This document shows, piece after piece, positions 1-64,000 of a stretch of DNA of 64,000 nucleotides. This DNA is from Flavobacteriales bacterium. GTDB lineage: Bacteria > Bacteroidota > Bacteroidia > Flavobacteriales_F > PHOS-HE28. The stretch spans positions 24,571 through 88,570 of the forward strand of contig JADKJM010000007.1 in NCBI GenBank assembly GCA_016721005.1. Reading direction: 5' to 3'. How positions within the stretch are numbered: the stretch's first letter is position 1; each line of letters begins with the position of its first letter. A program made the translations under genes and the position numbers. The notes under the pieces are model-generated. The model worked only from the letters and a program-made list of their open reading frames with translations. It was not told the origin of the DNA and did not search any database.

Positions 1-363
1 GTCAACAAGACGACCATCCCCCAGTACGACGCTGTCACGCGGCCATCCTTCGGAGGTCATGATCGCACGAACTTTGATCGTGTCGATATAAGCGACCAAT
101 TCAGCACCTGACGCTTTGATCTTTTGTGCCTCGGCCCAAGCCGCACCATACTTGGCAGGGTTCTCATTGGCGTTGGCCTCGAATGCCTTGTACTGCACAT
201 CCATCTTGTCCTTGAGCGACAATTTGGTGTTCTCAAGACCGTTGTTGACCGTCACGAAGCTGTCCAGGATCTCCTTCGAAACGTTAAGCGCCAGCAGAGC
301 CGTCAACACGAGGTACATCATGTTGATCATCTTCTGTCTCGGCGACAATTTGCCACTTGCCAT
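1..363 (-). CDS. gldM: Gliding motility/T9SS protein GldM (PorM), N-terminal part; runs off the window start
   Basis: Reverse strand from ATG at 363 reads MASGKLSPRQKMINMMYLVLTALLALNVSKEILDS, the GldM N-terminal signature; directly downstream of gldL. Confidence 0.95.
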   Translation of the reverse strand, partial: MASGKLSPRQKMINMMYLVLTALLALNVSKEILDSFVTVNNGLENTKLSLKDKMDVQYKAFEANANENPAKYGAAWAEAQKIKASGAELVAYIDTIKVRAIMTSEGWPRDSVVLGDGRLVD

Positions 364-418
364 CTCTGATCGACCGGTTTAGGTTTGGTTGGGGTCTGGT
401 TCGCTGGACTTGTCCGGT

Positions 419-1207
419 TCAGCGGATGGTCATTGCAGCGAGCATGTTTCCGTACACCGTATTCAGCTTGGCGAGGTTGTCGCTGAGCACCGCGATGTTC
501 TCCTTGTAGCGCTTGGTGTCGTCCACCGAGTTGCGCAGGTTGGTCATCATCTCGCCCATGCCTTCGAACATCTGGTTCGCTGCCTCGAGCTTCTCGCGAC
601 TGGTCTTCAGTTGCAACTCGTACATCTCGTTCAGGTCCGAAAGGTTCTGGCTCATGCGCTTCAGGTTCTGCCCGGCATTCTTGCCCGCGTCCGCACTGGT
701 GCTGAGGTCGGCCAAGCTCTCGCTCGCCTTCGCATAGCTATCACTCAAGGTGGTCACTTTGGAAGTGGCATCCTTCAAGCTGTTCGCGTATTCGTTCGTT
801 GCGGCGGCCGCACCGGTGATCTGGCCCATCTGCTTGGCCTGATCGCTCAATGAACGCATACCATCACCCAAGCTTGCGATGAGTTCGGGTTCGATCTTCG
901 CACTCTCCAGCATGTCATCCAGTTGCTCCGTGATCGAGCGCTGATCCTCCTTGCTGAAATCATCCCCTTCGGACTTCTCACCGGTGGCGAGTTCCGGGTA
1001 AACGAGGCTCCAATCCGGATCCTCATGCGGCGGTTCGAATGCCGAGAAGAAGAAGATGATCGCTTCCGTACTCAATCCAAGGATCAGGAAAAAGCTGGCC
1101 AAGGGCCAGTGCTGGATCTTGAATAGAGCACCAATGATCACGACCGCGGCACCGATGCCGTACAACTTGGCCATGAAGTTCTTCCACTTCTTGCTCCCGG
1201 GTTTCAT
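419..1207 (-). CDS. gldL: Gliding motility/T9SS protein GldL (PorL)
   Basis: KNFMAKLYGIGAAVVIIGALFKIQHWP N-terminal two-TM signature; between gldK and gldM. Confidence 0.95.
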   Translation of the reverse strand: MKPGSKKWKNFMAKLYGIGAAVVIIGALFKIQHWPLASFFLILGLSTEAIIFFFSAFEPPHEDPDWSLVYPELATGEKSEGDDFSKEDQRSITEQLDDMLESAKIEPELIASLGDGMRSLSDQAKQMGQITGAAAATNEYANSLKDATSKVTTLSDSYAKASESLADLSTSADAGKNAGQNLKRMSQNLSDLNEMYELQLKTSREKLEAANQMFEGMGEMMTNLRNSVDDTKRYKENIAVLSDNLAKLNTVYGNMLAAMTIR

Positions 1208-1298
1208 CGTTCGTCCTTGCGTTTTAGGGTTCGTCTGTTGAGGGAATAGTCAAATAATGCGACCGTGCTGGTTCGGTAACGGTCACACGTCTTGCTCA

Positions 1299-2660
1299 CT
1301 AAAGGTCTTCTGCGTTCACTGCCTTACCGCGACCCAAATAGGTCATGACGGAACGGAAGCCAATGTACGCCTTGGTGGTATCCTGGTACTCGTAGCTGCG
1401 CGTGCCGGTCTGCATGTAGTATCCGATGTCCTTCCAAGAGCCACCACGGATCACTTTCCGCTTCAACGATGGCGCGTCCGTTGCCAGAGCGTCATAGCTG
1501 TACTCGGGGTTCAGGTCGTGGTCGAAATCATACACGCTCTCGTCGAACGCGGTGCTCGTCCACTCCGCTACGTTACCGGACATCTGGTACAGGCCGTAAT
1601 CGTTCGGTGTGTAGCTATCCACCGGAACCGTATGGAACCCGCCGTCATCCACGTAATTGCCGTGGAGCGGCTTGAAGTTTCCGAGGAAGCAGCCCTGCCG
1701 GTTACGAACGTACGGACCGCCCCATGGATACGGAGCTTGATCAAGCCCACCGCGTGATGCGTACTCCCACTCCGCCTCGGTAGGTAGTCGGAAGCGATTC
1801 ACGAAGGCTTCTCCATTATTCTCCAACCAACTGTTCATGAGTTGCGTGCGCCACACATTGAACGCGGTAGCCTGTACCCAGGTCACACCCACCAATGGAT
1901 AATCATCGTACGCCGGGTGCCAGAAGTAATTCTCTGTCATCGGCTCATTGAAGGAGTAAGTGAAGTCATGCACCCAGACCAAGGTATCGGGGTACACGTT
2001 GATGACTTCCTTGATGATGAACTTGCTGCGATCGCTATGGCCGCGGATGGCGTTGTTCTGTCCCTTCACGTTGGTGTAGCTCAGGTCGAGATCACGTGCC
2101 CAATTGCTTGGGGTTCCTTTCCGGGCCGCCTCCTTGAGGTCGATCCAGTAGTACTCGAACATCAATTTGCGCGTGTCGATCTCCTTGCGGCGATAGAACC
2201 GCTCGCTTTCGCTCAGGAACATGTCGGCCAAGGCCTCGCGTTCCTCATCGCCGTACCAGTTGATACGCTCCCTCCAGTTGATCACCGGTGGGTCGATCTC
2301 CTCACCGAACTCATCCTCACTGATGATGTGCTCGCCGATGTCCTCATCACCCAGGATCCGCTTCGCAATGGAATCCCGCACGTAATACACGAATTGGCGG
2401 TACTCATTGTTGGTGATCTCCGTCTGGTCGATGTAGAAGGCTTGGACGGAGACCGTCTTGCTCTTCGTGACCATGGCGTAGGGTACATCCTGATCACTGG
2501 GACCCATGATGTAGCTACCCATCGGGATATAGTTCATCCCATAGGGATCAACTTGGTACCAACCTGGCCTGCCTTGGGCGCCGATGAGCTGCCCCTGACC
2601 GCCTCCACCGCAGCTCGCCAGCAAGCCTACGGCGCCGAGAATCAAGATGGGACGTTGCAT
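1299..2660 (-). CDS. gldK: Gliding motility lipoprotein GldK (PorK), FGE-sulfatase domain
   Basis: Lipobox LLASC after start MQRPIL (2660; alternative 2684); RLPTEAEWEYASRGG, YGLYQMSGNVAEWT and RGGSWKD motifs; operon context. Confidence 0.93.
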   Translation of the reverse strand: MQRPILILGAVGLLASCGGGGQGQLIGAQGRPGWYQVDPYGMNYIPMGSYIMGPSDQDVPYAMVTKSKTVSVQAFYIDQTEITNNEYRQFVYYVRDSIAKRILGDEDIGEHIISEDEFGEEIDPPVINWRERINWYGDEEREALADMFLSESERFYRRKEIDTRKLMFEYYWIDLKEAARKGTPSNWARDLDLSYTNVKGQNNAIRGHSDRSKFIIKEVINVYPDTLVWVHDFTYSFNEPMTENYFWHPAYDDYPLVGVTWVQATAFNVWRTQLMNSWLENNGEAFVNRFRLPTEAEWEYASRGGLDQAPYPWGGPYVRNRQGCFLGNFKPLHGNYVDDGGFHTVPVDSYTPNDYGLYQMSGNVAEWTSTAFDESVYDFDHDLNPEYSYDALATDAPSLKRKVIRGGSWKDIGYYMQTGTRSYEYQDTTKAYIGFRSVMTYLGRGKAVNAEDL

Positions 2661-2781
2661 GTTCTTCCTGTTTTGCCGCTCCATGTCTTCCTTGCAGGGA
2701 TCCTTGATAAAGGTGCTTCGGGTAAGCGAACACCTAAGACGAGGCACTTTACGGCAGTTTGGGTTGTTGGGTTTCGGTCGA

Positions 2782-3711
2782 TTAGAGGAACAAGGGGTTC
2801 CTGTAGATCTGGACATCTGGTGGTTTCACCAGCAACACACAATAATTCACCATCAATTCATGACTACCGCTGCTGTAATTGCGCAGTTTCGAGGTAGTGA
2901 TGTCATAGCTGTAGCCCACCTTCAACATGGACTTCGTATTGGGCTTGAATTGGTACCCGATCAACGGCGCGATCGCATCCTCCGTCCGGTAGGAAACGCC
3001 CAACCAGACCATGTTATTATAGAGGAAGGTGCCGGTGATGTCGAACTGGGTGGAGGTTCCGTCACTCTTCATCAATACGCTAGGCTGCACAACGTACTTC
3101 GGGTCGCCCTTCAATTTCCAATTGTAGCCGGCCTGAAGGAAATAGTGGCGACGCTGCTGGATGCTCACATTGCTCAACTCCACCTCGGTAAGGTGTGTAC
3201 TGGAGAAACCCGCCCACAAGGTCGGACTCACATAATACAGTCCTGCCGCGAGATCCCAGCCCATATCACTGTTACCATTCGCAGGAATGGAGTTGTCCTG
3301 GGAGATGGGATCCGTCGCCTGCCAATCGTTACCAAGGGTGTGACTCATCAGGCCTGCTGCCAAACCGATGCCGATGGTTCCCGGTCCGATCTTACGATGG
3401 AAGGAATAGCTCAACCGAGCGTAAGTGCTCTTTTGTTGTCCCAGCTTGTCAAGAAATACGGAAAGTCCAACCCCGCTGCTGATGCGCTTAATGGACCCGT
3501 GAACGTTCAACAAGGCGGTCTTGGGTGCCCCATCGAAGCCGGTCCATTGCTGTCGGAGCAGCATGGTCCCACAAAGTTCCCCGGTCGTACCAGCAACCCC
3601 GGGGTTGATGGACAAGCGGTCAAACATGTATTGGGTGAACTGCGGATCCTGCTGCGCGAACGACGCGCTTGCCACGGCCGCGCATAGTGCTGCGGTAATT
3701 ATCCCCCTCAT
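2782..3711 (-). CDS. Type IX secretion membrane protein, PorP/SprF family
   Basis: Signal peptide then QQDPQFTQYMF..INPG.AG, RQQWTGFDGAPKT, GYSYD..TSKL...SSGSHE; directly upstream of gldK. Confidence 0.92.
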   Translation of the reverse strand: MRGIITAALCAAVASASFAQQDPQFTQYMFDRLSINPGVAGTTGELCGTMLLRQQWTGFDGAPKTALLNVHGSIKRISSGVGLSVFLDKLGQQKSTYARLSYSFHRKIGPGTIGIGLAAGLMSHTLGNDWQATDPISQDNSIPANGNSDMGWDLAAGLYYVSPTLWAGFSSTHLTEVELSNVSIQQRRHYFLQAGYNWKLKGDPKYVVQPSVLMKSDGTSTQFDITGTFLYNNMVWLGVSYRTEDAIAPLIGYQFKPNTKSMLKVGYSYDITTSKLRNYSSGSHELMVNYCVLLVKPPDVQIYRNPLFL

Positions 3712-3870
3712 GCTGTTGTTCCGTTCGGTGTGGAGCCTCGCATTCGTGGGAAAGGTGATCTACCGTCCCCAAGAACCGGCGCCAATATAGCAATTCCCAT
3801 TACCCGCCAAATCCGCCCGCATCCCTCTAGTGCTGGGATCCTACCGAAAGTGCTCGGGATGGGCCCCGGC

Positions 3871-4947
3871 CTAGGCCAACTTCTGGAAAGTCCGCCACCA
3901 ACGGTCCGGCACTTCCTCCCGACAGGCAGCTTGATAATCACCGTATGAGCACGGTACGAGATGATGGCGCTCAAAACGCGCTTCTTGCTCGGCCCGGTAT
4001 GGCACGTCCATCCACCAGCGGTCGCTGATGGTGCTTTTGTAGAACACCAATTCCTGATCGTGGCCTTTGATGGGGATCCTGAACCGCGTGAACCGTTTGC
4101 GGTCCAGCCACGGCAGATCGTTGGTGCGGCTGCGGAACCCATCCAGGAAGCACCAGACCATTTGTGCAGCGAGTTGGGCGGTGACCCCATGTTCGTCCTT
4201 CGCAGGATCCATCTCATATATCCCGACCGAGGTGATCTTCTCGCTTACCCCTGCGTAGCGCATCAACTGGCAAACCTCTTCGCCGAGGAATCCATTCGGT
4301 CCAGGGCGACTGGTACCAGGAGCATCGGCGCGACGAACTGAAGAGAGATCCACACTCATGGAGTCGGCGTTGCGCAACACAGGTTCTGCATCTGCTATGT
4401 TCATCCGTAGCTCCCCTAAGCGATGAACGTCGAAAAGAAGTCGCTCCATCAACTCGATGCCCGGTTGGTCCACGTGGTAGGTCTGGAAACCGAGGTTGCT
4501 GTAGTTGAAGAGGAAGTTCGGTTGGCGCAGGACGATGTGGCTCAAGTAGCTCGTATCCGCAAGTCCTTGGCCGGGTTCGCCGAGATCGAAGCGGCTATCC
4601 ACGCACACGAGGTTCGCGGTGCGCTCCAGCATTTCGTAGGCCAGGTATTGCGAGAAGGTGTGTCCTTGGCCGCCGCCTAGGATGATCGGGACGATATTGG
4701 ATCGCATCAACTCCGCCAACGTTTCCGCCACGGCGTGTTGCGTATCCCCAGCGCTGGCACCCGGATGGATGTCACCGAGGTCGACCATGTGGACCTGTCC
4801 AGCGGTCTGGTGCAGCTGGTAGAGTTCCTCGCGGATCGCATCCGGTGCTTCCACACATGAACGCGGTTTCGAATGACCGGGGTCGTCGATCACTCCGAAG
4901 ACCGCCACTTGCATTCCTTCCAAGGAAGGGAATCCACGACCTACCAT
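3871..4947 (-). CDS. Arginase/formimidoylglutamase-fold protein; 5' end possibly truncated
   Basis: IREELYQL, DLGDI, VPIILGGGQ, VDSRFDLG, GPNGFLGEEVCQLMRYAG; usual topA-gldK neighbour in Bacteroidota; canonical DAHxD metal motif is degenerate (DSRFD). Confidence 0.8.
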   Translation of the reverse strand: MVGRGFPSLEGMQVAVFGVIDDPGHSKPRSCVEAPDAIREELYQLHQTAGQVHMVDLGDIHPGASAGDTQHAVAETLAELMRSNIVPIILGGGQGHTFSQYLAYEMLERTANLVCVDSRFDLGEPGQGLADTSYLSHIVLRQPNFLFNYSNLGFQTYHVDQPGIELMERLLFDVHRLGELRMNIADAEPVLRNADSMSVDLSSVRRADAPGTSRPGPNGFLGEEVCQLMRYAGVSEKITSVGIYEMDPAKDEHGVTAQLAAQMVWCFLDGFRSRTNDLPWLDRKRFTRFRIPIKGHDQELVFYKSTISDRWWMDVPYRAEQEARFERHHLVPCSYGDYQAACREEVPDRWWRTFQKLA

Positions 4948-7453
4948 GTGGAAGGTGGCCGCCCTTGCGGGCCTTGCCTTTGCGCTCCGGTGCGGCGGCT
5001 AGCAATGTGGTCGCTTCCTCCAAGGTGATGTCCGCCGGTTCCTTCTCCTTGGGGACGTTCGCGTTCTTCTTCCCGTCGGTGATATACGGTCCATAACGAC
5101 CGGCGAGGATCTGGATCTCCGACCCGGTGAATTCCTTCAGGATGTTCTGTCGCACGCCAGCCAGCTTGGCCTCCATCAATTCAATGCCACGCTCCAAGGT
5201 CACTGCGGTCGGCTCCTCTCCCTTCGGGATGTTCGCGTAGGTCTTGCCGTACTTCACGAATGGGCCGAAGCGACCACGACCGACGACGAGCATCTCGCCC
5301 TTGTACTCGCCGAGGTCTCGTGTAGCGTTCGCGATCTTCTTCAGGTCGATGAGTTCCACTGCACGCGCGAGATCGATCGCCAACGGATCATCCTCCGGCG
5401 TGAGGCTGGCGTAGGTGCTGCCCAAGCGTACATATGGACCGAAGCGACCGATACCTACCGTACACACTTCGCCATCACGTTCACCCAATGTGCGTGGCAA
5501 CTTGAAAAGATCCAGTGCCTCTTCATAGGTAATGGTCTGAATGCTCTGATCCTTGCGCAGGCTGGCGAAGCGCGGCTTCTCCTCGTCCTCCACGCTGCCG
5601 ATCTGCACCATGGGCCCAAAGCGACCGATACGTGCATTGATCGGCTTGCCACTGACCGGATCCATTCCCAACAGGCGTGCACCGGTGGCCCGCTCCGCGG
5701 AATCCTTCACTGTTCCGATGGTGACATGGAACGGCTTGTAGAAGCGCGCGATCATCTCGCGCCAATTCTCCTTGCCTTCGGCGATCACGTCGAACTCCTC
5801 CTCCACTTTCGCGGTGAAGTTGAGATCCACGATCACAGGGAAGTGCTCCACGAGGAAATCGTTCACCACCATACCGATGTCGGTGGGGAAGAGTTTCTGT
5901 TTCTCAGCGCCGACGTTCTCAGTAGCTGTCGCATCAGAGACCGCATCATTCACGAGCGTGAGGATCCGATACGGACGCGGCTTGCCATCGCGGTTCTCCT
6001 TCACTACGTAGCCGCGCTTCTGCACGGTGCTGATCGTGGGTGCGTAGGTGGAAGGGCGGCCGATGCCGAGTTCCTCCAGCTTCTTCACTAGGCTCGCTTC
6101 GGTGTATCGCGGTGAAGGGCGATCGAAGCGTTGCGTAGCGAGCATCTCTTTCAATGCGAGTAGCTCGCCCTGCTTCATGTCCGGCAGCAAACCCGCCTGC
6201 TCATCGCTATCCTCATCGTCCTTGCCTTCCATGTACACCTTCAGGAAACCATCGAAGAGGATCACCTCGCCCTGCGCGACCAGGTTCTCACCGGGTCGGC
6301 CACTGATGCCGATGTTCACGACGGTCTTCTCCAGTTCCGCCTCCGCCATTTGGCTGGCGAGCGTGCGCTTCCAGATCAGGTCGTAGAGTCGTTCCGCATC
6401 GCTATCGGCTCCGGCGTTCCGCACGCGCATGTCCGCCGGGCGAATGGCCTCGTGCGCTTCCTGCGCGCCTTTGCTCTTGCTCGTGAACCGGCGCGACTTG
6501 CTGTACCGCTCGCCGTATTGCTCACTGATCTGTTCCGCCGCTGCAGCGATGGCCTGTTCGCTCAGGTTCACCGAATCGGTACGCATGTAAGTGATGTGCC
6601 CCTGCTCGTACAGCCCTTGCGCGATCCTCATGGTGCGGTCCACACCATAGCCGAGTTTGCGTGACGCTTCCTGTTGAAGTGTGCTGGTGGTGAACGGCGC
6701 AGCCGGTGATCGCTTACCGGGCTTCTTCTCCACGGCGTGTACCGTGTAGTTGGAACCGATGCACCCTTCAAGGAAAGCGCGCGCTTCTTCTTCCGTCGCG
6801 AAACGCGTCGGCAATTCCGCTTTCACACTCGCGCCACTTCCGGTGGTCATGATCGCGGTGATGCGGAAGGCGCTCTTGCTGTCGAAGTCGAGGATCTCGC
6901 GCTCACGCTCCACGATCAAGCGCACCGCCACGCTTTGCACGCGACCGGCGCTCAGGCTCGGCTTCACCTTACGCCAAAGGATCGGGCTCAATTCGTAACC
7001 GACCAAGCGATCCAGCACACGGCGCGCTTGCTGTGCATCCACCAAGTGGATATCGATCGCGCGCGGTTCCAACATCGCCGCCGTGACCGCCTGCTTCGTG
7101 ATCTCGTTGAAGGTGATGCGCTTCACCTTGTCATCGGCGAGGTGCAACGCTTCCTTCAAGTGCCAGCTGATGGCTTCTCCTTCGCGGTCCTCGTCAGTCG
7201 CGAGCCACACCGTTCCGGCCTTGTCGGCTTCCTTCTGCAATTGCTTCAGGCGGTCCTTCTTGTCATCGGGGATGATGTACGTCGGTTCGAAGCCGTTCTC
7301 CACATCCACGCTCAGGTCGCGTTCAGGAAGATCACGCACATGACCATAACTGCTCAACACCGTGTAGCCTTCGCCGAGGTACTTCTCGATCGTCTTCGCT
7401 TTCGCTGGCGACTCCACGATCACCAGATCTCCGCTTCCTTTCTTCTTGGCCAT
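4772..7453 (-). CDS. topA: DNA topoisomerase I; ORF reads about 60 codons into the downstream gene
   Basis: LVIVESPAKAKTI, SSYGHVRDL, ATDEDREGEAI, SAGRVQS, GHITYMRTDS, AQEAHEAIRP, C-terminal GRFGPY repeats. Confidence 0.97.
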   Translation of the reverse strand: MAKKKGSGDLVIVESPAKAKTIEKYLGEGYTVLSSYGHVRDLPERDLSVDVENGFEPTYIIPDDKKDRLKQLQKEADKAGTVWLATDEDREGEAISWHLKEALHLADDKVKRITFNEITKQAVTAAMLEPRAIDIHLVDAQQARRVLDRLVGYELSPILWRKVKPSLSAGRVQSVAVRLIVEREREILDFDSKSAFRITAIMTTGSGASVKAELPTRFATEEEARAFLEGCIGSNYTVHAVEKKPGKRSPAAPFTTSTLQQEASRKLGYGVDRTMRIAQGLYEQGHITYMRTDSVNLSEQAIAAAAEQISEQYGERYSKSRRFTSKSKGAQEAHEAIRPADMRVRNAGADSDAERLYDLIWKRTLASQMAEAELEKTVVNIGISGRPGENLVAQGEVILFDGFLKVYMEGKDDEDSDEQAGLLPDMKQGELLALKEMLATQRFDRPSPRYTEASLVKKLEELGIGRPSTYAPTISTVQKRGYVVKENRDGKPRPYRILTLVNDAVSDATATENVGAEKQKLFPTDIGMVVNDFLVEHFPVIVDLNFTAKVEEEFDVIAEGKENWREMIARFYKPFHVTIGTVKDSAERATGARLLGMDPVSGKPINARIGRFGPMVQIGSVEDEEKPRFASLRKDQSIQTITYEEALDLFKLPRTLGERDGEVCTVGIGRFGPYVRLGSTYASLTPEDDPLAIDLARAVELIDLKKIANATRDLGEYKGEMLVVGRGRFGPFVKYGKTYANIPKGEEPTAVTLERGIELMEAKLAGVRQNILKEFTGSEIQILAGRYGPYITDGKKNANVPKEKEPADITLEEATTLLAAAPERKGKARKGGHLPHGRSWIPFLGRNASGGLRSDRRPRSFETAFMCGSTGCDPRGTLPAAPDRWTGPHGRPR

Positions 7454-7683
7454 GGATTGATCCTATTCAGGGCGGCAAATAAAAGGGGCTATTCACCGGA
7501 TCCGGTTACCCTTCCCCGTTCCTTCTTCTACTTCCCCTTTAGGGGAAGGAAAATTTCAACAGGTCCGGTGATCCGGAAAGAGGCCGCTGAAAAGTGATCG
7601 ACCCGACCCTTCTTCGATCCGATCCACGAACCTTTGTCATGGATGAAATGTTCTGGCGACAGTCGGGTCCCGGTAAGATCGGG

Positions 7684-8244
7684 ATGAAACACATGCCAAC
7701 GATGAACACCTTCTCTTTGCTGCTCGCCTCGGCATTGATGCTTTCCGCCTGCGGCACATCCAACGGACAAACCGCCTCGAAGAACCCGACCATGGATACG
7801 AACAACCAGTACGATCACAGCACCAATCCGTACTACTCGCACACGGACACCGCAAAGCTGGATGTCCCGCTGGCCGAGTGGAAGAAGATCCTTCCGGAGG
7901 ACCTCTACTACATCGCCTTCGAGAAAGGAACCGAACGCGCCTTCACGGGGAAGTACTGGGACTTCGATGGGATCGGCACCTACGCCTGCGCGGTGTGTGG
8001 TAACGTGCTCTTCCAGGCCGATTCCAAGTTCGCGAGCAGTTGCGGTTGGCCGAGCTTCTTCCAGCCGGAGCGCAAGGATGCGATCCACTATCACGCGGAC
8101 GATGCATTCGGAATGATCCGCACGGAAACGACCTGTGGGCGATGCGGTGCGCACCTCGGCCACGTGTTCGATGATGGCCCGAAGCCGACCGGACAGCGCT
8201 ACTGCATCAACTCGGTGAGCTTGGACTTCATCGGGAAGAAGTAG
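7684..8244 (+). CDS. msrB: Peptide-methionine (R)-S-oxide reductase with lipoprotein signal
   Basis: GTERAFTGKY, CAVC, SKFASSCGWPSF, CGRCGAHLGHVFDDGPKPTGQRYCINS; lipobox LMLSAC. Confidence 0.93.
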   Translation: MKHMPTMNTFSLLLASALMLSACGTSNGQTASKNPTMDTNNQYDHSTNPYYSHTDTAKLDVPLAEWKKILPEDLYYIAFEKGTERAFTGKYWDFDGIGTYACAVCGNVLFQADSKFASSCGWPSFFQPERKDAIHYHADDAFGMIRTETTCGRCGAHLGHVFDDGPKPTGQRYCINSVSLDFIGKK

Positions 8245-8294
8245 CCACGTCCTTGGGTGGTGGCCGTTCTACCTTGTGCGACCAACCTTGGACC

Positions 8295-8744
8295 ATGCGC
8301 TACCTGTTGCCTCTTCTCGCGATCCTGTTCTTCGCCACGAACATCACGGCGCAGAAGCCGGTCGCTGTTGTTCCTCCGGCGGCGGCGAGTGCGCACCTCA
8401 CCAAGACCTATCCGGGCGCAGTGGTGGAGAAATGGAAAAAGGGCGGTAAGCACTTCAAGGCCGATTTCAAATTGAAGAACGAGACCTACCATGCCTACTA
8501 CACACCGGCTGGTGCGTGGGTACGCACCGAACACAACATCCCGAAGAACGAACTGCCCGCAGCGGTCGCCGCCCAGTTGAAAGCGTCGAAGTACAGCAAC
8601 TGGAAGATCAAGGATGTGGAGGAACACGCTACACCCGAACAGCCGCGGTTGTTCAAATTGAAAGTGGACACCGAGATCAAGAAGGCGGAACTCGTGTTCA
8701 CGCCGGATGGAAAGTTGGTGAGCGCGGATGAGAAGGCGAAGTAG
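8295..8744 (+). CDS. Exported PepSY-like (BLIP-like) domain protein
   Basis: Signal peptide; two repeats of the P.AV...L....YP/Y...W...Y.A.Y...G pattern. Confidence 0.7.
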   Translation: MRYLLPLLAILFFATNITAQKPVAVVPPAAASAHLTKTYPGAVVEKWKKGGKHFKADFKLKNETYHAYYTPAGAWVRTEHNIPKNELPAAVAAQLKASKYSNWKIKDVEEHATPEQPRLFKLKVDTEIKKAELVFTPDGKLVSADEKAK

Positions 8745-8745
8745 A

Positions 8746-9480
8746 TCAAGTCTTCGGCTCTTTCATCTGTACTCTGAGCGGACCCGCACGTAGTCGAGTC
8801 CAGAATCCGCGACCGTTCCGGTGCCACAGGACACCGACCCTGATGCCTGCATCGATACCTCCGATCTTGTTCCCGCTCCTTAGCATGGAAGAGACGGCCA
8901 AACTGAGAAACGGGTCAACAGTGAGTCCCACGTTCTTGCTGATACTCGGAGTGTATCGGAGGGCGATCAGAAGTCGCTGGTCACCACTAAATCGAGTAGG
9001 CGCTTGAAGCGGAATTGTATCCCTTGACCAATCACCTTGCGGAGGTGGGAAGATCGACCAATTGCGCGATGTACCTTCCATTGAGCCGCCAACAAGCCAC
9101 CCCAACTGAAGACCCACTCGGAATGTGAGTGTGCTTCGTCCGAACTCAGGACCAAGGGTGAAATACAAATGGTCAAGACGTGTATTCAAAGTGGTGAACG
9201 TCCCTCCGCCATGACTACCCTCATCAAGGTGCGCGGTGAACTCTCGATGTCTCCAATCCACCTCGGCGAAAAAATTCCCAACTGCTGGTAGTCGATCACG
9301 GTAGAACAGGCTCGCGGTCATCGGAAAGGATTGCTCCGACGTAACTGATGGGCTGCCGTACGAGCCTGATATGCTCATTTGGTAGAGATATCCACCGACA
9401 CCCCCGCCGAATTCGAACTGGGCAACCCCGGTTCCAGTCACAAACATTCCGATCCACGAGACCGCAATTCGCAGGGTCAT
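8746..9480 (-). CDS. Putative outer-membrane beta-barrel protein
   Basis: Signal peptide then Q-F-E-F-G-G-G-V-G; alternating amphipathic strands; paralog of the next gene; lower GC by eye. Confidence 0.55.
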   Translation of the reverse strand: MTLRIAVSWIGMFVTGTGVAQFEFGGGVGGYLYQMSISGSYGSPSVTSEQSFPMTASLFYRDRLPAVGNFFAEVDWRHREFTAHLDEGSHGGGTFTTLNTRLDHLYFTLGPEFGRSTLTFRVGLQLGWLVGGSMEGTSRNWSIFPPPQGDWSRDTIPLQAPTRFSGDQRLLIALRYTPSISKNVGLTVDPFLSLAVSSMLRSGNKIGGIDAGIRVGVLWHRNGRGFWTRLRAGPLRVQMKEPKT

Positions 9481-9511
9481 GCGCGCCGGAGGCACTGCCG
9501 CATTCGATCGT

Positions 9512-10228
9512 TCACTCATCACTTGGCGCTATCGCCTTTACAAACAATCCCTTGCGTTGGATCCTTCGGTAGAACCCGACGGTGATACCCACATCGGCTC
9601 CTCGGCTTCCGGGTTTGTCCTTGAGCAGAGAACTGAGAGCGGTGTTCACATATCCGTCCAGTGAGACTCCGAAGGCTTTGGCGTTGAAGTTCCGCAAGCT
9701 CAAACCGAACATGAATCGAAGATCGCCCTGGAGCATCGCTGGTTCGGAGTTCGCGTAAGTAGTCTCCTCGACATACGTTCCGTTGAAAGCTGATCGGGAT
9801 CCGCTCACTCTTCCACCAACCTTGAATCCGATCATCGGCCCGAAGCGCGCTATCACCTTGCCGAAGTCGTCAAGCCGGACTTCGGGAACAATAATCAGAT
9901 AGATCAGGTCCAGATCCACGTGAAGCGATTCCTTAACGCCAGGCGCCAGGCCTTGGTAGGCTTGGGATACATAGAAAGTGCGCCGGAGGAAGAACAACTC
10001 GGCGCAGAAGTTCAATTGCTTCGGGGAAGCACCCCTGTAAAATACCGAAGCAGAAAGTCCAGGTGCATCAAAGTCATCATATTCGACCCTGTACAGGTTA
10101 TGCTTGTCACGTGCACCTCGCAGCCGTTGGCTGTATGCGCCGATACCTAAGCCAATATCATATTGCGACATCGCGCAATGGGCAACCAACCCAACTACCA
10201 GAAGGCAATATTTTCTCAGATAATTCAA
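9512..10228 (-). CDS. Putative outer-membrane beta-barrel protein (paralog of 8746-9480)
   Basis: Signal peptide then QYDIGLGIG; LDLIYLIIVPE...FGPMIGFKVGG matches LDHLYFTLGPE...VGLQLGWLVGG of the neighbour. Confidence 0.55.
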   Translation of the reverse strand: MNYLRKYCLLVVGLVAHCAMSQYDIGLGIGAYSQRLRGARDKHNLYRVEYDDFDAPGLSASVFYRGASPKQLNFCAELFFLRRTFYVSQAYQGLAPGVKESLHVDLDLIYLIIVPEVRLDDFGKVIARFGPMIGFKVGGRVSGSRSAFNGTYVEETTYANSEPAMLQGDLRFMFGLSLRNFNAKAFGVSLDGYVNTALSSLLKDKPGSRGADVGITVGFYRRIQRKGLFVKAIAPSDE

Positions 10229-10292
10229 TGCGTTCGATCCAAGGGTGAAGGTAGATGCTATCCTGCCAGCTTGTCAGCGCCGTGAAGCCCGC

Positions 10293-10300
10293 TACTTTTG
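10293..10300 (+). promoter_or_regulatory. Bacteroidota housekeeping promoter -7 element for the miaB operon
   Basis: TACTTTTG matches the TAnnTTTG consensus, about 19 bp before the miaB ATG. Confidence 0.55.
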
Positions 10301-10318
10301 CGGTCCCGATCGGGAAGC

Positions 10319-11767
10319 ATGTCCAAAAAGGTCTACATAGAGAGCTACGGCTGCCAGATGAACTTCAGCGACAGCGAGATCGTCGCGAGCGTCCTGGTGA
10401 AGGACGGCTACACCCCGGTGAAAAGCGCCGAGGAAGCCGACCTCGTGCTGCTGAACACGTGCAGCATCCGGGAGAAGGCCGAGTACACGGTGCTTCAGCG
10501 CATCAACGAGATGAACAACCTGAAAGCCCGCAAGAAGGGCCTGAAGGTGGGCGTGCTCGGGTGCATGGCCGAGCGGATGCGGGAGGATCTGTTGGAGAAG
10601 AAGAAGGTGGTGGATCTGGTGGTCGGCCCCGATGCGTACCGCACTCTACCCGATTTGTTGAGCAAAGTGGGCACGGGCCAAAAAGCCGTGAACGTGCTGC
10701 TGAGTCGTGAGGAGACCTATGGCGAGATCGAACCGGTGCGATTGGACAGCAACGGTGTCACGGCCTTCGTCACGATCATGCGCGGCTGCGACAACATGTG
10801 CGCGTTCTGCGTGGTGCCGTTCACACGTGGTCGTGAGCGCAGCCGCGATCCGCACACTATCGTGCGTGAATGCGAACAGCTTGTTGAGCAGGGCTACCGC
10901 GAGGTGACGCTGCTCGGACAGAACGTGGATAGCTACAAGTGGACCTCACCCCAACCCCTCTCCCGAGGAGAGGGGCTACCCTCGGCCGGAATTGTTGCCA
11001 ATGGGCATTCCCCCTCCCCCGTCGGGGGAGGCCGGGAGGGGGCTGTGGATTTCGCCGACCTCCTCGAGATGGTCGCGCTCGCGTGCCCTACTCTGCGCAT
11101 CCGTTACAGCACCAGCCATCCCAAGGACATGACCGACAAGGTGTTGGTGGTAATGGCGCGTTACGCCAACATCTGCAAGTACATCCACCTGCCGGTGCAG
11201 AGCGGAAGCAGCGAGGTGCTGAAGCGGATGAACCGCGGATACGATCGTGCATGGTACCTCGAACGCATGGTCAGCATCCGCGACCACATGCCCGAATGCG
11301 CGATCAGCACGGACATCATTGCGGGATTCAGCGGTGAGACCGAGGAGGATCACCAGCAGACACTGAGCTTGATGAACGAAGTGGTCTATGACATGGCCTT
11401 CATGTTCAAGTACAGCGAGCGGCCCAAGACCATGGCGGCGCGCAAATACGCCGACGATGTGCCGGAGGATGTGAAGGGACGCCGGTTGGCGGAGATCATC
11501 GAAACGCAGAAAAAGAAGAGTGCCGAGCGCATGGCGAGTTACGTAGGCCAAATACACGAGGTGTTGATCGAAGGGGTGAGCAAGCGCAGCGACGAGAATA
11601 TGTACGGGCGGAACACGCAGAACAGTGTGGTCATCTTGTCACGTTCCTTCAACGGCACGGAATTGAAGCCCGGCACCTTCGTGAGAACAGAGATCATCAG
11701 TTCGACCGCTGGCAGCTTGTTCGGCACGGTCATTCAGGTGTTGAACGCAGAACCCGTGGCGGCATGA
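10319..11767 (+). CDS. miaB: tRNA-2-methylthio-N6-dimethylallyladenosine synthase
   Basis: VYIESYGCQMN, NTCSIRE, GCMAER, radical-SAM CDNMCAFC, STDIIAGF, C-terminal TRAM domain. Confidence 0.97.
   Translation: MSKKVYIESYGCQMNFSDSEIVASVLVKDGYTPVKSAEEADLVLLNTCSIREKAEYTVLQRINEMNNLKARKKGLKVGVLGCMAERMREDLLEKKKVVDLVVGPDAYRTLPDLLSKVGTGQKAVNVLLSREETYGEIEPVRLDSNGVTAFVTIMRGCDNMCAFCVVPFTRGRERSRDPHTIVRECEQLVEQGYREVTLLGQNVDSYKWTSPQPLSRGEGLPSAGIVANGHSPSPVGGGREGAVDFADLLEMVALACPTLRIRYSTSHPKDMTDKVLVVMARYANICKYIHLPVQSGSSEVLKRMNRGYDRAWYLERMVSIRDHMPECAISTDIIAGFSGETEEDHQQTLSLMNEVVYDMAFMFKYSERPKTMAARKYADDVPEDVKGRRLAEIIETQKKKSAERMASYVGQIHEVLIEGVSKRSDENMYGRNTQNSVVILSRSFNGTELKPGTFVRTEIISSTAGSLFGTVIQVLNAEPVAA
10944..11044. 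repeat. REP-like inverted doublet inserted in frame inside miaB
   Basis: Hairpin CCCCTCTCC-cga-GGAGAGGGG and an inverted partner CTCCCCC-gtc-GGGGGAG-GCCGGGAGGGGG; translates SPQPLSRGEG...SPSPVGGGREG. Confidence 0.75.
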
Positions 11768-12978
11768 ACGTTCAACCCATCAAACAGCGATTCGAGATCA
11801 TCGGTGGATCACCCTTGCTGGATCGCGCGATGGAGATCGCCGTGCAAGTAGCGCCGACCGACCTGAGCGTATTAGTGCAGGGCGAGAGCGGCAGCGGCAA
11901 GGAGGTGATGAGCAAGATCATCCACGCGTACAGCACCCGCAAGCACGGCCCGTACCACGCGGTGAACTGCGGTGCCATCCCTGAAGGCACGATCGACAGC
12001 GAGCTCTTCGGTCACGAGAAGGGATCCTTCACCGGTGCGCATGAGGCCCGCAAAGGCTACTTCGAGACGGCCAACAACGGGACGCTTTTCCTCGACGAGG
12101 TGGGTGAACTGCCACTGACCACACAAGTGCGCTTGTTGCGCGTGTTGGAGACGGGTGAATTCATCCGCGTGGGAAGCAGCAAGAGCCAGAAGACCAGCGT
12201 GCGTGTGGTGGCGGCCACCAACGTACACATGATCCAAGCGGTGAACAAGGGTTCGTTCCGGGAGGATCTGTACTACCGCCTGAACACCGTTCCGATCCAC
12301 GTACCCGCCTTACGGGAACGGCGTGAGGACATCCACTTGCTCTTCCGCTATTTCGCGCAGGATGCGGGAACGAAGTATAAGGCCCCACCCCTCACGTTGC
12401 ACGATGACGCGTTGCAGTTATTGGTGAATTACCGCTGGCCGGGTAACGTGCGCCAACTGCGCAACATCGTGGAACAGATGAGCGTGATCGAAAAGACGCG
12501 GGACATCAGCCTGGCCACGTTGCGCAGCTATCTGCCGGAGGAAAGCACGGCGTTGGTTCCGGTGAGTGGCGGGCAGAATGGCAACGCGGCCGAGAGCATC
12601 AACGAACGCGAACTGATCTACAAGTTCCTCTTCGACATGAAGAAGGATCTGAATGATCTCAAGGAGCAGGTCCGATCCATCACAGGCGGCCAACCCACGT
12701 CGGCCAAATTGCAAACCACCCAGCGCGAGGAGATGGCCTTTCTCCGTGATGCCGCACCGGCGCGGGGGACCGTGAGCATCGTCCCTGCCGGACAGGATGA
12801 TGAGGAGGATGTGGACCATACCGAAGTGGAAGAGGTCTTGAGCATTGAGGAGAAGGAGAAGGAGTTGATCGCGAAGGCGCTGGTGAAGCACCGCAATCGT
12901 CGCAAGGGCGCGGCCAAGGAGTTGGGCATCAGTGAGCGCACGCTCTACCGCAAGATCAAGGAATACGGCATCCCGTGA
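11764..12978 (+). CDS. Sigma-54-dependent Fis-family transcriptional activator (no receiver domain)
   Basis: GESGSGKE, SELFGHEKGSFTGA, LFLDEVGE, FREDLYYRL, WPGNVRQL, C-terminal HTH AKELGISERTLYRK. Confidence 0.93.
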   Translation: MNVQPIKQRFEIIGGSPLLDRAMEIAVQVAPTDLSVLVQGESGSGKEVMSKIIHAYSTRKHGPYHAVNCGAIPEGTIDSELFGHEKGSFTGAHEARKGYFETANNGTLFLDEVGELPLTTQVRLLRVLETGEFIRVGSSKSQKTSVRVVAATNVHMIQAVNKGSFREDLYYRLNTVPIHVPALRERREDIHLLFRYFAQDAGTKYKAPPLTLHDDALQLLVNYRWPGNVRQLRNIVEQMSVIEKTRDISLATLRSYLPEESTALVPVSGGQNGNAAESINERELIYKFLFDMKKDLNDLKEQVRSITGGQPTSAKLQTTQREEMAFLRDAAPARGTVSIVPAGQDDEEDVDHTEVEEVLSIEEKEKELIAKALVKHRNRRKGAAKELGISERTLYRKIKEYGIP

Positions 12979-13469
12979 GGACGATCGCCCTGCTGGTGGT
13001 CCTGTTGCTCGCGCATGCGTGCAGGGTGAACTATTCATTCACCGGTGGTGATGTGGGCGATGCACGAACGGTAAGTGTGGAACTCTTTGCGGCACGCGCA
13101 CCACTGGCCACGCCGAACAGCGCGCAGGTCTTCACCGAAACATTGCGGGACCTGCTGCTCGCCCAAACGCCGCTGAAGCTGGCGCGCGAGAATGGTGATG
13201 TGCAGTACAGCGGGTCGATCAGCGGCTACGATGTGCAACCGGTGAACATCCAGGCCAACGAAACGGCCGCGTTGAACCGCCTGACCATCACGGCCACCGT
13301 GACCTTCGTGAACACCTTGGAGCCGAAGAAGAACGTCGAGTTCAATGTGTCGCGCTTCGCGGATTACAACAGTGCCACCGACCTCACCACGGTAGAGGAG
13401 CAATTGGTGCGCGATATCGGTAAGCAGTTGGCGCAGGATATCTTCGATCGCACCTTGGGCAACTGGTAG
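12975..13469 (+). CDS. lptE: LptE-family LPS assembly lipoprotein
   Basis: Lipobox AHAC, YSFTGG, FTETLRD, NRLTITATVTF; conserved position after the sigma-54 activator. Confidence 0.75.
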   Translation: MRTIALLVVLLLAHACRVNYSFTGGDVGDARTVSVELFAARAPLATPNSAQVFTETLRDLLLAQTPLKLARENGDVQYSGSISGYDVQPVNIQANETAALNRLTITATVTFVNTLEPKKNVEFNVSRFADYNSATDLTTVEEQLVRDIGKQLAQDIFDRTLGNW

Positions 13470-14465
13470 ATGGAACGCGAACGGCTCACGAAGCTTCTGG
13501 AGGATCCCTCCCGCATCACGCGGCAGGACTTGGCGGACCTCGTGGTGATGGCCGAACGATACCCGTGGTTCAGCGGCGCCCAGTTGCTGCGTGCAGCCGG
13601 TGAACGCTTGGGTGGCGAGGTGCTCTCCGACGAGACCTTGCGGACAGCCGGGGCACACCTACCATCGCGATCGGTACTGTTCGACCTGACGAATAACACC
13701 GCACCGCAGCCCACCGCACCGATGCGTGTGGTGAGGACGGTTGAAGCTCCGGTAGCAGACCCGACCACACCTGCTGTGGAGCCGGTCGCTGTCACACCGC
13801 CTATTCCGCCTGGGTCCGTAGCGCCGATCCATACCCCGGAGCCGTTGCCGGATCCGATCATTGAACCGGAGCCGATCGTCAAGGCAGCGCCTGCGGAGAG
13901 CGCAACCGATGAGTCCGCAGAGGAATTGGACCGCCTGATCTTGGAAAGTGCAGCGGCCAGCGCGTACAGCCTGACCGCTCTGGAGCCATTGGATCCACCG
14001 GCGGCCATCGTTGAACCGCCCGCCGTGCCTGTGGTTCCTGAGCCTCGTGTCGAGGTGATCCCACAGGTGGATCCAAAGGCAAGACTGCGCTTCACGGATT
14101 GGCTTGAGGTGGCGAATGTCACACCAACCGCCACGCCTTCTAGCGCGCTAGCCCCCCCCGATGCCAAAGTCGGAAAACCCACCCCGGAGGTCACCGATAC
14201 CACGGCCCTGATCGATCGGTTCATCCGGAGTGAGACCCCGGAACCCAACAGGAAGACCGCCTTCTTCACCCCGCAACAGGCCGGTAAGCGCAGTTTGGAC
14301 GATTCGGCCGGGCTGGTCACGGAAACATTGGCGCGGATCTACGCCAAGCAAGGCAACACGGCCAAGGCCATTGATGCATACCGACGTTTGGCACTGAAGT
14401 ACCCGGAGAAAAGCGCTTACTTCGCGGCCCTTTCCAAGGCTTTGGAAGAACAACAGAACCCGTAG
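13470..14465 (+). CDS. TPR-containing protein with Pro-rich linker
   Basis: YPWF..AQLL N-terminus; C-terminal LVTETLARIYAKQG...AIDAYRRLALKYPEKSAYFA; upstream of secG. Confidence 0.8.
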   Translation: MERERLTKLLEDPSRITRQDLADLVVMAERYPWFSGAQLLRAAGERLGGEVLSDETLRTAGAHLPSRSVLFDLTNNTAPQPTAPMRVVRTVEAPVADPTTPAVEPVAVTPPIPPGSVAPIHTPEPLPDPIIEPEPIVKAAPAESATDESAEELDRLILESAAASAYSLTALEPLDPPAAIVEPPAVPVVPEPRVEVIPQVDPKARLRFTDWLEVANVTPTATPSSALAPPDAKVGKPTPEVTDTTALIDRFIRSETPEPNRKTAFFTPQQAGKRSLDDSAGLVTETLARIYAKQGNTAKAIDAYRRLALKYPEKSAYFAALSKALEEQQNP

Positions 14466-14468
14466 ACC

Positions 14469-14813
14469 ATGGTCGCCCTTACCATCCTCATCCTCATCAT
14501 TTGTGCATTGTTGTCCCTCGTGGTCCTGGCCCAGAACCCCAAGGGGGGCGGCTTGGCATCAGGCTTCACCGGTGCTTCCCAGATCGGTGGCGTGCAGCGC
14601 ACCGCCGACTTTTTGGAGAAAGGCACGTGGACCCTCAGCACCCTGCTCATGGTCCTCTGCCTGGTCTCGGCCGGGATCCAGAAGCACTCCGGTGGTGAAC
14701 TGAACGAATTGGATTCCACCGTAGCGCCGGCTGATGCCGGTACGAACGCGACTCCCGATGCGGGTGGCACCACCACCGATGGGCAGGACGCTCCACCGGA
14801 GGACGGGAAGTAG
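14469..14813 (+). CDS. secG: Preprotein translocase subunit SecG
   Basis: VVLAQNPKGGGLASGF, GVQRTADFLEKGTW. Confidence 0.93.
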   Translation: MVALTILILIICALLSLVVLAQNPKGGGLASGFTGASQIGGVQRTADFLEKGTWTLSTLLMVLCLVSAGIQKHSGGELNELDSTVAPADAGTNATPDAGGTTTDGQDAPPEDGK

Positions 14814-14897
14814 TTCGATCGCCAGCCTGACAGCAGCCCCTGACGATCCCGAGGGGTTCGCAGTGATCTTGACAGGATCGGTACCCATTCCCCCGGA

Positions 14898-14913
14898 TGG
14901 CACGACCGTTGAC
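14898..14913 (+). promoter_or_regulatory. Possible sigma-54-type -24/-12 element upstream of groES
   Basis: TGGCAC-GACCG-TTGA versus consensus TGGCAC-N5-TTGC (one mismatch). Confidence 0.3.
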
Positions 14914-14966
14914 GAACGTGCGCCGTCCCAGTAAGACACCTAACAACCAAATCAATCCCGAGAATC

Positions 14967-15257
14967 ATGGCGAAAGTGAAACCGTTGGCAGACCGCGTGC
15001 TCGTGGAGGCCGCGCCGGCCGAAGAGACCACCAAGGGTGGGATCATCATCCCTGACACCGCGAAGGAGAAACCCCAACGTGGCAAGATCATCGCTGTCGG
15101 CACCGGCCGCGTGGCTGATGATGGCAAAGTGACCCCGCTCACCGTGAAGGTGGGAGACAATGTCCTGTATGGCAAGTACAGCGGCACCGAGCTTTCCCTC
15201 GAAGGCAAGGACTACATGATCATGCGCGAAAGCGACATCTACGCCGTACTGAATTAA
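14967..15257 (+). CDS. groES: Co-chaperonin GroES
   Basis: [38 protein letters not shown]. Confidence 0.98.
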
Positions 15258-15261
15258 GTAC

Positions 15262-16981
<1,720 letters not shown>

Positions 16982-17010
16982 GTCGCGTCCAGCGCATCTC
17001 TTCAATGCGC

Positions 17011-17036
17011 GAGCCCCGGTCGAAAGGCCGGGGTTC
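17011..17036 (+). terminator. Hairpin terminator after groEL
   Basis: GAGCCCCGGTC-gaaa-GGCCGGGGTTC. Confidence 0.7.
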
Positions 17037-17067
17037 GTTGCGTGTTGCCAACAAATCCTGAACGCCA

Positions 17068-18036
17068 ATGAGTCAGCCCAAGGAACTCAGAGAAATGAGA
17101 AAGATTCTTGAAGCGATTGACAAGAACGTCAATTCAAAATCTTGGCCGTGCTTGTATCCCGGCTGTCAAGAAGTAGCGATTAACTCGCATTTGCTGCAAC
17201 GCAATAGTGTCCTTTCAACATTAGTCGAGAATGGCCATCTCTACGAATTGAGCACCGCCGGTTCGTTCCAACTTGAGCCCGGCAGAATTCGCGAATTCAA
17301 GCTCACAAGTGCGAAGAAGGCTCTTTCAGAGCCGCTCTTCTGCAACCACCACGACCACTCGGTTTTCTTGCCTATCGAGTCAAACGATTCCGACTGGACT
17401 GCCTACGTCAACCAAATTCTCTTTGCATACAGGTCAACTTGTTCAGAGCTGCGAAAAAAGCAACGAGCGATTGAAACAGGACGCCGAAGAGCACAGTCCA
17501 ATATCCTCTCCGCCTCTTGGGCTCAGTCACGCGGTCCCCAAACTGTAGAAGAAATGCGGATGGGGATCGCTGACCTAGAGCATTTCAAACGCGACATGGA
17601 AGAGGACATCCTTAGCGGAACGAATCACTTTGAGTTCGTTACCTGCGACTTTCCCATACTAGACGTATGTGCATCTGCCGTTTTCACTCCCGTGGTTAAC
17701 CCAATCGCCAGCATGATTCCAGAGGAGCCCGTAAGCACGGAGTTCCTCAACATCATTCCGACAAATGGCAGACTCAAGGTCATCGTAGGCCATCACAAGA
17801 TTCACGTCGACAGTCCGACGTTGAGCCATGTCCATGAATGGTCCAAGATGGATGCTGAGGCTTTAGAGCAAAAGCTCACGAACCTATTCGCCTCTCGCTT
17901 GGAGACTTGGTGTTTGAGCCCAAGGCTCTATAGGCAAATTCCGAAGGGTAAACTGACCGGAATCTTACAGTTCTGGAACAATCCTGCCCATCATCACCTC
18001 TATGAGGAACAAGTCGACTTCAACCTATTTAGATGA
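17068..18036 (+). CDS. Hypothetical protein with Cys/His motifs (SEC-C-associated / His-Me-finger-like)
   Basis: CLYPGC...AINSHLLQ and LFCNHHDHSVF..IE motifs; lower GC and different codon usage by eye. Confidence 0.6.
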   Translation: MSQPKELREMRKILEAIDKNVNSKSWPCLYPGCQEVAINSHLLQRNSVLSTLVENGHLYELSTAGSFQLEPGRIREFKLTSAKKALSEPLFCNHHDHSVFLPIESNDSDWTAYVNQILFAYRSTCSELRKKQRAIETGRRRAQSNILSASWAQSRGPQTVEEMRMGIADLEHFKRDMEEDILSGTNHFEFVTCDFPILDVCASAVFTPVVNPIASMIPEEPVSTEFLNIIPTNGRLKVIVGHHKIHVDSPTLSHVHEWSKMDAEALEQKLTNLFASRLETWCLSPRLYRQIPKGKLTGILQFWNNPAHHHLYEEQVDFNLFR

Positions 18037-18157
18037 CCAACCGACAACAATGGCCGTGCCCTTGGGCCAGTGTCGACGTTACTAACACCTGTTAGGAACT
18101 CGCCTTGGGGCTTCGCTTCCCGCGCGGGTACTTTGCTGCCGCCTAAGCCAAGGCTGA

Positions 18158-19381
18158 ATGCAGCTCACCCCAAAACGTTTCTTCGACTTCTGCGCAGCGC
18201 ACGTGCCGCTGTTGCACGCCATCGCCATGAAGCCCGGCGATGTGAGCGAGGCGCAGGTCCGCCAGCTCATCCGCACCTTCAGCGACACCGCGGTGGAACA
18301 ACCCGAGACCACTTGGCAGCGGTTGCTGGAACTCCAGATCATCGTTCCGCTGGAGGAAGGCAGCGCGCACTACGTGATGTCGCAGGCGCTGTTGCAACTG
18401 CTCAACTTCCTGTACAACGACGCACTACCGACATCGCCGGAGATCATCCAGGGCTACATCGCCGCGTTGGAAAGTGCGCGCATGCGGTTGGTGGTTGGTG
18501 TGGAAGCGATGGACCCGCTCAGCGTACACATGGCCACGAGCGAAGTGGACCACACGCTGCGTCGCATGCAGGACGACCTCGATGCCACGCACCGCGCAGT
18601 GATGGCCGAAGTGGCGCGCTACAAGGCGGACCGCACGAGCGTGAGTGTGCGCGAACGCTACCTGCGGATCCTGAACCTGATGGATCAGTACGTGCATCCG
18701 CTGGTGGAGATCGTTCGTGTGGACGGCTTGCTGGTGGGCACCTTGAACGAAACGGATCTTGCGCTGCGCGCGGCGCGCGAGAACGGCGTGTTCACGGAGA
18801 TCGGGATGATCGAGCGCAACGAGCGGCAGATCCGCGCACTGCGCCGCCGTTCCATCCACACGCTGAACGAGAGCCGCAAGGAATTGCAGCCACTCTATGA
18901 AGTGCTGCGTCGTTCCTCGGCGATCGCACACGGCGCCACGCTCGCACTCGGTCGTTTGCGCCAGATGCGCTTGGAGGATTGGGTGGCGAACTATGTGGTA
19001 CTGGCCGATCGCGCCAGTGTGGAGTGTCCGCCGACGGATGCGGTGTTGCGCCACATCATCCACGAGGTGATCACGCACCCACCGACACCACCACCGGTGC
19101 TCTCGATGACCGAGAATCCCGACACGCCGCCGGATTACGTGCGCTTGCTGTGGCTGAACGAATTGCCCGCGATCCTGCACGAGGAGTTACCGGTGAAGGA
19201 TCTCACGGGCTGGCTCACCTCCAACTTCCCGGAGAAGAGCACCGGTGATGCATTGCTGGGTCTGAGCAAATTGCTCTTCGACCCGACGATGGACGTCACC
19301 TTCAAGGGCGGAGAACAGAAACAATACCGCACGCGCGACGGCGTGCTCGAAGCCACCACGATAGCGATCACGAAAGCATGA
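18158..19381 (+). CDS. mksF: MksF/JetA (MukF-like kleisin) subunit of an MksBEF-type SMC complex
   Basis: Recalled similarity to the Pseudomonas Mks ~410-aa subunit (SVRERYLRILNLMDQYVHPLVEIVRVDG; LQPLYEVLRRSSAIAHGATLAL); first gene of the F-E-B operon. Confidence 0.75.
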   Translation: MQLTPKRFFDFCAAHVPLLHAIAMKPGDVSEAQVRQLIRTFSDTAVEQPETTWQRLLELQIIVPLEEGSAHYVMSQALLQLLNFLYNDALPTSPEIIQGYIAALESARMRLVVGVEAMDPLSVHMATSEVDHTLRRMQDDLDATHRAVMAEVARYKADRTSVSVRERYLRILNLMDQYVHPLVEIVRVDGLLVGTLNETDLALRAARENGVFTEIGMIERNERQIRALRRRSIHTLNESRKELQPLYEVLRRSSAIAHGATLALGRLRQMRLEDWVANYVVLADRASVECPPTDAVLRHIIHEVITHPPTPPPVLSMTENPDTPPDYVRLLWLNELPAILHEELPVKDLTGWLTSNFPEKSTGDALLGLSKLLFDPTMDVTFKGGEQKQYRTRDGVLEATTIAITKA

Positions 19382-19956
19382 GCGAGCTACCCCAACTGAA
19401 GGAGATCTTCGACAAGCTCCGACAAGGCGCCTACATCACGCACGAGCAGGGAACCCTGCACACCTCGCTCGCCGAGGATTTCGATGCTTACAAGGATTAC
19501 TTCGAGCCGTTGGGCCTGAACCTGATCCGCCACCCGCGCGACTTCTTCTACCTGCACACCGAAGCCGCCGAGGGAACCCCGCCATCCGCTTCCCTCTCGC
19601 CCATCGCCGTGTTCAGCTTCATCCTCATCGAAGCTGCCGCGAACGAAGGACGACCCGTGGAGGAATACCTGCTCACCGAGCGCTTCAGCGTAGCCGGTCT
19701 GCCGCACCTTACCAGCGATCGATACAAAGCGCATTTGCGCGCGGTCGGCATTGATGATGAGGCCACATTGCGCAAACTGGTGAAGAGCATGGTGCGCCTC
19801 GGCTGGGTGGAATACTTCCCGGACGACACCTTCCGCTTCCTGCGTCCGTTCCATCGTGTGTTCGACAAGTGCCAAGAGATCAGCGCAGCGGCCGAACAGG
19901 ATAGTCGCGGTGTGTTGGAGCCGGTGGAGAAGGAGATCGACCCGGAGATGAATTAA
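19378..19956 (+). CDS. mksE: MksE/JetB (MukE-like KITE) subunit
   Basis: IFDKLRQGAYI, YFEPLGLNLIRHPRDFFYL winged-helix pattern; ATGA overlap with mksF. Confidence 0.75.
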   Translation: MSELPQLKEIFDKLRQGAYITHEQGTLHTSLAEDFDAYKDYFEPLGLNLIRHPRDFFYLHTEAAEGTPPSASLSPIAVFSFILIEAAANEGRPVEEYLLTERFSVAGLPHLTSDRYKAHLRAVGIDDEATLRKLVKSMVRLGWVEYFPDDTFRFLRPFHRVFDKCQEISAAAEQDSRGVLEPVEKEIDPEMN

Positions 19957-19958
19957 GG

Positions 19959-20091
19959 TACCGCAAAGGGCGCGAAGGACACAAAGGAGAAATGCCAGTG
20001 CCCCATGGAGTACCCAAATAGCGTCAGAAGTCGACCAACACATATGAACCCGAACGCCGCATTCTTCGTGCACTTTGTGCTCTTTGCGGTA
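19959..20091. repeat. Inverted-repeat (REP/MITE-like) element between mksE and mksB
   Basis: Arms TACCGCAAAG-GGCGCGAAG-GACACAAAG and CTTCGTGCA-CTTTGTGCT-CTTTGCGGTA with 9-bp internal periodicity. Confidence 0.75.
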
Positions 20092-20110
20092 TCCATCAGC
20101 CTTTGATCGC

Positions 20111-22834
20111 ATGCAACTAGGACCAACGAAACTCATCGCCATCCGCTCCGGTAGCTACGACTACGCTGAAGTGGAGTTGGGCAATTCCATCCAACTGGTC
20201 GGACCGAACAACGCGGGCAAGACCACGTTGATCAACACCCTGCAGTTCCTGTACCTCGACAACCGGAACCAGATGGTCTTCGGCGACCACGATGCGGAGG
20301 CGACGCGCGAGTACTACTTCCCCGATCACTACAGCTACTTGCTGTTCGAGTGCCAAGGACCGAAGGGTATATACATCCTCGGCTGGCGCGGACAGAGCAA
20401 GGCGAGCGGCGGCGATCCCATCCGCTTCACGTATGATGGCGGATACGACATGAGCGATTTCCTGACGGCTGATGACCACGTGGCCGATCCGAAGACCGTG
20501 CTGGCGCAACTGGAGAAGCGCAACTACCGCGAACTCCGCGAACCGCAGGCACACCGTGAAGCGATCCTGGTGGCCACCAAGGGCGAGAGCAACGGCCTCG
20601 GCATTGTTCACCTGACGGAAGTGGAACGTTACGCGCACTTCAAGGAGATCCTGAAGAACCTGCTCAGCCTACGCTCCATCGACCAGCACGAGATGAAGCG
20701 CAGTTTGCTCATGCTCGCGAGCATTCCACCGAACAAGCCTGCGCTCGAAGCGAACCGCTTGATGACGGAGGAGTTCGAACGCATCCGCGACCGTCGGATG
20801 AAGTTGAACACGCTGAAGAGCGAACGCGAGCGGCTGGAGAAGTACATCGCGATGAGCGATGTGCGCATGTCCTTGGAAGCACGCCTCGCACATGTGTACG
20901 GCGACCTCATGGAGAAGCGTCGCAAGGCGCACGACCACAACAAACATGTGAAGGAGGCCATCGTGGCCAAGCAGGACGCGTTGGAGAAGGAGAAACTGAG
21001 CACGGCAGAGATCCTTAAGGACCTCGACGAGAAGATCGCCGAACTCGCCGGCTTCAAAGGCCGCGCGGAAGGCGACCTTGCACGCATCGCCGATCTGGGT
21101 GCTGGCATGGAGCAGTTCGTGGAGAACCTGGAACGCGAAGCGTTGGTGAATGCCAAGGAGCGCCTCACCGCACTCGCAAGACAACTCGGCAACGCACAGG
21201 AAGCGGATCGCCAACGCACCGCGCGCAGCCTCGCGGAGATCACCGGTCGCGTGGCGAATACGGAGAAGGCCATCGCCAACTTCGACAAGGCACTCATCAC
21301 CGAACTGCGCGAAACGCTGAAGGACGAGGAGGTACGCGGGCTGTCCAAGCTCTTCAACCTGGACCTGCTGAAGTTGCCCGTGGAAAAAGGTGGCGTGGAG
21401 TTGAAGAAGCGCAAGCAGATCGACACGTTATTGAAGAGCATCGCGGAGAACATCACCGACGACAAGTACGCCGATGCGTTGATGACACTGCCTTTGCCGG
21501 ACAACAGCCACGCATGGAAGGAACTGGTGGATGTGAAGGCGTTGAAGAAATCGCTCACCGACCTGAAGGCGGAGCAACACCGCTTGCAGCAGTTGATGGA
21601 GGCGATCGAGAACCGCGAGCAGATCGCGAAGGAGCGCACCACCGTGCAGGAGGAATGCGACGCGCACGTAGAGACCCTGAGCCGTTGGGAACGCTTGCAG
21701 GTGGAACGCCGCGAGGAGCCCCGCTTGAAGCAGCGCTTGGCTGAAGTGAGCAAGGAGAAGGCGGGATCCGAGGCCAAGCGACTCGAGACGCGCAAGCTCC
21801 TGGATGAACTTTCCGCGAAGCTCTACGAGCAACGCACCGCCTTGAACCAGGAGGACGATCGCTTCAATCGCCTGCTGCGGTTGATGGAACAGTGCGTCGC
21901 ACCGCCCGACCCGAGTGCAAAGAGCAAGGATCCCATGGCCGTGCCCACCGATCCGGAGGACGCCATCGCGCTCTACCACAAGATGACGCTGGAGTTCAGC
22001 ACCATGTCCCGCGACATGGACCAGCTGCGCAGCAAGATCGAGAACGTGCTGAAGAGCGATATCATCGGCGCCACGGAACAGGAGACCATCCGCTTGATCA
22101 AGGAACAGATCGAGGGCTTGCCCACCTTCGAGGAAGCGTTGCGCAAGGACTGGGACAACTACCTGCACCTGCTCCGCGCCAACTTCGCCAACGTTCTCAA
22201 CGGACTCACCGACATCAAGAACGCTGCGGAGAAATTGAACCGCCGCTTCAGCAAGGTCAGCGTCTCCAACCTGGAAAGCCTGCGGATGGACGTGATGGAC
22301 CAGAGCGATCTGGTGGGACCACTGAAGGAACTTGCCGAGACGGATCACACCGGCCTCTTCGACAGCAGCAGCAAGCTCGACGCCGCCTACCAGAGCTTCC
22401 GCAACAAACTGAGTGAGCGCATCACGCTGAACTACGGCGATCTGTTCACGCTGCGCTTCACCGTGACCACGCAAGGCGGTCGCACACACAGCTACGACAA
22501 CCTACAGGTGGAATCGCACGGTACCGCCATCACCATCAAGGTGCTCTTCAACCTGCTCGTGTTGCGCAGCATGCTGAAGGAGGATCCGAAGAAGCGCTCG
22601 CCGCTGTCACGCGTGCCCTTCTTCCTCGACGAGATCCACTCGCTGGATGCCACCAACCGCGCTGCGGTATTGCGCATGAGCAGGGACCTCGGCTTCATGG
22701 CCATCACCGCCGCACCGGAACCCGTGAGCGAAGTGGACGCCCTCTACTTCCTGCGTCCGATCAATGGCCGCTTGGTGGTGCGCAACGAACTGCGGATCGG
22801 CGTGAAGTACGATGAGGTGTTAGCGGAGGCGTAG
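20111..22834 (+). CDS. mksB: MksB/JetC SMC-family ATPase
   Basis: Walker A GPNNAGKT, long coiled coils, signature ESHGT, Walker B/D-loop FFLDEIHSLD. Confidence 0.88.
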   Translation: MQLGPTKLIAIRSGSYDYAEVELGNSIQLVGPNNAGKTTLINTLQFLYLDNRNQMVFGDHDAEATREYYFPDHYSYLLFECQGPKGIYILGWRGQSKASGGDPIRFTYDGGYDMSDFLTADDHVADPKTVLAQLEKRNYRELREPQAHREAILVATKGESNGLGIVHLTEVERYAHFKEILKNLLSLRSIDQHEMKRSLLMLASIPPNKPALEANRLMTEEFERIRDRRMKLNTLKSERERLEKYIAMSDVRMSLEARLAHVYGDLMEKRRKAHDHNKHVKEAIVAKQDALEKEKLSTAEILKDLDEKIAELAGFKGRAEGDLARIADLGAGMEQFVENLEREALVNAKERLTALARQLGNAQEADRQRTARSLAEITGRVANTEKAIANFDKALITELRETLKDEEVRGLSKLFNLDLLKLPVEKGGVELKKRKQIDTLLKSIAENITDDKYADALMTLPLPDNSHAWKELVDVKALKKSLTDLKAEQHRLQQLMEAIENREQIAKERTTVQEECDAHVETLSRWERLQVERREEPRLKQRLAEVSKEKAGSEAKRLETRKLLDELSAKLYEQRTALNQEDDRFNRLLRLMEQCVAPPDPSAKSKDPMAVPTDPEDAIALYHKMTLEFSTMSRDMDQLRSKIENVLKSDIIGATEQETIRLIKEQIEGLPTFEEALRKDWDNYLHLLRANFANVLNGLTDIKNAAEKLNRRFSKVSVSNLESLRMDVMDQSDLVGPLKELAETDHTGLFDSSSKLDAAYQSFRNKLSERITLNYGDLFTLRFTVTTQGGRTHSYDNLQVESHGTAITIKVLFNLLVLRSMLKEDPKKRSPLSRVPFFLDEIHSLDATNRAAVLRMSRDLGFMAITAAPEPVSEVDALYFLRPINGRLVVRNELRIGVKYDEVLAEA

Positions 22835-22855
22835 AACTCGAACTCATTCCATGAG

Positions 22856-22884
22856 AAGAACCCCGGCTTGGTCGGGGTTCTTTC
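22856..22884 (+). terminator. Rho-independent terminator after mksB
   Basis: AAGAACCCCGGC-ttg-GTCGGGGTTCTTTC. Confidence 0.75.
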
Positions 22885-22918
22885 GTTCCGGATCATTCTC
22901 CCGGTACCTTCCGTCGCG

Positions 22919-25900
22919 ATGCGTGATCTCCGGGGTTCCTTTTCTGTGATCGTATTCCTCGCGACCGCGATCGGAACAGCGCAGGACCTCCGCTTCCAAC
23001 ACCTCACCACCGACGATGGCCTAAGCGACAACGCCATCACGTGCGTGTACGAGGATCATGCGGGCTTCATCTGGGTGGGCACCGAGCATGGACTGAACCG
23101 ATACGATGGCAATGCAGTATGGCAGCCGCGCGATGGGACGTTGCGCGCGGAGTGGATCACCGGCATCCTCGAAGATGGCGCCGACGCGTTCTGGATCACC
23201 ACGCGCGAGCACGGACTGATACGCTATGACAAGCGCACCGAGGCGGTGAGGCGCTTTCGCAAAGCAGAGAACGACACGCACCGCCTGGCGAGCGAACAGC
23301 TCAACGGTCTCTATGAACTCAACGACACCACCATATTGCTCGCGTCGCGCGAAGTGAGCTTGATCTTCCTGGACAAGCGCAGCTTGGTATTCACGTACTG
23401 GGCCGATAGCACGAGCTTGGATCCGCTCCGCGCCGAGTCCGCTCCTCCGGCACATCATGGCTGGTGCCATGCCATCGTGCCGCTCGACGAGGATCGCCTG
23501 TGGTTGGGTTTCCTGAACTTCAACCAAAGCTGGGTCGTGGATCGCCACACACTGCGCACATCGACCCTGTTGATGGTGCAACGCGCAGGCTCGGAGACGC
23601 AGACCTGCGCGGCTCTCCAGAGCGGGATCCTCTACACCGGAGGCTGGCAGAACGGCTTGGATGCCATTCCTCTTGGACGCAACGCACCAGCGCATATCCA
23701 GGCATCTTCACCCTTGCAGGTGCGCGCCACGCCCGATGAGGTAGTGAGCATCGTGCCTTGGAGCAAGGGACGTTTGCTCATGTCCATCCGCCAGCACGGG
23801 CTACTCCTTTTCGATCCGGCCGCAGGATCCTTCACGCGCTTCGCGCATGCAACCAACGACTTCTCTTCCATTGCAAGCGATCAGGTCGGCTGCCTCTTTG
23901 TGGATCGGTCCGCCACGGTATGGGTAGGTACTTCGAACGGTCTTGATCGCTTCGTACCCGACGTATGGCGCATGCAGGTGCGATCGCTCTTCGGCAACAG
24001 CGATATCGATCATCAGGATGTCCACTTCCACGCGATCGAAGCACAACCGGATGGCGGTGCGCGCCTGTTCACTTCGGACGGGATCATCACAACCGATGCA
24101 CGAGGCAGCGCAGTACGGCACATGGCTGTGCGCGCGAACGGCATGGACCTTCAGCCCACGGTGATCGGACGCGACCATGATGGCGCCCTGCTTCTCGGCA
24201 CGGAATACGGGATCCTGCGCTATCACGACCTCAATGACCCGGACCCGCAGGAATTCAGCATCAACGATGGCGGCGGCCATGTCTATCGTCCCGGCAGCAT
24301 GTTCCAAGTGCGCGGCATCTCGCCGGACACGGTGGAAGGCCGTCCTGTGTTCGTGATCGGCACGCTCGGCTTCGGCGTGCATGTGGTGGATGCGGCCACC
24401 GCCCGAGTCCTCGGCTGGGGCATGCCCACATCAGCCAACGATGCGCAAGCCTTCAGCCTGGTGAACAGCATGGTGCGCGATGCAAGCGGAACTTACTGGT
24501 ACGGCACTTCGGGCGGGGTCCTTCGCTGGGATACGCACATGCCGATGATCCGGTTGACGTTGAAGAGCGCGGAGGCGAACGGCTCGATCGACGTGCCCAT
24601 GAAAGGAGAGGATGTCCGCCAATTGATCCTGTTGAACGACACCGTGTGGGGTGTTGCGCGTAACGGTACACTCTTCTCCATCACCAACGGTACGGTCGTC
24701 CGTCATGTGCCAACGGGCGGCTCGCGCAACACGATGCTCGGGCTCACCGCCGATCGGCGTGGAACGATCTGGATCGCCACTGAAGATGGGCTCCTCCGCT
24801 TCGATCCCCGCTCCGCTGTGTTCACGCACGTTCCGGTGAACGATGGTCATGCATTCCGAAAACTCACCCGCGCCATCGCCACCCTCACCGATGGACGTAT
24901 CGCCATCTGCGCGAACAATGCGGTGATCACGTTCGATCCGGATGCGTTCGATCAACTCCCTGAGTTGCCGAACGCGTACATCACGTCCATCCTTTCCGCT
25001 GGAAAGCCGGTGATGATCGAGAACGGATCCGCTGAACTATCGTACCGCGCCAGCGTGATCGACATCGCCATCAGCGCCCTCTCGCCCCAACAACCACAAC
25101 CGCTCAAATTCGACTACCGCCTGGATGGCGTGGAGACGGAATGGCGCACGATCACGGCGCGCGAAGCGATCCGGTACGCCGGTGTGCCGGTGGGGTCGCA
25201 TGATCTGCTGGTCCGTGTGCGCGATGCATATGGTCGCGCGGGATCCGTACAGCGCTTGCTCACGATCATCGTCATCGGACCCCTCTGGCAGCAGTGGTGG
25301 TTCTATGCCATCGCACTATTGCTGATCGCTGCGGGGTTGTATGCGCTGTACCGCTACCGCCTCGCGCAAGCGTTGAAATTGCAGGCCGTGCGCAACCGCA
25401 TCGCCAGCGACCTGCACGACGAAGTGGGCTCCTCGCTCAGCAGCATCACCATCGGCAGCCAGCTCGCTGCGAAACTCAGTAGCGCTGAGAACGAACAGGT
25501 GAAGCACCTGATGGCCCGTATCGGCGAAACGAGCAGTGAGAGTTTGCGCAGCATGAGCGACATCGTGTGGGCCATCGATCCGAAGAACGATCAGGGGAAT
25601 GCTCTGGTGAAGCGCATGCGCAGGATCGCGAACGAACTGCTGGAGAGCAAGGGCGTCGAGGTCTCGTTCAGCGTGACCGGTGGCGTGGAGGAATTGAAGT
25701 TGCCGATGAACGCGCGCAAGGACCTGCTGCTGATCTACAAGGAAGCCGTACACAACGCGAGCAAGTATGCCGAAGCACGGAGCGTGATGATCGATCTGTC
25801 CCGCGCGAACGGTTGGCTAACGATGCGCGTGAAGGACGATGGCAAGGGCTTCGACCCGGCGCTTCATCCTGATGGACATGGCTTGGGAAGCATGCAACGG

Positions 25901-25999
25901 CGCGGTGCGGCGCTCGGGACACGAGTCATCATCGAGAGTGCTGCGGGCGAAGGGACGCTCGTTTCCATCCGGGTGGACCTCACGAGAATTCGGGATTGA
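22919..25999 (+). CDS. Sensor histidine kinase with periplasmic beta-propeller/Y_Y_Y domains (HisKA_3 type)
   Basis: FQHLTTDDGLSDNAITCVYED..GFIWVGT..GLNRYDG; Y_Y_Y; TM; RNRIASDLHDEVGSSLSSI; KEAVHNASKYA; DDGKGF, GHGLGSM. Confidence 0.93.
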   Translation: MRDLRGSFSVIVFLATAIGTAQDLRFQHLTTDDGLSDNAITCVYEDHAGFIWVGTEHGLNRYDGNAVWQPRDGTLRAEWITGILEDGADAFWITTREHGLIRYDKRTEAVRRFRKAENDTHRLASEQLNGLYELNDTTILLASREVSLIFLDKRSLVFTYWADSTSLDPLRAESAPPAHHGWCHAIVPLDEDRLWLGFLNFNQSWVVDRHTLRTSTLLMVQRAGSETQTCAALQSGILYTGGWQNGLDAIPLGRNAPAHIQASSPLQVRATPDEVVSIVPWSKGRLLMSIRQHGLLLFDPAAGSFTRFAHATNDFSSIASDQVGCLFVDRSATVWVGTSNGLDRFVPDVWRMQVRSLFGNSDIDHQDVHFHAIEAQPDGGARLFTSDGIITTDARGSAVRHMAVRANGMDLQPTVIGRDHDGALLLGTEYGILRYHDLNDPDPQEFSINDGGGHVYRPGSMFQVRGISPDTVEGRPVFVIGTLGFGVHVVDAATARVLGWGMPTSANDAQAFSLVNSMVRDASGTYWYGTSGGVLRWDTHMPMIRLTLKSAEANGSIDVPMKGEDVRQLILLNDTVWGVARNGTLFSITNGTVVRHVPTGGSRNTMLGLTADRRGTIWIATEDGLLRFDPRSAVFTHVPVNDGHAFRKLTRAIATLTDGRIAICANNAVITFDPDAFDQLPELPNAYITSILSAGKPVMIENGSAELSYRASVIDIAISALSPQQPQPLKFDYRLDGVETEWRTITAREAIRYAGVPVGSHDLLVRVRDAYGRAGSVQRLLTIIVIGPLWQQWWFYAIALLLIAAGLYALYRYRLAQALKLQAVRNRIASDLHDEVGSSLSSITIGSQLAAKLSSAENEQVKHLMARIGETSSESLRSMSDIVWAIDPKNDQGNALVKRMRRIANELLESKGVEVSFSVTGGVEELKLPMNARKDLLLIYKEAVHNASKYAEARSVMIDLSRANGWLTMRVKDDGKGFDPALHPDGHGLGSMQRRGAALGTRVIIESAAGEGTLVSIRVDLTRIRD

Positions 26000-26044
26000 T
26001 GCACATGCGCGATCGCGGGAACTTCGGGCCAACGTCCGAAGCAC

Positions 26045-27577
26045 ATGAACAACCGATATCCCCTACTCTGCTTTGCCCTCCTTACCGTGGCCACGATCAC
26101 TGCGCAGCCAGGGACCCTCGACCCATCGTTCGGCACCAACGGCAAGGCGATCGCCAATGTGCCGGGCACGTATTGCAGCGGCCAAGCCATCGCCGAGCAA
26201 GCCGATGGCAAGCTCCTCGTGTGCGGGCAGACCCCTGGATCCACCTTGCTCGTGCGCTTCAATACCGACGGCAGCCTCGATGGCACCTTCGGCAGCAACG
26301 GCCTCGTGCTCACCGATGTTGATGTGAGCAACGACTACATCGGCAGCATCGCCGTGCAGCCGGACGGGAGGATCGTGGTGGGCGGCAACAAGTTCGATGC
26401 GCTGGCCAACGCCGATGTGATCGTGATGCGCTACCTGCCCGACGGCACGCTCGACGATTCGTTCAGCGGCGACGGCATTGCGGACTTCTCCATCGGCACG
26501 TGGGCCACGTATGCCACCGGGTTGGTCCTACAGCCCGATGGCAGGATCGTCATTTGCGGCGACCGCTATGTCGGTCCGGGATGGGAGTCCTTCCTCACGC
26601 GCTTCAATACGAACGGGAGCTGGGACAGCGGTTTCGGCACGGTGCAATTGGACATGGCGGCCACCAGCAGCGACAACCTGCACGACATCGCCCTGCAATC
26701 CGATGGGAAGATCCTGGTCTGCGGCACTTCGCTGGATGCATCGGACAACCATGTGGCGATCGCACGGTACAATGCTGACGGCACGATCGATACCGGCTTC
26801 GGGACCGGAGGCAAGCTGATGCTCAGTCCGGGAGGGTCCGGCGATGATCGGGCCAACAGCTTGCGCGTGCAGCCTGATGGGCGCATCCTGGTCACGGGCA
26901 TCTCCGGTGATGGCAACGACTTCGGCATCGGGGTGCTGCGGCTGATGCCCGATGGCACCAGCGACGCTTCCTTCGGCAGTGGGGGCTTCGCGCTCATCCC
27001 GTTCGGCGGGGACGATTGGACCCAGCCCTCGCTCGCCCTCCAGTCCGATGGGAGGATCGTGATCGGCGCCGACAACACGAGCGCCTCCACGCCCGACGTG
27101 AAGGTCATCCGGCTGAATGCGGACGGCACCCTCGACAGCGGATTCGGCACCAACGGCATCGGCACCTCGAACGCCACGTCCGGCAACAACGCCGAGTCGG
27201 CCGTGCGCACCTTGTTCCTGCACGATGGCGGTATCGTAGTGGCAGGGTACGCCGAAGCTTCGAACCCGTCCATCCAACTGGCCGTGTGGAAATTCCTGAG
27301 CGGGGTGAACGTGGGACTTGCCGAGCAAGCGCGCCAACCCGATCAGCTCGCCCTGGCACCCAACCCCGCACAGGACAGGTTGGTGATCCGTGGTGCGCAC
27401 ATCCAACGCGGAGGCAGCATAGCGGTACACGACCAGAGCGGCCGCCATCTTTCCGTGCCGACCGTGATCAACACCGACCACGCGCTGGTCGATGTCTCCG
27501 CGCTGGCACCCGGCAGCTACACGATCACAGTGCGCAACGCAGACGGCATCATCGCGCAGCGGTTCATCAAGGAATAA
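26045..27577 (+). CDS. T9SS type A cargo with delta-60 beta-propeller repeats
   Basis: Signal peptide; repeated G.LD.SFG..G and Q.DG.I.V.G; CTD LAPNPAQD...DVSALAPGSY...RFIKE. Confidence 0.88.
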   Translation: MNNRYPLLCFALLTVATITAQPGTLDPSFGTNGKAIANVPGTYCSGQAIAEQADGKLLVCGQTPGSTLLVRFNTDGSLDGTFGSNGLVLTDVDVSNDYIGSIAVQPDGRIVVGGNKFDALANADVIVMRYLPDGTLDDSFSGDGIADFSIGTWATYATGLVLQPDGRIVICGDRYVGPGWESFLTRFNTNGSWDSGFGTVQLDMAATSSDNLHDIALQSDGKILVCGTSLDASDNHVAIARYNADGTIDTGFGTGGKLMLSPGGSGDDRANSLRVQPDGRILVTGISGDGNDFGIGVLRLMPDGTSDASFGSGGFALIPFGGDDWTQPSLALQSDGRIVIGADNTSASTPDVKVIRLNADGTLDSGFGTNGIGTSNATSGNNAESAVRTLFLHDGGIVVAGYAEASNPSIQLAVWKFLSGVNVGLAEQARQPDQLALAPNPAQDRLVIRGAHIQRGGSIAVHDQSGRHLSVPTVINTDHALVDVSALAPGSYTITVRNADGIIAQRFIKE

Positions 27578-27668
27578 GGTCGGTGTTGCTTTCCATGGAT
27601 CATCCATCCGTGCCATTTGCTTGCACGGCGTTCAGGTCCTTCCTTCGAACTCGGGAACAATTGACTTC

Positions 27669-27907
27669 ATGAGCAACTCCCCCATCCGCGTCATCGCCTT
27701 CCACAACAAGGACATGGTGTGCGTGGAGGCACACCCGGACCTAAGCCAGCATCGGCGGCCTGGACGCGCAGCCGACTTGATCATGATGGACCGTGAAGCA
27801 TGCTACGGCATGGGCGGACCCTTGAACACGATGCTCGAGTTCAAGAGCGCACCGGCGCGATCACCTTCGCGAAGGTTGAGGTGTATCTCACGAGAATTCG
27901 GGATTGA
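27669..27907 (+). pseudogene. Collapsed remnant: response-regulator 5' end fused to histidine-kinase 3' end
   Basis: About 27560-27790 is a degraded copy of about 33960-34250 (MSNSPIRVIAF...); 27795-27907 is a degraded copy of the kinase 3' end, ending CTCACGAGAATTCGGGATTGA. Confidence 0.85.
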
Positions 27908-27949
27908 TGGGCACTGGCGGGCGAAGGATCTTGGTACCGTCAAGATCCC

Positions 27950-30900
27950 TTGCCGATGAACCCAGCCCTGCGCGTCCCTTATCTTCTTCTTTCCGCAGCG
28001 ATCTCCACCGGAGCGATCGCCCAGAACCCTGTGTTCCAATGGGCGGATGGCGTCCGGAATGTGGAGACACCGGGAACCATGGCCATCGTGAACGGCATTT
28101 CCGTTGCAGGCGACGGCACCGCGTTCATTGTGGGCAAGACCTTCGGTCCGCATACGATCGTGTCGGATACGCTCGTCGGCAGCACCTATTTGGCCCGGTA
28201 CGACCAACAGGGCGAATGCATGTGGGCGCGCACACCGGGCGGTAACGATGTGGCCGCAGCAAGCGGCAACATGGCTTATGTGGTGGGCTCGTTCAGCGGC
28301 ACGCTGCAATTCGGCGCCACCACGCTTTCAGCCAACGGGGTTGATGCCTACCTGGCGAAATATGATGCGGCGGGTTCGCTCCTTTGGGTGCATCAGATCG
28401 GTGGTGCAGGCCTCAACAATGCCTATTCCGTCGCGGTGGACGGACTGGGCATGGTGCATGTGGTCGGACATTTCCAAGGCAGTGCGACCTTCGGTGGCAC
28501 CACATTGATCGCTACGCACGACAGCACGGGCTACTTGGCCACCTACGATGCCAACGGTGTGGACCAATGGGCAGTGATCTGCGGCGGCTTGAACTTCTCG
28601 GCGAACTACATATCCCCGAAAATGGCCATCGACGCCGACGCTTCAGGGAACACCTTCGTGAGCGGTGTGTTCGATGATACCGGGACCTTCGGCACCACTA
28701 CGCTCGCTTCCGCCGATCTCGATGATATCTTCCTCGCCCGTTTCGACGCGGCAGGCGCATGCACTTGGGTGCGAAAGATGGGCGCCTATTCGGGCAACGA
28801 AGTCCATGGCGTGGCTGTGGCCCCTGCTGGCCATATCTACATCTATGGCGGTTTCTGGGGAGACGATGCCCAATTCTGCGGCCCCACACTTTTCAATTCC
28901 CATTTCGGCAATCTGGACATGTTCCTTGCGGAGTATGACGGCGCGGGTATTTGCCAATGGGCACAACACGTGGCACCGGGCTTCTTCAATGACTTTCCCG
29001 GCAACTTGGAAGTGGACGGTCCTGGCAATGCGTGGATCACGGGCTACTACTTCGGAACCACCGGACTGTTCGGTGCCCTGACATTGACCGGCGGTGGCGC
29101 GTTCGTGGCGCGCTATGATCCTGCTGGTAACGCCACACTTGCGGAAAGACTGTACACCGCCACAGATGGCATGATCGGCCTGGGCGCCGATGATGACCTG
29201 TTCATCGCAGGCAACATTGGCGGGAGCGCGGTGTTCGACATGGTCGCGGGAACGAACGTGTTCGCGAACTTCGGCAATGGGATGGGTTACATAGCGCACT
29301 ACGATGCGAGCCACTCTTACCAGTGGGTGCATCAGCTGGGCATGCACGGCGCAGCATACGACGCAGCATCCGCCATCGCGTTGGACAACAGCGGCAATGT
29401 GTACACCACGGGTAACTACAGCGGGTCCGCGATCTTCTGCAACGACACGCTGCATGCATGGCTCGCGGGCAGCAGCATCTTCATCAGCAAACGTGATGCG
29501 AATGGAAACTGCTTGTGGGAGCGGAGCATCGGTGACAGGGGTGCGTTCGGCAACACCACGCTCAACGGCGGAACCTCGATCGCCGTCGATGGCAACGCCA
29601 TCTATGTGGCGGGGAAGTTCGCGGACAGCGTGCGGTTCGGGAACACATCCTTGGTGAGCGCCGGAGGGACGGATCTTTTCCTCGCGCGGTACGATGACAA
29701 TGGCAACTGCATCTGGGCGAGGCGTGGCGGCGGAACGGGCAATGATGCGGGCGCCTCGGTGGGCGTGGATGGTAGTGGACACGTTCTCCTCGCCGGTTCC
29801 TACGCCGCCACCGCCAACATCGGGAATGAGGTCTTCACCAGCCTCGGTTATTCAGATGCGTTCCTGGCCCGCTACGATAGCAACGGGAATTACATCTGGG
29901 GCCGAACGATGGGCGGCAGCGGTTGGGACAATGCGGCGGATGTGGCCGTGGACGCTTCCGGGAACAGCTACGTGACCGGGCGTTTCACTACATCCGCGGC
30001 CTTCGGTGCACTTACCATTTCCGGCACAAGCGATGCGGGCATGTTCCTGGCGAAATACGATGCGATCGGAGATCCGCTCTGGGTGGTGGGCACGACCGGT
30101 GCCGGTTGGCAGGAAGGCACGTCGGTGGTGCAGAACTCATCAGGGAACATCTACGTGACCGGCTCATTCCAAGGAAGTGCGGGTTTCTGCACCACCACCC
30201 TTGAGAGCGATGCGTACTATCACGCGTACCTCTCATGCTATACACCCGATGGCGGTGAACTTTGGACCGAGCAATTCCAGGTCTCCGGTGAAAGTCACGG
30301 GTATGGTCTGGCGGCAAGGCCGGGCGGAAACATCGTGCTTACAGGCACCCTTTCCGGTACAGCCACGTTCGGCAGCACCACCCTGACGAGTGGAAGCTAT
30401 TCCGATGCCTTGATCGCCGCGTTCGAACCGGATGGCACCAGCCTTTGGGCCAGGGGCATGGGCGGCTCCGGAGAGTGGGATTACAGCATGGCGACCACCT
30501 CCGTGGCGGATGCCAACAATGTTTATCTGGTCGGGAGCTATGGTGGCCTCCTGTTCGATGCGAACACCCAAGGAGGCTCCATCACGTTCGATCCAGGTGA
30601 TCCACTTTCGACCATTCTCGCGCCGAACGGACTTGACGCTTTCGTCGCCAAGTTCAGTGTCGCGGAGACCACGGCGAACCCGGTGAACCCGACCCCGTGC
30701 GGTTCGCCGCTCGCAGTTCATGAGGCGAGCATCGAACAGCAGGTGATCCTTTCGCCCAACCCCGTCGTGAATTCCCTAACGCTTGCAGGCGAGTTGCCGT
30801 TCCTTCCCGGGTCGTCCATCATCGTGCGGGACATGACAGGGCGTGCGGTGAATGCGCCCTTCGTGATCAATGCGAACAAGGCGATGGTCGATGCATCAGC

Positions 30901-30976
30901 ACTCGTACCGGGCAGCTACATCGTGTCGGCACGAACATCGAACGGATCGATCGCCGAGCGCTTCATCAAGGAATGA
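27950..30976 (+). CDS. T9SS type A cargo with SBBP-type beta-propeller repeats
   Basis: Repeated D.SGN.YVTG.F, D.FLARYD..G...W; CTD LSPNPVVN...DASALVPGSY...RFIKE. Confidence 0.88.
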   Translation: MPMNPALRVPYLLLSAAISTGAIAQNPVFQWADGVRNVETPGTMAIVNGISVAGDGTAFIVGKTFGPHTIVSDTLVGSTYLARYDQQGECMWARTPGGNDVAAASGNMAYVVGSFSGTLQFGATTLSANGVDAYLAKYDAAGSLLWVHQIGGAGLNNAYSVAVDGLGMVHVVGHFQGSATFGGTTLIATHDSTGYLATYDANGVDQWAVICGGLNFSANYISPKMAIDADASGNTFVSGVFDDTGTFGTTTLASADLDDIFLARFDAAGACTWVRKMGAYSGNEVHGVAVAPAGHIYIYGGFWGDDAQFCGPTLFNSHFGNLDMFLAEYDGAGICQWAQHVAPGFFNDFPGNLEVDGPGNAWITGYYFGTTGLFGALTLTGGGAFVARYDPAGNATLAERLYTATDGMIGLGADDDLFIAGNIGGSAVFDMVAGTNVFANFGNGMGYIAHYDASHSYQWVHQLGMHGAAYDAASAIALDNSGNVYTTGNYSGSAIFCNDTLHAWLAGSSIFISKRDANGNCLWERSIGDRGAFGNTTLNGGTSIAVDGNAIYVAGKFADSVRFGNTSLVSAGGTDLFLARYDDNGNCIWARRGGGTGNDAGASVGVDGSGHVLLAGSYAATANIGNEVFTSLGYSDAFLARYDSNGNYIWGRTMGGSGWDNAADVAVDASGNSYVTGRFTTSAAFGALTISGTSDAGMFLAKYDAIGDPLWVVGTTGAGWQEGTSVVQNSSGNIYVTGSFQGSAGFCTTTLESDAYYHAYLSCYTPDGGELWTEQFQVSGESHGYGLAARPGGNIVLTGTLSGTATFGSTTLTSGSYSDALIAAFEPDGTSLWARGMGGSGEWDYSMATTSVADANNVYLVGSYGGLLFDANTQGGSITFDPGDPLSTILAPNGLDAFVAKFSVAETTANPVNPTPCGSPLAVHEASIEQQVILSPNPVVNSLTLAGELPFLPGSSIIVRDMTGRAVNAPFVINANKAMVDASALVPGSYIVSARTSNGSIAERFIKE

Positions 30977-30986
30977 ACGCCGCGCC

Positions 30987-33980
30987 ATGAGAATGTACAG
31001 AGCCTTCATCACCTCGTTGCTCGCGGCTACGAGCGCGATCGTAATGCAAGGGCAACAGCCCGTGTTCCAATGGGCGGAAGCGGTGAACAACGTCGCCTTC
31101 ATGTATTACTCCGGATGCACGGATGCGGAAGTGGCAGCGGATGGTGCCGTGTATGTCACCGGCCAAGCGAAGGACGCATGGGCGCACGGCTCCTTGATCA
31201 TCGAGAACGAAGTGGCGCGCAGCCCCTTCCTGGCCCGCTACGATGCGAGCGGGGACATGATCTGGGTGCGCCCCGGCGGCTGGGCACTGACCACCGTGGG
31301 CAGCAATGCGATCTATGTGACCGGTGATTTTCACGGCACGAGGGACTTCGGCGGCAGCACTTTCACAGCGGATAGCCTGGACGCCTTCCTGATGCGATAC
31401 GATGCGAACGGCAACGTGATCTGGGCGCGGCAGATGGGCGGCGGAGGAGGCGACAAGGGAATTTCCGTCGCCGTGGATGCCTTGGGACAGGTGCAGGTCG
31501 CCGGCATTTTCCAGGGTTCCGCAACGTTCGGCACCACAACCCTGATCGCCACGCACGATTCCACCGGCTTCCTCGCCACCTACGATGCCAGCGGCAATTT
31601 CATCCGGGCCATGATAGCAGGTGGCACCGACAACGTTGCGTACAACGTCGGTTACAACGTGGATCTGGCATGTGATGCGTCCGGTCACACCTATTGGTTC
31701 GGGATGTTCGATGGAACGGCATCATTCAACGGTACCAACCTCACCAGTTCAAGCGACAATGCAATGGCTCTGGCCCGCTTTGAAAGCAACGGCACCTGCA
31801 CATGGGCGACCCGGATGGGCGGAACCGCGAACATCCCTGCCGGCTTGGGGATCGCGGCCAACGGCAATGCGTATGTCTCTGGCACCTTCAGAGCCAGCGG
31901 CACCTTCGGTACGATCAGCATTCCCGATTCCTTCACTGCCGATGATGCATTCCTCGCGCTCTACGACCCGAACGGTGATCCGATCTGGGCACAGCGCATC
32001 GTCACCTCATCGTCCGCCGAACGCATGTACTCCATCACAGTGAACAGTGCCGGGAACGCCGTCGTCTCCGGTATTTCGGGCGGAACGAGCGCGACCGTTG
32101 GTGCGTCCACCATCACAGGTATTTCAGGCCAATTGACCTACGTGGCGGAGTTCGATGCAACAGGCGCCTTCCAATGGGCCGAACGGCTTTGCACGGCACG
32201 GCCGTTCATTGCCTTGGGTGCCATGGATGATCTCTACCTCTTCGGCAGCGAACTGTTCACTCCCGGATCCAACGGTACCATCTTCGACTTTGACACCGGC
32301 ATCGCGATCGGGGGGGCCGTGTCAGGGCGTACGGACGCCTTTCTCGCCCATTACGATGTTGCACATGACTTCCAATGGTTGCGTGTGATGGGTAGCACGC
32401 CCCCGGCCTACGACCAGGGTGCCGGCATTGTCTCGGATGCGAACGGCAACGTGTACACGGTCGGCAGATATACGGACTCCGCGATCCTGTGCGGGGATAC
32501 CTTGAAGGAATTCCCGGCCGTCAGTTCAGGCTTCCTTAGCAAGCGCGACGGCAGTGGCGCCTGCATCTGGACGCGCGAGTTCGGCACCAGTGGCAACAAC
32601 GTCGCACACGCGATCACGATCGATGGGAATGGAGATCTGATCATTGCAGGCGCGTTCTCTGATACGGTGACCTTGGGATCCGTACAACTGGTGAGCGACG
32701 GCGGCCGCGATCTTTTCGTAGCCAAGTACGACCCGAACGGCGTTTGCCTGTGGGCGAAGCGGGGGGGCGGCACGGCCAATGAAGATGCGACCTCGGTGGC
32801 CGTCAGTGCCAATGGTGATGTGAGCATCGCTGGATCCTACTTCAGCGCGACCACCATTGGAACGGCCACCTTCACGAGTGCGGGCGGCTTCGATATGTTC
32901 ATTGCGCACTACGATGCATCCGGCAACCTCGGCTGGGCGAAAAGCATGGGCGGTGCCGGATACGACCTCCTCGCCGGCCTGGCTCTGGACGCCACAGGCA
33001 ATGCCTATCTCTCCGGGTCCTTTACCGCATCGGCCACCTTCGATACGGAAACCATCATCGGCACCGGAAGTGCCGACATGTTCCTAGCGAAATATGATGC
33101 GACCGGAGACCCGGTGTGGGTGCAAAGCATGCCAGGCACGGGATCGAACACCGGTGCCGCCTTGGTGATCAATGATACCGGGAACCTCTATGTCACCGGC
33201 CATTACTACAACACCATCGATCTTGGGAGCGTCACCCTCACCGGGAGCCCCAGCAACGTCAGGGCCTTTCTTGCCTGTTACACCGATGCAGGCGTGAACC
33301 TGTGGGCGCAGGATATCCAGTCCACCGGAGGGACCGAAGGCTATGCGCTCGCCGCACGGCCGGGAGGCGATATCGTTCTCGCGGGTCAGTTGGTTGGTAC
33401 GGCGGTATTCGCAGGCACCACGCTCACGAGCACAAGCGGCTCTGGCGATGTCCTTCTTGCTGCATATAACGCCGCCGGACAGCCGCTGTGGGCCACGAAC
33501 ATGGGGGGCAACGGCACATGGGATCAGGCGGCGGCAGCGGGCGTCTGTGCAGACGCGGATCACGTCCATGCCACGGGCTACTTCGGTGGTTTGATCTACA
33601 ACTCGGACTACAACGGGGGCTCCATCACCTTTGTGCCGGGTGATCCCAGCACCACGCGCTACGCACCGAACAGCCTGGACGTGTTCGTGGTGAAGTACGC
33701 CATCGATGAGTCCGTGGGCTTGCACCACGTGCTCGTTTCCGCCCCATCGCTCATTCTCTCTCCCAACCCGGTGGATCACTTCTTCACTTTGAGCGGCGAT
33801 GATCTGGAAAGCGGCGCCACTCTCGCGGTGCGTGATATGACGGGCCGCGAAGTGCCCCTCCCCTTCACCATACAAACAAACAAGGCCATGGTCGATGCCT
33901 CTTCGCTTTCATCGGGCAGCTACTCGATCATCGTACGCACTTCTCGCAGCATGATCACGCAGCGCTTCATCAAAGAATAA
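30987..33980 (+). CDS. T9SS type A cargo with SBBP-type repeats (paralog of 27950-30976)
   Basis: Same architecture and collinear motifs (PVFQWA, ATHDSTG, LAARPGG, GGSITF.PGDP); CTD LSPNPVD...RFIKE. Confidence 0.88.
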   Translation: MRMYRAFITSLLAATSAIVMQGQQPVFQWAEAVNNVAFMYYSGCTDAEVAADGAVYVTGQAKDAWAHGSLIIENEVARSPFLARYDASGDMIWVRPGGWALTTVGSNAIYVTGDFHGTRDFGGSTFTADSLDAFLMRYDANGNVIWARQMGGGGGDKGISVAVDALGQVQVAGIFQGSATFGTTTLIATHDSTGFLATYDASGNFIRAMIAGGTDNVAYNVGYNVDLACDASGHTYWFGMFDGTASFNGTNLTSSSDNAMALARFESNGTCTWATRMGGTANIPAGLGIAANGNAYVSGTFRASGTFGTISIPDSFTADDAFLALYDPNGDPIWAQRIVTSSSAERMYSITVNSAGNAVVSGISGGTSATVGASTITGISGQLTYVAEFDATGAFQWAERLCTARPFIALGAMDDLYLFGSELFTPGSNGTIFDFDTGIAIGGAVSGRTDAFLAHYDVAHDFQWLRVMGSTPPAYDQGAGIVSDANGNVYTVGRYTDSAILCGDTLKEFPAVSSGFLSKRDGSGACIWTREFGTSGNNVAHAITIDGNGDLIIAGAFSDTVTLGSVQLVSDGGRDLFVAKYDPNGVCLWAKRGGGTANEDATSVAVSANGDVSIAGSYFSATTIGTATFTSAGGFDMFIAHYDASGNLGWAKSMGGAGYDLLAGLALDATGNAYLSGSFTASATFDTETIIGTGSADMFLAKYDATGDPVWVQSMPGTGSNTGAALVINDTGNLYVTGHYYNTIDLGSVTLTGSPSNVRAFLACYTDAGVNLWAQDIQSTGGTEGYALAARPGGDIVLAGQLVGTAVFAGTTLTSTSGSGDVLLAAYNAAGQPLWATNMGGNGTWDQAAAAGVCADADHVHATGYFGGLIYNSDYNGGSITFVPGDPSTTRYAPNSLDVFVVKYAIDESVGLHHVLVSAPSLILSPNPVDHFFTLSGDDLESGATLAVRDMTGREVPLPFTIQTNKAMVDASSLSSGSYSIIVRTSRSMITQRFIKE

Positions 33981-34071
33981 GGTCGGTGTTGCTTTCCATC
34001 GATCATCCATCCGTGCCATTTGCTTGCATCGCGATCAGGTCCTTCCTTCGAACTCGGGAACAAAAGACTTC

Positions 34072-34743
34072 ATGAGCAACTCCCCCATCCGCGTCATCGC
34101 CTTCGACGACAACAAGGACCTGCGCGACATGTTCCGCATGCTCGTGGACGCGCAGCCCGACATGGTGTGCGTGGCCGTACACCCGGACCTCTCGCAGATG
34201 ATGCGCGACCTCGACGCCGCGAAGCCCGATGTGATCGTGATGGACATCCAGATGCCGGGTCCCGGTTCGGAGACCGGGGTGACGGGCATTTGGGGTGTGC
34301 GTGCGATCAAGGCGCGTTGGCCCGATGCGCGCATTTTGATGCAGACCGTCTTCGAGGATGAGGAGAAGGTCTTCGACGCCATCCGCGCCGGAGCCAGCGG
34401 CTACATCCTCAAGACCTCCAGCGGCGATGAAATGATGAAAGCCATCCGCGATGTGCATGCGGGCGGCTCGGCCATGACGCCTGCCATCGCATTCAAGGTG
34501 CTCGAACATTTTCGCGTGAGTGCGCCGCCAAGCGAAGCACGACCGATGGACCCCGGTTTGAGCGAGCGCGAAAAGAGCGTACTGACGTTGTTGGTGAAAG
34601 GCCGCAGCTACAAGATGATCGCGGACGAGCTCGGCATCAGCTACCACACCGTGGACAGCCACATCCGGCGCATCTACGAAAAGCTGCATGTGGCCAGCGG
34701 CACCGAGGCGGTGAGCAAGGCGCTGCGGGACCGGCTGGTGTGA
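34072..34743 (+). CDS. NarL/LuxR-family response regulator
   Basis: FDDN, VMDIQMPG, GASGYILK, LSEREKSVL...G.SYKMIADELGISYHTVDSHIRRIYEKLHV. Confidence 0.95.
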   Translation: MSNSPIRVIAFDDNKDLRDMFRMLVDAQPDMVCVAVHPDLSQMMRDLDAAKPDVIVMDIQMPGPGSETGVTGIWGVRAIKARWPDARILMQTVFEDEEKVFDAIRAGASGYILKTSSGDEMMKAIRDVHAGGSAMTPAIAFKVLEHFRVSAPPSEARPMDPGLSEREKSVLTLLVKGRSYKMIADELGISYHTVDSHIRRIYEKLHVASGTEAVSKALRDRLV

Positions 34744-34771
34744 TCCCGCTCGCTCACCGTGTGGCACAACC

Positions 34772-35398
34772 TCACGCCGAAGCCCTACCCAACGCCGGAT
34801 CGCTCTTCGCCCCTTCCCCGGCAGCACCCACGGCGCTCACGAGGAACCAATACGGCTTGAACGGCCCCAAGCCCTCCACCAGAAAGCGCACTTTTCCGGT
34901 CACGGTGAGCAAGGTCAACTTCGCGGCCGGGTCTGCGGGATCCTGGTCGGTGGAATACAGCCGGTAGAAATCCGCGCCATGCACCCCTTTCCAGAGCACG
35001 TCCACCTCGCCGGTGATCCCGGTCATGCGCGCGTACCGGATGGTCGGAATGCCCACCGGACCCACCGGCTCCGGGAATTTGGCCAGCGGATAGCCACTGC
35101 TCTCCAGAATGGTGAGGTCGCCGTTGCCCTGCACGCGCACGTAATCGGCCTGTGTGCGCAACATGTTTCGGCCCTGTTTGGCCAGGTCGTCGCGCAAGAG
35201 GCGGTCGTGGCGCGCACCGTTGGTGGCCACTTGGATCGCGGTCTCCAGATCATCCGCCAAGGTGGTCATGGTGGCCAACGGGATCGGGGGTGCGGGAAAG
35301 CTCGCATTCGCCATGAGGTGGGCGATCACATTGCGCAACAGCGCGAGCAGGTCGATGTTGCGGAGGCGGGAAAGGGCCAGTTTGATATTCGCACGCAT
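34772..35398 (-). CDS. Cytoplasmic protein with helical N-terminus and C-terminal fibronectin type III domain
   Basis: FPAPPIPL, SSGYPL, then W...GA..Y...Y...GL...KPYWF.VSAVGAAGEG..SD FN3 pattern; no signal peptide. Confidence 0.8.
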   Translation of the reverse strand: MRANIKLALSRLRNIDLLALLRNVIAHLMANASFPAPPIPLATMTTLADDLETAIQVATNGARHDRLLRDDLAKQGRNMLRTQADYVRVQGNGDLTILESSGYPLAKFPEPVGPVGIPTIRYARMTGITGEVDVLWKGVHGADFYRLYSTDQDPADPAAKLTLLTVTGKVRFLVEGLGPFKPYWFLVSAVGAAGEGAKSDPALGRASA

Positions 35399-35575
35399 GG
35401 CAAGGGGCTTTTGATGGACCGGAGCCGACCGGGGGATGGTTATGGCACCTGAACGCCGCCGTGTATCCCTTGGTACATGGCCTTTTCCGGTATGCGGAAA
35501 CGCATGGAATATGCCCGCACGGCCAAGCGGGGCGTATGCGGAACAGAATAGTTCATGCGGCATCGCATATCGGGC

Positions 35576-35918
35576 CAAGTAGACCATCTTGGTGGGTCAA
35601 GTACCCCGACCCGATGGACCAAGTACCCCGACCTGATACACCAAGTACCCCGACTTGATGAGCCAAGTAGCCCGACTTGATGGGCCAAGTACCCCGACCC
35701 GATGGGCCAAGTACCCCGACTTGATGGGCCAAGTACCCCGACTTGATGAGCCAAGTAGCCCGACTTGATGGGCCAAGTACCCCGACCCGATGGGCCAAGT
35801 ACCCCGACCCGATGGGCCAAGTACCCCGACTTGATGGGCCAAGTACCCCGACTTGATGGGCCAAGTACCCCGACCTGATACACCAAGTACCCCGACTTGA
35901 TGAGCCAAGTACCCCGAC
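35576..35918. repeat. 22-bp tandem repeat array: 15 clear units (35598-35918) plus one degenerate unit at 35576
   Basis: Consensus CAAGTACCCCGACTTGATGGGC; CAA starts at 35598, 35620, 35642 ... 35906 at exact 22-bp steps. Confidence 0.98.
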
Positions 35919-35923
35919 CCACT

Positions 35924-36208
35924 TCACTCCGACCTCTCCTGTCGCGGGGGCGGGGGCGGTGGCGGTGTATCGAATGTGATGGTGATCCGGCCGGGGTCAT
36001 TGTCCCCGATCATCGTCTCCAACGGGATGCCGAGTACTTCGCAGAGCTTCACCATCTCGGAAAAGCGGGGCTCCACTTCATCGTGCTCAATGTAGCTGAT
36101 GGTGCTCTGGCTCAGTCCCACGCGGTCGCCGGTGTACTCTTGCGTCCAACCCAATGCCACGCGAACAAGCTCCATGCGCTTGCCGCGGGTAAGGGTTCGG
36201 GGTGCCAT
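35924..36208 (-). CDS. XRE-family helix-turn-helix regulator
   Basis: R..LGWTQE..G.RVGLSQSTISYIE.....P......KLCEVLGI; poly-Pro tail. Confidence 0.88.
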   Translation of the reverse strand: MAPRTLTRGKRMELVRVALGWTQEYTGDRVGLSQSTISYIEHDEVEPRFSEMVKLCEVLGIPLETMIGDNDPGRITITFDTPPPPPPPRQERSE

Positions 36209-36414
36209 GGCGGCCGGTGAATAAGGAATGGAACAACGCCATTCCCAGTGATAATGCAGAAAAGCGGCGTTTAGTATGTTTCCGGAGCACCTTTCGTCGG
36301 GTAGGGACGACCGGGACTTGTGGATCCACCACCCCGGTCGCCAATTTTGTTCCCCTCGGAATGCGAAGTGCCACCCCGAGCGCGTTCATCACACCCCCCT
36401 TCCGCTTCGATCAC

Positions 36415-37062
36415 ATGACCAAAAAAACCTACGACCGCTACACCGCGCTCTGGAAGGTCTGCAATGTGCATTGGCAGGCATGGTCCCACTCCGAGCCGTG
36501 CCGGGCGGCCATTGCCGGGCTGCGCGACCGCACCGCAGCCATGGAACCGCTGTTGCCGAGGCTGAATCCGCTCGCCCGGCAGAACGCCTGGCGTCGCGGG
36601 GATATCATTGAACAATTGGCTTCGCGGGTGCTGCGTGCCATGAACCCCCTTCGCCAAATGGCGGCGGACCACCCGGAAATGGGTATGCGCACCGCGCACC
36701 TGCCCAACCGGAACCATCGCAGTTGGGCCCAGCGATCGGATCCGGCCGTGGCCGCCCACGCGGAGGAGGTGTTCGCGCTCGTTATCCAACACATGCTCGA
36801 CCTGCATGCCTATGGCTACGGAACGCAGGAACGGGATGAATTCGCCAAGCAGCTTGCGGACTACCGGGCCGAACAGGACACCCTGAGCTCGGCCCACAGC
36901 GAATACCAATTGCTGCTGGATGGTTGTGCCGCCTTGGTACACGACCATTTGGACCCCGCGATCGCGGATCTGGACGGCGTCGCTGCATTCAAGGAAGCGT
37001 ACCGCCGTTCGCGGGAAGCGCTCGATCGACAACGCGAGGCGGATCGTCCGGAATTCGATTGA
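36415..37062 (+). CDS. Hypothetical all-helical protein (Bacteroidota helical-bundle family)
   Basis: L.AYGY...E.DEF...LADY and LD..........F..AY..SR patterns recalled from uncharacterised Bacteroidota proteins; divergent from the HTH gene. Confidence 0.55.
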   Translation: MTKKTYDRYTALWKVCNVHWQAWSHSEPCRAAIAGLRDRTAAMEPLLPRLNPLARQNAWRRGDIIEQLASRVLRAMNPLRQMAADHPEMGMRTAHLPNRNHRSWAQRSDPAVAAHAEEVFALVIQHMLDLHAYGYGTQERDEFAKQLADYRAEQDTLSSAHSEYQLLLDGCAALVHDHLDPAIADLDGVAAFKEAYRRSREALDRQREADRPEFD

Positions 37063-37078
37063 GCCCGGATCGGGATGC

Positions 37079-37459
37079 CTAGGCCGCCTCCTTGCCGGAA
37101 CCGTCGGCTGCCTTGTGCGTCAAGTGGTAGCCGTGGCAACGCGGGCATTCGTACACGCGCATGCGCCCACGGCCGGTGTTCCAAATGCGGTTGGACTGTG
37201 CATGGGCCCCCACCACGGTATAGATCACCTTATCGTCGCAACGCGGCGCTTCGTGGGTGTGGTGTACAATGCGCGTCCGCGTCAGGTACACCGCGCGGTC
37301 GCACAGGCGCACCACCTCGTGCAATTCCACCTTCTTCAGGTGTTCCAGCACCTTAGTGCGCAGTTCCGGCTCGGTGAAGAGGAAAAGCTCATCCACCAAT
37401 TCGGGGTGGTTCTGGATGAATGCGGCCAGCTTCTGCTGGAGGTCCTTCGCGGTGTTCAT
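37079..37459 (-). CDS. Hypothetical protein with C-terminal C..K..Y...R.YECPRCHGYHLT Zn-binding motif
   Basis: Motif visible in the translation; start MNTAKDL at 37459. Confidence 0.6.
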   Translation of the reverse strand: MNTAKDLQQKLAAFIQNHPELVDELFLFTEPELRTKVLEHLKKVELHEVVRLCDRAVYLTRTRIVHHTHEAPRCDDKVIYTVVGAHAQSNRIWNTGRGRMRVYECPRCHGYHLTHKAADGSGKEAA

Positions 37460-37591
37460 GGCGCATGGTCCTTTCGTGGTTCTGGCCCTATAACGCACGC
37501 CGGGCGGGGACTGTTGCACCCGCAAGAGGGCGCAGCGCGCAAGAAAACCGGTAGGATATACAGGGCTGAGGGGGCGGCCGGGCCCTGCCCC

Positions 37592-38020
37592 CTAATTCAA
37601 ATGCGCGCGCTTCTCCGCACGCATCCGCGCGACCGAGCGCACCACCCACTTGGGGCCATCCCACCGGAAGTACACGGCGTGGTCGGATCGCGGATCGAAG
37701 ACCACGCCCACATCGTCACCTTTTAGCAGGTCGCCCATGAGGTCCATCACGGTACAGGTGAGCACCGCGATGCCTCCCTCCTGCTTGGGCAGCTCCCCCA
37801 AGGTGGTGTACACCCATACCGTGGGGCCCAGATCCGGGTCCCGCATGGTGGCGTATTCCGGCGTTTGATGTTGCCCATTGGCACCGGCGCGTACTTCCAG
37901 CAGCACCGTGCAACTCTTCTCACCGAAGAGTTTGAGCAGTTCCATGGTGTTGTCCTCGTGGCCATTGGCCACGTACCGCTTCAAGGCGGCGTGCAGGATG
38001 GTGTTGGATGGAGGGGCCAT
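37592..38020 (-). CDS. Hypothetical protein, weakly SseB N-terminal-like
   Basis: VWVYTTLGEL and GVVFDPRS patterns; start MAPPSN at 38020. Confidence 0.45.
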   Translation of the reverse strand: MAPPSNTILHAALKRYVANGHEDNTMELLKLFGEKSCTVLLEVRAGANGQHQTPEYATMRDPDLGPTVWVYTTLGELPKQEGGIAVLTCTVMDLMGDLLKGDDVGVVFDPRSDHAVYFRWDGPKWVVRSVARMRAEKRAHLN

Positions 38021-38309
38021 TGGAAGTGGGGTTGATTGGGAGGATAACGGGGCGGGAAGGCGGAAGGTATGCGGGCGGCGACCGATGGACCCGGGGCATT
38101 GCAGGATGCACATCAAGGACAACTCTCGTGCCTTCACTTGCTTTCCCCGGTCGACTCACTATCCGCCCACCGTCTCTTCGAAGACGAAAGGCCCTGCTTA
38201 GGTTTGACGACATCGTTTCAGTTGAACGATGTCGGACATTTACATTCTCCGATCGACCGTTTGTTTCGGCACAATGTGTACTATGAGGTCGCTCGATCTG
38301 ACGTAGAAA

Positions 38310-39587
38310 ATGCCAAAAGCAATAAGTCTTTTTGCCGGCGCTGGAGGATGCTCCCTCGGTTTCAAGCAAGCCAACTATGACATCGTCTTCGCCACTGACT
38401 TCGACAAGGCGGCGATGCAGACATATGCACTGAACTTGTCTGGAGCCAGCATCGCATGCAAAGACATCTGCGAAATTGACTTCCAAGAATTGATGGTAGC
38501 ACTGAAACTCAAGGCCGGGGAACTGGACGTGCTGATCGGTGGTCCACCGTGCCAAGGCTTCAGCACAGCCGGGCCAAGGTTTTGGGATGACCCAAGGAAT
38601 CACCTATTGAAACAATACGTGCGGGCCATCGAAGTCGTCAAGCCGAAGTGGCTCATGATGGAAAATGTCGAAGGGCTCCTCACAACCAAAGGCGGGGAAT
38701 ACGTTGCTGAAGTTGTAAAGGCATTTGTACGTCTCGGCTACCGTGTGCGCATCGAGAAAGTATATGCGCACGAGTATGGTGTTCCTCAGCGTCGGAAACG
38801 GGTGATCATCCTCGGGAATCGGCTTGGCAAAGACTTCACCTTCCCCACCGCTACTGTTCCATCTCACGGACGGATCTTCCGGAGGGGCGGGATCACTTTG
38901 GAGCAAGCCTTTCACGGCCTCCCGCACCCCGGCCATGTAAACCAGCCAGTTCCGTACGACGCCGATATGGAGGGAGAGTGGGCCGCATTCTTGGCGAGCG
39001 ACTCAGGACTTGTCACAGATCACTTCACACCCGAGGTGGAACCCTTGCAGGAACAACGCATTGCGGCTTTGGGCCCCGGTCAGACTATGAAGGATCTACC
39101 TGAACAGCTTCAGCACCCCAGCTTTCAGAAGCGAGCGAATAGACGAGTAATGGATGGCACACCATCCGAAAAGCGTGGCGGATCTCCTTCCGGTTTGAAG
39201 CGACTGCATTACGATGAGCCAAGTCTCACGATCACAGGTGCTGCGACCAGAGAGTTCATCCATCCCATTGAGAACCGCACACTGACCATCCGCGAAGCAG
39301 CACGCGCACAAACATTTCCGGATCACTTCACATTCATTGGAAGTCGATCCGATCGTATCCAGCAGATCGGGAATGCGATCCCACCGTTACTGGCCCGGGT
39401 ATTCGCTGAGCATATCGCCGAGCAGGGATTCCAACGCACATCCCATGAAGGGGAAGGCAGGTTCCTCGGATTCAAGTTGACGAAGTCGCAAGGTCTCAGT
39501 CCGGCATTGGAACGCACCTCGGGCTTGTTGCGCTCCCTGCTTACAACATCACATCAAGAACAACTATATTTTGAGGATGCCGGTTAG
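38310..39587 (+). CDS. C5-cytosine DNA methyltransferase, M.ApaLI-like
   Basis: SLFAGAGG (motif I), GGPPCQGFS (IV), ENVEG (VI), QRRKRVI (VIII), TIREAARAQTFPD, QIGNAIPP; RRVMDGTPSEKRGG recalled from M.ApaLI. Confidence 0.93.
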   Translation: MPKAISLFAGAGGCSLGFKQANYDIVFATDFDKAAMQTYALNLSGASIACKDICEIDFQELMVALKLKAGELDVLIGGPPCQGFSTAGPRFWDDPRNHLLKQYVRAIEVVKPKWLMMENVEGLLTTKGGEYVAEVVKAFVRLGYRVRIEKVYAHEYGVPQRRKRVIILGNRLGKDFTFPTATVPSHGRIFRRGGITLEQAFHGLPHPGHVNQPVPYDADMEGEWAAFLASDSGLVTDHFTPEVEPLQEQRIAALGPGQTMKDLPEQLQHPSFQKRANRRVMDGTPSEKRGGSPSGLKRLHYDEPSLTITGAATREFIHPIENRTLTIREAARAQTFPDHFTFIGSRSDRIQQIGNAIPPLLARVFAEHIAEQGFQRTSHEGEGRFLGFKLTKSQGLSPALERTSGLLRSLLTTSHQEQLYFEDAG

Positions 39588-40611
39588 CGTCACCGTGAAG
39601 ACACTTTTCAATAAGGCTCGTTCACTGGGCACGGGGCGCTTGGAAGTGAGGCTGAGCGGATCGGAATTGTATGGCCTTCTCCTGCTGATCTGCCGCGATC
39701 TCTCCTGGCAGCCGGAGCATATTGGATTGCCTAAGCCTCGCGAGGCCATACCAAAGCAGACCTACTATTCGGTCCCGCCGATCTGGTTCCTGAGCCATAG
39801 CAACGCACCGGATCCCGCAGAGCTTCAGAAGTCGATCGAAACAGCGATCGCCCTTGAGACCGACTTCGGGATGTATTTCTCGAACCTGTGCTCGCTGCAC
39901 AAACGGAGACTCAAATTCCAGCGGATCCTCAGCACGCAGCCGAAACCGACCATGGACCAGGTTGGTACACGTGGGCTGTTGGAGTATGGCACCTATACGA
40001 ACCAATTCCTCTTCAACTGGCTGGTCTGGCGTAAGTGGATCTTCGATCTGGACAACAGATCCGGCCAAGAGACGGGTTACTTATTCGAGCCGGTGCTTAC
40101 ACGTTGCCTCGGCGGTGAAGCTATCGATGCCAATTCGTCTCCAGTCAAGCGCATCGGAGAAAATGGCGAACCCAAGAAGGAAGGCAGGCAGATCGATTGT
40201 TATGTCGAAGACGAGAAGCTGGCCTATGAGTTCAAGATCCGGTTGACCATCGCGGCAAGCGGACAAGGCCGCTGGGACGAAGAGTTATCCTTCCCGGGAG
40301 AATGTGTTGCGGCGGGTCTTCGTCCGGTGCTCATTGTACTGGACCCAACTACTTCGAACCGCTTTGAGCAGTTGAGGGACCTCTTCTTGAGTCTTGGCGG
40401 CTTGGTGTTCGTGGGTGAAGCAGCTTGGAGCCATATTGAGGAACGTGCAGGCCGTACAATGGCCCGCTTCGTTGAGAATTACATCAAGCCGGCTCTCGAT
40501 GCGGCGAGCGAATTCGACACCGCACAGCTAGCGCCGATCTCTATGAGTTGGTTGGATGGATCGGTGGTTATTCGTATTGGAGACAAGGAACACAAGATCG
40601 AACGCGAATGA
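39571..40611 (+). CDS. Type II restriction endonuclease, ApaLI-like (predicted GTGCAC)
   Basis: WRKWIFDLDNRSGQETGYLFEP, GRQIDC, AYEFKIRLTIAASGQGRW.EELSF recalled from R.ApaLI; overlaps the MTase stop. Confidence 0.8.
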   Translation: MRMPVSVTVKTLFNKARSLGTGRLEVRLSGSELYGLLLLICRDLSWQPEHIGLPKPREAIPKQTYYSVPPIWFLSHSNAPDPAELQKSIETAIALETDFGMYFSNLCSLHKRRLKFQRILSTQPKPTMDQVGTRGLLEYGTYTNQFLFNWLVWRKWIFDLDNRSGQETGYLFEPVLTRCLGGEAIDANSSPVKRIGENGEPKKEGRQIDCYVEDEKLAYEFKIRLTIAASGQGRWDEELSFPGECVAAGLRPVLIVLDPTTSNRFEQLRDLFLSLGGLVFVGEAAWSHIEERAGRTMARFVENYIKPALDAASEFDTAQLAPISMSWLDGSVVIRIGDKEHKIERE

Positions 40612-40678
40612 CGCGTTCTTAGGCCCTAGCACGGTATCCTCATTCGCGCCAGCCTGCCGAGGTAGGTACATTCATCCC

Positions 40679-41365
40679 GTGTCCGCTCCCCGCTACCATA
40701 TCCTGCCCGGCATGCGCCCCCCCGAGGTGCTGCGCTGCGCCTGGCACGACAAGCTCGCGGTGGTACACAAGATGATGCGGCCCTTTGAGGAGTTGCGGCG
40801 CAGGCACCTGAAGGGCGACCGTACGGCGGTGCTGGAGCAAGTGGAGCGCTATACCGCCCCCTCCGGCAACCGCTGGATCGTGGTGTTGCGCGCGCGCAAG
40901 AGCGGCATACAGGTGTACCACTTCGTGTGGTACCGCGGCACGGACAACCGCATACGCGCCATGCGCATCCGCTGGGACGGCGGGGGCCAGGCGCACTTCA
41001 GTTGGCATGTGCTGGAGCAATACGCGGCGCGCTTCAGCCCGGATGTGGAAGCCGAGGAGCGGCTCTTGCAGTTCGTGACCGAGAACTACGATGTGGCCTT
41101 CAAGGCCGAGGTGATCGACGAGGACAACTCGAACATGAACATGTTCGGCGGCATCCGCCAAGGCCTGCTGTTCGGGGTGCTCGATGAGAAGGCGGACATC
41201 GTGTACATCACCACCTTCGTGGACCACAGCCTGTTCTTTCCCGACCAGGTGAAGCTGATGGAGCAACTGGACTTCCAGCGTTTCATGGGCAGCCTTTCGG
41301 ATGGGCAACGCCAGGCCATCCTGGAGAAAAGGCGAAAACAGGAGGGCGGCGAGGAGGGGCCGTGA
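40679..41365 (+). CDS. Hypothetical protein
   Basis: Open frame with host-like codon usage; HFSWHVLEQYAARF and ITTFV motifs; GTG start uncertain (alternative ATG 40712). Confidence 0.6.
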   Translation: MSAPRYHILPGMRPPEVLRCAWHDKLAVVHKMMRPFEELRRRHLKGDRTAVLEQVERYTAPSGNRWIVVLRARKSGIQVYHFVWYRGTDNRIRAMRIRWDGGGQAHFSWHVLEQYAARFSPDVEAEERLLQFVTENYDVAFKAEVIDEDNSNMNMFGGIRQGLLFGVLDEKADIVYITTFVDHSLFFPDQVKLMEQLDFQRFMGSLSDGQRQAILEKRRKQEGGEEGP

Positions 41366-41371
41366 TCACGA

Positions 41372-41494
41372 TCACAACACCCCCATCGGCACCCGTGTGC
41401 CGCGCTTGCCGTTGCACTTGCGCACGCTGCCGTGGCTGGCGGCACAAGAGGCGAGCAGGGCGATCAGGAGCAGGGCGGCTATCAGGCGCTTCAT
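41372..41494 (-). CDS. Small (40-aa) putative lipoprotein
   Basis: MKRLIAALLLIALLAS-CAASHGSVRKC: basic N-terminus, hydrophobic core, lipobox. Confidence 0.6.
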   Translation of the reverse strand: MKRLIAALLLIALLASCAASHGSVRKCNGKRGTRVPMGVL

Positions 41495-41609
41495 ATGGGA
41501 ACAACGCAGCAAGGCACCTTCGGCGTATGGGATCGAACGCGATCGTCCGTCCACGTGTACAGCATGCAACAGACCCGGCGGATACCTTCGCCCAAGCAAC
41601 CCGAACCCC

Positions 41610-43250
41610 ATGCGACTCCCCCACCTTGCACTTTCCACGTTCCTTCTTTGTTCGTTCCACGCCATTGCCGCCGAGGGCGAGAAACCCATCACCAGCAAGG
41701 TGAGCGAGGTGAAGGTCTTCCTCAGCGGCGCACAGGTCTCGCGCACGGCCAGCAGTTCGGTGCCGTCGGGCACGAGCACGTTCGTGTTCACCGGCCTCGC
41801 GCAGGGCATCGACCCCCAGAGCATCCAGGTCACGGGCAAAGGCGGGTACAGCATCCTCAGTGTGAACCACCGGATCAACTACCTCACCGAGAGCCCGAAG
41901 AAGAAGGAGATCGAGGACTTGCAGGCGAAGATCAAGAAATTGGAAAAGGACTGGGCGTTCGAGAAAGCCATGCAGGACGTGTGGGCGAACGAAGAACAAT
42001 TGCTCGGCAAGAATTCGGTGGTGGGTGGTCAGCAGAATGGTTTGACGGCCACGCAGCTCACGGCCGTGAACGATTACATCCGCCAGCGCTTGATCGCCAC
42101 CAAGACCAACTGGCTCGCGCAGCAGGAGAAGCTCGTCGGCATCCAGCAGGAGAAGGAGAAGCTGGTGCAGCAGATGCAGCAATATCAAGCGCAGGCCCCG
42201 CGTCCCACGAGCGAGATCGTGGTGGAGATCAGCAGCACGGTGGAGGTGAGCGCAAGCTTTACCCTCACCTACTTCCTTGGCAACGCGGGTTGGGTACCGG
42301 CGTATGATCTCCGGGCAAAAGGCGTGGGCCAACCCATCGATCTGCTGATGAAAGCACAGGTGACCAACAACACCGGCGAGGATTGGAACAAGGTGGACAT
42401 GAGCCTGAGCAGCGGCAACCCTACGCTTGGCGGTGTAATGCCGGCCATGAACCCGTGGACGCTCTACGTGGCCCAACTAAACCGCGAACAAACGTTGTCC
42501 ACACGCGGGATGCGCGCCGCGGATTCCGATAAGGCCGGTTCGTTCGCACGCCCCAGCGTCGCATCCGGTGCCGAAGTGAGTTTGAAGGAGATGGAGGAGA
42601 CCCCAGCCAGTTACACATGGGCAGGCGCGGTGAACCAACGCACCACCACCGTGGAGTTCGTGATCGAAACACCGTTCACTGTTCCCAGTGATGGGACGCC
42701 GCACATGATCGGCGTGCAGAACCACAGCATCCCCGCCACCTACAAGCATTACGCAACACCCAAGTTGGACAAGGACGCTTTCCTCTACGCGCGCACTACG
42801 GGTTGGGAGGATCTGAACCTCCTGCCCGGCCAAGCGAACGTGTTCTTCGAAGGCACCTTCGTGGGCGAGAGCTACTTGCAACTGGATATCCCGAAGGACA
42901 CGTTGGAGATCTCGCTGGGGCGTGATAAAGGCGTGACCGTGGAGCGCGTGCGCCGCAAGAGCACGAACGAGAAGGCCACGATCGGCAGCAAGCGCACGAT
43001 CACCGTTGGTTGGGATATCACCGTGCGCAACACCAAAGGCACGGCAGTGGACCTGGAACTGCGCGACCAGTATCCCCTCAGCCCGCAGAGTGAGATCGAG
43101 GTGAAGCTGGAAGAGAACGGCGGCGGCGTGGTGGATGAGAACAAGGGGTCGCTCACGTGGAACTTCCGTGTGGAGCCCAAGGCGACGAAGAAGCTCGGCT
43201 TCTCCTACACGGTGAAACATCCGAAGGACCTGCCGGTGGTGGTGGAATAG
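41610..43250 (+). CDS. DUF4139/DUF4140 (MuiA-family) exported protein
   Basis: SKVSEVKVFLSGAQVSR, AGWVPAYDLR, AQVTNNTGEDW..V...LSSGNP, TPKLD..AFL, LSLGRDKGVTVER. Confidence 0.9.
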   Translation: MRLPHLALSTFLLCSFHAIAAEGEKPITSKVSEVKVFLSGAQVSRTASSSVPSGTSTFVFTGLAQGIDPQSIQVTGKGGYSILSVNHRINYLTESPKKKEIEDLQAKIKKLEKDWAFEKAMQDVWANEEQLLGKNSVVGGQQNGLTATQLTAVNDYIRQRLIATKTNWLAQQEKLVGIQQEKEKLVQQMQQYQAQAPRPTSEIVVEISSTVEVSASFTLTYFLGNAGWVPAYDLRAKGVGQPIDLLMKAQVTNNTGEDWNKVDMSLSSGNPTLGGVMPAMNPWTLYVAQLNREQTLSTRGMRAADSDKAGSFARPSVASGAEVSLKEMEETPASYTWAGAVNQRTTTVEFVIETPFTVPSDGTPHMIGVQNHSIPATYKHYATPKLDKDAFLYARTTGWEDLNLLPGQANVFFEGTFVGESYLQLDIPKDTLEISLGRDKGVTVERVRRKSTNEKATIGSKRTITVGWDITVRNTKGTAVDLELRDQYPLSPQSEIEVKLEENGGGVVDENKGSLTWNFRVEPKATKKLGFSYTVKHPKDLPVVVE

Positions 43251-43252
43251 CG

Positions 43253-43642
43253 ATGGCGGTCCAACACGTCCGTTTGGATCATACGGTCACGGAGGCGCGC
43301 TTCGCCGGGGATCGTATGCCGCGACTGGAATTCAAGCACGCACTCTTCCGCACGTTGTTGCCCGGTTGGCATACGCGCTTGTACCGAGCGGCCGTGGTAG
43401 TGACGACCACAGCGCACGGGCCCGATGAACGCAAGTTGGTCGTGGATCACCAAGCGATGCGCTTCAGCCTCCTGTACAATAACACCTGGCCCGATCCGGT
43501 GTTCCGCGACATCAAGCGTTGGCCGTACAAACCCGTGGAGCTGAAACCCGGCGCGCCCGTGGTGAGTTGGTTGGTGGAATTGCGCTTGCGCGAATTGCGC
43601 TTGGGTCCGAAGGAGTGGGTGGATCTGGTCTTTGTGGGTTGA
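43253..43642 (+). CDS. Hypothetical protein
   Basis: ATG 2 bp after the upstream stop; host-like codon usage; no family recognised. Confidence 0.55.
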   Translation: MAVQHVRLDHTVTEARFAGDRMPRLEFKHALFRTLLPGWHTRLYRAAVVVTTTAHGPDERKLVVDHQAMRFSLLYNNTWPDPVFRDIKRWPYKPVELKPGAPVVSWLVELRLRELRLGPKEWVDLVFVG

Positions 43643-43682
43643 ATGCGGATCGCAGGGTATCTGGATTGAAGGCTTTGTGTCG

Positions 43683-43946
43683 CTGCGACCCTGCCGTACG
43701 GCAGGTCGGAACGCGATCGCTTGATGTTGCTATATGCTGTGACCCCTTCGGGGTCCAAACGACCCGCAGGTACTGACCCCGGAGGGGTCACAGCCTGTAG
43801 AAAACGATGACACGGATCGATCGACTTGATGTTGCTATATGCTGTGACCCCTTCGGGGTCCATACGACCCGCAGGTACTGACCCCGGAGGGGTCACAGCC
43901 TGTAGAAAATGATGACACGGAACGATCGACCCTGAAGGGGTCGCAG
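43683..43946. repeat. REP cluster (six GACCC-type palindromes; 105-bp direct duplication)
   Basis: TGTGACCCCTTCGGGGTC / GACCCCGGAGGGGTCACA inverted pairs repeated at 43720 and 43825; outer CTGCGACCC...GGGGTCGCAG. Confidence 0.9.
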
Positions 43947-44018
43947 ACAACGGAACCCTGCGCGGGCATGAAGCGCATGATCCTATTCAGCGATCCGCCC
44001 CGCCTACCTTTACCCACC

Positions 44019-44780
44019 ATGCGCGCGCTGCTCTTCACTTTCCTCTTTACTGTTTGCGGAACGAGCAACGCCCAATTGAACAATTGGGATCCGAGCTGGT
44101 ACGCCACGGATTCCGCGCTGATCTTCCACGACGACCTGGACTACTACCTGAATGCGTACAGCAAGGGCGAGATCATGGCCATGCGCAAGCAAGTGAACAT
44201 CTGGAAGATGAACTTCGACAAGTTGATGCACCAGACCATCCGCGAGATCCGTGCGTACAGCGAAGGCTACGGTATGGAACCTCGCGTACACGACTTCACG
44301 CTTCCTGTTGCGCAACAGGCCGGAACGTATTCACTGAAGGCCAACCAGGGGAAGATCCGCGCATTCATGTTCGGCAGCATCAGTAATCCACCGGCGCGTG
44401 TGCAGATCGAACGGTGGAGCCGGTTGGCGAAGAAGTACACCGGCGAGGACGTGCAGATCTTCGTGGTCTACGGACGTGAGTTGCACCCGGGTGATCACAA
44501 GACATTCAAGCTTTATCCGGAACCGAAGAGCGAAACCGAGAAGGCGGCCTATGCGAAGGAGTTCGCTCAGTTGGGCACTATCCCGGTGCTTATCGATGGG
44601 CTTGATGATGCGGCCTTCACCGCATATGGCAAGGCTCCCAATGGCGCCTACCTCGTGGACAAGGACGGCAACCTCGTGTTCCGCAGCACATGGGCCGATG
44701 ACCGGAAGATGGAGCACATGATCGATACCCTCCTGAAGTGGTACAAGGCCGGCAAGCCGAAGGGCTTCGTGGCCAAGTAG
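44019..44780 (+). CDS. Exported iodothyronine-deiodinase-like (thioredoxin-fold) protein with Asn at the catalytic position
   Basis: FMFGSISNPP (cf. FGSxTC/UPP), VYGRELHPG (cf. VYxxEAHP), LIDGLDD...AYG.APN.AYLVD.DG. Confidence 0.75.
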   Translation: MRALLFTFLFTVCGTSNAQLNNWDPSWYATDSALIFHDDLDYYLNAYSKGEIMAMRKQVNIWKMNFDKLMHQTIREIRAYSEGYGMEPRVHDFTLPVAQQAGTYSLKANQGKIRAFMFGSISNPPARVQIERWSRLAKKYTGEDVQIFVVYGRELHPGDHKTFKLYPEPKSETEKAAYAKEFAQLGTIPVLIDGLDDAAFTAYGKAPNGAYLVDKDGNLVFRSTWADDRKMEHMIDTLLKWYKAGKPKGFVAK

Positions 44781-44783
44781 CCT

Positions 44784-46205
44784 TCACACCTTCAAGGTCT
44801 TCCACTTTCCGCGTTGGAAGATGATGCCGCACAGCACCGCGAGGATGCTTTCACTGATCGCGACGGAGGCGAAGACGCCGGGCGGTCCGAGTCCCATGGG
44901 GATCGCGAGCACATAGGCCAGCGGGATCTCGATCATCCAGAAACAGATGATGTTCAGCCACGTCGGGGTGATGCTATCGCCTGCACCGTTCAGCGCTTGC
45001 GAGAGCACCATGCCGTAGCCGTAGAAGAAGTAGCCAAGGCTGATCACGCGTAACGCGGTCACTGCGTAAGCATCCGCTTCCGCGCCTTGGTGGAAGAAGG
45101 AGACCACCCGTGGAGATGCTGCCCAGAAAAAGGCCGTGACCAGGACCATGAAGACCATGTTGTAGTGTCCGCACAACCATGCGCTACGCTGCGCGCGATC
45201 GGGTTGCTGAGCGCCGAGGTTCTGTCCAACAAGTGTGGCGGCCGCGTTCGCCATGCCCCACGCAGGCAACAGGGCCACGATGATGATCCGCATCGCCACC
45301 ATGTACCCACCCACGGCCACGGTTCCGAAGGATGCGATGATCCGCACGAGGAAGACCCAACTCAAACTTGCGATCACGAATTGCCCGACCGCGCCGAGCG
45401 ACACTTTCACAATGCCGACCAACACATCACGGATCGGTCGCAGATCAGGAAGGCTCACCGCGAAACTTCCATCCTTCCGGAACAGGTTCCAGAGCAAGTA
45501 GGCCACACCGATGCTCCTTCCGATGGTCGTCGCGACCGCAGCACCCTGCACGCCGAGCTCCGGGAAGAATCCCACGCCGAAGATGAAGAGCGGATCGAGG
45601 ATGATGTTGATACCATTCGCAAGTGCGAGGGTACGCAAGGCCATGGCCGCGTTGCCCGCACCACGGAACACGGCATTCACTGCAAAGAGCAACGTAACGA
45701 TGAGATTGCTCGCCAGCATCAAGCGCGCGTAGGGCGTGGCCACTACCATCACCTCCGGTTCGGCGCCCATCAGGTGCAGCAGTTGGGGTGCGAACAGCAC
45801 AGCGGGCAACGCGAGGCACAAGCCGCAAATGAGTGCGATGAAGAAACTCTGTCCCGCTGCGATGCGCGCGCCTTCCTTGTTCTTCTCGCCGGTGCGACGG
45901 GCCACCACCGCCGTGATCCCCATGCCGAGTCCCCACGCGATGGAATAGGTCGGGATCATGAGCGTCTCCGTGAGTCCGACGGTCGCGGTAGCCACCACAC
46001 CGAGCTTCGACACGAAGAAGGTGTCCACCAACGCGAAGAGGGCCTCCATGCCCATCTCCATGATCATGGGGATACTGAGCAATACGATCGCGCGACGCAT
46101 GCCCATGGCGGTGTAGTCCTGCTCCTCGCCGGAGAGGCTTTCCACAAAGGCATCGTACAGTCGGCGCAGCAACATGGAGGCGAATGACGCCGACGGTCGT
46201 GCCAT
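44784..46205 (-). CDS. MATE-family efflux transporter
   Basis: IVLLSIPMI.EM.ME, VFRGAG, NIILDPLFIFG, GVQGAAVATTIGR, ALNGAGDS.TP. Confidence 0.95.
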   Translation of the reverse strand: MARPSASFASMLLRRLYDAFVESLSGEEQDYTAMGMRRAIVLLSIPMIMEMGMEALFALVDTFFVSKLGVVATATVGLTETLMIPTYSIAWGLGMGITAVVARRTGEKNKEGARIAAGQSFFIALICGLCLALPAVLFAPQLLHLMGAEPEVMVVATPYARLMLASNLIVTLLFAVNAVFRGAGNAAMALRTLALANGINIILDPLFIFGVGFFPELGVQGAAVATTIGRSIGVAYLLWNLFRKDGSFAVSLPDLRPIRDVLVGIVKVSLGAVGQFVIASLSWVFLVRIIASFGTVAVGGYMVAMRIIIVALLPAWGMANAAATLVGQNLGAQQPDRAQRSAWLCGHYNMVFMVLVTAFFWAASPRVVSFFHQGAEADAYAVTALRVISLGYFFYGYGMVLSQALNGAGDSITPTWLNIICFWMIEIPLAYVLAIPMGLGPPGVFASVAISESILAVLCGIIFQRGKWKTLKV

Positions 46206-46317
46206 CGTTGTCCGGCGCACAAGATGCGGTGCGGGTGCGAACACTTCACATCCGGTCGTTCAAAGCGCAGCGGAGCCATCGCCCCACACCCCCTGATGCG
46301 CCGGGTACTTTTGATCC

Positions 46318-47505
46318 ATGCTTCGCACGCTCATACTCGGCACCACTCTGCTCGCACTCACCGGAACCGTTTCGGCACAGAACCTCTTCGAGCGCACGCT
46401 CGGCAACGACACCATGCCGAACCTGGTGATGAACCCCGGCTTCGAGGAAGTGGAACGCACCTATTGCGCGTGGACCACCGATGTGGCCAAGTTCAACGCC
46501 GCAGTGAACGGTTGGAGCTCACCCACCGAGACCACACCGGATCACTTCAGCACGACGCTCGATCCGCAGTGCTGGGCGAATCCGAAAAAGCACAGCGACG
46601 GCAAACAGAGCACGCACAGCGGCACGGCGATGGTCGGCATCAAGGTCTATGGCAAGGGCAACACACCGACCTATTGGCACGAGTATGTGCAATCCGAACT
46701 ACCCGAACCCTTGCAAGCGGGTGTGCGCTACATCGCGGAGTGCTGGGTGTTGCGCGCAGTGCGTAGTAACGAGGCCAGTAACAACATCGGTATCGCTTTC
46801 CAGGAAGCGCCGATCAGTACGCGCGATCGCCTCCCCTTGTACATCACACCGTATGCGAACGAGGAGAAAGTGGTGAAGGGTGGTTGGCAAAAGGTGCGCG
46901 GTGTCTTCGATGCCACGGGCATGGAGAAGTTCTTACTGATCGGGAATTTCTACGGTGATGAAGTGACCACGCATGAGCGCCAACCGAACGGCGAGCGCGG
47001 GGCGTACTATTTCATCGATGACGTGAACGTGCGCATCGCGCCACCCGGTACCGCGCTCACACCGAAGCCGAAAACGAGCACACCGCCACCGCCACGACCC
47101 GTTGCTCCGGACCACGCGAGCAGCAATACGGTGGACATCCATCAGGTGGAACCAACCGTGGGCACGCGGGTGCGCTTGGACAACGTGCAATTCGAATTCG
47201 ACAAGGCCGACCTGAAGCCGGGCTATGAGAAGGAACTCGACAAGCTGGTGGATCTGATGACCGACTTCCCGCACCTACGCGTGGAGATCGAAGGCCACAC
47301 CGATGACCAGGGCAGCGACGACTACAACCTGCGCTTGAGCGATGCCCGCGCGAAGGCCGTGGTGGATTACCTATTGAAGAAGGACGTGGAGAAGGAACGC
47401 TTGAGCTGGAAAGGCTACGGTGAAAGCAAGCCCTTGGTACCGAATGATGGCGAACCGGGTCGCGCAGTGAACCGGCGCGTGGAGTTCCGCATCATCGAGC
47501 GCTGA
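46318..47505 (+). CDS. OmpA-family protein with N-terminal carbohydrate-binding-like domain
   Basis: NLVMNPGFEE...TPDHF N-domain; C-terminal IEGHTDDQGS..YNLRLS..RAKAV....NRRVEF. Confidence 0.9.
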   Translation: MLRTLILGTTLLALTGTVSAQNLFERTLGNDTMPNLVMNPGFEEVERTYCAWTTDVAKFNAAVNGWSSPTETTPDHFSTTLDPQCWANPKKHSDGKQSTHSGTAMVGIKVYGKGNTPTYWHEYVQSELPEPLQAGVRYIAECWVLRAVRSNEASNNIGIAFQEAPISTRDRLPLYITPYANEEKVVKGGWQKVRGVFDATGMEKFLLIGNFYGDEVTTHERQPNGERGAYYFIDDVNVRIAPPGTALTPKPKTSTPPPPRPVAPDHASSNTVDIHQVEPTVGTRVRLDNVQFEFDKADLKPGYEKELDKLVDLMTDFPHLRVEIEGHTDDQGSDDYNLRLSDARAKAVVDYLLKKDVEKERLSWKGYGESKPLVPNDGEPGRAVNRRVEFRIIER

Positions 47506-47622
47506 TCAAGCCGCGTTGGGAACTCCTGGTTCCGCATTCCAACGCACTTCCCCGATCCGGCAGGTTCCACGAACCTCCGAACATCGGACCTTAGGCCACC
47601 CGCAGCAGCGGGATGTTCCACG

Positions 47623-49479
47623 ATGCACCCGTTGGATTGGACCATACTCCTGGGAACGCTTGGCTTGATCGTCGGCTATGGCGTATGGCGCACGCGCGGC
47701 ACCAGCACCAGTGAAGGCTATCTGCGCGGCGGAAGCGATAACCGATGGTGGGCCGTCGGCTTGAGTGTGATGGCCACACAAGCCAGCGCGATCACCTTCC
47801 TCAGCACACCGGGCCAGGGCTTCACGGACGGAATGGGCTTCGTACAGTTCTACTTCGGCCTGCCGCTGGCCATGATCGTGATCAATCGCGTCTTCATTCC
47901 GCTCTACTACAAAATGAAGGTCTTCACAGCCTACGAATACATCGGGAAGCGGTTCGATGGTCGCACAAGGCTTCTTGCCGCAGGTCTTTTCCTCATCCAA
48001 CGAGGACTGGCTGCGGGAATCACCATCTACGCGCCGAGCATCATACTCAGCCAAGTGCTGCACTGGCCGCTTTCATGGACCTGCGCTTTCATCGGTGTGC
48101 TGGTGATCATCTACACCACCACCGGCGGTGCGAAGGCGGTGGGTGTTACGCACAAGCACCAGATGGCGGTGATCTTCCTCGGCCTGCTGATCGCCTTCGG
48201 CTACATCGTCCATTCGCTCAGCCCGGTGATCTCGTTCGGCGAAAGTCTCCAACTCGCCAAGGACCTCGGCAAGCTGGATGTGATCGACACCTCCTTCAAC
48301 CCCTCGAACAAGTACACGTTGTGGAGTGGCTTGATCGGCGGCTTCTTTTTGCAACTCGCCTACTTCGGCACCGACCAGAGCCAAGTGCAACGCTACCTCA
48401 GTGGCAAGAATGTGGAGCAAGCGAAACGCGGCCTGTGGATGAACGCGGTACTGAAGATCCCGATGCAGTTCTTCATCCTGCTCATCGGTGTGCTGGTGTT
48501 CGTGTTCTACCTATTCAATCCTGCGCCGGTGCATTGGAACGCGGCGAACGTGGAAGCTGTGCGGAATGCGGAAACCGCAGAGGCGCAGAGGGCGCTGAGT
48601 ATTGCGGACTCTATCGGGGTTGAGGGCATGTCGAAGTTCCCCGATCTCACAGCGAGCCGACTTCGACAGCAGTATCAGGGGAACACGGATTCGATCGCGG
48701 TGATATCCATGGCGTGGGTGGAAGCCCAGCGTGCGGGCGGAGCGGCCGCAACAACACAATGGAACACGGCCCTTACTTCCGCCTTGGACCGATCCAAGGT
48801 GCTGCATGAGCGCTATCAAGAGAAAGTGAAGATCGTGCTTCCGAAAGCCGAGACGAATGACAAGGACTACATCTTCATCACCTTCATCATGGACCATCTG
48901 CCGGTGGGGATCATCGGCCTGCTGCTCGCCATGATCTTCAGCGCGGGCATGAGCAGCACCAGCGCGGAATTGAGTGCGCTCGCCACCACCAGCGTGGTGG
49001 ATGTGGTGAAGCGCGAACGCACGGATGCCGAACTCGTGATCCACACCAAGTGGGCTACCGTGCTCTTCGGCCTGCTCGCCCTGGCCTTCGCTGCGTTGTT
49101 CTCGCTCTTCGAGAACCTGATACAAGCTGTGAACATCATCGGTTCGCTGTTCTATGGAACGATCCTGGGGATCTTCCTTGTCGCCTTCTTCTTCAAGCGG
49201 ATCCAAGGGTGGGCCGTGTTCTTCGCGGCGATCATCGCCCAGTTGCTCATCCTGGTCCACTTCGGACTGGACCACTGGAATGTGTTCGAGTACACCCTGC
49301 CAGACGGCTCGAAGCACGACCCGCTCGCGATCGCCTTCCTCTGGTACAACCTGCTCGCTCCAGCGGTGTTGATCACGTTCGCCGGCCTGCTCCAGTGGAC
49401 CCGACCCCGCGATCAACGAGGTTCACCCAACCCTATCAGTAGCGGTTCCATGCGAACAGGTTTCCAAGGTCGGTCGTGA
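47623..49479 (+). CDS. Sodium:solute symporter family protein
   Basis: GLSVMATQASAITFLSTPG, TAYEY..KRF, YFGTDQSQVQRYL, FSAGMSS. Confidence 0.93.
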   Translation: MHPLDWTILLGTLGLIVGYGVWRTRGTSTSEGYLRGGSDNRWWAVGLSVMATQASAITFLSTPGQGFTDGMGFVQFYFGLPLAMIVINRVFIPLYYKMKVFTAYEYIGKRFDGRTRLLAAGLFLIQRGLAAGITIYAPSIILSQVLHWPLSWTCAFIGVLVIIYTTTGGAKAVGVTHKHQMAVIFLGLLIAFGYIVHSLSPVISFGESLQLAKDLGKLDVIDTSFNPSNKYTLWSGLIGGFFLQLAYFGTDQSQVQRYLSGKNVEQAKRGLWMNAVLKIPMQFFILLIGVLVFVFYLFNPAPVHWNAANVEAVRNAETAEAQRALSIADSIGVEGMSKFPDLTASRLRQQYQGNTDSIAVISMAWVEAQRAGGAAATTQWNTALTSALDRSKVLHERYQEKVKIVLPKAETNDKDYIFITFIMDHLPVGIIGLLLAMIFSAGMSSTSAELSALATTSVVDVVKRERTDAELVIHTKWATVLFGLLALAFAALFSLFENLIQAVNIIGSLFYGTILGIFLVAFFFKRIQGWAVFFAAIIAQLLILVHFGLDHWNVFEYTLPDGSKHDPLAIAFLWYNLLAPAVLITFAGLLQWTRPRDQRGSPNPISSGSMRTGFQGRS

Positions 49480-49530
49480 ACCAAGTGCTTGATCCGCAAC
49501 CCGCTCAGTTCCACGCCGAAGTAGGAACAT

Positions 49531-49538
49531 TATCTTTG
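49531..49538 (+). promoter_or_regulatory. Bacteroidota -7 promoter element
   Basis: TATCTTTG matches TAnnTTTG, about 40 bp before ATG 49578. Confidence 0.45.
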
Positions 49539-49577
49539 GCATCCTCCGAACGAAAAACCAACCCCAAAACAAGTGCG

Positions 49578-51479
49578 ATGAACAAGATCTTACTCTTGGG
49601 TGGCCTTCTGGTCATCAGCGCATCAGCGGCTGCGCAAACAAGCCGTAACCTACCGAGTGCCAGAACCGTGAAGGCCGATGGTCATGCCGGCTCTGCGGCG
49701 CTCGTGAACGACAACCTCCTTCCTGCCCAGCACACCGATCGCGGTACCTCGTTCTGGTTCGAGGATTTCTCCGGCGGTGCCATTCCTGCGGGTTGGACGA
49801 ACGTGGACATCGGCTCGGCGCCGACCGATCCCCCGGTGACCTTCGTTTGGTCGAATGATCCAACCGCTGTTGGGCCATCTGCGTTGAACTATGTACCCTC
49901 CTCGGTGTTCAATGCCCCTGGAGCCGGTGATGGTTACGTCTGGGCGAACAGCGACCGTGGCCTGCCTGCGGCCCCGGTCCAGAACCACTTGACCCAATTG
50001 ACCACGACCGCGATCGATTGCAGCGGCCAACCTACGGTCCAGCTCAGCTTGAGCGCGCTGATCGGTGTGTTCGACCTGGATGCATCCGACTTCGCCGTAG
50101 TGCGCGTGAGCACGGATATGACCAATTGGACCACCTACCAACTGTTCCCTTGCCTGGTCACCGGTGCAGCGGCGCCTCCTTGCAGCCGTTGGTCCGCCAA
50201 CCCGGAGAACGTCATCGTAGATATCTCCGCCACGGCGGCGGGCCAATCCACGGTCTATCTCCAGTTCCAGTGGGAAGGTCTGTGGGAATACTTCTGGGCG
50301 ATCGATGACATCGTACTCTCGCAATTGCCGGACTACGAGCGTCGCATCGCGAACCTTTACGTGGCGCATGTGGATGGCGGCTACGAGTTCGCTCGTATCC
50401 CCCGGAACCAACTGGGCACCAGCCTCAACCTCGGTGGCGATGTGATCAACCAAGGTGCGAACGACCAGACCAACGTGACCTTGACCGCGACCGTGACCGG
50501 TCCGGGAGGCGTGAACTTCAGCGCAAGCCAGAACTTCGCTGTGATCGCACCGGGTGAAACCGTCAACATGGTACAGGTCGCCACGCTACCTGTCGGGATG
50601 CAGGAGGGTACCTACACCGTGGATTACGCGGTGACCTCCGATCAGGACGCTTCGGAATACAATCCCCTGAATGACGTCTTCACACGCAAATTCCAACTGA
50701 ATGACCTGACCTACTCCATGGATGGGGTGGGGATCCACCCGGCCGCGATCGAGAACCTGACCAGCATGGGAAGCAACAGCTTCACCGGCGCAGCGGACGG
50801 CTTGGAGATCATGACCTATTACGAGTTCCGCAACACGGCCACCGTGTATGGGATCTATGTGGAGATCACCTCCACCACGGTTCCGGGTAGCGCCATCCTG
50901 GCTTCGGTGTATGACACCTTGAGCGTGCTCGGAACACCCGCGAACTTCACCAGTCCACTTGCGCAGAGCGACATCATCACCGTAACTGCGGCTGACGTCG
51001 CCGCAGGCCGCGTACTCGCACCTTTATTGACCCCGGTGGACCTGACGCCGAACGCATACTACGCTTCCGTTCGGTTGTTCAGTTCGGCCAACGCGACGGA
51101 TATCCGTGTGGTGGATGACGTGACCGTGGCCCAGCCGAACATCGCCAGCCTGATATTCATTCCCGGGGATCAGGTGTACACCAACGGAAATGCCAGCGCG
51201 GTGCGGATGGTGTTGGACCAGAACATCTCGGTGAGCGAATTGACTCCTTTGGAAGGCGTATCGGTATCTCCGAACCCGACCAACGGCCTCCTGACCGTGC
51301 GTAGCATCAACGCCGGCACGCACACGATCCAGGTGCTCAATGCCCTTGGTGAAGTGCTGATGACCGACCGCTTTGCGGGTAGCACCTCCATCGATCTGGG
51401 AAGCTTCACAGCTGGTGTGTACTTGGTGCGCGTAAGCACCCCGAACGGCGTATCGGTTCAGCGCGTGACGCGCAACTGA
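49578..51479 (+). CDS. T9SS type A cargo protein
   Basis: Signal peptide; FEDFSGG..PAGW jelly-roll start; CTD VSPNPTNG...IDLGSFTAGVYLVRV. Confidence 0.88.
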   Translation: MNKILLLGGLLVISASAAAQTSRNLPSARTVKADGHAGSAALVNDNLLPAQHTDRGTSFWFEDFSGGAIPAGWTNVDIGSAPTDPPVTFVWSNDPTAVGPSALNYVPSSVFNAPGAGDGYVWANSDRGLPAAPVQNHLTQLTTTAIDCSGQPTVQLSLSALIGVFDLDASDFAVVRVSTDMTNWTTYQLFPCLVTGAAAPPCSRWSANPENVIVDISATAAGQSTVYLQFQWEGLWEYFWAIDDIVLSQLPDYERRIANLYVAHVDGGYEFARIPRNQLGTSLNLGGDVINQGANDQTNVTLTATVTGPGGVNFSASQNFAVIAPGETVNMVQVATLPVGMQEGTYTVDYAVTSDQDASEYNPLNDVFTRKFQLNDLTYSMDGVGIHPAAIENLTSMGSNSFTGAADGLEIMTYYEFRNTATVYGIYVEITSTTVPGSAILASVYDTLSVLGTPANFTSPLAQSDIITVTAADVAAGRVLAPLLTPVDLTPNAYYASVRLFSSANATDIRVVDDVTVAQPNIASLIFIPGDQVYTNGNASAVRMVLDQNISVSELTPLEGVSVSPNPTNGLLTVRSINAGTHTIQVLNALGEVLMTDRFAGSTSIDLGSFTAGVYLVRVSTPNGVSVQRVTRN

Positions 51480-51497
51480 TCCTGAACAATTCCTGTA

Positions 51498-51537
51498 GGA
51501 ACCCCGCCCGGCGCAAGCCAGGCGGGGTTCCTGCTTT
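51498..51537 (+). terminator. Rho-independent terminator
   Basis: GGAACCCCGCC...GGCGGGGTTCC followed by TGCTTTT. Confidence 0.75.
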
Positions 51538-51660
51538 TCAGGGGTGCTGAATGGATCCACGTTGCAGTCCGGTCCGGCGATGATCAGCGGGCAAGCCTGC
51601 TCCGGATTGATCCCTCGTTCGCTACGCGATGCCTCAGGGCCGTCCTATCATGGAAATGAT

Positions 51661-51696
51661 GAAGGGGCCGTCTCGCGGTTGCGAGACAGCCCCTTC
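51661..51696 (-). terminator. Hairpin downstream of the DUF2911 gene
   Basis: GAAGGGGCCGTCTCGC-ggtt-GCGAGACAGCCCCTTC. Confidence 0.6.
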
Positions 51697-51718
51697 GCCC
51701 GACTGAATGATCCCGGAT

Positions 51719-52573
51719 CTACTTCGCGGTTCCCGCCGGTGCGCGGCGCCACTCCAGGATCCGCTCCCGGAACAATTTCACATACGCCTCACTCTTCTCC
51801 TCCTGCGCGACCTTCATGCCTTCTTCCGCCGTGGCGATGGCCTCCTTGGTATTCCCGTTCGCAGCCTGTGCGAGCGCCAAGGTGTAAAGGCTCCAGTACT
51901 TCTTCTCCATGCTTACGCTCTTCGTGGCCCATTGCAAGGCCTCCACGAGCATCATTCCCCGATCCACGCAGAATCGTGCGCTCCGGTTGTAGGCCCCGGC
52001 TCCGGGAGAAGGCTCTGCCAACGCTGCCCGGATGTTCGCCAAGCCTTGCTTGGTCGCATCGGCGAACAGGCCGATGCGGATCACGCGGCTTTCCCAGGAC
52101 ATGACCAGATCCGCCTTATCATCCTTCACATTCGCGAAGGAGAACGTGAAGGTCTCGATCGGTTCGTACGACTTGCCGACGACGACCTTCACGCGCAGGA
52201 CATCGGCCTCCTCCTTGCGGTCCCCCTCACCCCAAAGCGAAGTGTCCTTGTTGAAGATGATCGTCCACACTTCTTCCCCGGGAATGGTGAACAAGGAGTA
52301 GATCCCCGCTGGCAGCTCCACTCCTTCCACCTTCACCGGCCCGTCCGCTTGGAAGGTGGTGCACTTGTTCGCCCCGGTACGCCACACTTTCCCGTAAGGC
52401 ACCAGATCACCGAAGATCTTCCGGTCCCGCATACTAGGGCGCGAATAGTCCACTTTGATGGTGGTGAGCCCGACCACTTGTTCAACGTGTCCGGAGGGAC
52501 TCGGCTGCGGCAGTTGTTGGGCGAAGGCCAAAAAGGGAACAACGGAAAGCGTGGTCAATATCGCGACTCTCAT
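51719..52573 (-). CDS. DUF2911 domain protein
   Basis: PQPSP...V.Q.VGLT.I.VDYSRPSMRDR.IFG.LVPYG.VWRTGAN. Confidence 0.92.
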   Translation of the reverse strand: MRVAILTTLSVVPFLAFAQQLPQPSPSGHVEQVVGLTTIKVDYSRPSMRDRKIFGDLVPYGKVWRTGANKCTTFQADGPVKVEGVELPAGIYSLFTIPGEEVWTIIFNKDTSLWGEGDRKEEADVLRVKVVVGKSYEPIETFTFSFANVKDDKADLVMSWESRVIRIGLFADATKQGLANIRAALAEPSPGAGAYNRSARFCVDRGMMLVEALQWATKSVSMEKKYWSLYTLALAQAANGNTKEAIATAEEGMKVAQEEKSEAYVKLFRERILEWRRAPAGTAK

Positions 52574-52635
52574 GAGTATGGTTTGGGATCCGATGGGTTG
52601 GTCCACCGGGGCCACAAAATAAGACCTCGATCAGG

Positions 52636-53874
52636 TCAGGCCACCTTCAGGTTGCTTAAGCGCGAGCGATCGAATTTCTCCCGGGCGTAGCTCAGCGTAA
52701 CGCGCAATTCGCTCGGACGCTCCGGCGCACCGGGCATCTCGTACATCGCGTCGGTCATGATGGCCTCACAAATGCTGCGCAAACCGCGCGCGCCCAACTT
52801 ATACTCGAACGCACGCTCTACAATGAAGTCGAGCACCTTCTTGTCAAAAGTGAGCTTCACCTTATCCATATCGAAGAGCTTCACGTACTGCTTGATCAGT
52901 GCGTTCTTCGGTTCGGTGAGGATCCGGCGAAGGCTTTCGCGATCCAATGGATCCAAATAGGTGAGCACAGGGAAACGCCCGATGAGTTCGGGGATCAGAC
53001 CGTAGCTCCGAAGGTCGGTAGGACCAACATACTGGAGAAGGTTGTCATCGTCGATCCGACCATCCTTGCTGGCGCTGTAACCAACGGCGCTGCTCTTCAC
53101 GCGCCGGGCGATGATCTTCTGGATGCCATCGAACGCACCACCGCAGATGAAGAGAATGTTCTTCGTCTCCACCTGGATGAGCTTCTGCTCCGGATGCTTA
53201 CGGCCACCTTGTGGGGGTACGTTCACCGTACTGCCCTCAAGCAACTTCAGCAACGCCTGCTGAACGCCTTCACCACTCACATCGCGCGTGATGCTCGGGG
53301 TATCACTCTTGCGACTGATCTTATCGATCTCATCAATGAAGACGATGCCGCGTTCAGCCTTGCTCACATCGTAATCCGCTGCTTGTAGGAGGCGGCTGAG
53401 GATGCTTTCCACGTCCTCGCCCACATACCCCGCCTCGGTGAGCACCGTAGCGTCGGCAATGGCGAAAGGGACATTCAACATGCGTGCGATGGTCCGGGCC
53501 AAGAGGGTCTTTCCGCTGCCGGTCTCGCCCACGAGGATGATGTTGCTCTTCTCGATCTCCACATCGTCCACCGAGGTAGTGGGTTTCTGGAGCAAGCGCT
53601 TGTAGTGGTTGTACACGGCCACGCTCAGCACCTTCTTGGCATCGTCCTGCCCGATCACGTACTCATCCAGAAAGCGCTTGATGTCGGACGGGCGCTGCAT
53701 GATCAAGCTGCCCTCCATCTCCGTGCGGGACCGCTGGCTCAATTCCTCGCTGATGATGTTCTGCGCCTGCGCGATGCAGCTATCACAGATATGACCCGTG
53801 ATACCGGCGATGAGGACGTTCGTGTCCTGTTTGTCGCGCCCGCAGAAGGAGCACTTGATCTCTTTCTTGTCCAT
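52636..53874 (-). CDS. clpX: ATP-dependent Clp protease ATPase ClpX
   Basis: CSFCG zinc finger, [39 protein letters not shown]. Confidence 0.98.
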
Positions 53875-53999
53875 GGATGGTTGCCAAAGGACCGGCATAC
53901 GCCGGAAAGGCCCCGCAAGATACATCCCGACGTCAGCGACAGTCCCAACAGCCGCTTGAGTCAGGTTATTATTGACAACTTTGCCGGAAATTCCATCGG

Positions 54000-54863
54000 A
54001 TGGGAACCCTCAAAGGCCTAGTCAAGAATATCCCGCTCACTGCTGGGCTTCAACGATGGTACGGCAACATGATGGCCGTGCAGCGTGGGACCCGGATCAT
54101 TAAAGCGATCGCCAGTTCCCCATACCCGCAGGGCGCTGCCATCGCCCATGCGGTCGCTTCAATCGGGCAGATGCCTGCGGGGGGCGAACTGGAGGACATC
54201 AATGCAATTGAGGCCCAGCGCCGGAAGTACCTCTCCAGGAACGATCAACTTGTGGACGGGACTTTGGGCGATGGAGGCCTTTACGATAATGAGGTGACCA
54301 TTCGTGAAGCATTCGGGGTAAGCAAATCGCCCAAACCGGCCATTTTCCTCTACATGTTGATCCGCGCCCTGAAACCCAGTACCGTTCTGGAACTCGGTAC
54401 CAACACTGGAATCTCCTCGGCGTTCATAGCCTCTGCCCTCAAACGAAACGGCGAGGGAAGGGTCGTCACATTGGACGCGTCATCCTACCGGCAACGACTT
54501 GCACGCGAAATGCACCAAAACCTTGGCTTGACCAACGTGAGTTACGTGAACGGGTTGTTCACCGACACATTAGACAGTGTGCTGTCCGATATGCGCGAAA
54601 TTGACCTCGCATTCATCGATGGGCACCATCTGTACCAGCCCACCTTGGATTATTTCACGTAGATCGCTCCGTTCGCAACCAAGGATGCGGTCTTCTTGTT
54701 CGATGACATCAGTTGGTCCGATGGCATGAAGCGCGCTTGGTCCGAACTTCAGCACGACAGCCGCACGGGACTTGCGGTGGACCTTTCCTCCGTTGGGCTC
54801 ATAACCCTACGAAAGAATGAGATAACAGGTACCCACGTGATGGAGCAGCTCCACTCCTTGTAG
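54000..54863 (+). pseudogene. Class I SAM methyltransferase (Methyltransf_24-like) interrupted by an in-frame TAG at 54660-54662
   Basis: VLELGTNTGISS, AFIDGHH.YQPTLDYF then stop; the same frame resumes IAPFATKDAVFLFDDISWSDGMKRAW. Confidence 0.85.
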
Positions 54864-54899
54864 GAGCGGAGCTTTCTACACGATCTTGGGCGGACTTTC

Positions 54900-55565
54900 T
54901 CACTTACTCCGCACCAGCAATTCGTCGATCATGCCGTAGGCCTTGGCCTCTTCGGCGATCATCCAATAGTCGCGGTCGCCGTCCTTCTCCACCTTCTCGA
55001 ACGTTTGCCCGCTGTGGTTGCTGATGATCTCGTACAGTTCCTTCTTCAGCTTCTTGATCTCGTTCACGGTGATCTCCATATCCGTGGCCTGGCCTTCGGC
55101 GCCGCCCATGGGCTGGTGGATCATCACCCGCGCATGCTTGAGCGCACTGCGCTTGCCCTTGGTGCCTGCGCACAGCAGCACGGCGCCCATGCTGGCGGCC
55201 ATACCGGTGCAGATGGTGGCCACATCGGGGTTGATGTACTGCATGGTGTCATAGATCCCGAGCCCAGCGTACACGCCGCCACCGGGGCTGTTCAGGTAGA
55301 TCTGGATGTCCTTCTTGGCGTCCACGCTTTCCAGGAACAGGAGCTGCGCTTGGATGATGTTGGCCACCTGATCGTTGATGCCCGTGCCGAGGAAGATGAT
55401 GCGGTCCATCATCAAGCGGCTGAAGACGTCCATCTGCGCCACGTTCAGTTGGCGTTCCTCGATGATGTACGGCGTCATTGATGCATTGACGTACCCGTTG
55501 AGGGCCGTGCTGGTGATGCCGCGGTGCTTCACCGCGTATTTCTGGAATTCGTCCTTTGGGAACAT
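54900..55565 (-). CDS. clpP: Clp protease proteolytic subunit
   Basis: MDVFSRLMMDRIIFLG, YLNSPGG, GMAASMGA, RVMIHQP. Confidence 0.98.
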   Translation of the reverse strand: MFPKDEFQKYAVKHRGITSTALNGYVNASMTPYIIEERQLNVAQMDVFSRLMMDRIIFLGTGINDQVANIIQAQLLFLESVDAKKDIQIYLNSPGGGVYAGLGIYDTMQYINPDVATICTGMAASMGAVLLCAGTKGKRSALKHARVMIHQPMGGAEGQATDMEITVNEIKKLKKELYEIISNHSGQTFEKVEKDGDRDYWMIAEEAKAYGMIDELLVRSK

Positions 55566-55610
55566 CCGGTGCGTGTTTGGGGCTGAAGTACGTTGATCCG
55601 AACGTGCGAC

Positions 55611-56963
55611 CTACGCCGTTCGGGCCAAGTTTACGAACTCATCGAAGCTCACTTTTCGCTCCGCCGGGGCAAGTGCGGATCGGAAGTGCATGGTGATCTT
55701 CTGCTGTACGATGGTGTCGCGCATGCGTTTGATCTGCTCGCGGTCGCCCAAGAGGCGACCTGCCATTTCTTGGAGCTTCGGTCCTTCGGGCGCTGGCATG
55801 CCGTACTGCCCGAACTGGTCCACGATGTACCGGATGGCGAAATCGTTCATTTCCTCCCCGCGCGCTTCCAATCCGAATTTCTCGATCACATGATCCTCCA
55901 CGAGTTGGCGCTTCAGGCCTTCCACGTAACCCAGATATCCTTCTTCCACTTGTTCAATGGTGATCGGCTCCTGACTGGTCTCCTTGATCCACCGCTTCAG
56001 GAAACCGTCCGGCAAACTGATGCGGGCTTGGTCCTGTAGCGCTTTCATGACCAAGCGCTTGAACACCCGATCGCTATCGCGCATGAAACTGCGTTCCAGG
56101 CCTTCCTTTGCCTTGGCGCGGAATCCGGCCTCGTCCGCCACGGCATCCTTGCCAAGGACGCGATCGAAAAGGTCCTGGTCCAACGGAACAGGGATCATCC
56201 GTTTGATCTCCGCAATGCGGAAGAGGAAATTGCCGGATACGTCATGCACGCGGTCGTGGTCAATACCGAGCATGCGCGCCAGATCCTCGTGATCCCGACT
56301 CACCTTGTGCGGATCCACGGTCACTTCATCGCCCACCGTCTTTCCTGTCAGGAGCGCTTTGGTAGCGGCGTCCTCCAGGTATTCCAAGCTGACGGTGGCG
56401 CGGTGCATGATCCCGCCTTCCTTGATCGCACCCTCCTCATTCAACTCGATCATGTCACCAAGGAGCATGTCCTTGTCCTCGCTCGAGGTGCCATCCTCCA
56501 ACTTGCCGAAGCGGCGCTGCATGTCGGTCACTTCGCGTTGGATCAGGTCCTCGTTCACATCCACGATCGGCAGTTCCACTTTCACGCGTTCCAGGTCCAC
56601 ATCGATGTTCGGTGCCATACCCAGCTCATAGGCGAATTCGAATTCGCCGGGTTCATCCCAATTGTTGGTATCCACCTGCTCCGCCTTCGGCAAGGGTTGC
56701 CCGAGCACGCGGATCGCATTGGTGTTCAGGTATTCGCGCAGGTTCTCGTCGATCAGGCGTTCCACTTCATTCAACAGGACGCCTCGGCCCACCCGTTTCT
56801 TGATCAGCGTCATGGGTACTTGGCCGGGCCGGAAGCCGGGTAGTACAGCGTTCTTGCGTTGTTCCTTCAAGGCTTTCTCCACTCCGGGGTTGTAGTCCTC
56901 GGGGGTCAGCTTCACCCTCAAGGTGGCGGTGAGCGTGCCGGTCTCTTCGCGTTGGATGTTCAT
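55611..56963 (-). CDS. tig: Trigger factor
   Basis: PGFRPGQVP signature; tig-clpP-clpX order. Confidence 0.93.
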   Translation of the reverse strand: MNIQREETGTLTATLRVKLTPEDYNPGVEKALKEQRKNAVLPGFRPGQVPMTLIKKRVGRGVLLNEVERLIDENLREYLNTNAIRVLGQPLPKAEQVDTNNWDEPGEFEFAYELGMAPNIDVDLERVKVELPIVDVNEDLIQREVTDMQRRFGKLEDGTSSEDKDMLLGDMIELNEEGAIKEGGIMHRATVSLEYLEDAATKALLTGKTVGDEVTVDPHKVSRDHEDLARMLGIDHDRVHDVSGNFLFRIAEIKRMIPVPLDQDLFDRVLGKDAVADEAGFRAKAKEGLERSFMRDSDRVFKRLVMKALQDQARISLPDGFLKRWIKETSQEPITIEQVEEGYLGYVEGLKRQLVEDHVIEKFGLEARGEEMNDFAIRYIVDQFGQYGMPAPEGPKLQEMAGRLLGDREQIKRMRDTIVQQKITMHFRSALAPAERKVSFDEFVNLARTA

Positions 56964-57039
56964 GGTCGAAAGCGTTGCGCGTTCGCGCGTTGCGTGTTAC
57001 GGGTTGAATGCTCGCCTTTGCGCTTGCTTCGGCGACTTG

Positions 57040-57121
57040 TACGGACGGGGGGACTCGAACCCCCACACCTTGCAGTACTGGATCCTAAGTCCAGCGCGTC
57101 TACCAATTCCGCCACGTCCGT
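57040..57121 (-). tRNA. tRNA-Leu (anticodon TAG)
   Basis: Reverse complement ACGGACG TGGCGGAATTGGTAGACGC GCTGGAC-TTAG-GATCCAG long variable arm GGGGGTTCGAGTCCCCC CGTCCGT A; CCA not encoded. Confidence 0.95.
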
Positions 57122-57234
57122 GGGTCTTGAAAAATGGACCGCGAAGGTAGTGGACACCCGCGCTTTCGAGACCGGTGAAGATCGCGCGGAACCGTACTCG
57201 ACCCCTCGTTTACCTTCGGCCCCTCTTTCATTCG

Positions 57235-58131
57235 ATGAAGCATTTCGATCCGGCGCAACTCACGATCCCCGAAGTCCACGGCTACTTGCTCGGCGCGATC
57301 GGGCCACGTCCCATCGCCTTCGCCAGCACCATCGATGCGCAGGGTCGCCCGAACCTGAGTCCGTTCAGCTTCTTCAATTGCTTCGGCGCGAATCCACCGC
57401 TTCTCATCTTCAGTCCGGCGCGGCGCGGACGAGACAACACGACCAAGCACAGCTTCCACAATGTGCAGGCGGTTCCCGAAGTGGTGATCAATGTGGTCAC
57501 GTACGCTATGGTGCAACAGATGTCATTGGCCAGCGGCGAATACCCGGAAGGCGTGAACGAATTCGAGAAGGCAGGATTCACGGCGATCGCCTCGGAGAAA
57601 GTGAAGCCTTTCCGCGTGAAGGAAAGTCCGGTCCAATTCGAATGCGTGGTGAAGCAGGTGATCAAGACCGGTACCGGTGGCGGTGCAGGCAATCTGGTGA
57701 TCTGTGAAGTGGTGATGATCCATGTGGACGAGAACGTGCTCGATGCCAATGGCCGGATCGATCAACGGAAGATCGATCTGGTGGGCCGCATGGGTGGGCA
57801 CACCTATGCACGCGCACACGGCGATGCGCTCTTCGAACTGCCGCAGCCCAACACCCATATCGGTGTCGGCGTGGACGCCCTCCCCGCCGAAGCACGATCG
57901 AGCACGATCCTGACCGGGAACGATCTGGGCCGACTCGGTGCCGCGACCACCATTCCGGACGAAACCAGTGTGAACGAATACAAACTCACCGAGTTGAGTG
58001 ATACCTTCATCACCCTGCAAAACAAACCCGAAGCATTGCGCGATTCATTGCACCGACACGCCCAGGACCTGCTTGCGCAGGGCCGCGTGGAAGAAGCATG
58101 GAAGACGCTCCTCTCCTTCAACGCACGCTAG
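57235..58131 (+). CDS. Flavin reductase-like domain protein
   Basis: GPRPIAFAST....G.PNLSPFSFFN, RVKESPVQFEC, DLVGRMGG..Y. Confidence 0.9.
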   Translation: MKHFDPAQLTIPEVHGYLLGAIGPRPIAFASTIDAQGRPNLSPFSFFNCFGANPPLLIFSPARRGRDNTTKHSFHNVQAVPEVVINVVTYAMVQQMSLASGEYPEGVNEFEKAGFTAIASEKVKPFRVKESPVQFECVVKQVIKTGTGGGAGNLVICEVVMIHVDENVLDANGRIDQRKIDLVGRMGGHTYARAHGDALFELPQPNTHIGVGVDALPAEARSSTILTGNDLGRLGAATTIPDETSVNEYKLTELSDTFITLQNKPEALRDSLHRHAQDLLAQGRVEEAWKTLLSFNAR

Positions 58132-58178
58132 GCCTCAGCCCCGCAAAGCATTCCCCGAACACTCAATCCAAACACGCC

Positions 58179-58570
58179 ATGGCACAAGTAACCATCACCG
58201 GAACCATCAAGGTCGTTGGCCAGACCGTACAGGTCAGCGAGAAATTCAGCAAACGCGAGATCGTGATCACCGAGCAATCGGGACAATACCCACAATTGAT
58301 CCGATCGAATTCAAGCAGGACAAGACCGGCCTCTTGGACGGCTTCAACCCTGGTGATGAGGTGAGCGTGATGTGCTACGTCGGCGGTCGCGAGTGGACCG
58401 GCAAGGATGGTGTGACCAAGTACTTCCTCAGCCTTAGCGGCAACCGGATCGAGCGCGCAGGTGCTACTACAAGCACCCCAGCGCCTTCAGGCACACGACA
58501 GAACGCTCCGACGCCAAGCATGGCGGATGCACCTCCCGCAGCCGGTGAGGAGGACGATCTGCCGTTCTAG
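58179..58570 (+). pseudogene. DUF3127 (SSB-like) protein with a 1-bp frameshift near 58301
   Basis: The frame starting at 58179 gives FSKREIVITE..GQYPQLI; the next frame continues IEFKQDK...GGREW...KYFLSL...EEDDLPF. Confidence 0.8.
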
Positions 58571-59733
58571 ATCTCACGGAATAATTCGTGCGGGCCTCGG
58601 GTCCGCACGCGTCGGCCTTTCCATAAGGGCCGAAGGAACGGTGAGACCATGGCGATCACGGGTGCGTAACCCGTGAAGGCGATCATGCTCACCAGCGTTC
58701 CCATCAAGCTCGCTGGTTGACCGAAGCGCGTGCGCACCGATCGTACCAACATGAGCACCGGTACGATCCACATGCACCACGCCGCGAAAAGCAGCGACGT
58801 GGTGAACAATGCGTGGTCCCCGATCCGTGGGGCGCAGGTGATCGATGTGATCAACAAGCCCCACGGGTAGAGCAGCGCCATCGACCCGAGCAGGTTAGAG
58901 CCACCACGAACGCCGTGCATCTTTCCGGCCCAGCGCAAGCGTTGCTGGATCATCGGTCCGAGGCCATTCATTGCCTGCGCAATTACAGCAGCATCAGGGT
59001 CGAAGTGTCCGGTAACGGTTCCGCCGTTGTGCTTTATGCGCTGCAAGAGGAAGACATCATCACCACTCGACGATCGGTCGCCTTCGTATCCGTTGGCTGC
59101 AACGAACGCGGCCTTGGTGAATGCGAGGTTCGCACCGTAGGCCAACGCAGGTGATCCGGATCCTGAGGTTCCGATCGCCATTCCCAGAAGCGCCGCTTGT
59201 TCATCAACCTGCAACCCGCCGAGGATCCCGCTGCCGGTTGTCCAGACGGGAAGGACGATCAACGCACTTTGCTTCATTTGCCAATGCTCCGCTATGGAAG
59301 CCAGTCGCCTTGGTCCGCAACGCACGTCCGCATCCGTAAGCACGATCAATTCGCCCTTCGCCGCTTCAACGGCGGTAGTGATCGCTGCCTTCTTTCCGGC
59401 TCCGTTATTCGGAAGCAGCCGAAGCCGTGGCCAACGCGCGATCATTTCCTGAACGATCGTGCTCGTTCGGTCGGTGCTCTGGTCATCCACCACGATCACC
59501 TCCATGCGATCGCGTGGGTGATCCTGTGCATACAAGTCCTGCAATATCCCCGCGATCCCTGCCTCTTCATCGCGTGCAGGAACGATCACTGAAATGAACG
59601 GAACGGCTTCATTACCACCTCGCTCTCCGGAAGCTTCCGTTTGCCGAATGGCATGCGTCCATCCACCGATCACAGCCGCGAACACAAGTCCGATCGCGAA
59701 CAGGATCAACGCGATGAGTAAGCACGTGCTCAT
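58567..59733 (-). CDS. Glycosyltransferase family 2
   Basis: SVIVPARDEE, VDDQSTD, GKKAA, LTDAD, GANLAF, SGDDVFL, QRLRWA. Confidence 0.92.
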   Translation of the reverse strand: MSTCLLIALILFAIGLVFAAVIGGWTHAIRQTEASGERGGNEAVPFISVIVPARDEEAGIAGILQDLYAQDHPRDRMEVIVVDDQSTDRTSTIVQEMIARWPRLRLLPNNGAGKKAAITTAVEAAKGELIVLTDADVRCGPRRLASIAEHWQMKQSALIVLPVWTTGSGILGGLQVDEQAALLGMAIGTSGSGSPALAYGANLAFTKAAFVAANGYEGDRSSSGDDVFLLQRIKHNGGTVTGHFDPDAAVIAQAMNGLGPMIQQRLRWAGKMHGVRGGSNLLGSMALLYPWGLLITSITCAPRIGDHALFTTSLLFAAWCMWIVPVLMLVRSVRTRFGQPASLMGTLVSMIAFTGYAPVIAMVSPFLRPLWKGRRVRTRGPHELFREI

Positions 59734-60689
59734 GCGCGCGCGTTACGGATCCGTGCCATCAACAGGATCAAGCTACCGATCAACGCCGGCAGTGCGATAT
59801 TGATCACCCATAGTGCCGTGGAGGCGAGGAAGACGCCCTTGTCCTGGGCAAGATGGGGGGAGATCAAAGCGACGGCGATGGTGCCACGTACACCCAACTC
59901 GGTAAGCATGACCGTGGGGATCAACGTGGAGAACAGGAAGGCGACGGGGATCGCGAAGAGCGAGTCGAGGACGGGAACGTCCGCCATGACCACCAGGATG
60001 ATCATGAACTGGATCGCGAACACGACATACCGCAGGGTGCTGTACAACAAGACCCTGAACAGCACATCGACACCCATGCGATCAAGCGCGGCGGCATGTC
60101 TTTCCCAACGACGAACGATCGGGATCCGCGCGATCACCTTGTGTAACAAGTCCGGATTGAAGTAGAGCAAGAGGCTTGCAACGGCGACCAATGCGCATAG
60201 GGCGATCCAGGCCACGCCCAATGGATCGACGGCCTCCGATCGAGCAGTGATGATAAGGGCGATCAACCCCAGCGTTCCCATGACGACCGTGACCACGAAC
60301 TGCGCGATGCTGCCCACGGCAGTAGCGAAGCTTGCCGGGATCCGGTTCTCCGGTGCGAGGAACAGCACGCGGCCTACGAATTCCCCTACCCGGTTCGGGG
60401 TGATCATCCCGATGCTCGTACCAGCGATCGTCGCGACGAACGCTTTGCCGATGGAGATCCGCTCCACATCGCGCATCAACAGGCGCCACTTCGCTGCTTC
60501 CAAACCCCAGTTGAGCAGGGTAAGCACCAGAACACCCGATAGCGTAGCCAACAACAAGGCTTGATCCCGATCAGACAATACCTCAGCGAAGCCTTGCGCA
60601 TCCCCATGGGTGCTCAAGCGCAAATACAGGAAACCGGAGGCCAAGAGGAACACGGTCCAACGGATGATCAGGATCGTGCGGCGGCTCAC
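59730..60689 (-). CDS. Lysylphosphatidylglycerol synthase TM / flippase-like membrane protein
   Basis: NWGLEAAKW, TPNRVGEFVGR, ELGVRG; multiple TM segments. Confidence 0.85.
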   Translation of the reverse strand: MSRRTILIIRWTVFLLASGFLYLRLSTHGDAQGFAEVLSDRDQALLLATLSGVLVLTLLNWGLEAAKWRLLMRDVERISIGKAFVATIAGTSIGMITPNRVGEFVGRVLFLAPENRIPASFATAVGSIAQFVVTVVMGTLGLIALIITARSEAVDPLGVAWIALCALVAVASLLLYFNPDLLHKVIARIPIVRRWERHAAALDRMGVDVLFRVLLYSTLRYVVFAIQFMIILVVMADVPVLDSLFAIPVAFLFSTLIPTVMLTELGVRGTIAVALISPHLAQDKGVFLASTALWVINIALPALIGSLILLMARIRNARA

Positions 60690-60745
60690 GGTACTTTCGT
60701 GCTCTCTGGTTGAAGACGATCAAAAGTAGAGCAGTGGCCATCCCC

Positions 60746-61315
60746 ATGGAGCGCATCATCCTCGGCATCGACCCCGGCACCACGGTGATGGGCTACGGCG
60801 TGCTGGTGGTGGAAGGCAGCGGAGTGCGGTTGTTGGATGCCGGTGCGATCCGCTTTGCAGCCGATGCCGATCACACGGCGAAACTCCATGCGATCTTCCG
60901 CGAAACGTCCCGGATCATCGGTCTGCATCGGCCAATGGAACTGGCGATCGAGGCGCAGTTCTTCGGCAAGAACGTGCAGAGCATGTTGAAGCTGGGTCGT
61001 GCGCAAGGCGTGGCCATCGCTGCTGCGCTTCACCATGACCTGACCGTGGCGGAATACGCGCCAAGGCGCGTGAAGCAGAGCATTACCGGGAACGGTAACG
61101 CAAGCAAGGAACAGGTGGCTGCCATGCTGTTGAGCATCCTGAAGATCGCGGAACTGCCGACCAGCACCGATGCGACCGATGCGGTGGCTGTTGCCGTTTG
61201 TCATCATTTCGGAGCGACAGGTCGTGTGACGATCTCATCCGTCGGAAAGGGTCGGAAGAGTGTGTCCGGATGGTCAGGGTTCGTTCGCAACAACCCCGAT
61301 CGGGTCAAGCGCTGA
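60746..61315 (+). CDS. ruvC: Holliday junction resolvase
   Basis: ILGIDPGT..MGYG, AIEAQFF.KN.QS.LKLGRAQG, DATDAVAVA.CH. Confidence 0.96.
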   Translation: MERIILGIDPGTTVMGYGVLVVEGSGVRLLDAGAIRFAADADHTAKLHAIFRETSRIIGLHRPMELAIEAQFFGKNVQSMLKLGRAQGVAIAAALHHDLTVAEYAPRRVKQSITGNGNASKEQVAAMLLSILKIAELPTSTDATDAVAVAVCHHFGATGRVTISSVGKGRKSVSGWSGFVRNNPDRVKR

Positions 61316-61319
61316 ACGA

Positions 61320-61709
61320 TCAAGCGTTGCGGATCCGATCAGCGATGGCGGCCAACTCCTCTGCGGACAATTTCAATTTCGGACGTGCGAAGTCCATGTC
61401 GCTCATCCGATCGATCGGGATGAGGTGTACATGTGCGTGCGGCACTTCCAAGCCGATCACACACACACCCACACGATCACAGGGTACCACCTTGCGGATC
61501 TTCCTGGCAACCTCTTGGGCGAACAACATGATGCCCGCCAGTTGATCAGGTGGTAGATCGAAGAACACATCAACTTCCAACTTGGGCACCACGAGGGTAT
61601 GTCCTTCTCGCAGCGGGTTGATGTCCAGGAACGCGAAGTATCGATCATCCTCCGCCACCTTGTGGCAGGGGATCTCGCCCTGAATGATGCGCGTGAAGAT
61701 GCTGGCCAT
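61320..61709 (-). CDS. HIT family protein
   Basis: SIFTRII.GEIP, AFLDINP...GHTLVVPK, VPHAHVHLIP. Confidence 0.95.
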   Translation of the reverse strand: MASIFTRIIQGEIPCHKVAEDDRYFAFLDINPLREGHTLVVPKLEVDVFFDLPPDQLAGIMLFAQEVARKIRKVVPCDRVGVCVIGLEVPHAHVHLIPIDRMSDMDFARPKLKLSAEELAAIADRIRNA

Positions 61710-61711
61710 CC

Positions 61712-62185
61712 TTAGCGCGTGATCTCGATGATCTCGAAACGCGTGGTCCCGGCCGGAGTGATCACCTCTGCCACTTCGCCTCTCGCTTTACCGAGAAGCC
61801 CTTTGCCGATGGGTGAGGTCACGCTGATCTTTCCCGCACGGATATCGGCTTCGCTTTCGGCGACGATGACGAAGTCCCGTTTGCTGTCATTGTCCATGTG
61901 CCGGACCGTCACTTTGCAGTGGATGTACACCCGGCTATCATCCACTTGGCTGGTATCGATGACGCGCGCATTGGCCATCACCTTCTCCAGCTTCGCGATG
62001 CGGGCTTCCAATAGCCCTTGGTCCTCCTTGGCCGCGTGGTACTCGGCGTTCTCACTCAGGTCGCCCTTGTCACGCGCGTCGGCGATCTGCTGGCTCAGGT
62101 GCGGCCGCTCCACGGACCGCATGTGGTGCAGTTCGTCCATCAACTTCTTCAAGCCTTCCTCGGTGTAGTATGCCGGATCGCTCAT
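61712..62185 (-). CDS. greA: Transcription elongation factor GreA
   Basis: ARDKGDLSENAEYHAAKE, ISVTSPIGKGLLGK. Confidence 0.97.
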   Translation of the reverse strand: MSDPAYYTEEGLKKLMDELHHMRSVERPHLSQQIADARDKGDLSENAEYHAAKEDQGLLEARIAKLEKVMANARVIDTSQVDDSRVYIHCKVTVRHMDNDSKRDFVIVAESEADIRAGKISVTSPIGKGLLGKARGEVAEVITPAGTTRFEIIEITR

Positions 62186-62208
62186 GACGGTGGTCTTGTA
62201 TGAACAGC

Positions 62209-62236
62209 GGAAGAGGACCCCGAAAGGTCCTCTTCC
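62209..62236 (-). terminator. Hairpin terminator after the PorV-family gene
   Basis: GGAAGAGGACC-ccgaaa-GGTCCTCTTCC. Confidence 0.65.
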
Positions 62237-62254
62237 CAAAGATAAATGGCTCGA

Positions 62255-63301
62255 TCAGAAACTGAGCCGGATGCCCACGCTGTGGAAGCCGGAGAATGGA
62301 TTCGTGGTGCGGTAGCCGTAGTCAATGGCCACTGCGGATTTCTTCTCCGCACCGAACGGGAAGTCCACGCTGACCCCTGCGGAGGGACCGGTGAACCACG
62401 TCGCCCGATCATTGCCGGTGACATCCTTCTCGTAAAGGTATCCCCCACGGATGTGGACCATCTTGCGGAACGCGTATTCCACCCCGACCACACCCTGATC
62501 GCGTGTGAAGGAATTGGAAACGAATGTTCCTGCGAAGGTGATCCGGTGCGTTTCGCTGATGTTCAGGTCGTACGCGGCTCCGATGTTCAACAGTGATGGG
62601 ATCTCGAACCTGCCCGAACGCTGCTGGAGCGTGAGCTGATCGCTACCCGTGGTCAACAACCCCTGCACCGCCAGACCGTCGCCGGAGAATTGCATGGCGG
62701 GCCCGACATTCTTCAGCGAAATACCGAAGTGGATGTTATCCGTTTCGCCGGTGACGTAGTGGATGCCGGCATCGAAGCAGATCCCTTGCGTGCGCACGTT
62801 CGAGGTGGATTCCGATACCACCCGGATCAGGATACCGCCGAAGATGCTGTTCGAGAAAGCCTTCGAATAGGCGATCCCGATATTGGCCAAGCTCGGCTTG
62901 AACCCACCGCGACCACCTTCCGGGTTGTCAATGGTGGTCACCTCCAATTCGCCAAAGGACATCGTGGTGGCTGTTACCCCGAGTACGCCCGATGCGCCCA
63001 GCTTCTGCGCGAAACCAACGCTGTTCACCGACATATCCGCCGCCGGGATCCGCGTGTTGGAAAAGAGCACCTCGGTCTTGTTCACCAAGGACAGGCCCGC
63101 CACATTGCCGAACATGGCCTCGACACCACGGACGCTCGCCGTGTTGGCCAAGCCCCACCCGGAGGATCGTGCCCACGGATTGAGCAACAGTTGCGTGGCA
63201 CCCGCCGACCCGGCGCGGTCGGGGTTCCCGGCGAAGGCCAGGCTGCTGAATAGAACGGCTCCTGTGGCCAGTGCCGTCCGTATGTTCATCGATCGCTTCA
63301 T
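62255..63301 (-). CDS. PorV/PorQ-family outer-membrane protein
   Basis: GNPDRAGSAGATQLLLNPWARSSGWG, FDAGIHY, LKNVGP, IDYGYR. Confidence 0.85.
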   Translation of the reverse strand: MKRSMNIRTALATGAVLFSSLAFAGNPDRAGSAGATQLLLNPWARSSGWGLANTASVRGVEAMFGNVAGLSLVNKTEVLFSNTRIPAADMSVNSVGFAQKLGASGVLGVTATTMSFGELEVTTIDNPEGGRGGFKPSLANIGIAYSKAFSNSIFGGILIRVVSESTSNVRTQGICFDAGIHYVTGETDNIHFGISLKNVGPAMQFSGDGLAVQGLLTTGSDQLTLQQRSGRFEIPSLLNIGAAYDLNISETHRITFAGTFVSNSFTRDQGVVGVEYAFRKMVHIRGGYLYEKDVTGNDRATWFTGPSAGVSVDFPFGAEKKSAVAIDYGYRTTNPFSGFHSVGIRLSF

Positions 63302-63328
63302 GTCCGTGCTTCGGTTCGTCGGTTCGTC

Positions 63329-64000
63329 CTAGAAGTTCTGTAGGTCCAGCGGGCGCAATACCCCGAACCACTTGATCACCTTCTCTCCCACGCCCGGTAC
63401 TTCGATGTGGCAGATGTACACGCCACCCGAGATCGGGATGCTATTCGTGTTCTTCAGGTCCCAATCCAGGAAGGTGAGCGAATTGTCCTTGCGATACTTC
63501 CGCACCAGTGTACCGCTCACCGTGTAGATGGAGATGTTGCAGACCTGTGGCAGGTTGATGAACTTGACCCGGTTGTCCAAACGCGAGGTCTCGTATCCGC
63601 TGAATGCGTAGTACGGATTCGGGACGATGTTGATCTCGGGGAGGAAGTCCTCCACCGCCGCTGTTACGCCGGTGCCGGTCGCATAGCCTCCGGTACCGAA
63701 GGTGTACAAAGGCAGGCCATTGTTGCGCTCGGGCACGATCGGATCCGGAGCTCCATTGTAGTTCACATAGGACTTGTACGGCTTCGCCACATTGAGGCGG
63801 ATGCGCACATCGGTGCCCAGGAATTCGGTTCCGTAAAGGGTGATCGCACTACCCACCCAGCACAGTCCACGGAACACCTTCAAGCGGGACTGGCCGCCTG
63901 CTGGCAGGGTGTTGTAGATGTAGCTGCCCTGATCATAGAGGGGAACACGATCCGCGTTGTTGCTCTGGCGGCGGTCATTCTTGAATACGTAGATCCAGTG
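63329..64000 (-). CDS. C-terminal part of a large T9SS-type secreted protein; runs off the window end
   Basis: Frame is open to base 64000; CTD-like IVPNPYY...VKFINLP..C.ISIYTVSGTLVR...WDLKN...ISGGVYI.HI; adjacent to a PorV-like gene. Confidence 0.85.
   Translation of the reverse strand, partial: HWIYVFKNDRRQSNNADRVPLYDQGSYIYNTLPAGGQSRLKVFRGLCWVGSAITLYGTEFLGTDVRIRLNVAKPYKSYVNYNGAPDPIVPERNNGLPLYTFGTGGYATGTGVTAAVEDFLPEINIVPNPYYAFSGYETSRLDNRVKFINLPQVCNISIYTVSGTLVRKYRKDNSLTFLDWDLKNTNSIPISGGVYICHIEVPGVGEKVIKWFGVLRPLDLQNF

What the first reader, a model, noticed from the sequence alone, without database searches (positions are those of the whole stretch)
18158..22834. Pseudomonas-type MksF-E-B SMC complex in a Bacteroidota genome, without MksG/JetD
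Seen: a three-gene operon with a kleisin-like, a KITE-like and a 908-aa SMC ATPase with intact Walker A/B and signature, closed by a terminator. No Toprim nuclease gene lies on either side, and codon usage is host-like. Knowledge: JetABCD/MksBEFG restricts plasmids through JetD, while nuclease-less MksBEF in Pseudomonas aeruginosa acts as a condensin. Inference: a long-resident complex serving as a chromosome organiser in this lineage, or a Wadjet variant using a different or distant effector.
Basis: partly seen in the sequence, partly recalled or inferred. Interest (0 to 1): 0.65.

Follow-up and report, generated by a model that had tools for sequence, protein, structure and literature searches.

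The report
Nuclease-less MksFEB SMC operon, Flavobacteriales
This is a real three-gene MukBEF-like (MksF-MksE-MksB) SMC operon in an uncultured wastewater Flavobacteriales bacterium; its relatives in other phyla, on plasmids and in one sister lineage carry a fourth, JetD/MksG-like nuclease gene that this lineage has lost. It is a new member of a known kind rather than a new system.

Summary
Window 18158-22834 encodes three genes:
- a kleisin-size protein of 407 aa;
- an MksE/MukE-type KITE protein of 192 aa;
- a MukB-like SMC ATPase of 907 aa (not 908; ATG at 20111) with Walker A, S-x-G signature and Walker B intact.

A terminator-like hairpin follows. No JetD/MksG gene lies anywhere in the 64 kb.

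The new fact is evolutionary. In Verrucomicrobiota, Acidobacteriota, four plasmids and one Flavobacteriales MAG, the same operon has a fourth gene of about 285 aa that overlaps the SMC stop codon. Its predicted fold matches TopoVI-A, MksG and JetD, and the E, DxD and ExE acidic residues are invariant. About 50 Flavobacteriales species-level MAGs lack this gene. Their three genes sit at a fixed core-genome site after groESL, and in the pairs tested they are under strong purifying selection (dN/dS 0.04-0.2).

The operon is therefore a long-resident, nuclease-less derivative of a Wadjet-like four-gene system. It parallels what the literature proposes for Pseudomonas aeruginosa MksBEF.

A chromosome-organising role is the most likely function, but this is inferred and untested. 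A defence role without the nuclease is not excluded.

Novelty: new member of a known kind; moderate interest.

The parts
18158..19381 (+). mksF-like kleisin gene (407 aa). The libraries call this family 'MksB', which is swapped relative to the literature.
   Evidence: NCBIfam NF040857 at 1.2e-17 over positions 3-408 of 412. Homologues carry the precomputed Pfam family PF28010. Present in every related locus that holds enough DNA. dN/dS 0.04-0.2. A family profile finds no solved structure by sequence, and its fold was not modelled.
19378..19956 (+). mksE (KITE subunit, 192 aa). Its start overlaps the mksF stop by 4 nt. Residues 10-13 read IFDK.
   Evidence: Pfam MksE PF21980 at 3.5e-27, above the cut-off. 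NCBIfam MksE at 8.7e-19. A family profile hits MukE chains in the PDB at 4e-9. The IFD[RK] motif is conserved across the family.
20111..22834 (+). mksB-like SMC ATPase gene (907 aa), with a MukB-like head, a short coiled-coil arm and a hinge.
   Evidence: NCBIfam NF040859 at 2.5e-39. AF2 model with pLDDT 73 and SMC topology. Foldseek finds MukB at 1e-20 and JetC at 6e-13 to 1e-10. There are 329 clusters at 50% identity with E <= 1e-30.
20201..20224 (+). Walker A motif (GPNNAGKT)
   Evidence: G.N..GK[TS] is present in 67 of 67 family members.
22511..22525 (+). Signature-like motif (ESHGT; S-x-G, as in MukB by my recollection)
   Evidence: Present in 63 of 67 members and invariant in alignment A1.
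22616..22648 (+). Walker B (PFFLDE) and D-loop (HSLD)
22857..22887 (+). Terminator-like hairpin (11 bp, GC-rich) with a weak U tract; it closes the operon where relatives have the fourth gene.
   Evidence: -24.2 kcal/mol, z = -2.75. Not listed by the consensus scan.

Best explanation
Shown:
- The locus is a three-gene operon. It encodes a MukBEF-like SMC complex made of a kleisin (MksF-like), a KITE subunit (MksE) and a 907-aa MukB-like ATPase (MksB-like).
- It belongs to a superfamily of a few hundred clusters at 50% identity. The usual layout in that superfamily is four genes. The fourth is a protein of about 285 aa with a winged-helix/CAP part and a Toprim part. It has the JetD/MksG/TopoVI-A fold and is translationally coupled to the SMC gene.
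- In the uncultured wastewater Flavobacteriales clade of this window, the operon sits directly after groESL in the core genome. Every lineage but one has lost the nuclease gene.
- In the pairs tested, the three remaining genes stay under strong purifying selection.

Inferred:
- Without its nuclease, the complex still loads on DNA as an ATP-driven, loop-extruding SMC dimer.
- It has been domesticated for a chromosomal task: long-range chromosome folding and segregation support, as shown for the nuclease-less MksBEF of Pseudomonas aeruginosa. It no longer cleaves plasmids.
For: Identity of the three proteins.

Four-gene layout in relatives:
- Nearly all Verrucomicrobiota and Acidobacteriota loci have it.
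- Four plasmids have it: Salinibacter ruber pSR76, Neptuniibacter pLMG25378, Pseudomonas amygdali pMPPla107 and Polaromonas pPNAP02. Their fourth genes hit the G4 HMM at 6e-62 to 2e-11.

The fourth gene is JetD/MksG-like:
- Invariant E151, D199/D201 and E275/E277. These correspond to MksG E236, D279 and E349/E351 (PMC10123090).
- 13 of 28 members hit Pfam JetD_C.
- The AF2 model has pLDDT 88. Foldseek matches TopoVI-A at 7e-5, C. glutamicum MksG (8b7f) at 1.7e-4 and P. aeruginosa JetD (7til) at 1.8e-4.

Loss in Flavobacteriales:
- Only L039 keeps the gene. It is 37-45% identical to gene-four proteins outside the clade, the same divergence as the SMC.
- Its sister L034 has a clean replacement of the 994-bp gene-four segment by 250 bp, with flanks 81-84% identical.
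- L039 is nested among lineages that lack the gene.
- No other close homologue from the clade exists among 5.8e9 proteins.

Domestication:
- The order miaB, sigma-54 activator, lptE, TPR, secG, groES, groEL, mksFEB is conserved across the clade.
- GC3 is host-like.
- dN/dS is 0.04-0.07 against the 98%-identical relative and 0.10-0.21 against others. This is as low as in nuclease-bearing pairs.
- ATPase motifs are invariant.
- The variable slot next to the operon mostly holds ordinary cargo: GGT, T9SS proteins, LuxR and DinB.
- Sparse metatranscriptome contigs lie on mksF and mksB.

Against: - No functional data exist for any member of this clade, and all members are uncultured.
- I could not check whether these genomes also carry Smc-ScpAB, or a JetD-type gene outside the window.
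- The N-terminal IFD[RK] motif of MksE corresponds to the JetB motif reported to contact JetD. It is retained in the nuclease-less lineages. This could mean that a partner still docks there.
- In one relative (L001) the operon is flanked by a GmrSD-type restriction enzyme and an AAA_16 ATPase.
- The family's ancestry and its presence on plasmids point to defence.
- RNA evidence is weak: depth is 2-5, the contigs are 92-99% alike, and DNA carry-over is possible.
Confidence: 0.55

Rival explanations
1. The complex is still a defence system against plasmids or other mobile DNA. It works without its own nuclease, either by compacting or silencing small circular DNA (as Smc5/6 does) or by recruiting an effector encoded elsewhere.
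For: - The ancestral and widespread layout is four genes with a Toprim nuclease, including on plasmids.
- The MksE IFD[RK] motif, which corresponds to the JetD-contacting motif of JetB, is retained in nuclease-less lineages.
- L001 has a GmrSD restriction enzyme and an AAA_16 ATPase next to the operon.
- Both flanks of the operon are variable.
Against: - No homologue of the fourth gene from this clade exists among 5.8e9 proteins, apart from L039's and one orphan fragment.
- The neighbours in the variable slot are mostly not defence genes.
- The upstream gene orf322 is a strain-specific insertion. It is absent from the 98%-identical relative and from all 84 loci.
- A fixed core-genome site and uniform retention across about 50 species are unusual for defence systems, which typically come and go.
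Confidence: 0.3
2. The complex serves another DNA transaction on the chromosome rather than global chromosome folding. Examples are repair or replication-linked tasks, as reported for mycobacterial MksB in positioning the replication machinery.
For: - In Verrucomicrobiota the operon directly follows dnaE.
- The arms are short: 907 aa against about 1480 aa for MukB.
- PMC11329512, seen by title and abstract only, reports a replisome-positioning role for a mycobacterial MksB.
Against: Nothing in the Flavobacteriales context points to repair or replication genes; the neighbours are groESL and a sensor kinase.
Confidence: 0.1
3. The operon is a decaying remnant of a defence system that lost its effector and is on its way to deletion.
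For: The nuclease gene is gone. The mksE-mksB spacer has grown from 2-12 nt in most four-gene operons to 4-207 nt (610 nt in one) in Flavobacteriales. A few loci show split SMC ORFs (L047, L049).
Against: - dN/dS is 0.04-0.2 for all three genes.
- The ORFs are intact and the ATPase motifs are invariant in nearly all of about 50 species.
- The split ORFs are in long-read assemblies and are probably sequencing errors.
Confidence: 0.03

Closest known systems
MksBEF of Pseudomonas aeruginosa (mksF-mksE-mksB; Petrushenko 2011, Lioy 2020)
   Same: - Three genes in the same order and no MksG.
- Similar sizes: the models are 412, 232 and 926 aa against 407, 192 and 907 aa here.
- The only curated models that hit all three proteins.
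- Chromosomal and long-resident.
- Proposed to derive from a JetD-bearing ancestor.
   Different: - Scores are far below the equivalog cut-offs (64/750, 68/400, 135/1900 bits), so this is a distant relative and not an orthologue.
- Different phylum.
- Function is untested here.
- I did not examine a Pseudomonas sequence directly.
Wadjet / JetABCD = MksBEFG (types I-III; Doron 2018, Deep 2022, Liu 2022, Weiss 2023)
   Same: - Kleisin, KITE and MukB-like SMC core.
- Relatives of this operon carry a fourth, translationally coupled gene with the JetD/MksG fold and its acidic residues.
- MksE has the IFD[RK] N-terminal motif.
   Different: - This window has no nuclease gene.
- PADLOC's JetA and JetB models do not hit, and JetC gives only a Walker-A match.
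- The family's nuclease is short (about 285 aa against 365-374 residues in the solved JetD and MksG chains) and below Pfam thresholds.
- The SMC is shorter.
- In structure searches MukB ranks above JetC.
MukBEF of Escherichia coli and relatives
   Same: The best structural match of the ATPase is MukB (1e-20), and the MksE family profile hits MukE (4e-9). The operon order is the same, and it is a nuclease-less chromosomal condensin.
   Different: - The SMC is 907 aa against about 1480 aa.
- No NCBIfam MukB or MukF match, and only a weak MukE match at 0.0012.
- The kleisin and SMC profiles find no PDB sequence.

Membership tests
MksBEF (Muk-like SMC complexes) | Operon of kleisin, KITE and SMC-like ATPase genes in the order F-E-B | tested here: met
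   The same order is found in all 84 related loci with enough DNA.
MksBEF (Muk-like SMC complexes) | KITE subunit belongs to the MksE family | tested here: met
   Pfam PF21980 at 96.2 bits against a cut-off of 27. The family profile hits MukE in the PDB at 4e-9.
MksBEF (Muk-like SMC complexes) | ATPase with MukB-like heads, an antiparallel coiled coil, a hinge, and intact Walker A, Walker B and signature motifs | tested here: met
   AF2 topology. Foldseek finds MukB at 1e-20. Motifs. The model confidence is only moderate (pLDDT 73).
MksBEF (Muk-like SMC complexes) | Kleisin (MksF) with winged-helix domains that bridge the SMC heads | tested here: inconclusive
   There is a full-length but sub-threshold match to the kleisin-size Mks model (1.2e-17, 64 of 750 bits). 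Homologues carry PF28010. No PDB sequence match was found, and the fold was not modelled.
Pseudomonas-type Mks condensin (NCBIfam equivalogs NF040857, NF040858, NF040859) | Scores above the curated equivalog cut-offs | tested here: not met
   64 against 750, 68 against 400 and 135 against 1900 bits. These are the best-hitting models, but this is a distant subfamily.
Wadjet / JetABCD (MksBEFG) | A JetD/MksG Toprim nuclease gene in the operon | tested here: not met
   Absent from the operon. No JetD/MksG-type gene was found in the 64-kb window: Pfam scans of most large ORFs and tblastn over the whole window. Absent within 10 kb in about 50 Flavobacteriales loci. Present in relatives from other phyla, in four plasmids and in L039.
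Wadjet / JetABCD (MksBEFG) | JetA, JetB and JetC recognised by the defence-system models for types I-III | tested here: not met
   PADLOC gives no hit for the kleisin or the KITE protein. The SMC gives only a Walker-A-region match to JetC1 at 5.8e-5.
Wadjet / JetABCD (MksBEFG) | Restriction of small circular plasmids | not testable with these tools
   This needs an experiment.
MukBEF | MukB, MukE and MukF orthologues (MukB about 1480 aa) | tested here: not met
   The SMC is 907 aa. Only a weak MukE match was found (0.0012). There are no MukB or MukF model hits.
Smc-ScpAB | Canonical Smc with ScpA and ScpB | tested here: not met
   None of the three proteins hits SMC_prok, ScpA or ScpB models. 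Whether the genome has a separate Smc-ScpAB was not testable.

The most novel reading that the evidence does not exclude
A family-level clade of Flavobacteriales caught in the act of turning a Wadjet-like plasmid-restriction machine into a nuclease-free chromosomal SMC complex. A living intermediate (L039) still carries the nuclease at the same locus. This would be a natural test of the proposed route from defence system to condensin for MksBEF and MukBEF. If these genomes lack Smc-ScpAB, it would also be a second independent replacement of the canonical condensin.
Probability: 0.35. Interest if true: 0.65.

Novelty: new member of a known kind. Interest (0 to 1): 0.42.

Why it matters
Reviews of SMC-based immunity propose that MksBEF, and perhaps MukBEF, arose from Wadjet by loss of the JetD nuclease. 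That idea rests on distant comparisons.

Here the same operon is seen at the same chromosomal site in closely related genomes with the nuclease gene (L039) and without it (L034, L038, this window). SMC proteins in this set are 74-85% identical. Selection on the three remaining genes is undiminished.

This gives matched gene sets for asking what an SMC defence motor does once its effector is gone.

It also shows that a sizeable four-gene Mks family with a miniature JetD is not recognised by the PADLOC v2.0 Wadjet models where tested. That family occurs on chromosomes of Verrucomicrobiota and Acidobacteriota and on plasmids of Pseudomonadota and Rhodothermota.

For genome annotation: these genes are mostly labelled 'hypothetical', or mislabelled as an ECF transporter ATPase (EcfA2), in public records.

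Tried and rejected
1. **orf322 as an alternative effector (rejected).** The upstream 322-aa ORF (17068-18036) lies on a 1032-bp low-GC insertion. It is absent from the 98%-identical relative and has no homologue in any of the 84 loci. It belongs to a rare orphan family that is not linked to mks genes.

2. **The locus as a defence island (not supported).** The variable slot between groEL and mksF mostly holds GGT, T9SS cargo, LuxR and DinB genes. Only L001, L007 and L023 have an AAA_16 ATPase there, and L001 has a GmrSD enzyme downstream.

3. **Sequence-level links to solved structures (no result).** Profiles of the SMC, the kleisin and the fourth gene found no MukB, JetC, MukF, JetA or JetD chain. 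Only fold comparison made the link.

4. **Remnants of the fourth gene (none found).** tblastn found nothing downstream of the SMC gene in the window or in other Flavobacteriales loci.

5. **Consensus terminator scan.** It did not list the hairpin after the operon. Folding supports the hairpin.

6. **Whole-genome search for smc/scpAB or jetD (not possible).** Only the window and 10-kb flanks of relatives were available.

7. **Reaching a true Pseudomonas MksB (not achieved).** All 24 distant family representatives hit the Pseudomonas-type model as their best family. The best E-value was 7.6e-140, below the cut-off.

Full report
**What is in the window**

The region 18158-22834 holds three co-directional ORFs with the high third-position GC content of real genes in this genome. 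GC3 is 0.78-0.83, against 0.65-0.87 for the other candidate ORFs.

- Gene 1 (18158-19381, 407 aa) overlaps gene 2 by 4 nt.
- Gene 2 (19378-19956, 192 aa) is followed by a 154-nt spacer.
- Gene 3 starts at the ATG at 20111 and ends at 22834, giving 907 aa. This is the length of the identical database protein and of its homologues.

After the stop codon comes an 11-bp GC-rich hairpin (22857-22881) with a weak U tract. The 66-nt stretch around it folds at -24.2 kcal/mol, z = -2.75. A simple consensus scan did not list it.

The surroundings are housekeeping genes: gldK, gldL, porP, topA, miaB, lptE, secG and groES-groEL upstream. Downstream lie a Y_Y_Y sensor kinase and T9SS cargo proteins, and further on clpXP, tig and ruvC. 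These T9SS and gliding genes fit Bacteroidota. The nearest relatives are uncultured 'Flavobacteriales bacterium' MAGs from activated sludge and wastewater.

**What the three proteins are**

- Gene 2 is an MksE-family KITE protein. It matches Pfam PF21980 at 3.5e-27, above the cut-off. A profile of its family finds MukE chains in the PDB at 4e-9.
- Gene 1 matches the 412-position NCBIfam Mks model end to end at 1.2e-17.
- Gene 3 matches the 926-position Mks model at 2.5e-39.

In the pre-computed tables, homologues carry the newer Pfam families PF28010, PF21980 and PF28007.

These libraries name the 412-aa model 'MksB' and the 926-aa model 'MksF'. In the literature the first gene (the kleisin) is mksF and the SMC gene is mksB (Lioy et al.). 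The library names are therefore swapped.

Gene 3 has Walker A GPNNAGKT, a signature-like ESHGT, Walker B PFFLDE and the D-loop. All are invariant in the family. Its AF2 model (pLDDT 73) runs head, coiled coil, hinge-like globule, coiled coil, head. Its best structural matches are MukB (1e-20), then JetC of Wadjet types II and I, then Rad50 and Smc5/6.

By sequence alone, neither the SMC nor the kleisin profile finds a solved structure. PADLOC's JetA, JetB and JetC models do not recognise the proteins beyond a Walker-A match.

So this is a MukBEF-like Mks complex, distant from Wadjet types I-III. It is also distant from the Pseudomonas orthologues: scores are 64/750, 68/400 and 135/1900 bits against the equivalog cut-offs.

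**The fourth gene in relatives**

Homologues of the SMC fall into two groups. One is a Flavobacteriales clade at 69-100% identity. After a gap come Verrucomicrobiota, Acidobacteriota and others at 33-45%.

In the Verrucomicrobiota loci a 286-aa ORF starts 4 nt before the SMC stop codon.

I scanned one genome per species and obtained 80 loci. I then searched their six-frame ORFs with iterated profiles.
- The kleisin, MksE and SMC genes are present wherever there is enough DNA.
- The fourth gene ('G4') is present in nearly all loci outside Flavobacteriales.
- Within Flavobacteriales it is present in exactly one locus, L039.

G4 has invariant E (vENP), DYDPxG and GLEQE motifs. These correspond to the Mg-binding E236 and D279 and to the E349/E351 pair of C. 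glutamicum MksG (PMC10123090).
- 13 of 28 members hit Pfam JetD_C, 22 hit DUF7281 and 17 hit DUF2399, all weakly.
- The AF2 model (pLDDT 88) matches TopoVI-A (7e-5), MksG 8b7f (1.7e-4), P. aeruginosa JetD 7til (1.8e-4) and Spo11.

G4 is therefore a miniature JetD/MksG.

More distant relatives on plasmids have the same four genes, with G4 HMM hits from 6e-62 to 2e-11. The plasmids are from Salinibacter ruber, Neptuniibacter halophilus, Pseudomonas amygdali and Polaromonas naphthalenivorans. For the two tested (Neptuniibacter and Polaromonas), the F, E and B proteins score higher on the Pseudomonas-type Mks models than the window's do; the SMC scores 293-301 bits. All 24 distant family representatives tested have that model as their best family.

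The superfamily has 329 clusters at 50% identity with E <= 1e-30 among 1.84 billion representatives.

**Loss of the nuclease in this lineage**

- L039's G4 is 37-45% identical to G4 proteins outside the clade. This matches the divergence of the SMC, so it came in with the operon.
- In a neighbour-joining tree of the SMC, L039 is nested in a basal Flavobacteriales subclade whose other members lack G4. A Verrucomicrobiota subclade also lacks it. The gene has therefore been lost more than once.
- Against its sister L034, the 994-bp segment holding G4 is replaced by 250 bp, between flanks that are 81-84% identical.
- No remnant of G4 is detectable in the window or in other Flavobacteriales loci.
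- A search of 5.8 billion proteins with L039's G4 returned only 38 hits. From Flavobacteriales these were L039's own protein and one orphan 171-aa fragment beside a cation ATPase.

A relocated copy in this clade is thus unlikely. The genome outside the window could not be searched.

**Residence and selection**

Across the Flavobacteriales clade the order is conserved: miaB, sigma-54 activator, lptE, TPR, secG, groES, groEL, mksFEB. A slot of 0-5 kb between groEL and mksF is variable. That slot mostly holds ordinary cargo: GGT, T9SS proteins, LuxR and DinB. An AAA_16 ATPase sits there in three loci.

In this window the slot holds a 1032-bp low-GC insertion (17042-18073). It carries a 322-aa orphan ORF that is missing from the 98%-identical relative. 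That ORF is not part of the system.

dN/dS for the three genes is 0.04-0.07 against the closest relative and 0.10-0.21 against others. This is no higher than in nuclease-bearing pairs, which give 0.07-0.24.

Sparse metatranscriptome contigs from activated sludge lie on mksF and mksB at depth 2-5. On groEL the depth reaches hundreds to thousands. This is weak evidence of low-level transcription.

**Interpretation**

Shown:
- It is a real MksFEB-type SMC operon.
- It is nuclease-less by secondary loss.
- It has been fixed at a core-genome site and under purifying selection through the radiation of a family-level clade.

Inferred:
- It works as an ATP-driven SMC motor on the host chromosome, like the nuclease-less MksBEF of P. 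aeruginosa. That complex promotes long-range contacts and supports segregation. [quoted passage not shown]

The main rival is a nuclease-independent or trans-effector defence role. Points that keep it alive:
- The family's defence ancestry.
- Its presence on plasmids.
- One relative flanked by GmrSD.
- Retention of the MksE N-terminal IFD[RK] motif. This motif corresponds to the JetB motif reported to contact JetD.

A decaying-remnant reading is contradicted by the selection data.

**Comparison and novelty**

Three-gene MksBEF and four-gene MksBEFG forms have both been known since Petrushenko et al. 2011 (as cited). Current Pfam and NCBIfam models already cover this family. The finding is therefore a new member of a known kind.

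What is modestly new:
- The phylum.
- The clade-wide fixation.
- A matched pair of nuclease-bearing and nuclease-less operons at one locus.
- A sizeable four-gene Mks family with a short JetD that the PADLOC v2.0 Wadjet models do not recognise where tested.

Noticed in passing
window 17042-18073 (ORF 17068-18036, + strand): A 1032-bp low-GC insertion (GC3 0.57) lies between groEL and mksF. It carries a 322-aa ORF with no Pfam, NCBIfam or PADLOC hit. It is absent from the 98%-identical relative L083. Only 20 homologues exist among 5.8e9 proteins. Invariant motifs are INSHLLQ, H57 and FC..D. The one homologue context checked (L086) has no mks genes.
   Followed up: partly
window 19405-19416 (MksE residues 10-13): The MksE N-terminus carries IFDK here. 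Most four-gene relatives have IFDR. This matches the 'IFDR' motif of JetB that a review says contacts JetD. The motif is kept in lineages that have lost the nuclease.
   Followed up: partly
L039:12727-13605; also L002:12721-13581 and plasmid loci L087-L090: A family of proteins of about 285 aa with the JetD/MksG/TopoVI-A fold is translationally coupled to the Mks SMC gene. The proteins are below Pfam thresholds and are unannotated ('hypothetical protein') in the four plasmid records looked at and in the few named database entries.
   Followed up: yes
NCBIfam NF040857 and NF040859; Pfam PF28010 and PF28007: The model names look swapped relative to the literature. 'MksB' is the 412-aa kleisin-size model and 'MksF' is the 926-aa SMC-size model. 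In P. aeruginosa the operon runs mksF-mksE-mksB and MksB is the SMC.
   Followed up: partly
window 19957-20110: The mksE-mksB spacer is 154 nt here. It is 4-207 nt in other Flavobacteriales (610 nt in L066), but only 2-12 nt in most four-gene operons of other phyla. Its role is unknown.
   Followed up: no
L085:8056-8571: An orphan 171-aa fragment, 55% identical to the C-terminal part of L039's G4, sits next to a cation-transporting ATPase in another Flavobacteriales MAG. There are no mks genes on the 10-kb contig.
   Followed up: partly
L001:12830-14506 and L001:6701-7894: In the complete Flavobacteriales genome CP064979 the mks operon is flanked by a GmrSD-type (HEC-06) restriction enzyme downstream and an AAA_16 ATPase upstream. 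The AAA_16 gene recurs in L007 and L023.
   Followed up: partly
L035 and L037 (both MAG JAEUSU01); L047, L049, L005: One MAG holds two complete groEL-mksFEB loci, so it is probably a mixed bin. Several long-read-based loci show SMC ORFs that are split or run on, probably from assembly errors.
   Followed up: no
L002:4583-8203 (and L003, L004): In the one Verrucomicrobiota contig family whose gene calls were read (L002-L004), the four-gene operon directly follows dnaE (the DNA polymerase III alpha subunit gene), with a gap of only about 5 nt.
   Followed up: no

Follow-up and report, generated by a model that had tools for sequence, protein, structure and literature searches.

Plasmid iterons, such as those of the R6K gamma origin, pPS10 and RK2 oriV, are direct repeats of approximately 17–22 bp, phased at about 22 bp, whose sequence is specific to the replicon and to its cis-encoded binder. 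In the partition centromeres of F (sopB-sopC), R1 (parC-parR) and pSM19035 (omega sites) a small DNA-binding gene abuts the repeat array, and cooperative coating of the array creates a higher-order nucleoprotein complex, which also represses transcription. Type III toxin-antitoxin systems (ToxIN, CptIN, TenpIN) have locus-specific direct repeats upstream of a co-oriented gene of about 200 codons, and reside in defence-island-like neighbourhoods. The cassette described here resembles all of these in part. Its arrays are phased and locus-specific, in the window a small HTH gene ends at the array, and a co-oriented gene of similar size lies downstream. More than 40 loci from uncultured Flavobacteriales share the layout of array and FN3 gene, which is therefore a real, conserved and previously undescribed gene cassette.

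The window, the stretch of 64,000 nucleotides that was analysed, contains one copy (Table 1). The stop codon of the XRE gene is followed by 5 bp and then by the first array unit, and 173 bp separate the array from the FN3 gene. The initial annotation had proposed that the XRE gene, the array, the FN3 gene and a divergent ORF encoding a helical protein form an unnamed module. Every part was found at the position claimed, and the co-oriented HTH gene, array and FN3 gene occur together in many independent loci, as expected of a genuine conserved module. The annotation's statement that no Rep, ParA, integrase or cas gene is present agrees with our domain scan of 29 ORFs around the cassette. The span 34772–37062 assigned to the module encloses its parts, but it also takes in the helical ORF, which is not a member. 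This ORF gave no match in Pfam, PADLOC or NCBIfam, only one homolog (90% identity) was found among 5.8 billion proteins, and tblastn against the related loci L001–L037 revealed no counterpart. As an orphan missing from the related loci it was rejected as a module member. Among the cassette parts PADLOC, NCBIfam, Pfam and Rfam recognised only HTH_3 and fn3. A full-text literature search returned no relevant record of the cassette, and there was no plasmid or phage match to the cassette family in the collections searched.

Table 1. Features of the cassette and its flank in the window
Feature	Position	Strand	Description
XRE/HTH_3 gene	35924–36208	minus	94 aa; Pfam HTH_3 E=2.4e-13
Tandem array	35572–35918	minus	22 bp x 15.8 units (TRF)
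Distal leader	35489–35568	minus	boxes conserved across loci; palindrome ATGCGATGCCGCAT; conserved box GCATGAACTATTCTGTTCCGCATA at 35535–35558; second box ATATTCCATGCGTTTCCGCATACC at 35489–35512
ECF-sigma-type promoter-like element	35448–35476	minus	GTACC-N16-CGTTCAGG (CGTTCA), variant of AAC-N16/17-CGTTGCA
Presumed 5′UTR	35399–35447	minus	box CATAACCA at 35437–35444; small hairpin CCGG-TCGGCT-CCGG at 35419–35432
Three-helix + FN3 gene	34772–35398	minus	208 aa; homologs, AlphaFold, fold matches
Divergent helical ORF, outside module	36415–37062	plus	215 aa; orphan

Enough DNA upstream of the FN3 gene was available in 43 related loci. TRF detected an array in 36 of them and an XRE gene is present in only 26; the condition by which the annotation was to be refuted, homologs devoid of arrays and HTH neighbours, thus does not hold. 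The arrays have 5–30 units and end approximately 100–520 bp upstream of the FN3 gene, with which they are co-oriented in all loci. The base period is 21 or 22 bp in every array; the unit sequence varies by locus. Some TRF-negative loci are still periodic, with significant autocorrelation at 22/44/66 or 21/42 bp (L005, z=7.0; L013, z=5.4; L025, z=7.0; L068, z=4.4). The array has been kept at the same position and in the same register in two clades whose proteins are only about 30% identical, and it was also found in a second phylum (L041, Verrucomicrobia). The loci sit on long chromosomal contigs of up to 4.5 Mb, and L040 comes from the complete genome CP064979.1. The closest relative of the window locus, L046, shares its downstream neighbour and has an FN3 protein of 93% identity. 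It has lost array and XRE gene alike but keeps the promoter-proximal leader and an intact FN3 gene. Because the gene was kept when the array was lost, the array is, judged from this locus, dispensable at least in the short term. Array loss is also seen in L008, L020 and L027.

The XRE homologs, found with a family HMM built from the related loci, are co-oriented with the array and lie 5–350 bp upstream of it. Twelve array-bearing loci have no XRE gene, among them L047 (70% FN3 identity to the window, array of 22 bp x 15.3) and the entire basal 21-bp clade. All XRE-linked arrays have the 22-bp period and all 21-bp arrays are without XRE, a correlation that represents only one or two events on the tree. 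Since the XRE gene is missing from these 12 loci, the conserved core is, by this comparison, array, leader and FN3 gene, to which the XRE gene was added later; the ancestral state appears to have been XRE-less. The initial annotation had suggested that the HTH protein coats the array. As a general mechanism this fails: on the distribution of its gene the XRE protein cannot be the general array binder and is best classed as an accessory regulator. Within the XRE-bearing clade binding of the array by the putative HTH partner is possible, and related XREs accompany related units (L029/L075, L012/L037, L016/L056). L054 has arrays resembling that of the window (ACTTGG.CCATCAAGTCG), yet its XRE is only about 30% identical and has a different recognition helix. 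The window XRE protein has a short Pro-rich C-terminal tail after the HTH_3 domain.

The units of the window array (TRF, 87% matches, score 498) are contiguous, with no spacers between them. The unit consensus is GGGCCAAGTACCCCGACTTGAT, and the gene-strand unit reads GTCGGGGTACTTGGCCCATCAA. Fourteen matches to the consensus (≤3 mismatches) all fall within the array, where 0.00 would be expected from shuffles, and no copy occurs outside the array in the 64 kb. The units had been described as palindromic in the initial annotation. This is correct for 8 of the 16 window units, which contain CAAGT-N6-ACTTG; the remainder read ACCTG or ACCCG, and palindromy is not shared by the units of the whole family. 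Dimer half-sites would predict an 11-bp sub-period, but this was prominent in only 7 of 35 arrays, and a general half-unit periodicity was dropped. The window array has a higher-order period of 88 bp, and the periods of 44, 66, 88 and 132 bp seen across arrays show ongoing block duplication. Four near-identical genomes (L042–L045) have an equal array span, with no rapid copy-number change visible. The sole apparent difference in copy number, 6.8 units in L038 (short-read) versus 19.8 in L039 (long-contig), is probably an assembly collapse.

Arrays are internally homogeneous (82–100% matches) yet locus-specific, and paralogous cassettes within one genome (L026/L030, L010/L020) have different arrays. 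Taken together, these two features imply a putative partner that is encoded in cis and co-diverges with the array. A position-weight-matrix scan found no unit-like site within ±1.5 kb outside the arrays; neither the region upstream of the XRE gene nor the FN3 promoter holds an array-like site. Units of different loci have k-mers in common beyond shuffles (AGGGCA 8 versus 0.9, TCAACA 7 versus 0.5), GATC is present in 12 of 39 units (5.3 in shuffles), and the information content of the units is 8.4 bits compared with 6.1–6.7 in shuffles. The shared k-mers and palindromes hint at some sequence constraint or at common descent. The window array can be read as an ORF in all three minus-strand frames, and the array of L039 contains a heptad ORF, (AASTENI)n, throughout. 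Most arrays have stop codons in every frame, and the array as coding sequence was rejected.

The FN3-family protein is the only protein conserved throughout the family. In the AlphaFold model (pLDDT 91.5) a three-helix bundle at the N-terminus is followed by an FN3 domain at the C-terminus. The Pfam fn3 match of the window protein is weak (E=0.038), but 21 of 34 homologs pass. The best PDB matches of the beta-sandwich part are all FN3 domains, and a search of PDB and BFVD with the full model also returned FN3 domains only. The N-terminal domain alone (pLDDT 91.2) had no PDB match below E=0.9; its helices are long (15, 20 and 29 residues), and in the structure search it bore no likeness to known DNA-binding folds. 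The window protein is basic (pI 9.2), as are 10 of 12 family proteins checked (pI 9.0–10.0), and no signal peptide was evident on inspection; we take it to be a small protein of the cytoplasm. Neither 2.9 million viral contigs nor 50,697 phage records contained a homolog; 72,556 plasmids yielded only generic FN3-domain matches. An exhaustive search with the family profile was dominated by giant multi-FN3 proteins and thus gave no usable family size.

Between the array and the FN3 gene lies a conserved leader of about 200–250 bp. The position of its boxes is conserved across loci, and their half-sites are locus-specific (ATnCS-N4-SGnAT). The boxes are present in the XRE-less L047, and the second one is retained in the array-less L046. 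Further downstream follows a promoter-like motif, AAC-N16/17-CGTTGCA, whose strict form occurs 25 times in related-locus sequence totalling 1.07 Mb. In 23 cases it precedes an FN3 start by about 85 nt, and the other 2 are elsewhere; alignments A3 and A5 show no variation in its CGT. ECF-sigma promoters have −35 AAC and −10 CGT elements spaced 16–17 nt apart. From the resemblance to this established consensus we infer that the motif is of ECF-sigma type. The family motif has the ECF spacing and a fixed distance to the gene, the window copy being a variant; the variant leader of the window is common to L007, L010, L047 and L048. A sigma-54 or Bacteroidetes sigma-A promoter was rejected on inspection, as spacing and motifs do not fit. 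No ECF sigma gene was found near the cassette among the window ORFs scanned. In one subclade the 5′UTR carries a predicted pseudoknot with covariation, in which GGAyC pairs with GrUCC, as in L012; a switch is the alternative reading. The covariance model of this subgroup (R1) did not match the window copy, and folding of the window 5′UTR was unremarkable (z=0.99).

Repeats of 21 or 22 bp correspond to approximately two turns of B-DNA. A register that stays constant despite unrelated sequences is expected when protein binds to one face of the helix, as on the 22-bp plasmid iterons. Our favoured reading, to which we give a probability of roughly one in three, is that the array acts as DNA: a helically phased platform that is bound by a cassette-encoded protein and sets FN3 expression. 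The platform would offer 13–30 sites, one per two helical turns, over about 300–600 bp, along which the protein would polymerise. The candidate binder for the derived 22-bp clade, which includes the window, is the XRE repressor; for the basal XRE-less clade, the FN3-family protein would presumably take this role through its basic helical domain. The resulting nucleoprotein block, immediately upstream of a dedicated ECF-sigma-type promoter, may control the FN3 gene by silencing or by a threshold, and the 5′UTR may add a second, translational layer of control.

The array could instead act as RNA, transcribed in the direction of the gene by read-through from XRE or from a promoter of its own, and act on the FN3 mRNA or on the FN3-family protein. 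It would do so as a CsrB-like multi-site sponge or, following the logic of type III toxin-antitoxin systems, as an antitoxin-like RNA produced by processing. We consider this unlikely. The co-orientation of array and FN3 gene in each locus would suit it, and in the window there is no terminator-like site between XRE gene and array or between array and FN3 gene. RNA structure is clearly used elsewhere in the cassette, in the 5′UTR. Most arrays have more G than C and more T than A on the gene strand, and variant units of the window and L007 keep a small stem by G-U pairs on that strand only. The G-U pattern of the window looked promising, but a per-unit RNA hairpin was not general and was rejected. 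Over all arrays, within-array variants of the palindromes include more G-U than A-C pairs on the gene strand (132 versus 81), but non-wobble mismatches form the largest class (202). Stems are broken without compensation in L011 and L016, and the arrays of L026, L039, L043 and L077 have no stem at all. The loopless palindromes of some arrays (ATGTTGATCAACAT, ACTTGGATCCAAGT) are better explained as DNA dimer sites than as hairpins, and there is no evident reason for an RNA to keep a register of 21/22 nt. The FN3 mRNA would not include the array, since the conserved promoter is located downstream of it. Rfam covariance models had no match at E≤1 between 30000 and 42000 of the window, and the structure search found no nuclease or known RNA-binding fold in the FN3-family protein. 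If the array were phased DNA only, lacking a sequence-specific partner and drifting in sequence under concerted evolution, it could serve as a curved or easily wrapped region, or as a recombination-prone spacer whose copy number tunes the promoter (a contingency locus). That the register is conserved and the sequence is not, that decayed arrays remain periodic and that block duplication continues would all fit, as would the arrays with no linked DNA-binding gene and the loss of the array from L046 with the gene kept. The equal span in L042–L045, the probable collapse behind the L038/L039 difference and the k-mers and palindromes common to loci beyond shuffles speak against it, and we hold it to be no more probable than action as RNA.

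A neutral minisatellite that persists by chance upstream of the FN3 family would account for the variation by locus and for the losses from L046, L008, L020 and L027. Chance persistence is hard to reconcile with an array in 36 of 43 loci, with position and register kept across both distant clades and in Verrucomicrobia, and with a length confined to about 13–30 units wherever the contig is not cut at the array; we regard it as quite improbable. The least probable alternative, to which we give very little credence, is that of a small mobile replicon, integrated or defective, to which the array would belong as iterons or as a centromere-like site, with the XRE protein as initiator or centromere-binding protein. 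Phased 22-bp direct repeats are the geometry classically seen in iterons, a small DNA-binding gene that stops directly before the array recalls sopB-sopC and parR-parC, and the neighbourhoods resemble variable or defence islands (restriction-modification genes in the window, L001 and L042). However, neither the window nor the related loci contain a Rep, ParA/ParM/TubZ, integrase or relaxase gene, the FN3 family is missing from the viral and phage collections and has only generic matches among plasmids, the contigs are chromosomal, and it is with the FN3 gene, rather than the HTH gene, that the array is conserved. The RNA-level, iteron and centromere readings fit worse than the DNA platform.

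A broader version of the DNA-platform reading, which taken as a whole we put forward only tentatively and consider rather doubtful, would make the cassette a hitherto undescribed kind of unit, complete in itself: a protein paired with a DNA array of its own. With its expression governed by an alternative sigma factor, the three-helix + FN3 protein would gather on this phased array of 300–600 bp and form a locus-specific nucleoprotein body on the chromosome. Divergence of the arrays would keep the paralogous cassettes of one genome orthogonal, the XRE protein would be a safety switch acquired later, and the 5′UTR pseudoknot would be a translational gate. Such a body would serve to mark the chromosome, or have a part in conflict or defence.

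The cassette often adjoins restriction-modification and other defence genes, and with such frequent neighbours a role in genetic conflict is worth testing.

If the array is a protein platform, these loci would be natural, helically phased operator arrays of very high multiplicity on bacterial chromosomes; to our knowledge such phased-array geometry is otherwise found only in plasmid iterons and centromeres. For synthetic biology the cassette would be of interest as a source of dozens of pairs, array/protein or array/XRE, that are orthogonal by nature. Uncultured Flavobacteriales are abundant in freshwater and activated sludge; in them the cassette also points to an ECF-type regulon that is unstudied and to a new cis-regulatory RNA candidate. 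As the many contigs that end inside them show, the arrays break short-read assemblies, so that metagenome-assembled genomes under-represent the cassette.

Compared with the described systems, the cassette differs from plasmid iterons in being chromosomal, in having 13–30 units instead of 3–9, and in the absence of a Rep initiator; its conserved partner is a three-helix + FN3 protein without the winged-helix Rep fold, absent from the plasmid and phage collections. In contrast to partition loci, no ParA, ParM or TubZ NTPase gene was present in any locus examined, there is no plasmid context, and the array persists where the HTH gene is missing. The units are 21–22 nt long, not 34–45 nt as in type III toxin-antitoxin systems, and in the window no terminator separates array and gene; instead, a gap of about 100–520 bp with a conserved leader and promoter motif precedes the gene. 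Searches by Pfam, NCBIfam, PADLOC and fold found no ToxN/AbiQ-type endoribonuclease, and the array showed no consistent RNA covariation. Unlike CRISPR arrays, the repeats have no spacers and no cas domains nearby. With XRE/Cro repressors the cassette has the HTH_3 domain in common, and the window and some relatives carry palindromes of 14–16 bp, the size of an XRE-dimer site, although many arrays of the family are not palindromic. Where XRE/Cro operators comprise 1–3 sites, the window has 16 in tandem, none at the repressor's own promoter; the array follows the repressor gene, and no less than 90 bp separate it from the target promoter further downstream.

The XRE-family gene, the tandem array and the FN3-type gene were found on the minus strand where the initial annotation had placed them. 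The 208-aa FN3-type protein is basic (pI 9.2), like most members of its family. In the model (pLDDT 91.5) a three-helix bundle (residues 14-28, 41-60 and 63-91) precedes a beta-sandwich, for which the top PDB matches were without exception FN3 domains. The helical domain, modelled on its own (pLDDT 91.2), had no structural neighbour below E=0.9. Homologs (30-93% identity) came nearly all from uncultured Flavobacteriales; IMG/VR, GenBank phages and PLSDB plasmids yielded no family member, only generic FN3 similarity.

Positions of the features in the window and in related loci (locus:start-end)
Feature	Position	Strand	Remarks
Hybrid histidine kinase	22868-25999		Y_Y_Y and propeller domains
Three large beta-propeller proteins	26045-33980		T9SS sorting tails
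LuxR-type response regulator	34072-34743		convergent with FN3 gene
FN3-type protein, 208 aa	34772-35398	minus	predicted structure
Promoter-like motif	35448-35476	minus	GTACC-N16-CGTTCAGG
Tandem array	35572-35918	minus	period 22, 15.8 copies, 87% matches
XRE-family gene	35924-36208	minus	94 aa, HTH_3 E=2.4e-13
C5 cytosine DNA methyltransferase and 346-aa ORF	38310-40611		2 kb from cassette; Pfam E=2.5e-67 (methyltransferase)
Condensin-type cluster	17068-22834		MksE 19378-19956; SMC/AAA_23-like ORF 20075-22834
105-bp tandem repeat	43714-43930		2.1 copies, 96% identity
Divergent gene upstream of array	L039:3617-4177, L045:2338-2904, L043:2337-3041	minus	186-190 aa
ECF sigma gene and 72-aa partner	L042-L045: 6757-7559		Sigma70_r2/r4_2, 195 aa
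5′UTR element	L009:3947-4003, L012:3947-4003, L013:2014-2072, L029:3946-4003, L065:423-481		and 15 further loci

The array starts 5 bp from the XRE stop codon, ends 173 bp from the FN3 gene, and has an 88-bp higher-order period besides that of 22 bp. Allowing up to three mismatches, its unit matched 14 times, always within the array; 0.00 matches were expected, and the rest of the 64 kb had none. The 22-bp periodicity reported earlier stands; the palindrome CAAGT-N6-ACTTG is present in only 8 of 16 units, the second arm being ACCTG or ACCCG in the remainder.

The surroundings are chromosomal Bacteroidota DNA with T9SS-tailed proteins, ClpX/ClpP, LptE and a two-component system. The stop codons of the response regulator and the FN3 gene lie 28 bp apart. 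The C5 methyltransferase gene overlaps the start of the 346-aa ORF, which had no family match, and the two probably form a type II restriction-modification pair; GC content falls to 0.55 around them. Cassettes of relatives often adjoin restriction or defence genes (L001, type I RM; L003, HEPN/RadC; L042, HsdM and AAA_15/21). Elsewhere in the window, the MksE domain protein and the adjoining 919-aa SMC/AAA_23-like ORF constitute an MksBEF- or Wadjet-like condensin cluster, and the 105-bp repeat, flanked by genes for a DUF4139 protein and a thioredoxin-like protein, holds the GC-rich hairpins GTGACCCCTTCGGGGTC and GACCCCGGAGGGGTCAC.

A co-oriented HTH gene was present 600-850 bp upstream in all of the first three homolog contexts, and two of the three gaps contained arrays, one with 7.9 copies of a 44-bp unit and one with 6.6 copies of a 66-bp unit. 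Among 43 distinct loci with sufficient upstream DNA, 36 had a TRF-detectable array and 26 a co-oriented XRE gene (family-specific HMM), which bears out the conservation of the module. The arrays repeat at a base period of 22 bp (44, 66, 88, 132) or 21 bp (42, 63, 84); several loci without a TRF array retain autocorrelation at 22/44/66 or 21/42 bp. The arrays comprise 5-30 units, typically 13-22, and stop about 100-520 bp upstream of the FN3 gene. Many short contigs terminate within the array, an expected assembly artefact. One locus had 6.8 units in a short-read assembly (L038:4565-4706) and 19.8 in a 1.68-Mb contig (L039:4292-4706); short-read assembly collapses or breaks arrays, so such contigs give no reliable copy numbers. 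The unit sequence is locus-specific, and paralogous cassettes of one genome also carry differing arrays.

The divergent helical ORF (36415-37062), a member of the module as first proposed, had no family match. A search of 5.8 billion proteins gave a single homolog, at 90% identity, and tblastn against loci L001-L037 gave none; the ORF was rejected as a cassette part. The HTH gene is missing from 12 arrays. One of these, in L047, has a T9SS protein gene upstream and precedes an FN3 gene 70% identical to that of the window; the array (22 bp x 15.3) shares CCATCAAGTCG with the window unit. Others are L028, L069, L051 and all 21-bp-period arrays: L024, L035, L070 and L078, together with the distant clade L039-L045, which includes one Verrucomicrobia contig. 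The 21-bp loci are basal on a rough NJ tree, and the XRE with the 22-bp period appears to be a derived state followed by repeated losses of the XRE. The 93%-identical ortholog L046, the closest relative, with the same downstream response-regulator gene, is a natural deletion variant: compared with window 35396-35640, L046:1-240 retains the promoter-proximal leader and lacks the XRE gene, array and distal leader, replaced by a divergent gene beginning about 140 bp upstream. Judging from these gene contents, the XRE is accessory to the cassette, and the conserved unit consists of array, leader and FN3 gene. Part of the distant 21-bp clade has a conserved divergent gene encoding a His/Leu/Pro-rich, Cys-containing protein (38% identity, E=7.6e-24; no Pfam match), a possible substitute partner in XRE-less loci.

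The leader contains a conserved distal box, GCATnAAnTATTC...GCATA, and one or two palindromes of the form ATnCS-N4-SGnAT with locus-dependent half-sites, found also in the XRE-less L047 and L008. Of 25 matches to the strict pattern AAC-N16/17-CGTTGCA across the fetched loci (1.07 Mb), 23 lay about 85 nt upstream of an FN3 start; the window has a variant of the motif. ECF-sigma promoters have the consensus -35 AAC and -10 CGT, which, with the spacing, the motif resembles. In four related genomes (L042-L045) the FN3 gene is followed about 2 kb downstream by an ECF sigma gene, a candidate reader of the motif; the ORFs scanned in the window included no such gene.

About 20 loci, the window not among them, carry a 5′UTR hairpin (P2) with the loop CGGrUCC, which can base-pair to a 5′-end GGAyC box. 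Covariation is clear: in alignment A6 83.9% of cells pair versus 72.2% in shuffles, with both sides changed in 24 cells versus 8.1 expected (0/500 shuffles). At P1, 7 sequences have C-G, 7 have U-A and L060 has U-G; L049 and L050 have a simple GGAUCA...UGAUCC hairpin. A covariance model recovered 20 loci with zero background, and the window region searched, itself without the element, had no Rfam match. The element is a candidate new cis-regulatory RNA, possibly forming a pseudoknot or alternative pairing.

The arrays are locus-specific yet internally homogeneous, which implies a cis-encoded partner. The XRE stands out as the candidate in the derived clade, given its adjacency, variable recognition helix and co-descent with the unit (L029/L075, L012/L037, L016/L056). 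The mechanism suggested earlier, in which the HTH may coat the array, is only partly supported. Against the XRE are the lack of an array-like operator at any promoter and the window-like array of L054 next to a dissimilar XRE, and an ancestral state without the XRE would need another binder. The FN3-family protein is the sole other universally linked protein, and nothing in its modelled fold points to DNA binding. K-mers and short palindromes that recur in different arrays suggest common descent or partly conserved recognition: TTGGATCCAA is common to L030 and the distant L040. GATC is present in 12 of 39 units versus 5.3 expected (L009, L018, L029, L030, L040, L047, L054, L060, L062, L065, L075, L078), often centrally in palindromes (TTGGATCCAA, TTGATCAA, CAAGATCTTG, GCGATCGC), and a link to Dam-type methylation or restriction sites is possible.

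Our tentative reading (probability about 0.35) is that a cassette-encoded protein would bind the helically phased array as a DNA platform, and that the bound array would set FN3 expression from the ECF-type promoter. A coding array was ruled out by stop codons in all frames of most arrays. That the array acts as RNA is unlikely. In favour of RNA, the array is strictly co-oriented with the FN3 gene, no terminators were found in the window, and the gene strand shows G-U excess and G/T skew; a DNA role was given more weight because the 21/22-bp register (two helical turns) is invariant across unrelated units, several arrays contain loop-less palindromes, and the promoter motif lies downstream of the array. 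Moreover, stem-breaking variants within arrays are most commonly non-wobble (202, versus 132 G-U and 81 A-C), clearly so in L011 and L016. That the array acts structurally or as a contingency locus, with no specific binder, seems just as doubtful; a neutral satellite is quite improbable, and it is scarcely credible that the array serves a mobile replicon as iterons or centromere. These readings leave part of the probability unassigned. The module does not qualify as a type III toxin-antitoxin system, an iteron replicon, a partition locus or a CRISPR array, since for each of these families there are defining features that it failed when tested; it is confirmed as real, conserved and unnamed.

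Follow-up and report, generated by a model that had tools for sequence, protein, structure and literature searches.

The R6K gamma origin carries seven 22-bp iterons, and the iterons of RK2, P1 and F are 17-22 bp long. Centromere-like repeats bound by small dimeric proteins are exemplified by R1 parC/ParR, the pSM19035 omega heptads and TubR/tubC, repeat hairpins make up the sponge RNAs of the CsrB/RsmZ type, and the Haemophilus hmw genes carry 7-bp repeats upstream, as contingency-locus promoter VNTRs. The array analysed here lies in a 64-kb stretch of Flavobacteriales DNA (the window, meaning the whole stretch) and shares some properties with each of these systems. Like plasmid and phage iterons, it consists of ~22-bp tandem direct repeats phased at two helical turns, with a conserved core, a variable spacer and a sequence that varies by element. 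Unlike iterons, which come in 3-9 copies, such arrays hold 10-30 copies, are chromosomal and are linked to a non-enzymatic FN3-type gene, and they lack a Rep gene, an AT-rich unwinding element and a replicon context (Rep families were sought in Pfam, PHROGs, NCBIfam and the related loci, and none was found). In centromere-like arrays, as here, many short repeats stand beside the gene of a small DNA-binding protein, forming a continuous lattice for cooperative dimers along one face; our array differs in that no partition NTPase is present, the XRE protein appears to read other sites, and there are arrays without an XRE gene.

With ToxI/ToxN, CptIN and TenpIN the array shares a length that is kept while the sequence varies, a co-directional small gene and defence-gene neighbours, but an endoribonuclease fold and a terminator are both missing, and the unit length, the copy number and the structured gap of 240 nt are different. 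CsrB/RsmZ-type sponges resemble it in having ~16-20 serial short hairpin modules with a recurrent loop motif (here AUGG, in 18 of 39 arrays), but our arrays are near-identical tandem units with fast turnover, the strand of the motif is inconsistent and Rfam gives no match. Like hmw-type VNTRs, finally, the repeats vary in copy number upstream of a promoter and differ between relatives, but the unit is far longer, the 21-22-bp register is family-wide and the array stands upstream of the core promoter. Of the defining features tested for iterons, centromeres, type III toxin-antitoxin (TA) systems, CRISPR and Rfam families, at least one is lacking here in each case.

The locus is one member of a conserved module that has not been described before, in which an FN3-type gene with a structured leader is preceded by an operator region, a 21/22-bp array and, optionally, an XRE gene. 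Searches of its parts against Rfam, Pfam and defence-system libraries gave no entry apart from generic FN3 and HTH ones, and no description of the array element was found in the literature. In the window, the parts are as follows:

34772-35398, minus strand: gene for a 208-aa protein (start MRANIKL), with homologues and a structure model of pLDDT 91.5
35399-35490, minus strand: leader that precedes the 208-aa gene (window variant of a pseudoknot leader)
35491-35568, minus strand: operator/promoter-like stretch, marked by half-site counts, helix-3 co-variation and a breakpoint
35576-35918, no strand assigned: tandem 22-bp array of 16 units
35924-36208, minus strand: gene for a 94-aa XRE/Cro-C1-type HTH protein (Pfam HTH_3, E = 2.4e-13)

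The array in the window and its setting

The array occupies most of a 525-bp gap that separates two minus-strand genes. TRF reported a single array at 35572-35918, which it read both with a period of 22 (15.8 copies, 87% matches, score 498) and with a period of 88 (3.9 copies, 91% matches, score 557). When units of 22 bp are cut from 35576, all 16 start with CAAGTA; read in the direction of the flanking genes, the unit is CAAGTCGGGGTACTTGGCCCAT, in which a near-invariant block, GTCGGGGTACTTGG, is joined to a varying portion, GNNNAT plus CRR. The unit closest to the 208-aa gene (35576-35597) is degenerate and reads CAAGTAGA, while at the far end the last unit adjoins the HTH stop codon, which lies 6 nt from the array.

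A first, sequence-only reading had described this array as a 22-bp repeat built on the inverted repeat CAAGT-N6-ACTTG with a few variants, and the description holds, as there are 16 in-register units and eight perfect dyads. Searched across the 64-kb window, the exact CAAGT-N6-ACTTG pattern occurs eight times, always inside the array, where 0.03 occurrences are expected; the right arm becomes ACCCG in five units and ACCTG in two, and the CAAGTAGC variant accounts for two units. ACTTG-N6-CAAGT is present as a second dyad, so that half-site orientation flips every 11 bp (5+6+5+6). Higher-order duplications had been proposed as well, with units 3-5 recurring as 7-9 at an 88-bp step and units 2-3 as 13-14. 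With counting from 35576, units 4-6 come back as units 8-10 after an 88-bp step, and units 3-4 as units 14-15, which is the same pattern if unit 1 is placed at 35598. A best arm of at least 5 is reached by 15% of shuffled window units (P = 0.15); what far exceeds chance for the composition of the window unit is the array, not the 5-bp dyad.

The surrounding DNA is Bacteroidota chromosomal, with genes for GldL, PorP/SprF, TopA, a MiaB-like protein, ClpX and T9SS-tailed proteins. All relatives found were Flavobacteriales MAGs or contigs from wastewater, sludge and sediment. Near-identical DNA was sought in plasmids and phages and none was found, the only hit being a 92-bp chance match to a plasmid; exact repeat patterns are absent from genome, viral and metagenome collections, and the window's own proteins had no match in the contig index.

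Downstream of the array, the 208-aa protein is modelled (pLDDT 91.5) as an N-terminal three-helix bundle followed by a C-terminal FN3 domain. A fold search returned generic FN3 matches alone, with no structural match to the N-terminal helical domain at E<0.001, and the protein had no match in PHROGs, PADLOC or NCBIfam. The family defined by the N-terminal domain comprises 4261 clusters at 50% identity, nearly all members being ~205 aa long. From the loci compared below, this gene can be taken as the conserved partner of the array.

On the other side, the HTH protein ends with an 'ITITF' strand and then a proline-rich tail. An equivalent HTH gene is found in about two thirds of the related loci; a single-protein database search with the window's own HTH protein returned the query alone and no close homologue. 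An (S/P)ITITF/I beta-strand motif with a proline-rich tail, outside the HTH_3 domain, ends many of the array-linked XRE proteins (those considered being from the window, L011, L012, L040, L054, L019 and L026). Three unknown genes, the gene of a Dcm-type methylase and an unknown ORF are found beyond the HTH gene. This C5 cytosine methyltransferase gene (38310-39587, plus strand; Pfam DNA_methylase, E = 2.5e-67) is overlapped by the ORF, of 346 aa (39571-40611, plus strand), which has only a faint ApaLI-like match; the two are probably a type II restriction-modification (R-M) pair, and GC falls to 0.55 around them.

Register, position and turnover in related loci

Homologues of the 208-aa protein were traced to 48 loci with enough upstream DNA, mostly in Flavobacteriales MAGs and metagenome contigs. 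In the first three related loci, the corresponding gap contains a tandem array whose period is 44, 44/88 or 66. Across all 48, a strong upstream array is present in 34, with a base period of 22 in 29, of 21 in four and ambiguous in one; a further 13 show weak or degenerate periodicity and all of these choose 22 or 21 among lags 15-30, leaving a single locus (L008) without array periodicity. In ~47 of the 48 loci, 22 or 21 comes out as the best period, even where the units are only ~50% alike, and super-periods of 44, 66 or 88 bp occur, many arrays alternating two or three unit types. Complete arrays are 178-623 bp long (median 336) and end a median of 240 nt from the ATG (IQR 223-272), just upstream of the region with ACTATTC and the palindromes described below. 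The sequences of the units are unrelated from locus to locus, and the 208-aa gene products across array-bearing loci are only 36-50% identical. A 21-bp array, with CCATGG/CCATTGG cores, is also carried by an AT-rich, distant member of the family (E = 1.7e-18 against the N-terminal profile). Numerous gene-bearing contigs begin ~220 nt upstream of the homologue of the 208-aa gene, and a collapsed repeat would cause such breaks.

The period of about two helical turns, which the sequence-only reading had picked out, is the sole feature conserved across orthologous arrays (22 or 21 in 47 of 48). Its dyad fared less evenly: loss of the dyad from orthologues, which had been named as evidence against a role, is seen in part. 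Dyads are enriched overall (mean best arm 5.15 vs ~4.1 in shuffles), but individually they reach significance in no more than 8 of 39 arrays, and in several no dyad is seen. An array that changes fast, keeps a fixed 21-22-bp period and lies upstream of the same gene in ~47 of 48 loci is very probably functional. The window's array is a single instance of this element, for which no earlier description was found.

At L076 (8409-8800), ~18 units form a degenerate, non-homogenised array in which the units are only ~50% alike, yet a CATAY..RTATG palindrome is kept every 22 bp; this array maps uniquely, as does the degenerate array of L025, and is therefore useful for transcript mapping.

Expansion by unequal exchange, and a VNTR-like behaviour, had also been predicted and are borne out in close relatives; for the window's own array, the DNA contigs were fragmented and of low depth. 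L012 and L037 share the flanks of the array and have 11 and 9 double units, respectively, the L037 array being nearly fully homogenised. In L029 and L067, the HTH gene and the downstream genes are 93-94% identical and the arrays have been rebuilt, one being homogeneous while the other alternates two unit types that differ at ~10 of 22 positions. Unit sequence and copy number turn over fast by in-register unequal exchange, and the register of 21-22 bp is kept. Compared with L012 (2945-3494), L037 has lost most of the FN3-type gene and the end of the leader by a deletion at ~3003; it keeps the HTH gene and its highly homogenised array despite this loss.

The syntenic orthologue of the window locus (L038) is 92.7% identical over 33336-35509 and has the same response regulator and T9SS-cargo gene (a conserved neighbouring response regulator was sought among the related loci and found in this syntenic strain alone). 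Upstream of 35509 it is unrelated to the window and carries a divergent gene, and this junction is identical in two sequencing runs (X2 and X5). Because L038 is colinear only to 35509, the array and the sequence beyond it represent a strain indel polymorphism, and the gene can exist without the array; it is found without one in L008 and L038. Read from this alignment, the array and the HTH gene would be part of a strain-specific insertion or deletion (35510 to ~40600), to which the neighbouring unknown genes and the Dcm methylase gene probably belong too.

Operator-like sites and a structured leader

In the related loci, palindromes of 14-16 bp are found between array and gene, together with a conserved motif, ACTATTC, that stands ~150-200 nt ahead of the ATG. 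The window has this motif at 35546-35552 and a palindrome, ATGCG-N4-CGCAT, at 35555-35568; the stretch 35491-35568 also bears CCGCATA/TGCGG half-sites and the 35509 breakpoint relative to L038. As read from counts, the type of helix 3 in the HTH protein pairs with the half-sites, QG.VSK going with TATTCC/GGAATA and QS[TR].S with GCATA/CGCAT, and these helix-3-linked half-sites are missing from most arrays. GCAT-type pentamers in the window number 11 at 35491-35568 and 0 in the array.

Closer to the gene, a structured leader spans ~110 to 5 nt before the ATG of the FN3-type gene. RNAalifold predicted no pairs on a MAFFT alignment of the leaders, and the stems S1-S3 were located afterwards, sequence by sequence. 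A covarying pseudoknot leader is present in 15+ related loci (including L009, L012, L013, L019, L029, L044, L046-L048, L050, L054, L057 and L067), its window variant lying at 35399-35460. Stem S1 is GCCGTTG..CAACGGC and stem S2 is GGACC..GGTCC, covarying to GGATC..GATCC, while the S3 hairpin has a stem that differs nearly everywhere with its complementarity kept (TGGTAC/GTACCG, GGCTC/GAGCC, TCGCTCC/GGAGCGG and others). A pseudoknot results, as the S3 loop, ACCGGRTCC, provides the 3' half of S2. The window's leader carries GCGTTCAG and CCGG-tcggct-CCGG. No Rfam match was obtained for the leader, which is a candidate for a new cis-regulatory RNA. A search for a terminator-like site at 35399-35575 found none.

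Possible roles of the array

The reading that we prefer, tentatively, is that the array works at the level of DNA, as a lattice of sites with two-fold symmetry that are spaced two helical turns apart and stand upstream of the gene's promoter. Short two-fold-symmetric sites would be repeated each two helical turns, and the window's CAAGT/ACTTG half-sites, alternating in orientation every 11 bp, would all face the same side of the helix. Placed immediately before the promoter/operator region, such a lattice would set or buffer expression of the 205-aa (helical bundle plus FN3) gene. One possibility is that it recruits a dimeric DNA-binding factor, other than the product of the adjacent XRE gene, in many copies; the other is that it imposes a defined shape on the upstream DNA, which would include insulating it from read-through transcription of the XRE gene. 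We infer that the array acts as DNA, is bound and controls the downstream gene.

Symmetry and the absence of strandedness both bear on this. Inverted repeats with arms of at least 4 occur in 11, 15, 16, 17 and 21 arrays at spacers of 0, 2, 4, 6 and 8, and in 5, 4, 8 and 7 arrays at spacers of 1, 3, 5 and 7 (null 5.5 +- 2.1), so that enrichment is found at even spacers only. The palindromic tetranucleotides CATG, GATC and TGCA are present in 17, 13 and 12 of 39 units, a three-fold enrichment over the ~5 expected. Since a perfect DNA palindrome has an even length, the two biases together point to two-fold symmetry of the DNA. A common core, sATGGks/CCATGG, emerges when either strand is allowed (information content 6.63 vs 5.62 +- 0.09 in shuffles); within arrays, it is as variable as the rest of the unit (0.086 vs 0.088). 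Over 39 arrays there is no consistent strand asymmetry, either in composition (G>C in 19 vs 17, T>A in 21 vs 15) or in stop codons (37 vs 40), and the register of 21-22 bp is held while stems and loops vary widely. Several points speak against a role as DNA, among them the variability of the common core just given and the RNA-library contigs and gene-strand folding described below. The product of the FN3 gene, the only conserved protein, has no recognisable DNA-binding fold; the arms of the units differ among loci, which makes a conserved sequence-specific binder hard to picture; conservation of the period is possibly in part inheritance, because unequal exchange preserves register; and in L008 and L038 the gene works with no array. 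Should the register be under selection, the locus would offer a clean natural test case for the control of a promoter by many weak symmetric sites in helical phase. The alternative would be a new partnership between a repeat RNA and a protein.

In the main rival, possible but less probable in our judgement, the array acts as RNA. It would lie at the 3' end of the XRE mRNA and/or in a long 5' UTR of the downstream gene, or be an ncRNA of its own, and would fold into serial 22-nt mini-hairpins. Such hairpins might stabilise or attenuate the transcript, or bind a protein many times over in the manner of a sponge, RNP scaffold or autoregulatory platform. The gene order fits, in that the XRE gene, the array and the 208-aa gene are always co-directional and the array begins 6-350 nt past the XRE stop. 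On the gene strand of the window, CAAGU, CAGGU and CGGGU can each pair with ACUUG through G.U, the T/C variants being all G.U; the loop CGGGGU is near-invariant and the linker variable, and the predicted fold of that strand has an MFE of -160 kcal/mol (z -2.4 vs shuffles), compared with -96 (z +0.2) for the other strand. Among loci, and between A and B units, arms change and stay complementary (in L046, CAAGT..ACTTG vs CGGTT..AACTG), and hairpin loops containing AUGG are seen in 11 arrays on the sense and 7 on the antisense strand, where ~2.6 and 1.9 are expected. Contigs from RNA-type libraries also touch the arrays: one spans from the HTH gene into the array at L018, where a metatranscriptome has two contigs inside the array, and at L025 each of three RNA libraries has one contig in the array or intergenic region, one of the three covering the downstream gene and none the HTH gene. 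These contigs are low-depth assemblies that carry no strand, and they may reflect DNA carry-over.

Further evidence runs against transcription into hairpins. The composition of 39 arrays is free of strand bias, and an early advantage of the sense strand (15 of 19) was not upheld. The wobble pairs of L039, the closest full relative, are on the strand opposite to those of the window, and the AUGG-loop hairpin of the window's clade is on the antisense strand. The dyad is significant in few units, as given above, and even-only spacers with palindromic centres have no rationale in an RNA. Rfam 15 gave no match at E<=10 over 34700-36400 and none that is relevant in seven related loci, and the array units show no excess complementarity to the leader or CDS of their own locus. 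For the last reason, we also rejected the idea that the units act as antisense guides to their own leader or CDS. Two other indications were set aside: a G+T bias of the sense strand, present in the first 19 arrays, disappeared with 39, and a count of G.U vs A.C mismatches (144 to 75) is not relied on, being heterogeneous and drawn from stems picked to maximise pairing.

A bolder proposal, which we regard as rather unlikely, is that the array and the 205-aa protein form an unrecognised two-part system, widespread in Bacteroidota, in which the protein has the lattice, either the DNA itself or its transcript, for a physical partner. Such a system could be, for example, a nucleoprotein or RNP assembly whose expression is controlled by the XRE protein and the pseudoknotted leader, and its frequent placement among R-M, TA and IS genes would suggest a role in conflict with mobile elements.

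It is quite improbable that the array has no function and is a selfish or neutral minisatellite, of single origin upstream of the gene family, with a period that was inherited and not selected. Fast turnover with homogenised units would be expected of such a repeat, as would degenerate arrays, a common core that is not protected within arrays, and a sequence that is dispensable in L008 and L038. Against this, arrays are present in 47 of 48 loci and in the distant AT-rich member, upstream of genes whose products have diverged to the extent given above, and this implies very long retention in genomes that delete useless DNA. Their position relative to the ATG is constant, the period never leaves 21-22 bp, and the biases in dyad, spacer parity and tetranucleotides are non-random. 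Intergenic tandem repeats of bacteria are usually dismissed as VNTRs; here the array marks a recurrent module of a large unannotated protein family in uncultured Flavobacteriales.

Same-face operator sites of graded affinity were one of two roles offered by the sequence-only reading; here they would belong to the adjacent XRE-type HTH protein, which would coat one face of the DNA. We consider this a little less probable still. The HTH gene directly adjoins the array in ~2/3 of loci, the units often contain a dyad, the spacing equals two helical turns and, by a rough tally, homogeneous arrays are commoner in loci with the HTH gene, which have ~23 strong and 4 weak arrays, compared with 7 strong and 8 weak ones where it is absent. 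However, L039, L061, L070, L024, L028 and L062 have clear arrays but lack an HTH gene within 2.5 kb, and the type of helix 3 follows the proximal palindromes and not the array units, the half-sites of the window being 11 there and 0 in the array. Like helices go with unlike units: the window and L011 have the same helix 3 (QSTIS) and unrelated units, and, conversely, the window and L046 have unit features in common (CCATCAAGTCG, ACTTGG) and a different helix 3. Arrays that lack an HTH gene and the co-variation of helix 3 with the proximal palindromes argue together that the array is probably not the operator set of the neighbouring HTH protein.

Two further readings are very unlikely, to much the same degree. 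In one, the units would be iterons, or a centromere-like site, left by an integrated plasmid, phage or island, and would have served as a replication origin or partition site. Helix-phased direct repeats of 22 bp do resemble iterons such as those of the R6K gamma origin, and the array and the region past 35509, the side on which the Dcm methylase gene lies, are missing from a related strain. But no Rep, ParA/ParM/TubZ, integrase or relaxase gene stands beside the array, in the window or in related loci, GC stays at ~59% (0.59-0.62) with no AT-rich dip or unwinding region, and the conserved partner is an FN3-type gene in ordinary chromosomal contexts.

In the other, array and gene would be a type III TA-like pair, the array being the RNA antitoxin and the downstream protein the toxin. 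A direct-repeat array immediately upstream of a small co-directional protein gene has this look, and R-M, PIN, HEPN, RadC and IS genes are common neighbours. The protein is nevertheless a helical bundle with an FN3 domain, not a nuclease-like fold, and has no similarity to ToxN/AbiQ; no terminator-like site separates array and gene, which are parted instead by a gap of ~240 nt with a conserved leader; the arrays have 16-30 units of 22 nt, whereas known families have few units of ~34-45 nt; and in L008 and L038 the gene is found without an array.

A CRISPR array is dismissed by contiguous units without spacers and by the lack of cas genes among the neighbours, and a coding repeat by a period that is not a multiple of 3 and by stop-free units numbering 12 vs 15 (sense/antisense). 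Nor do the palindromes of the arrays look like targets of neighbouring R-M systems, since in flanking DNA they are not avoided (83 observed vs 54 expected); in the window, GTAC and GGCC are as frequent as expected.

The window holds a second tandem repeat, at 43714-43930, of 2.1 copies of 105 bp that are 96% identical. Each copy contains two strong hairpins, GTGACCCC-TTCG-GGGGTC and GACCCC-GGAG-GGGGTC, and the repeat lies between genes for a DUF4139 protein and a thioredoxin-like protein. The stretch 20075-33980 is a run of ORFs, four of them very large (~920-1040 aa) and one of 510 aa; the ORF at 30870-33980, the sole one of the run that was scanned, has a T9SS C-terminal sorting domain as well as SBBP beta-propeller repeats. 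In L001 and L076, too, the module has T9SS-tailed proteins as neighbours.
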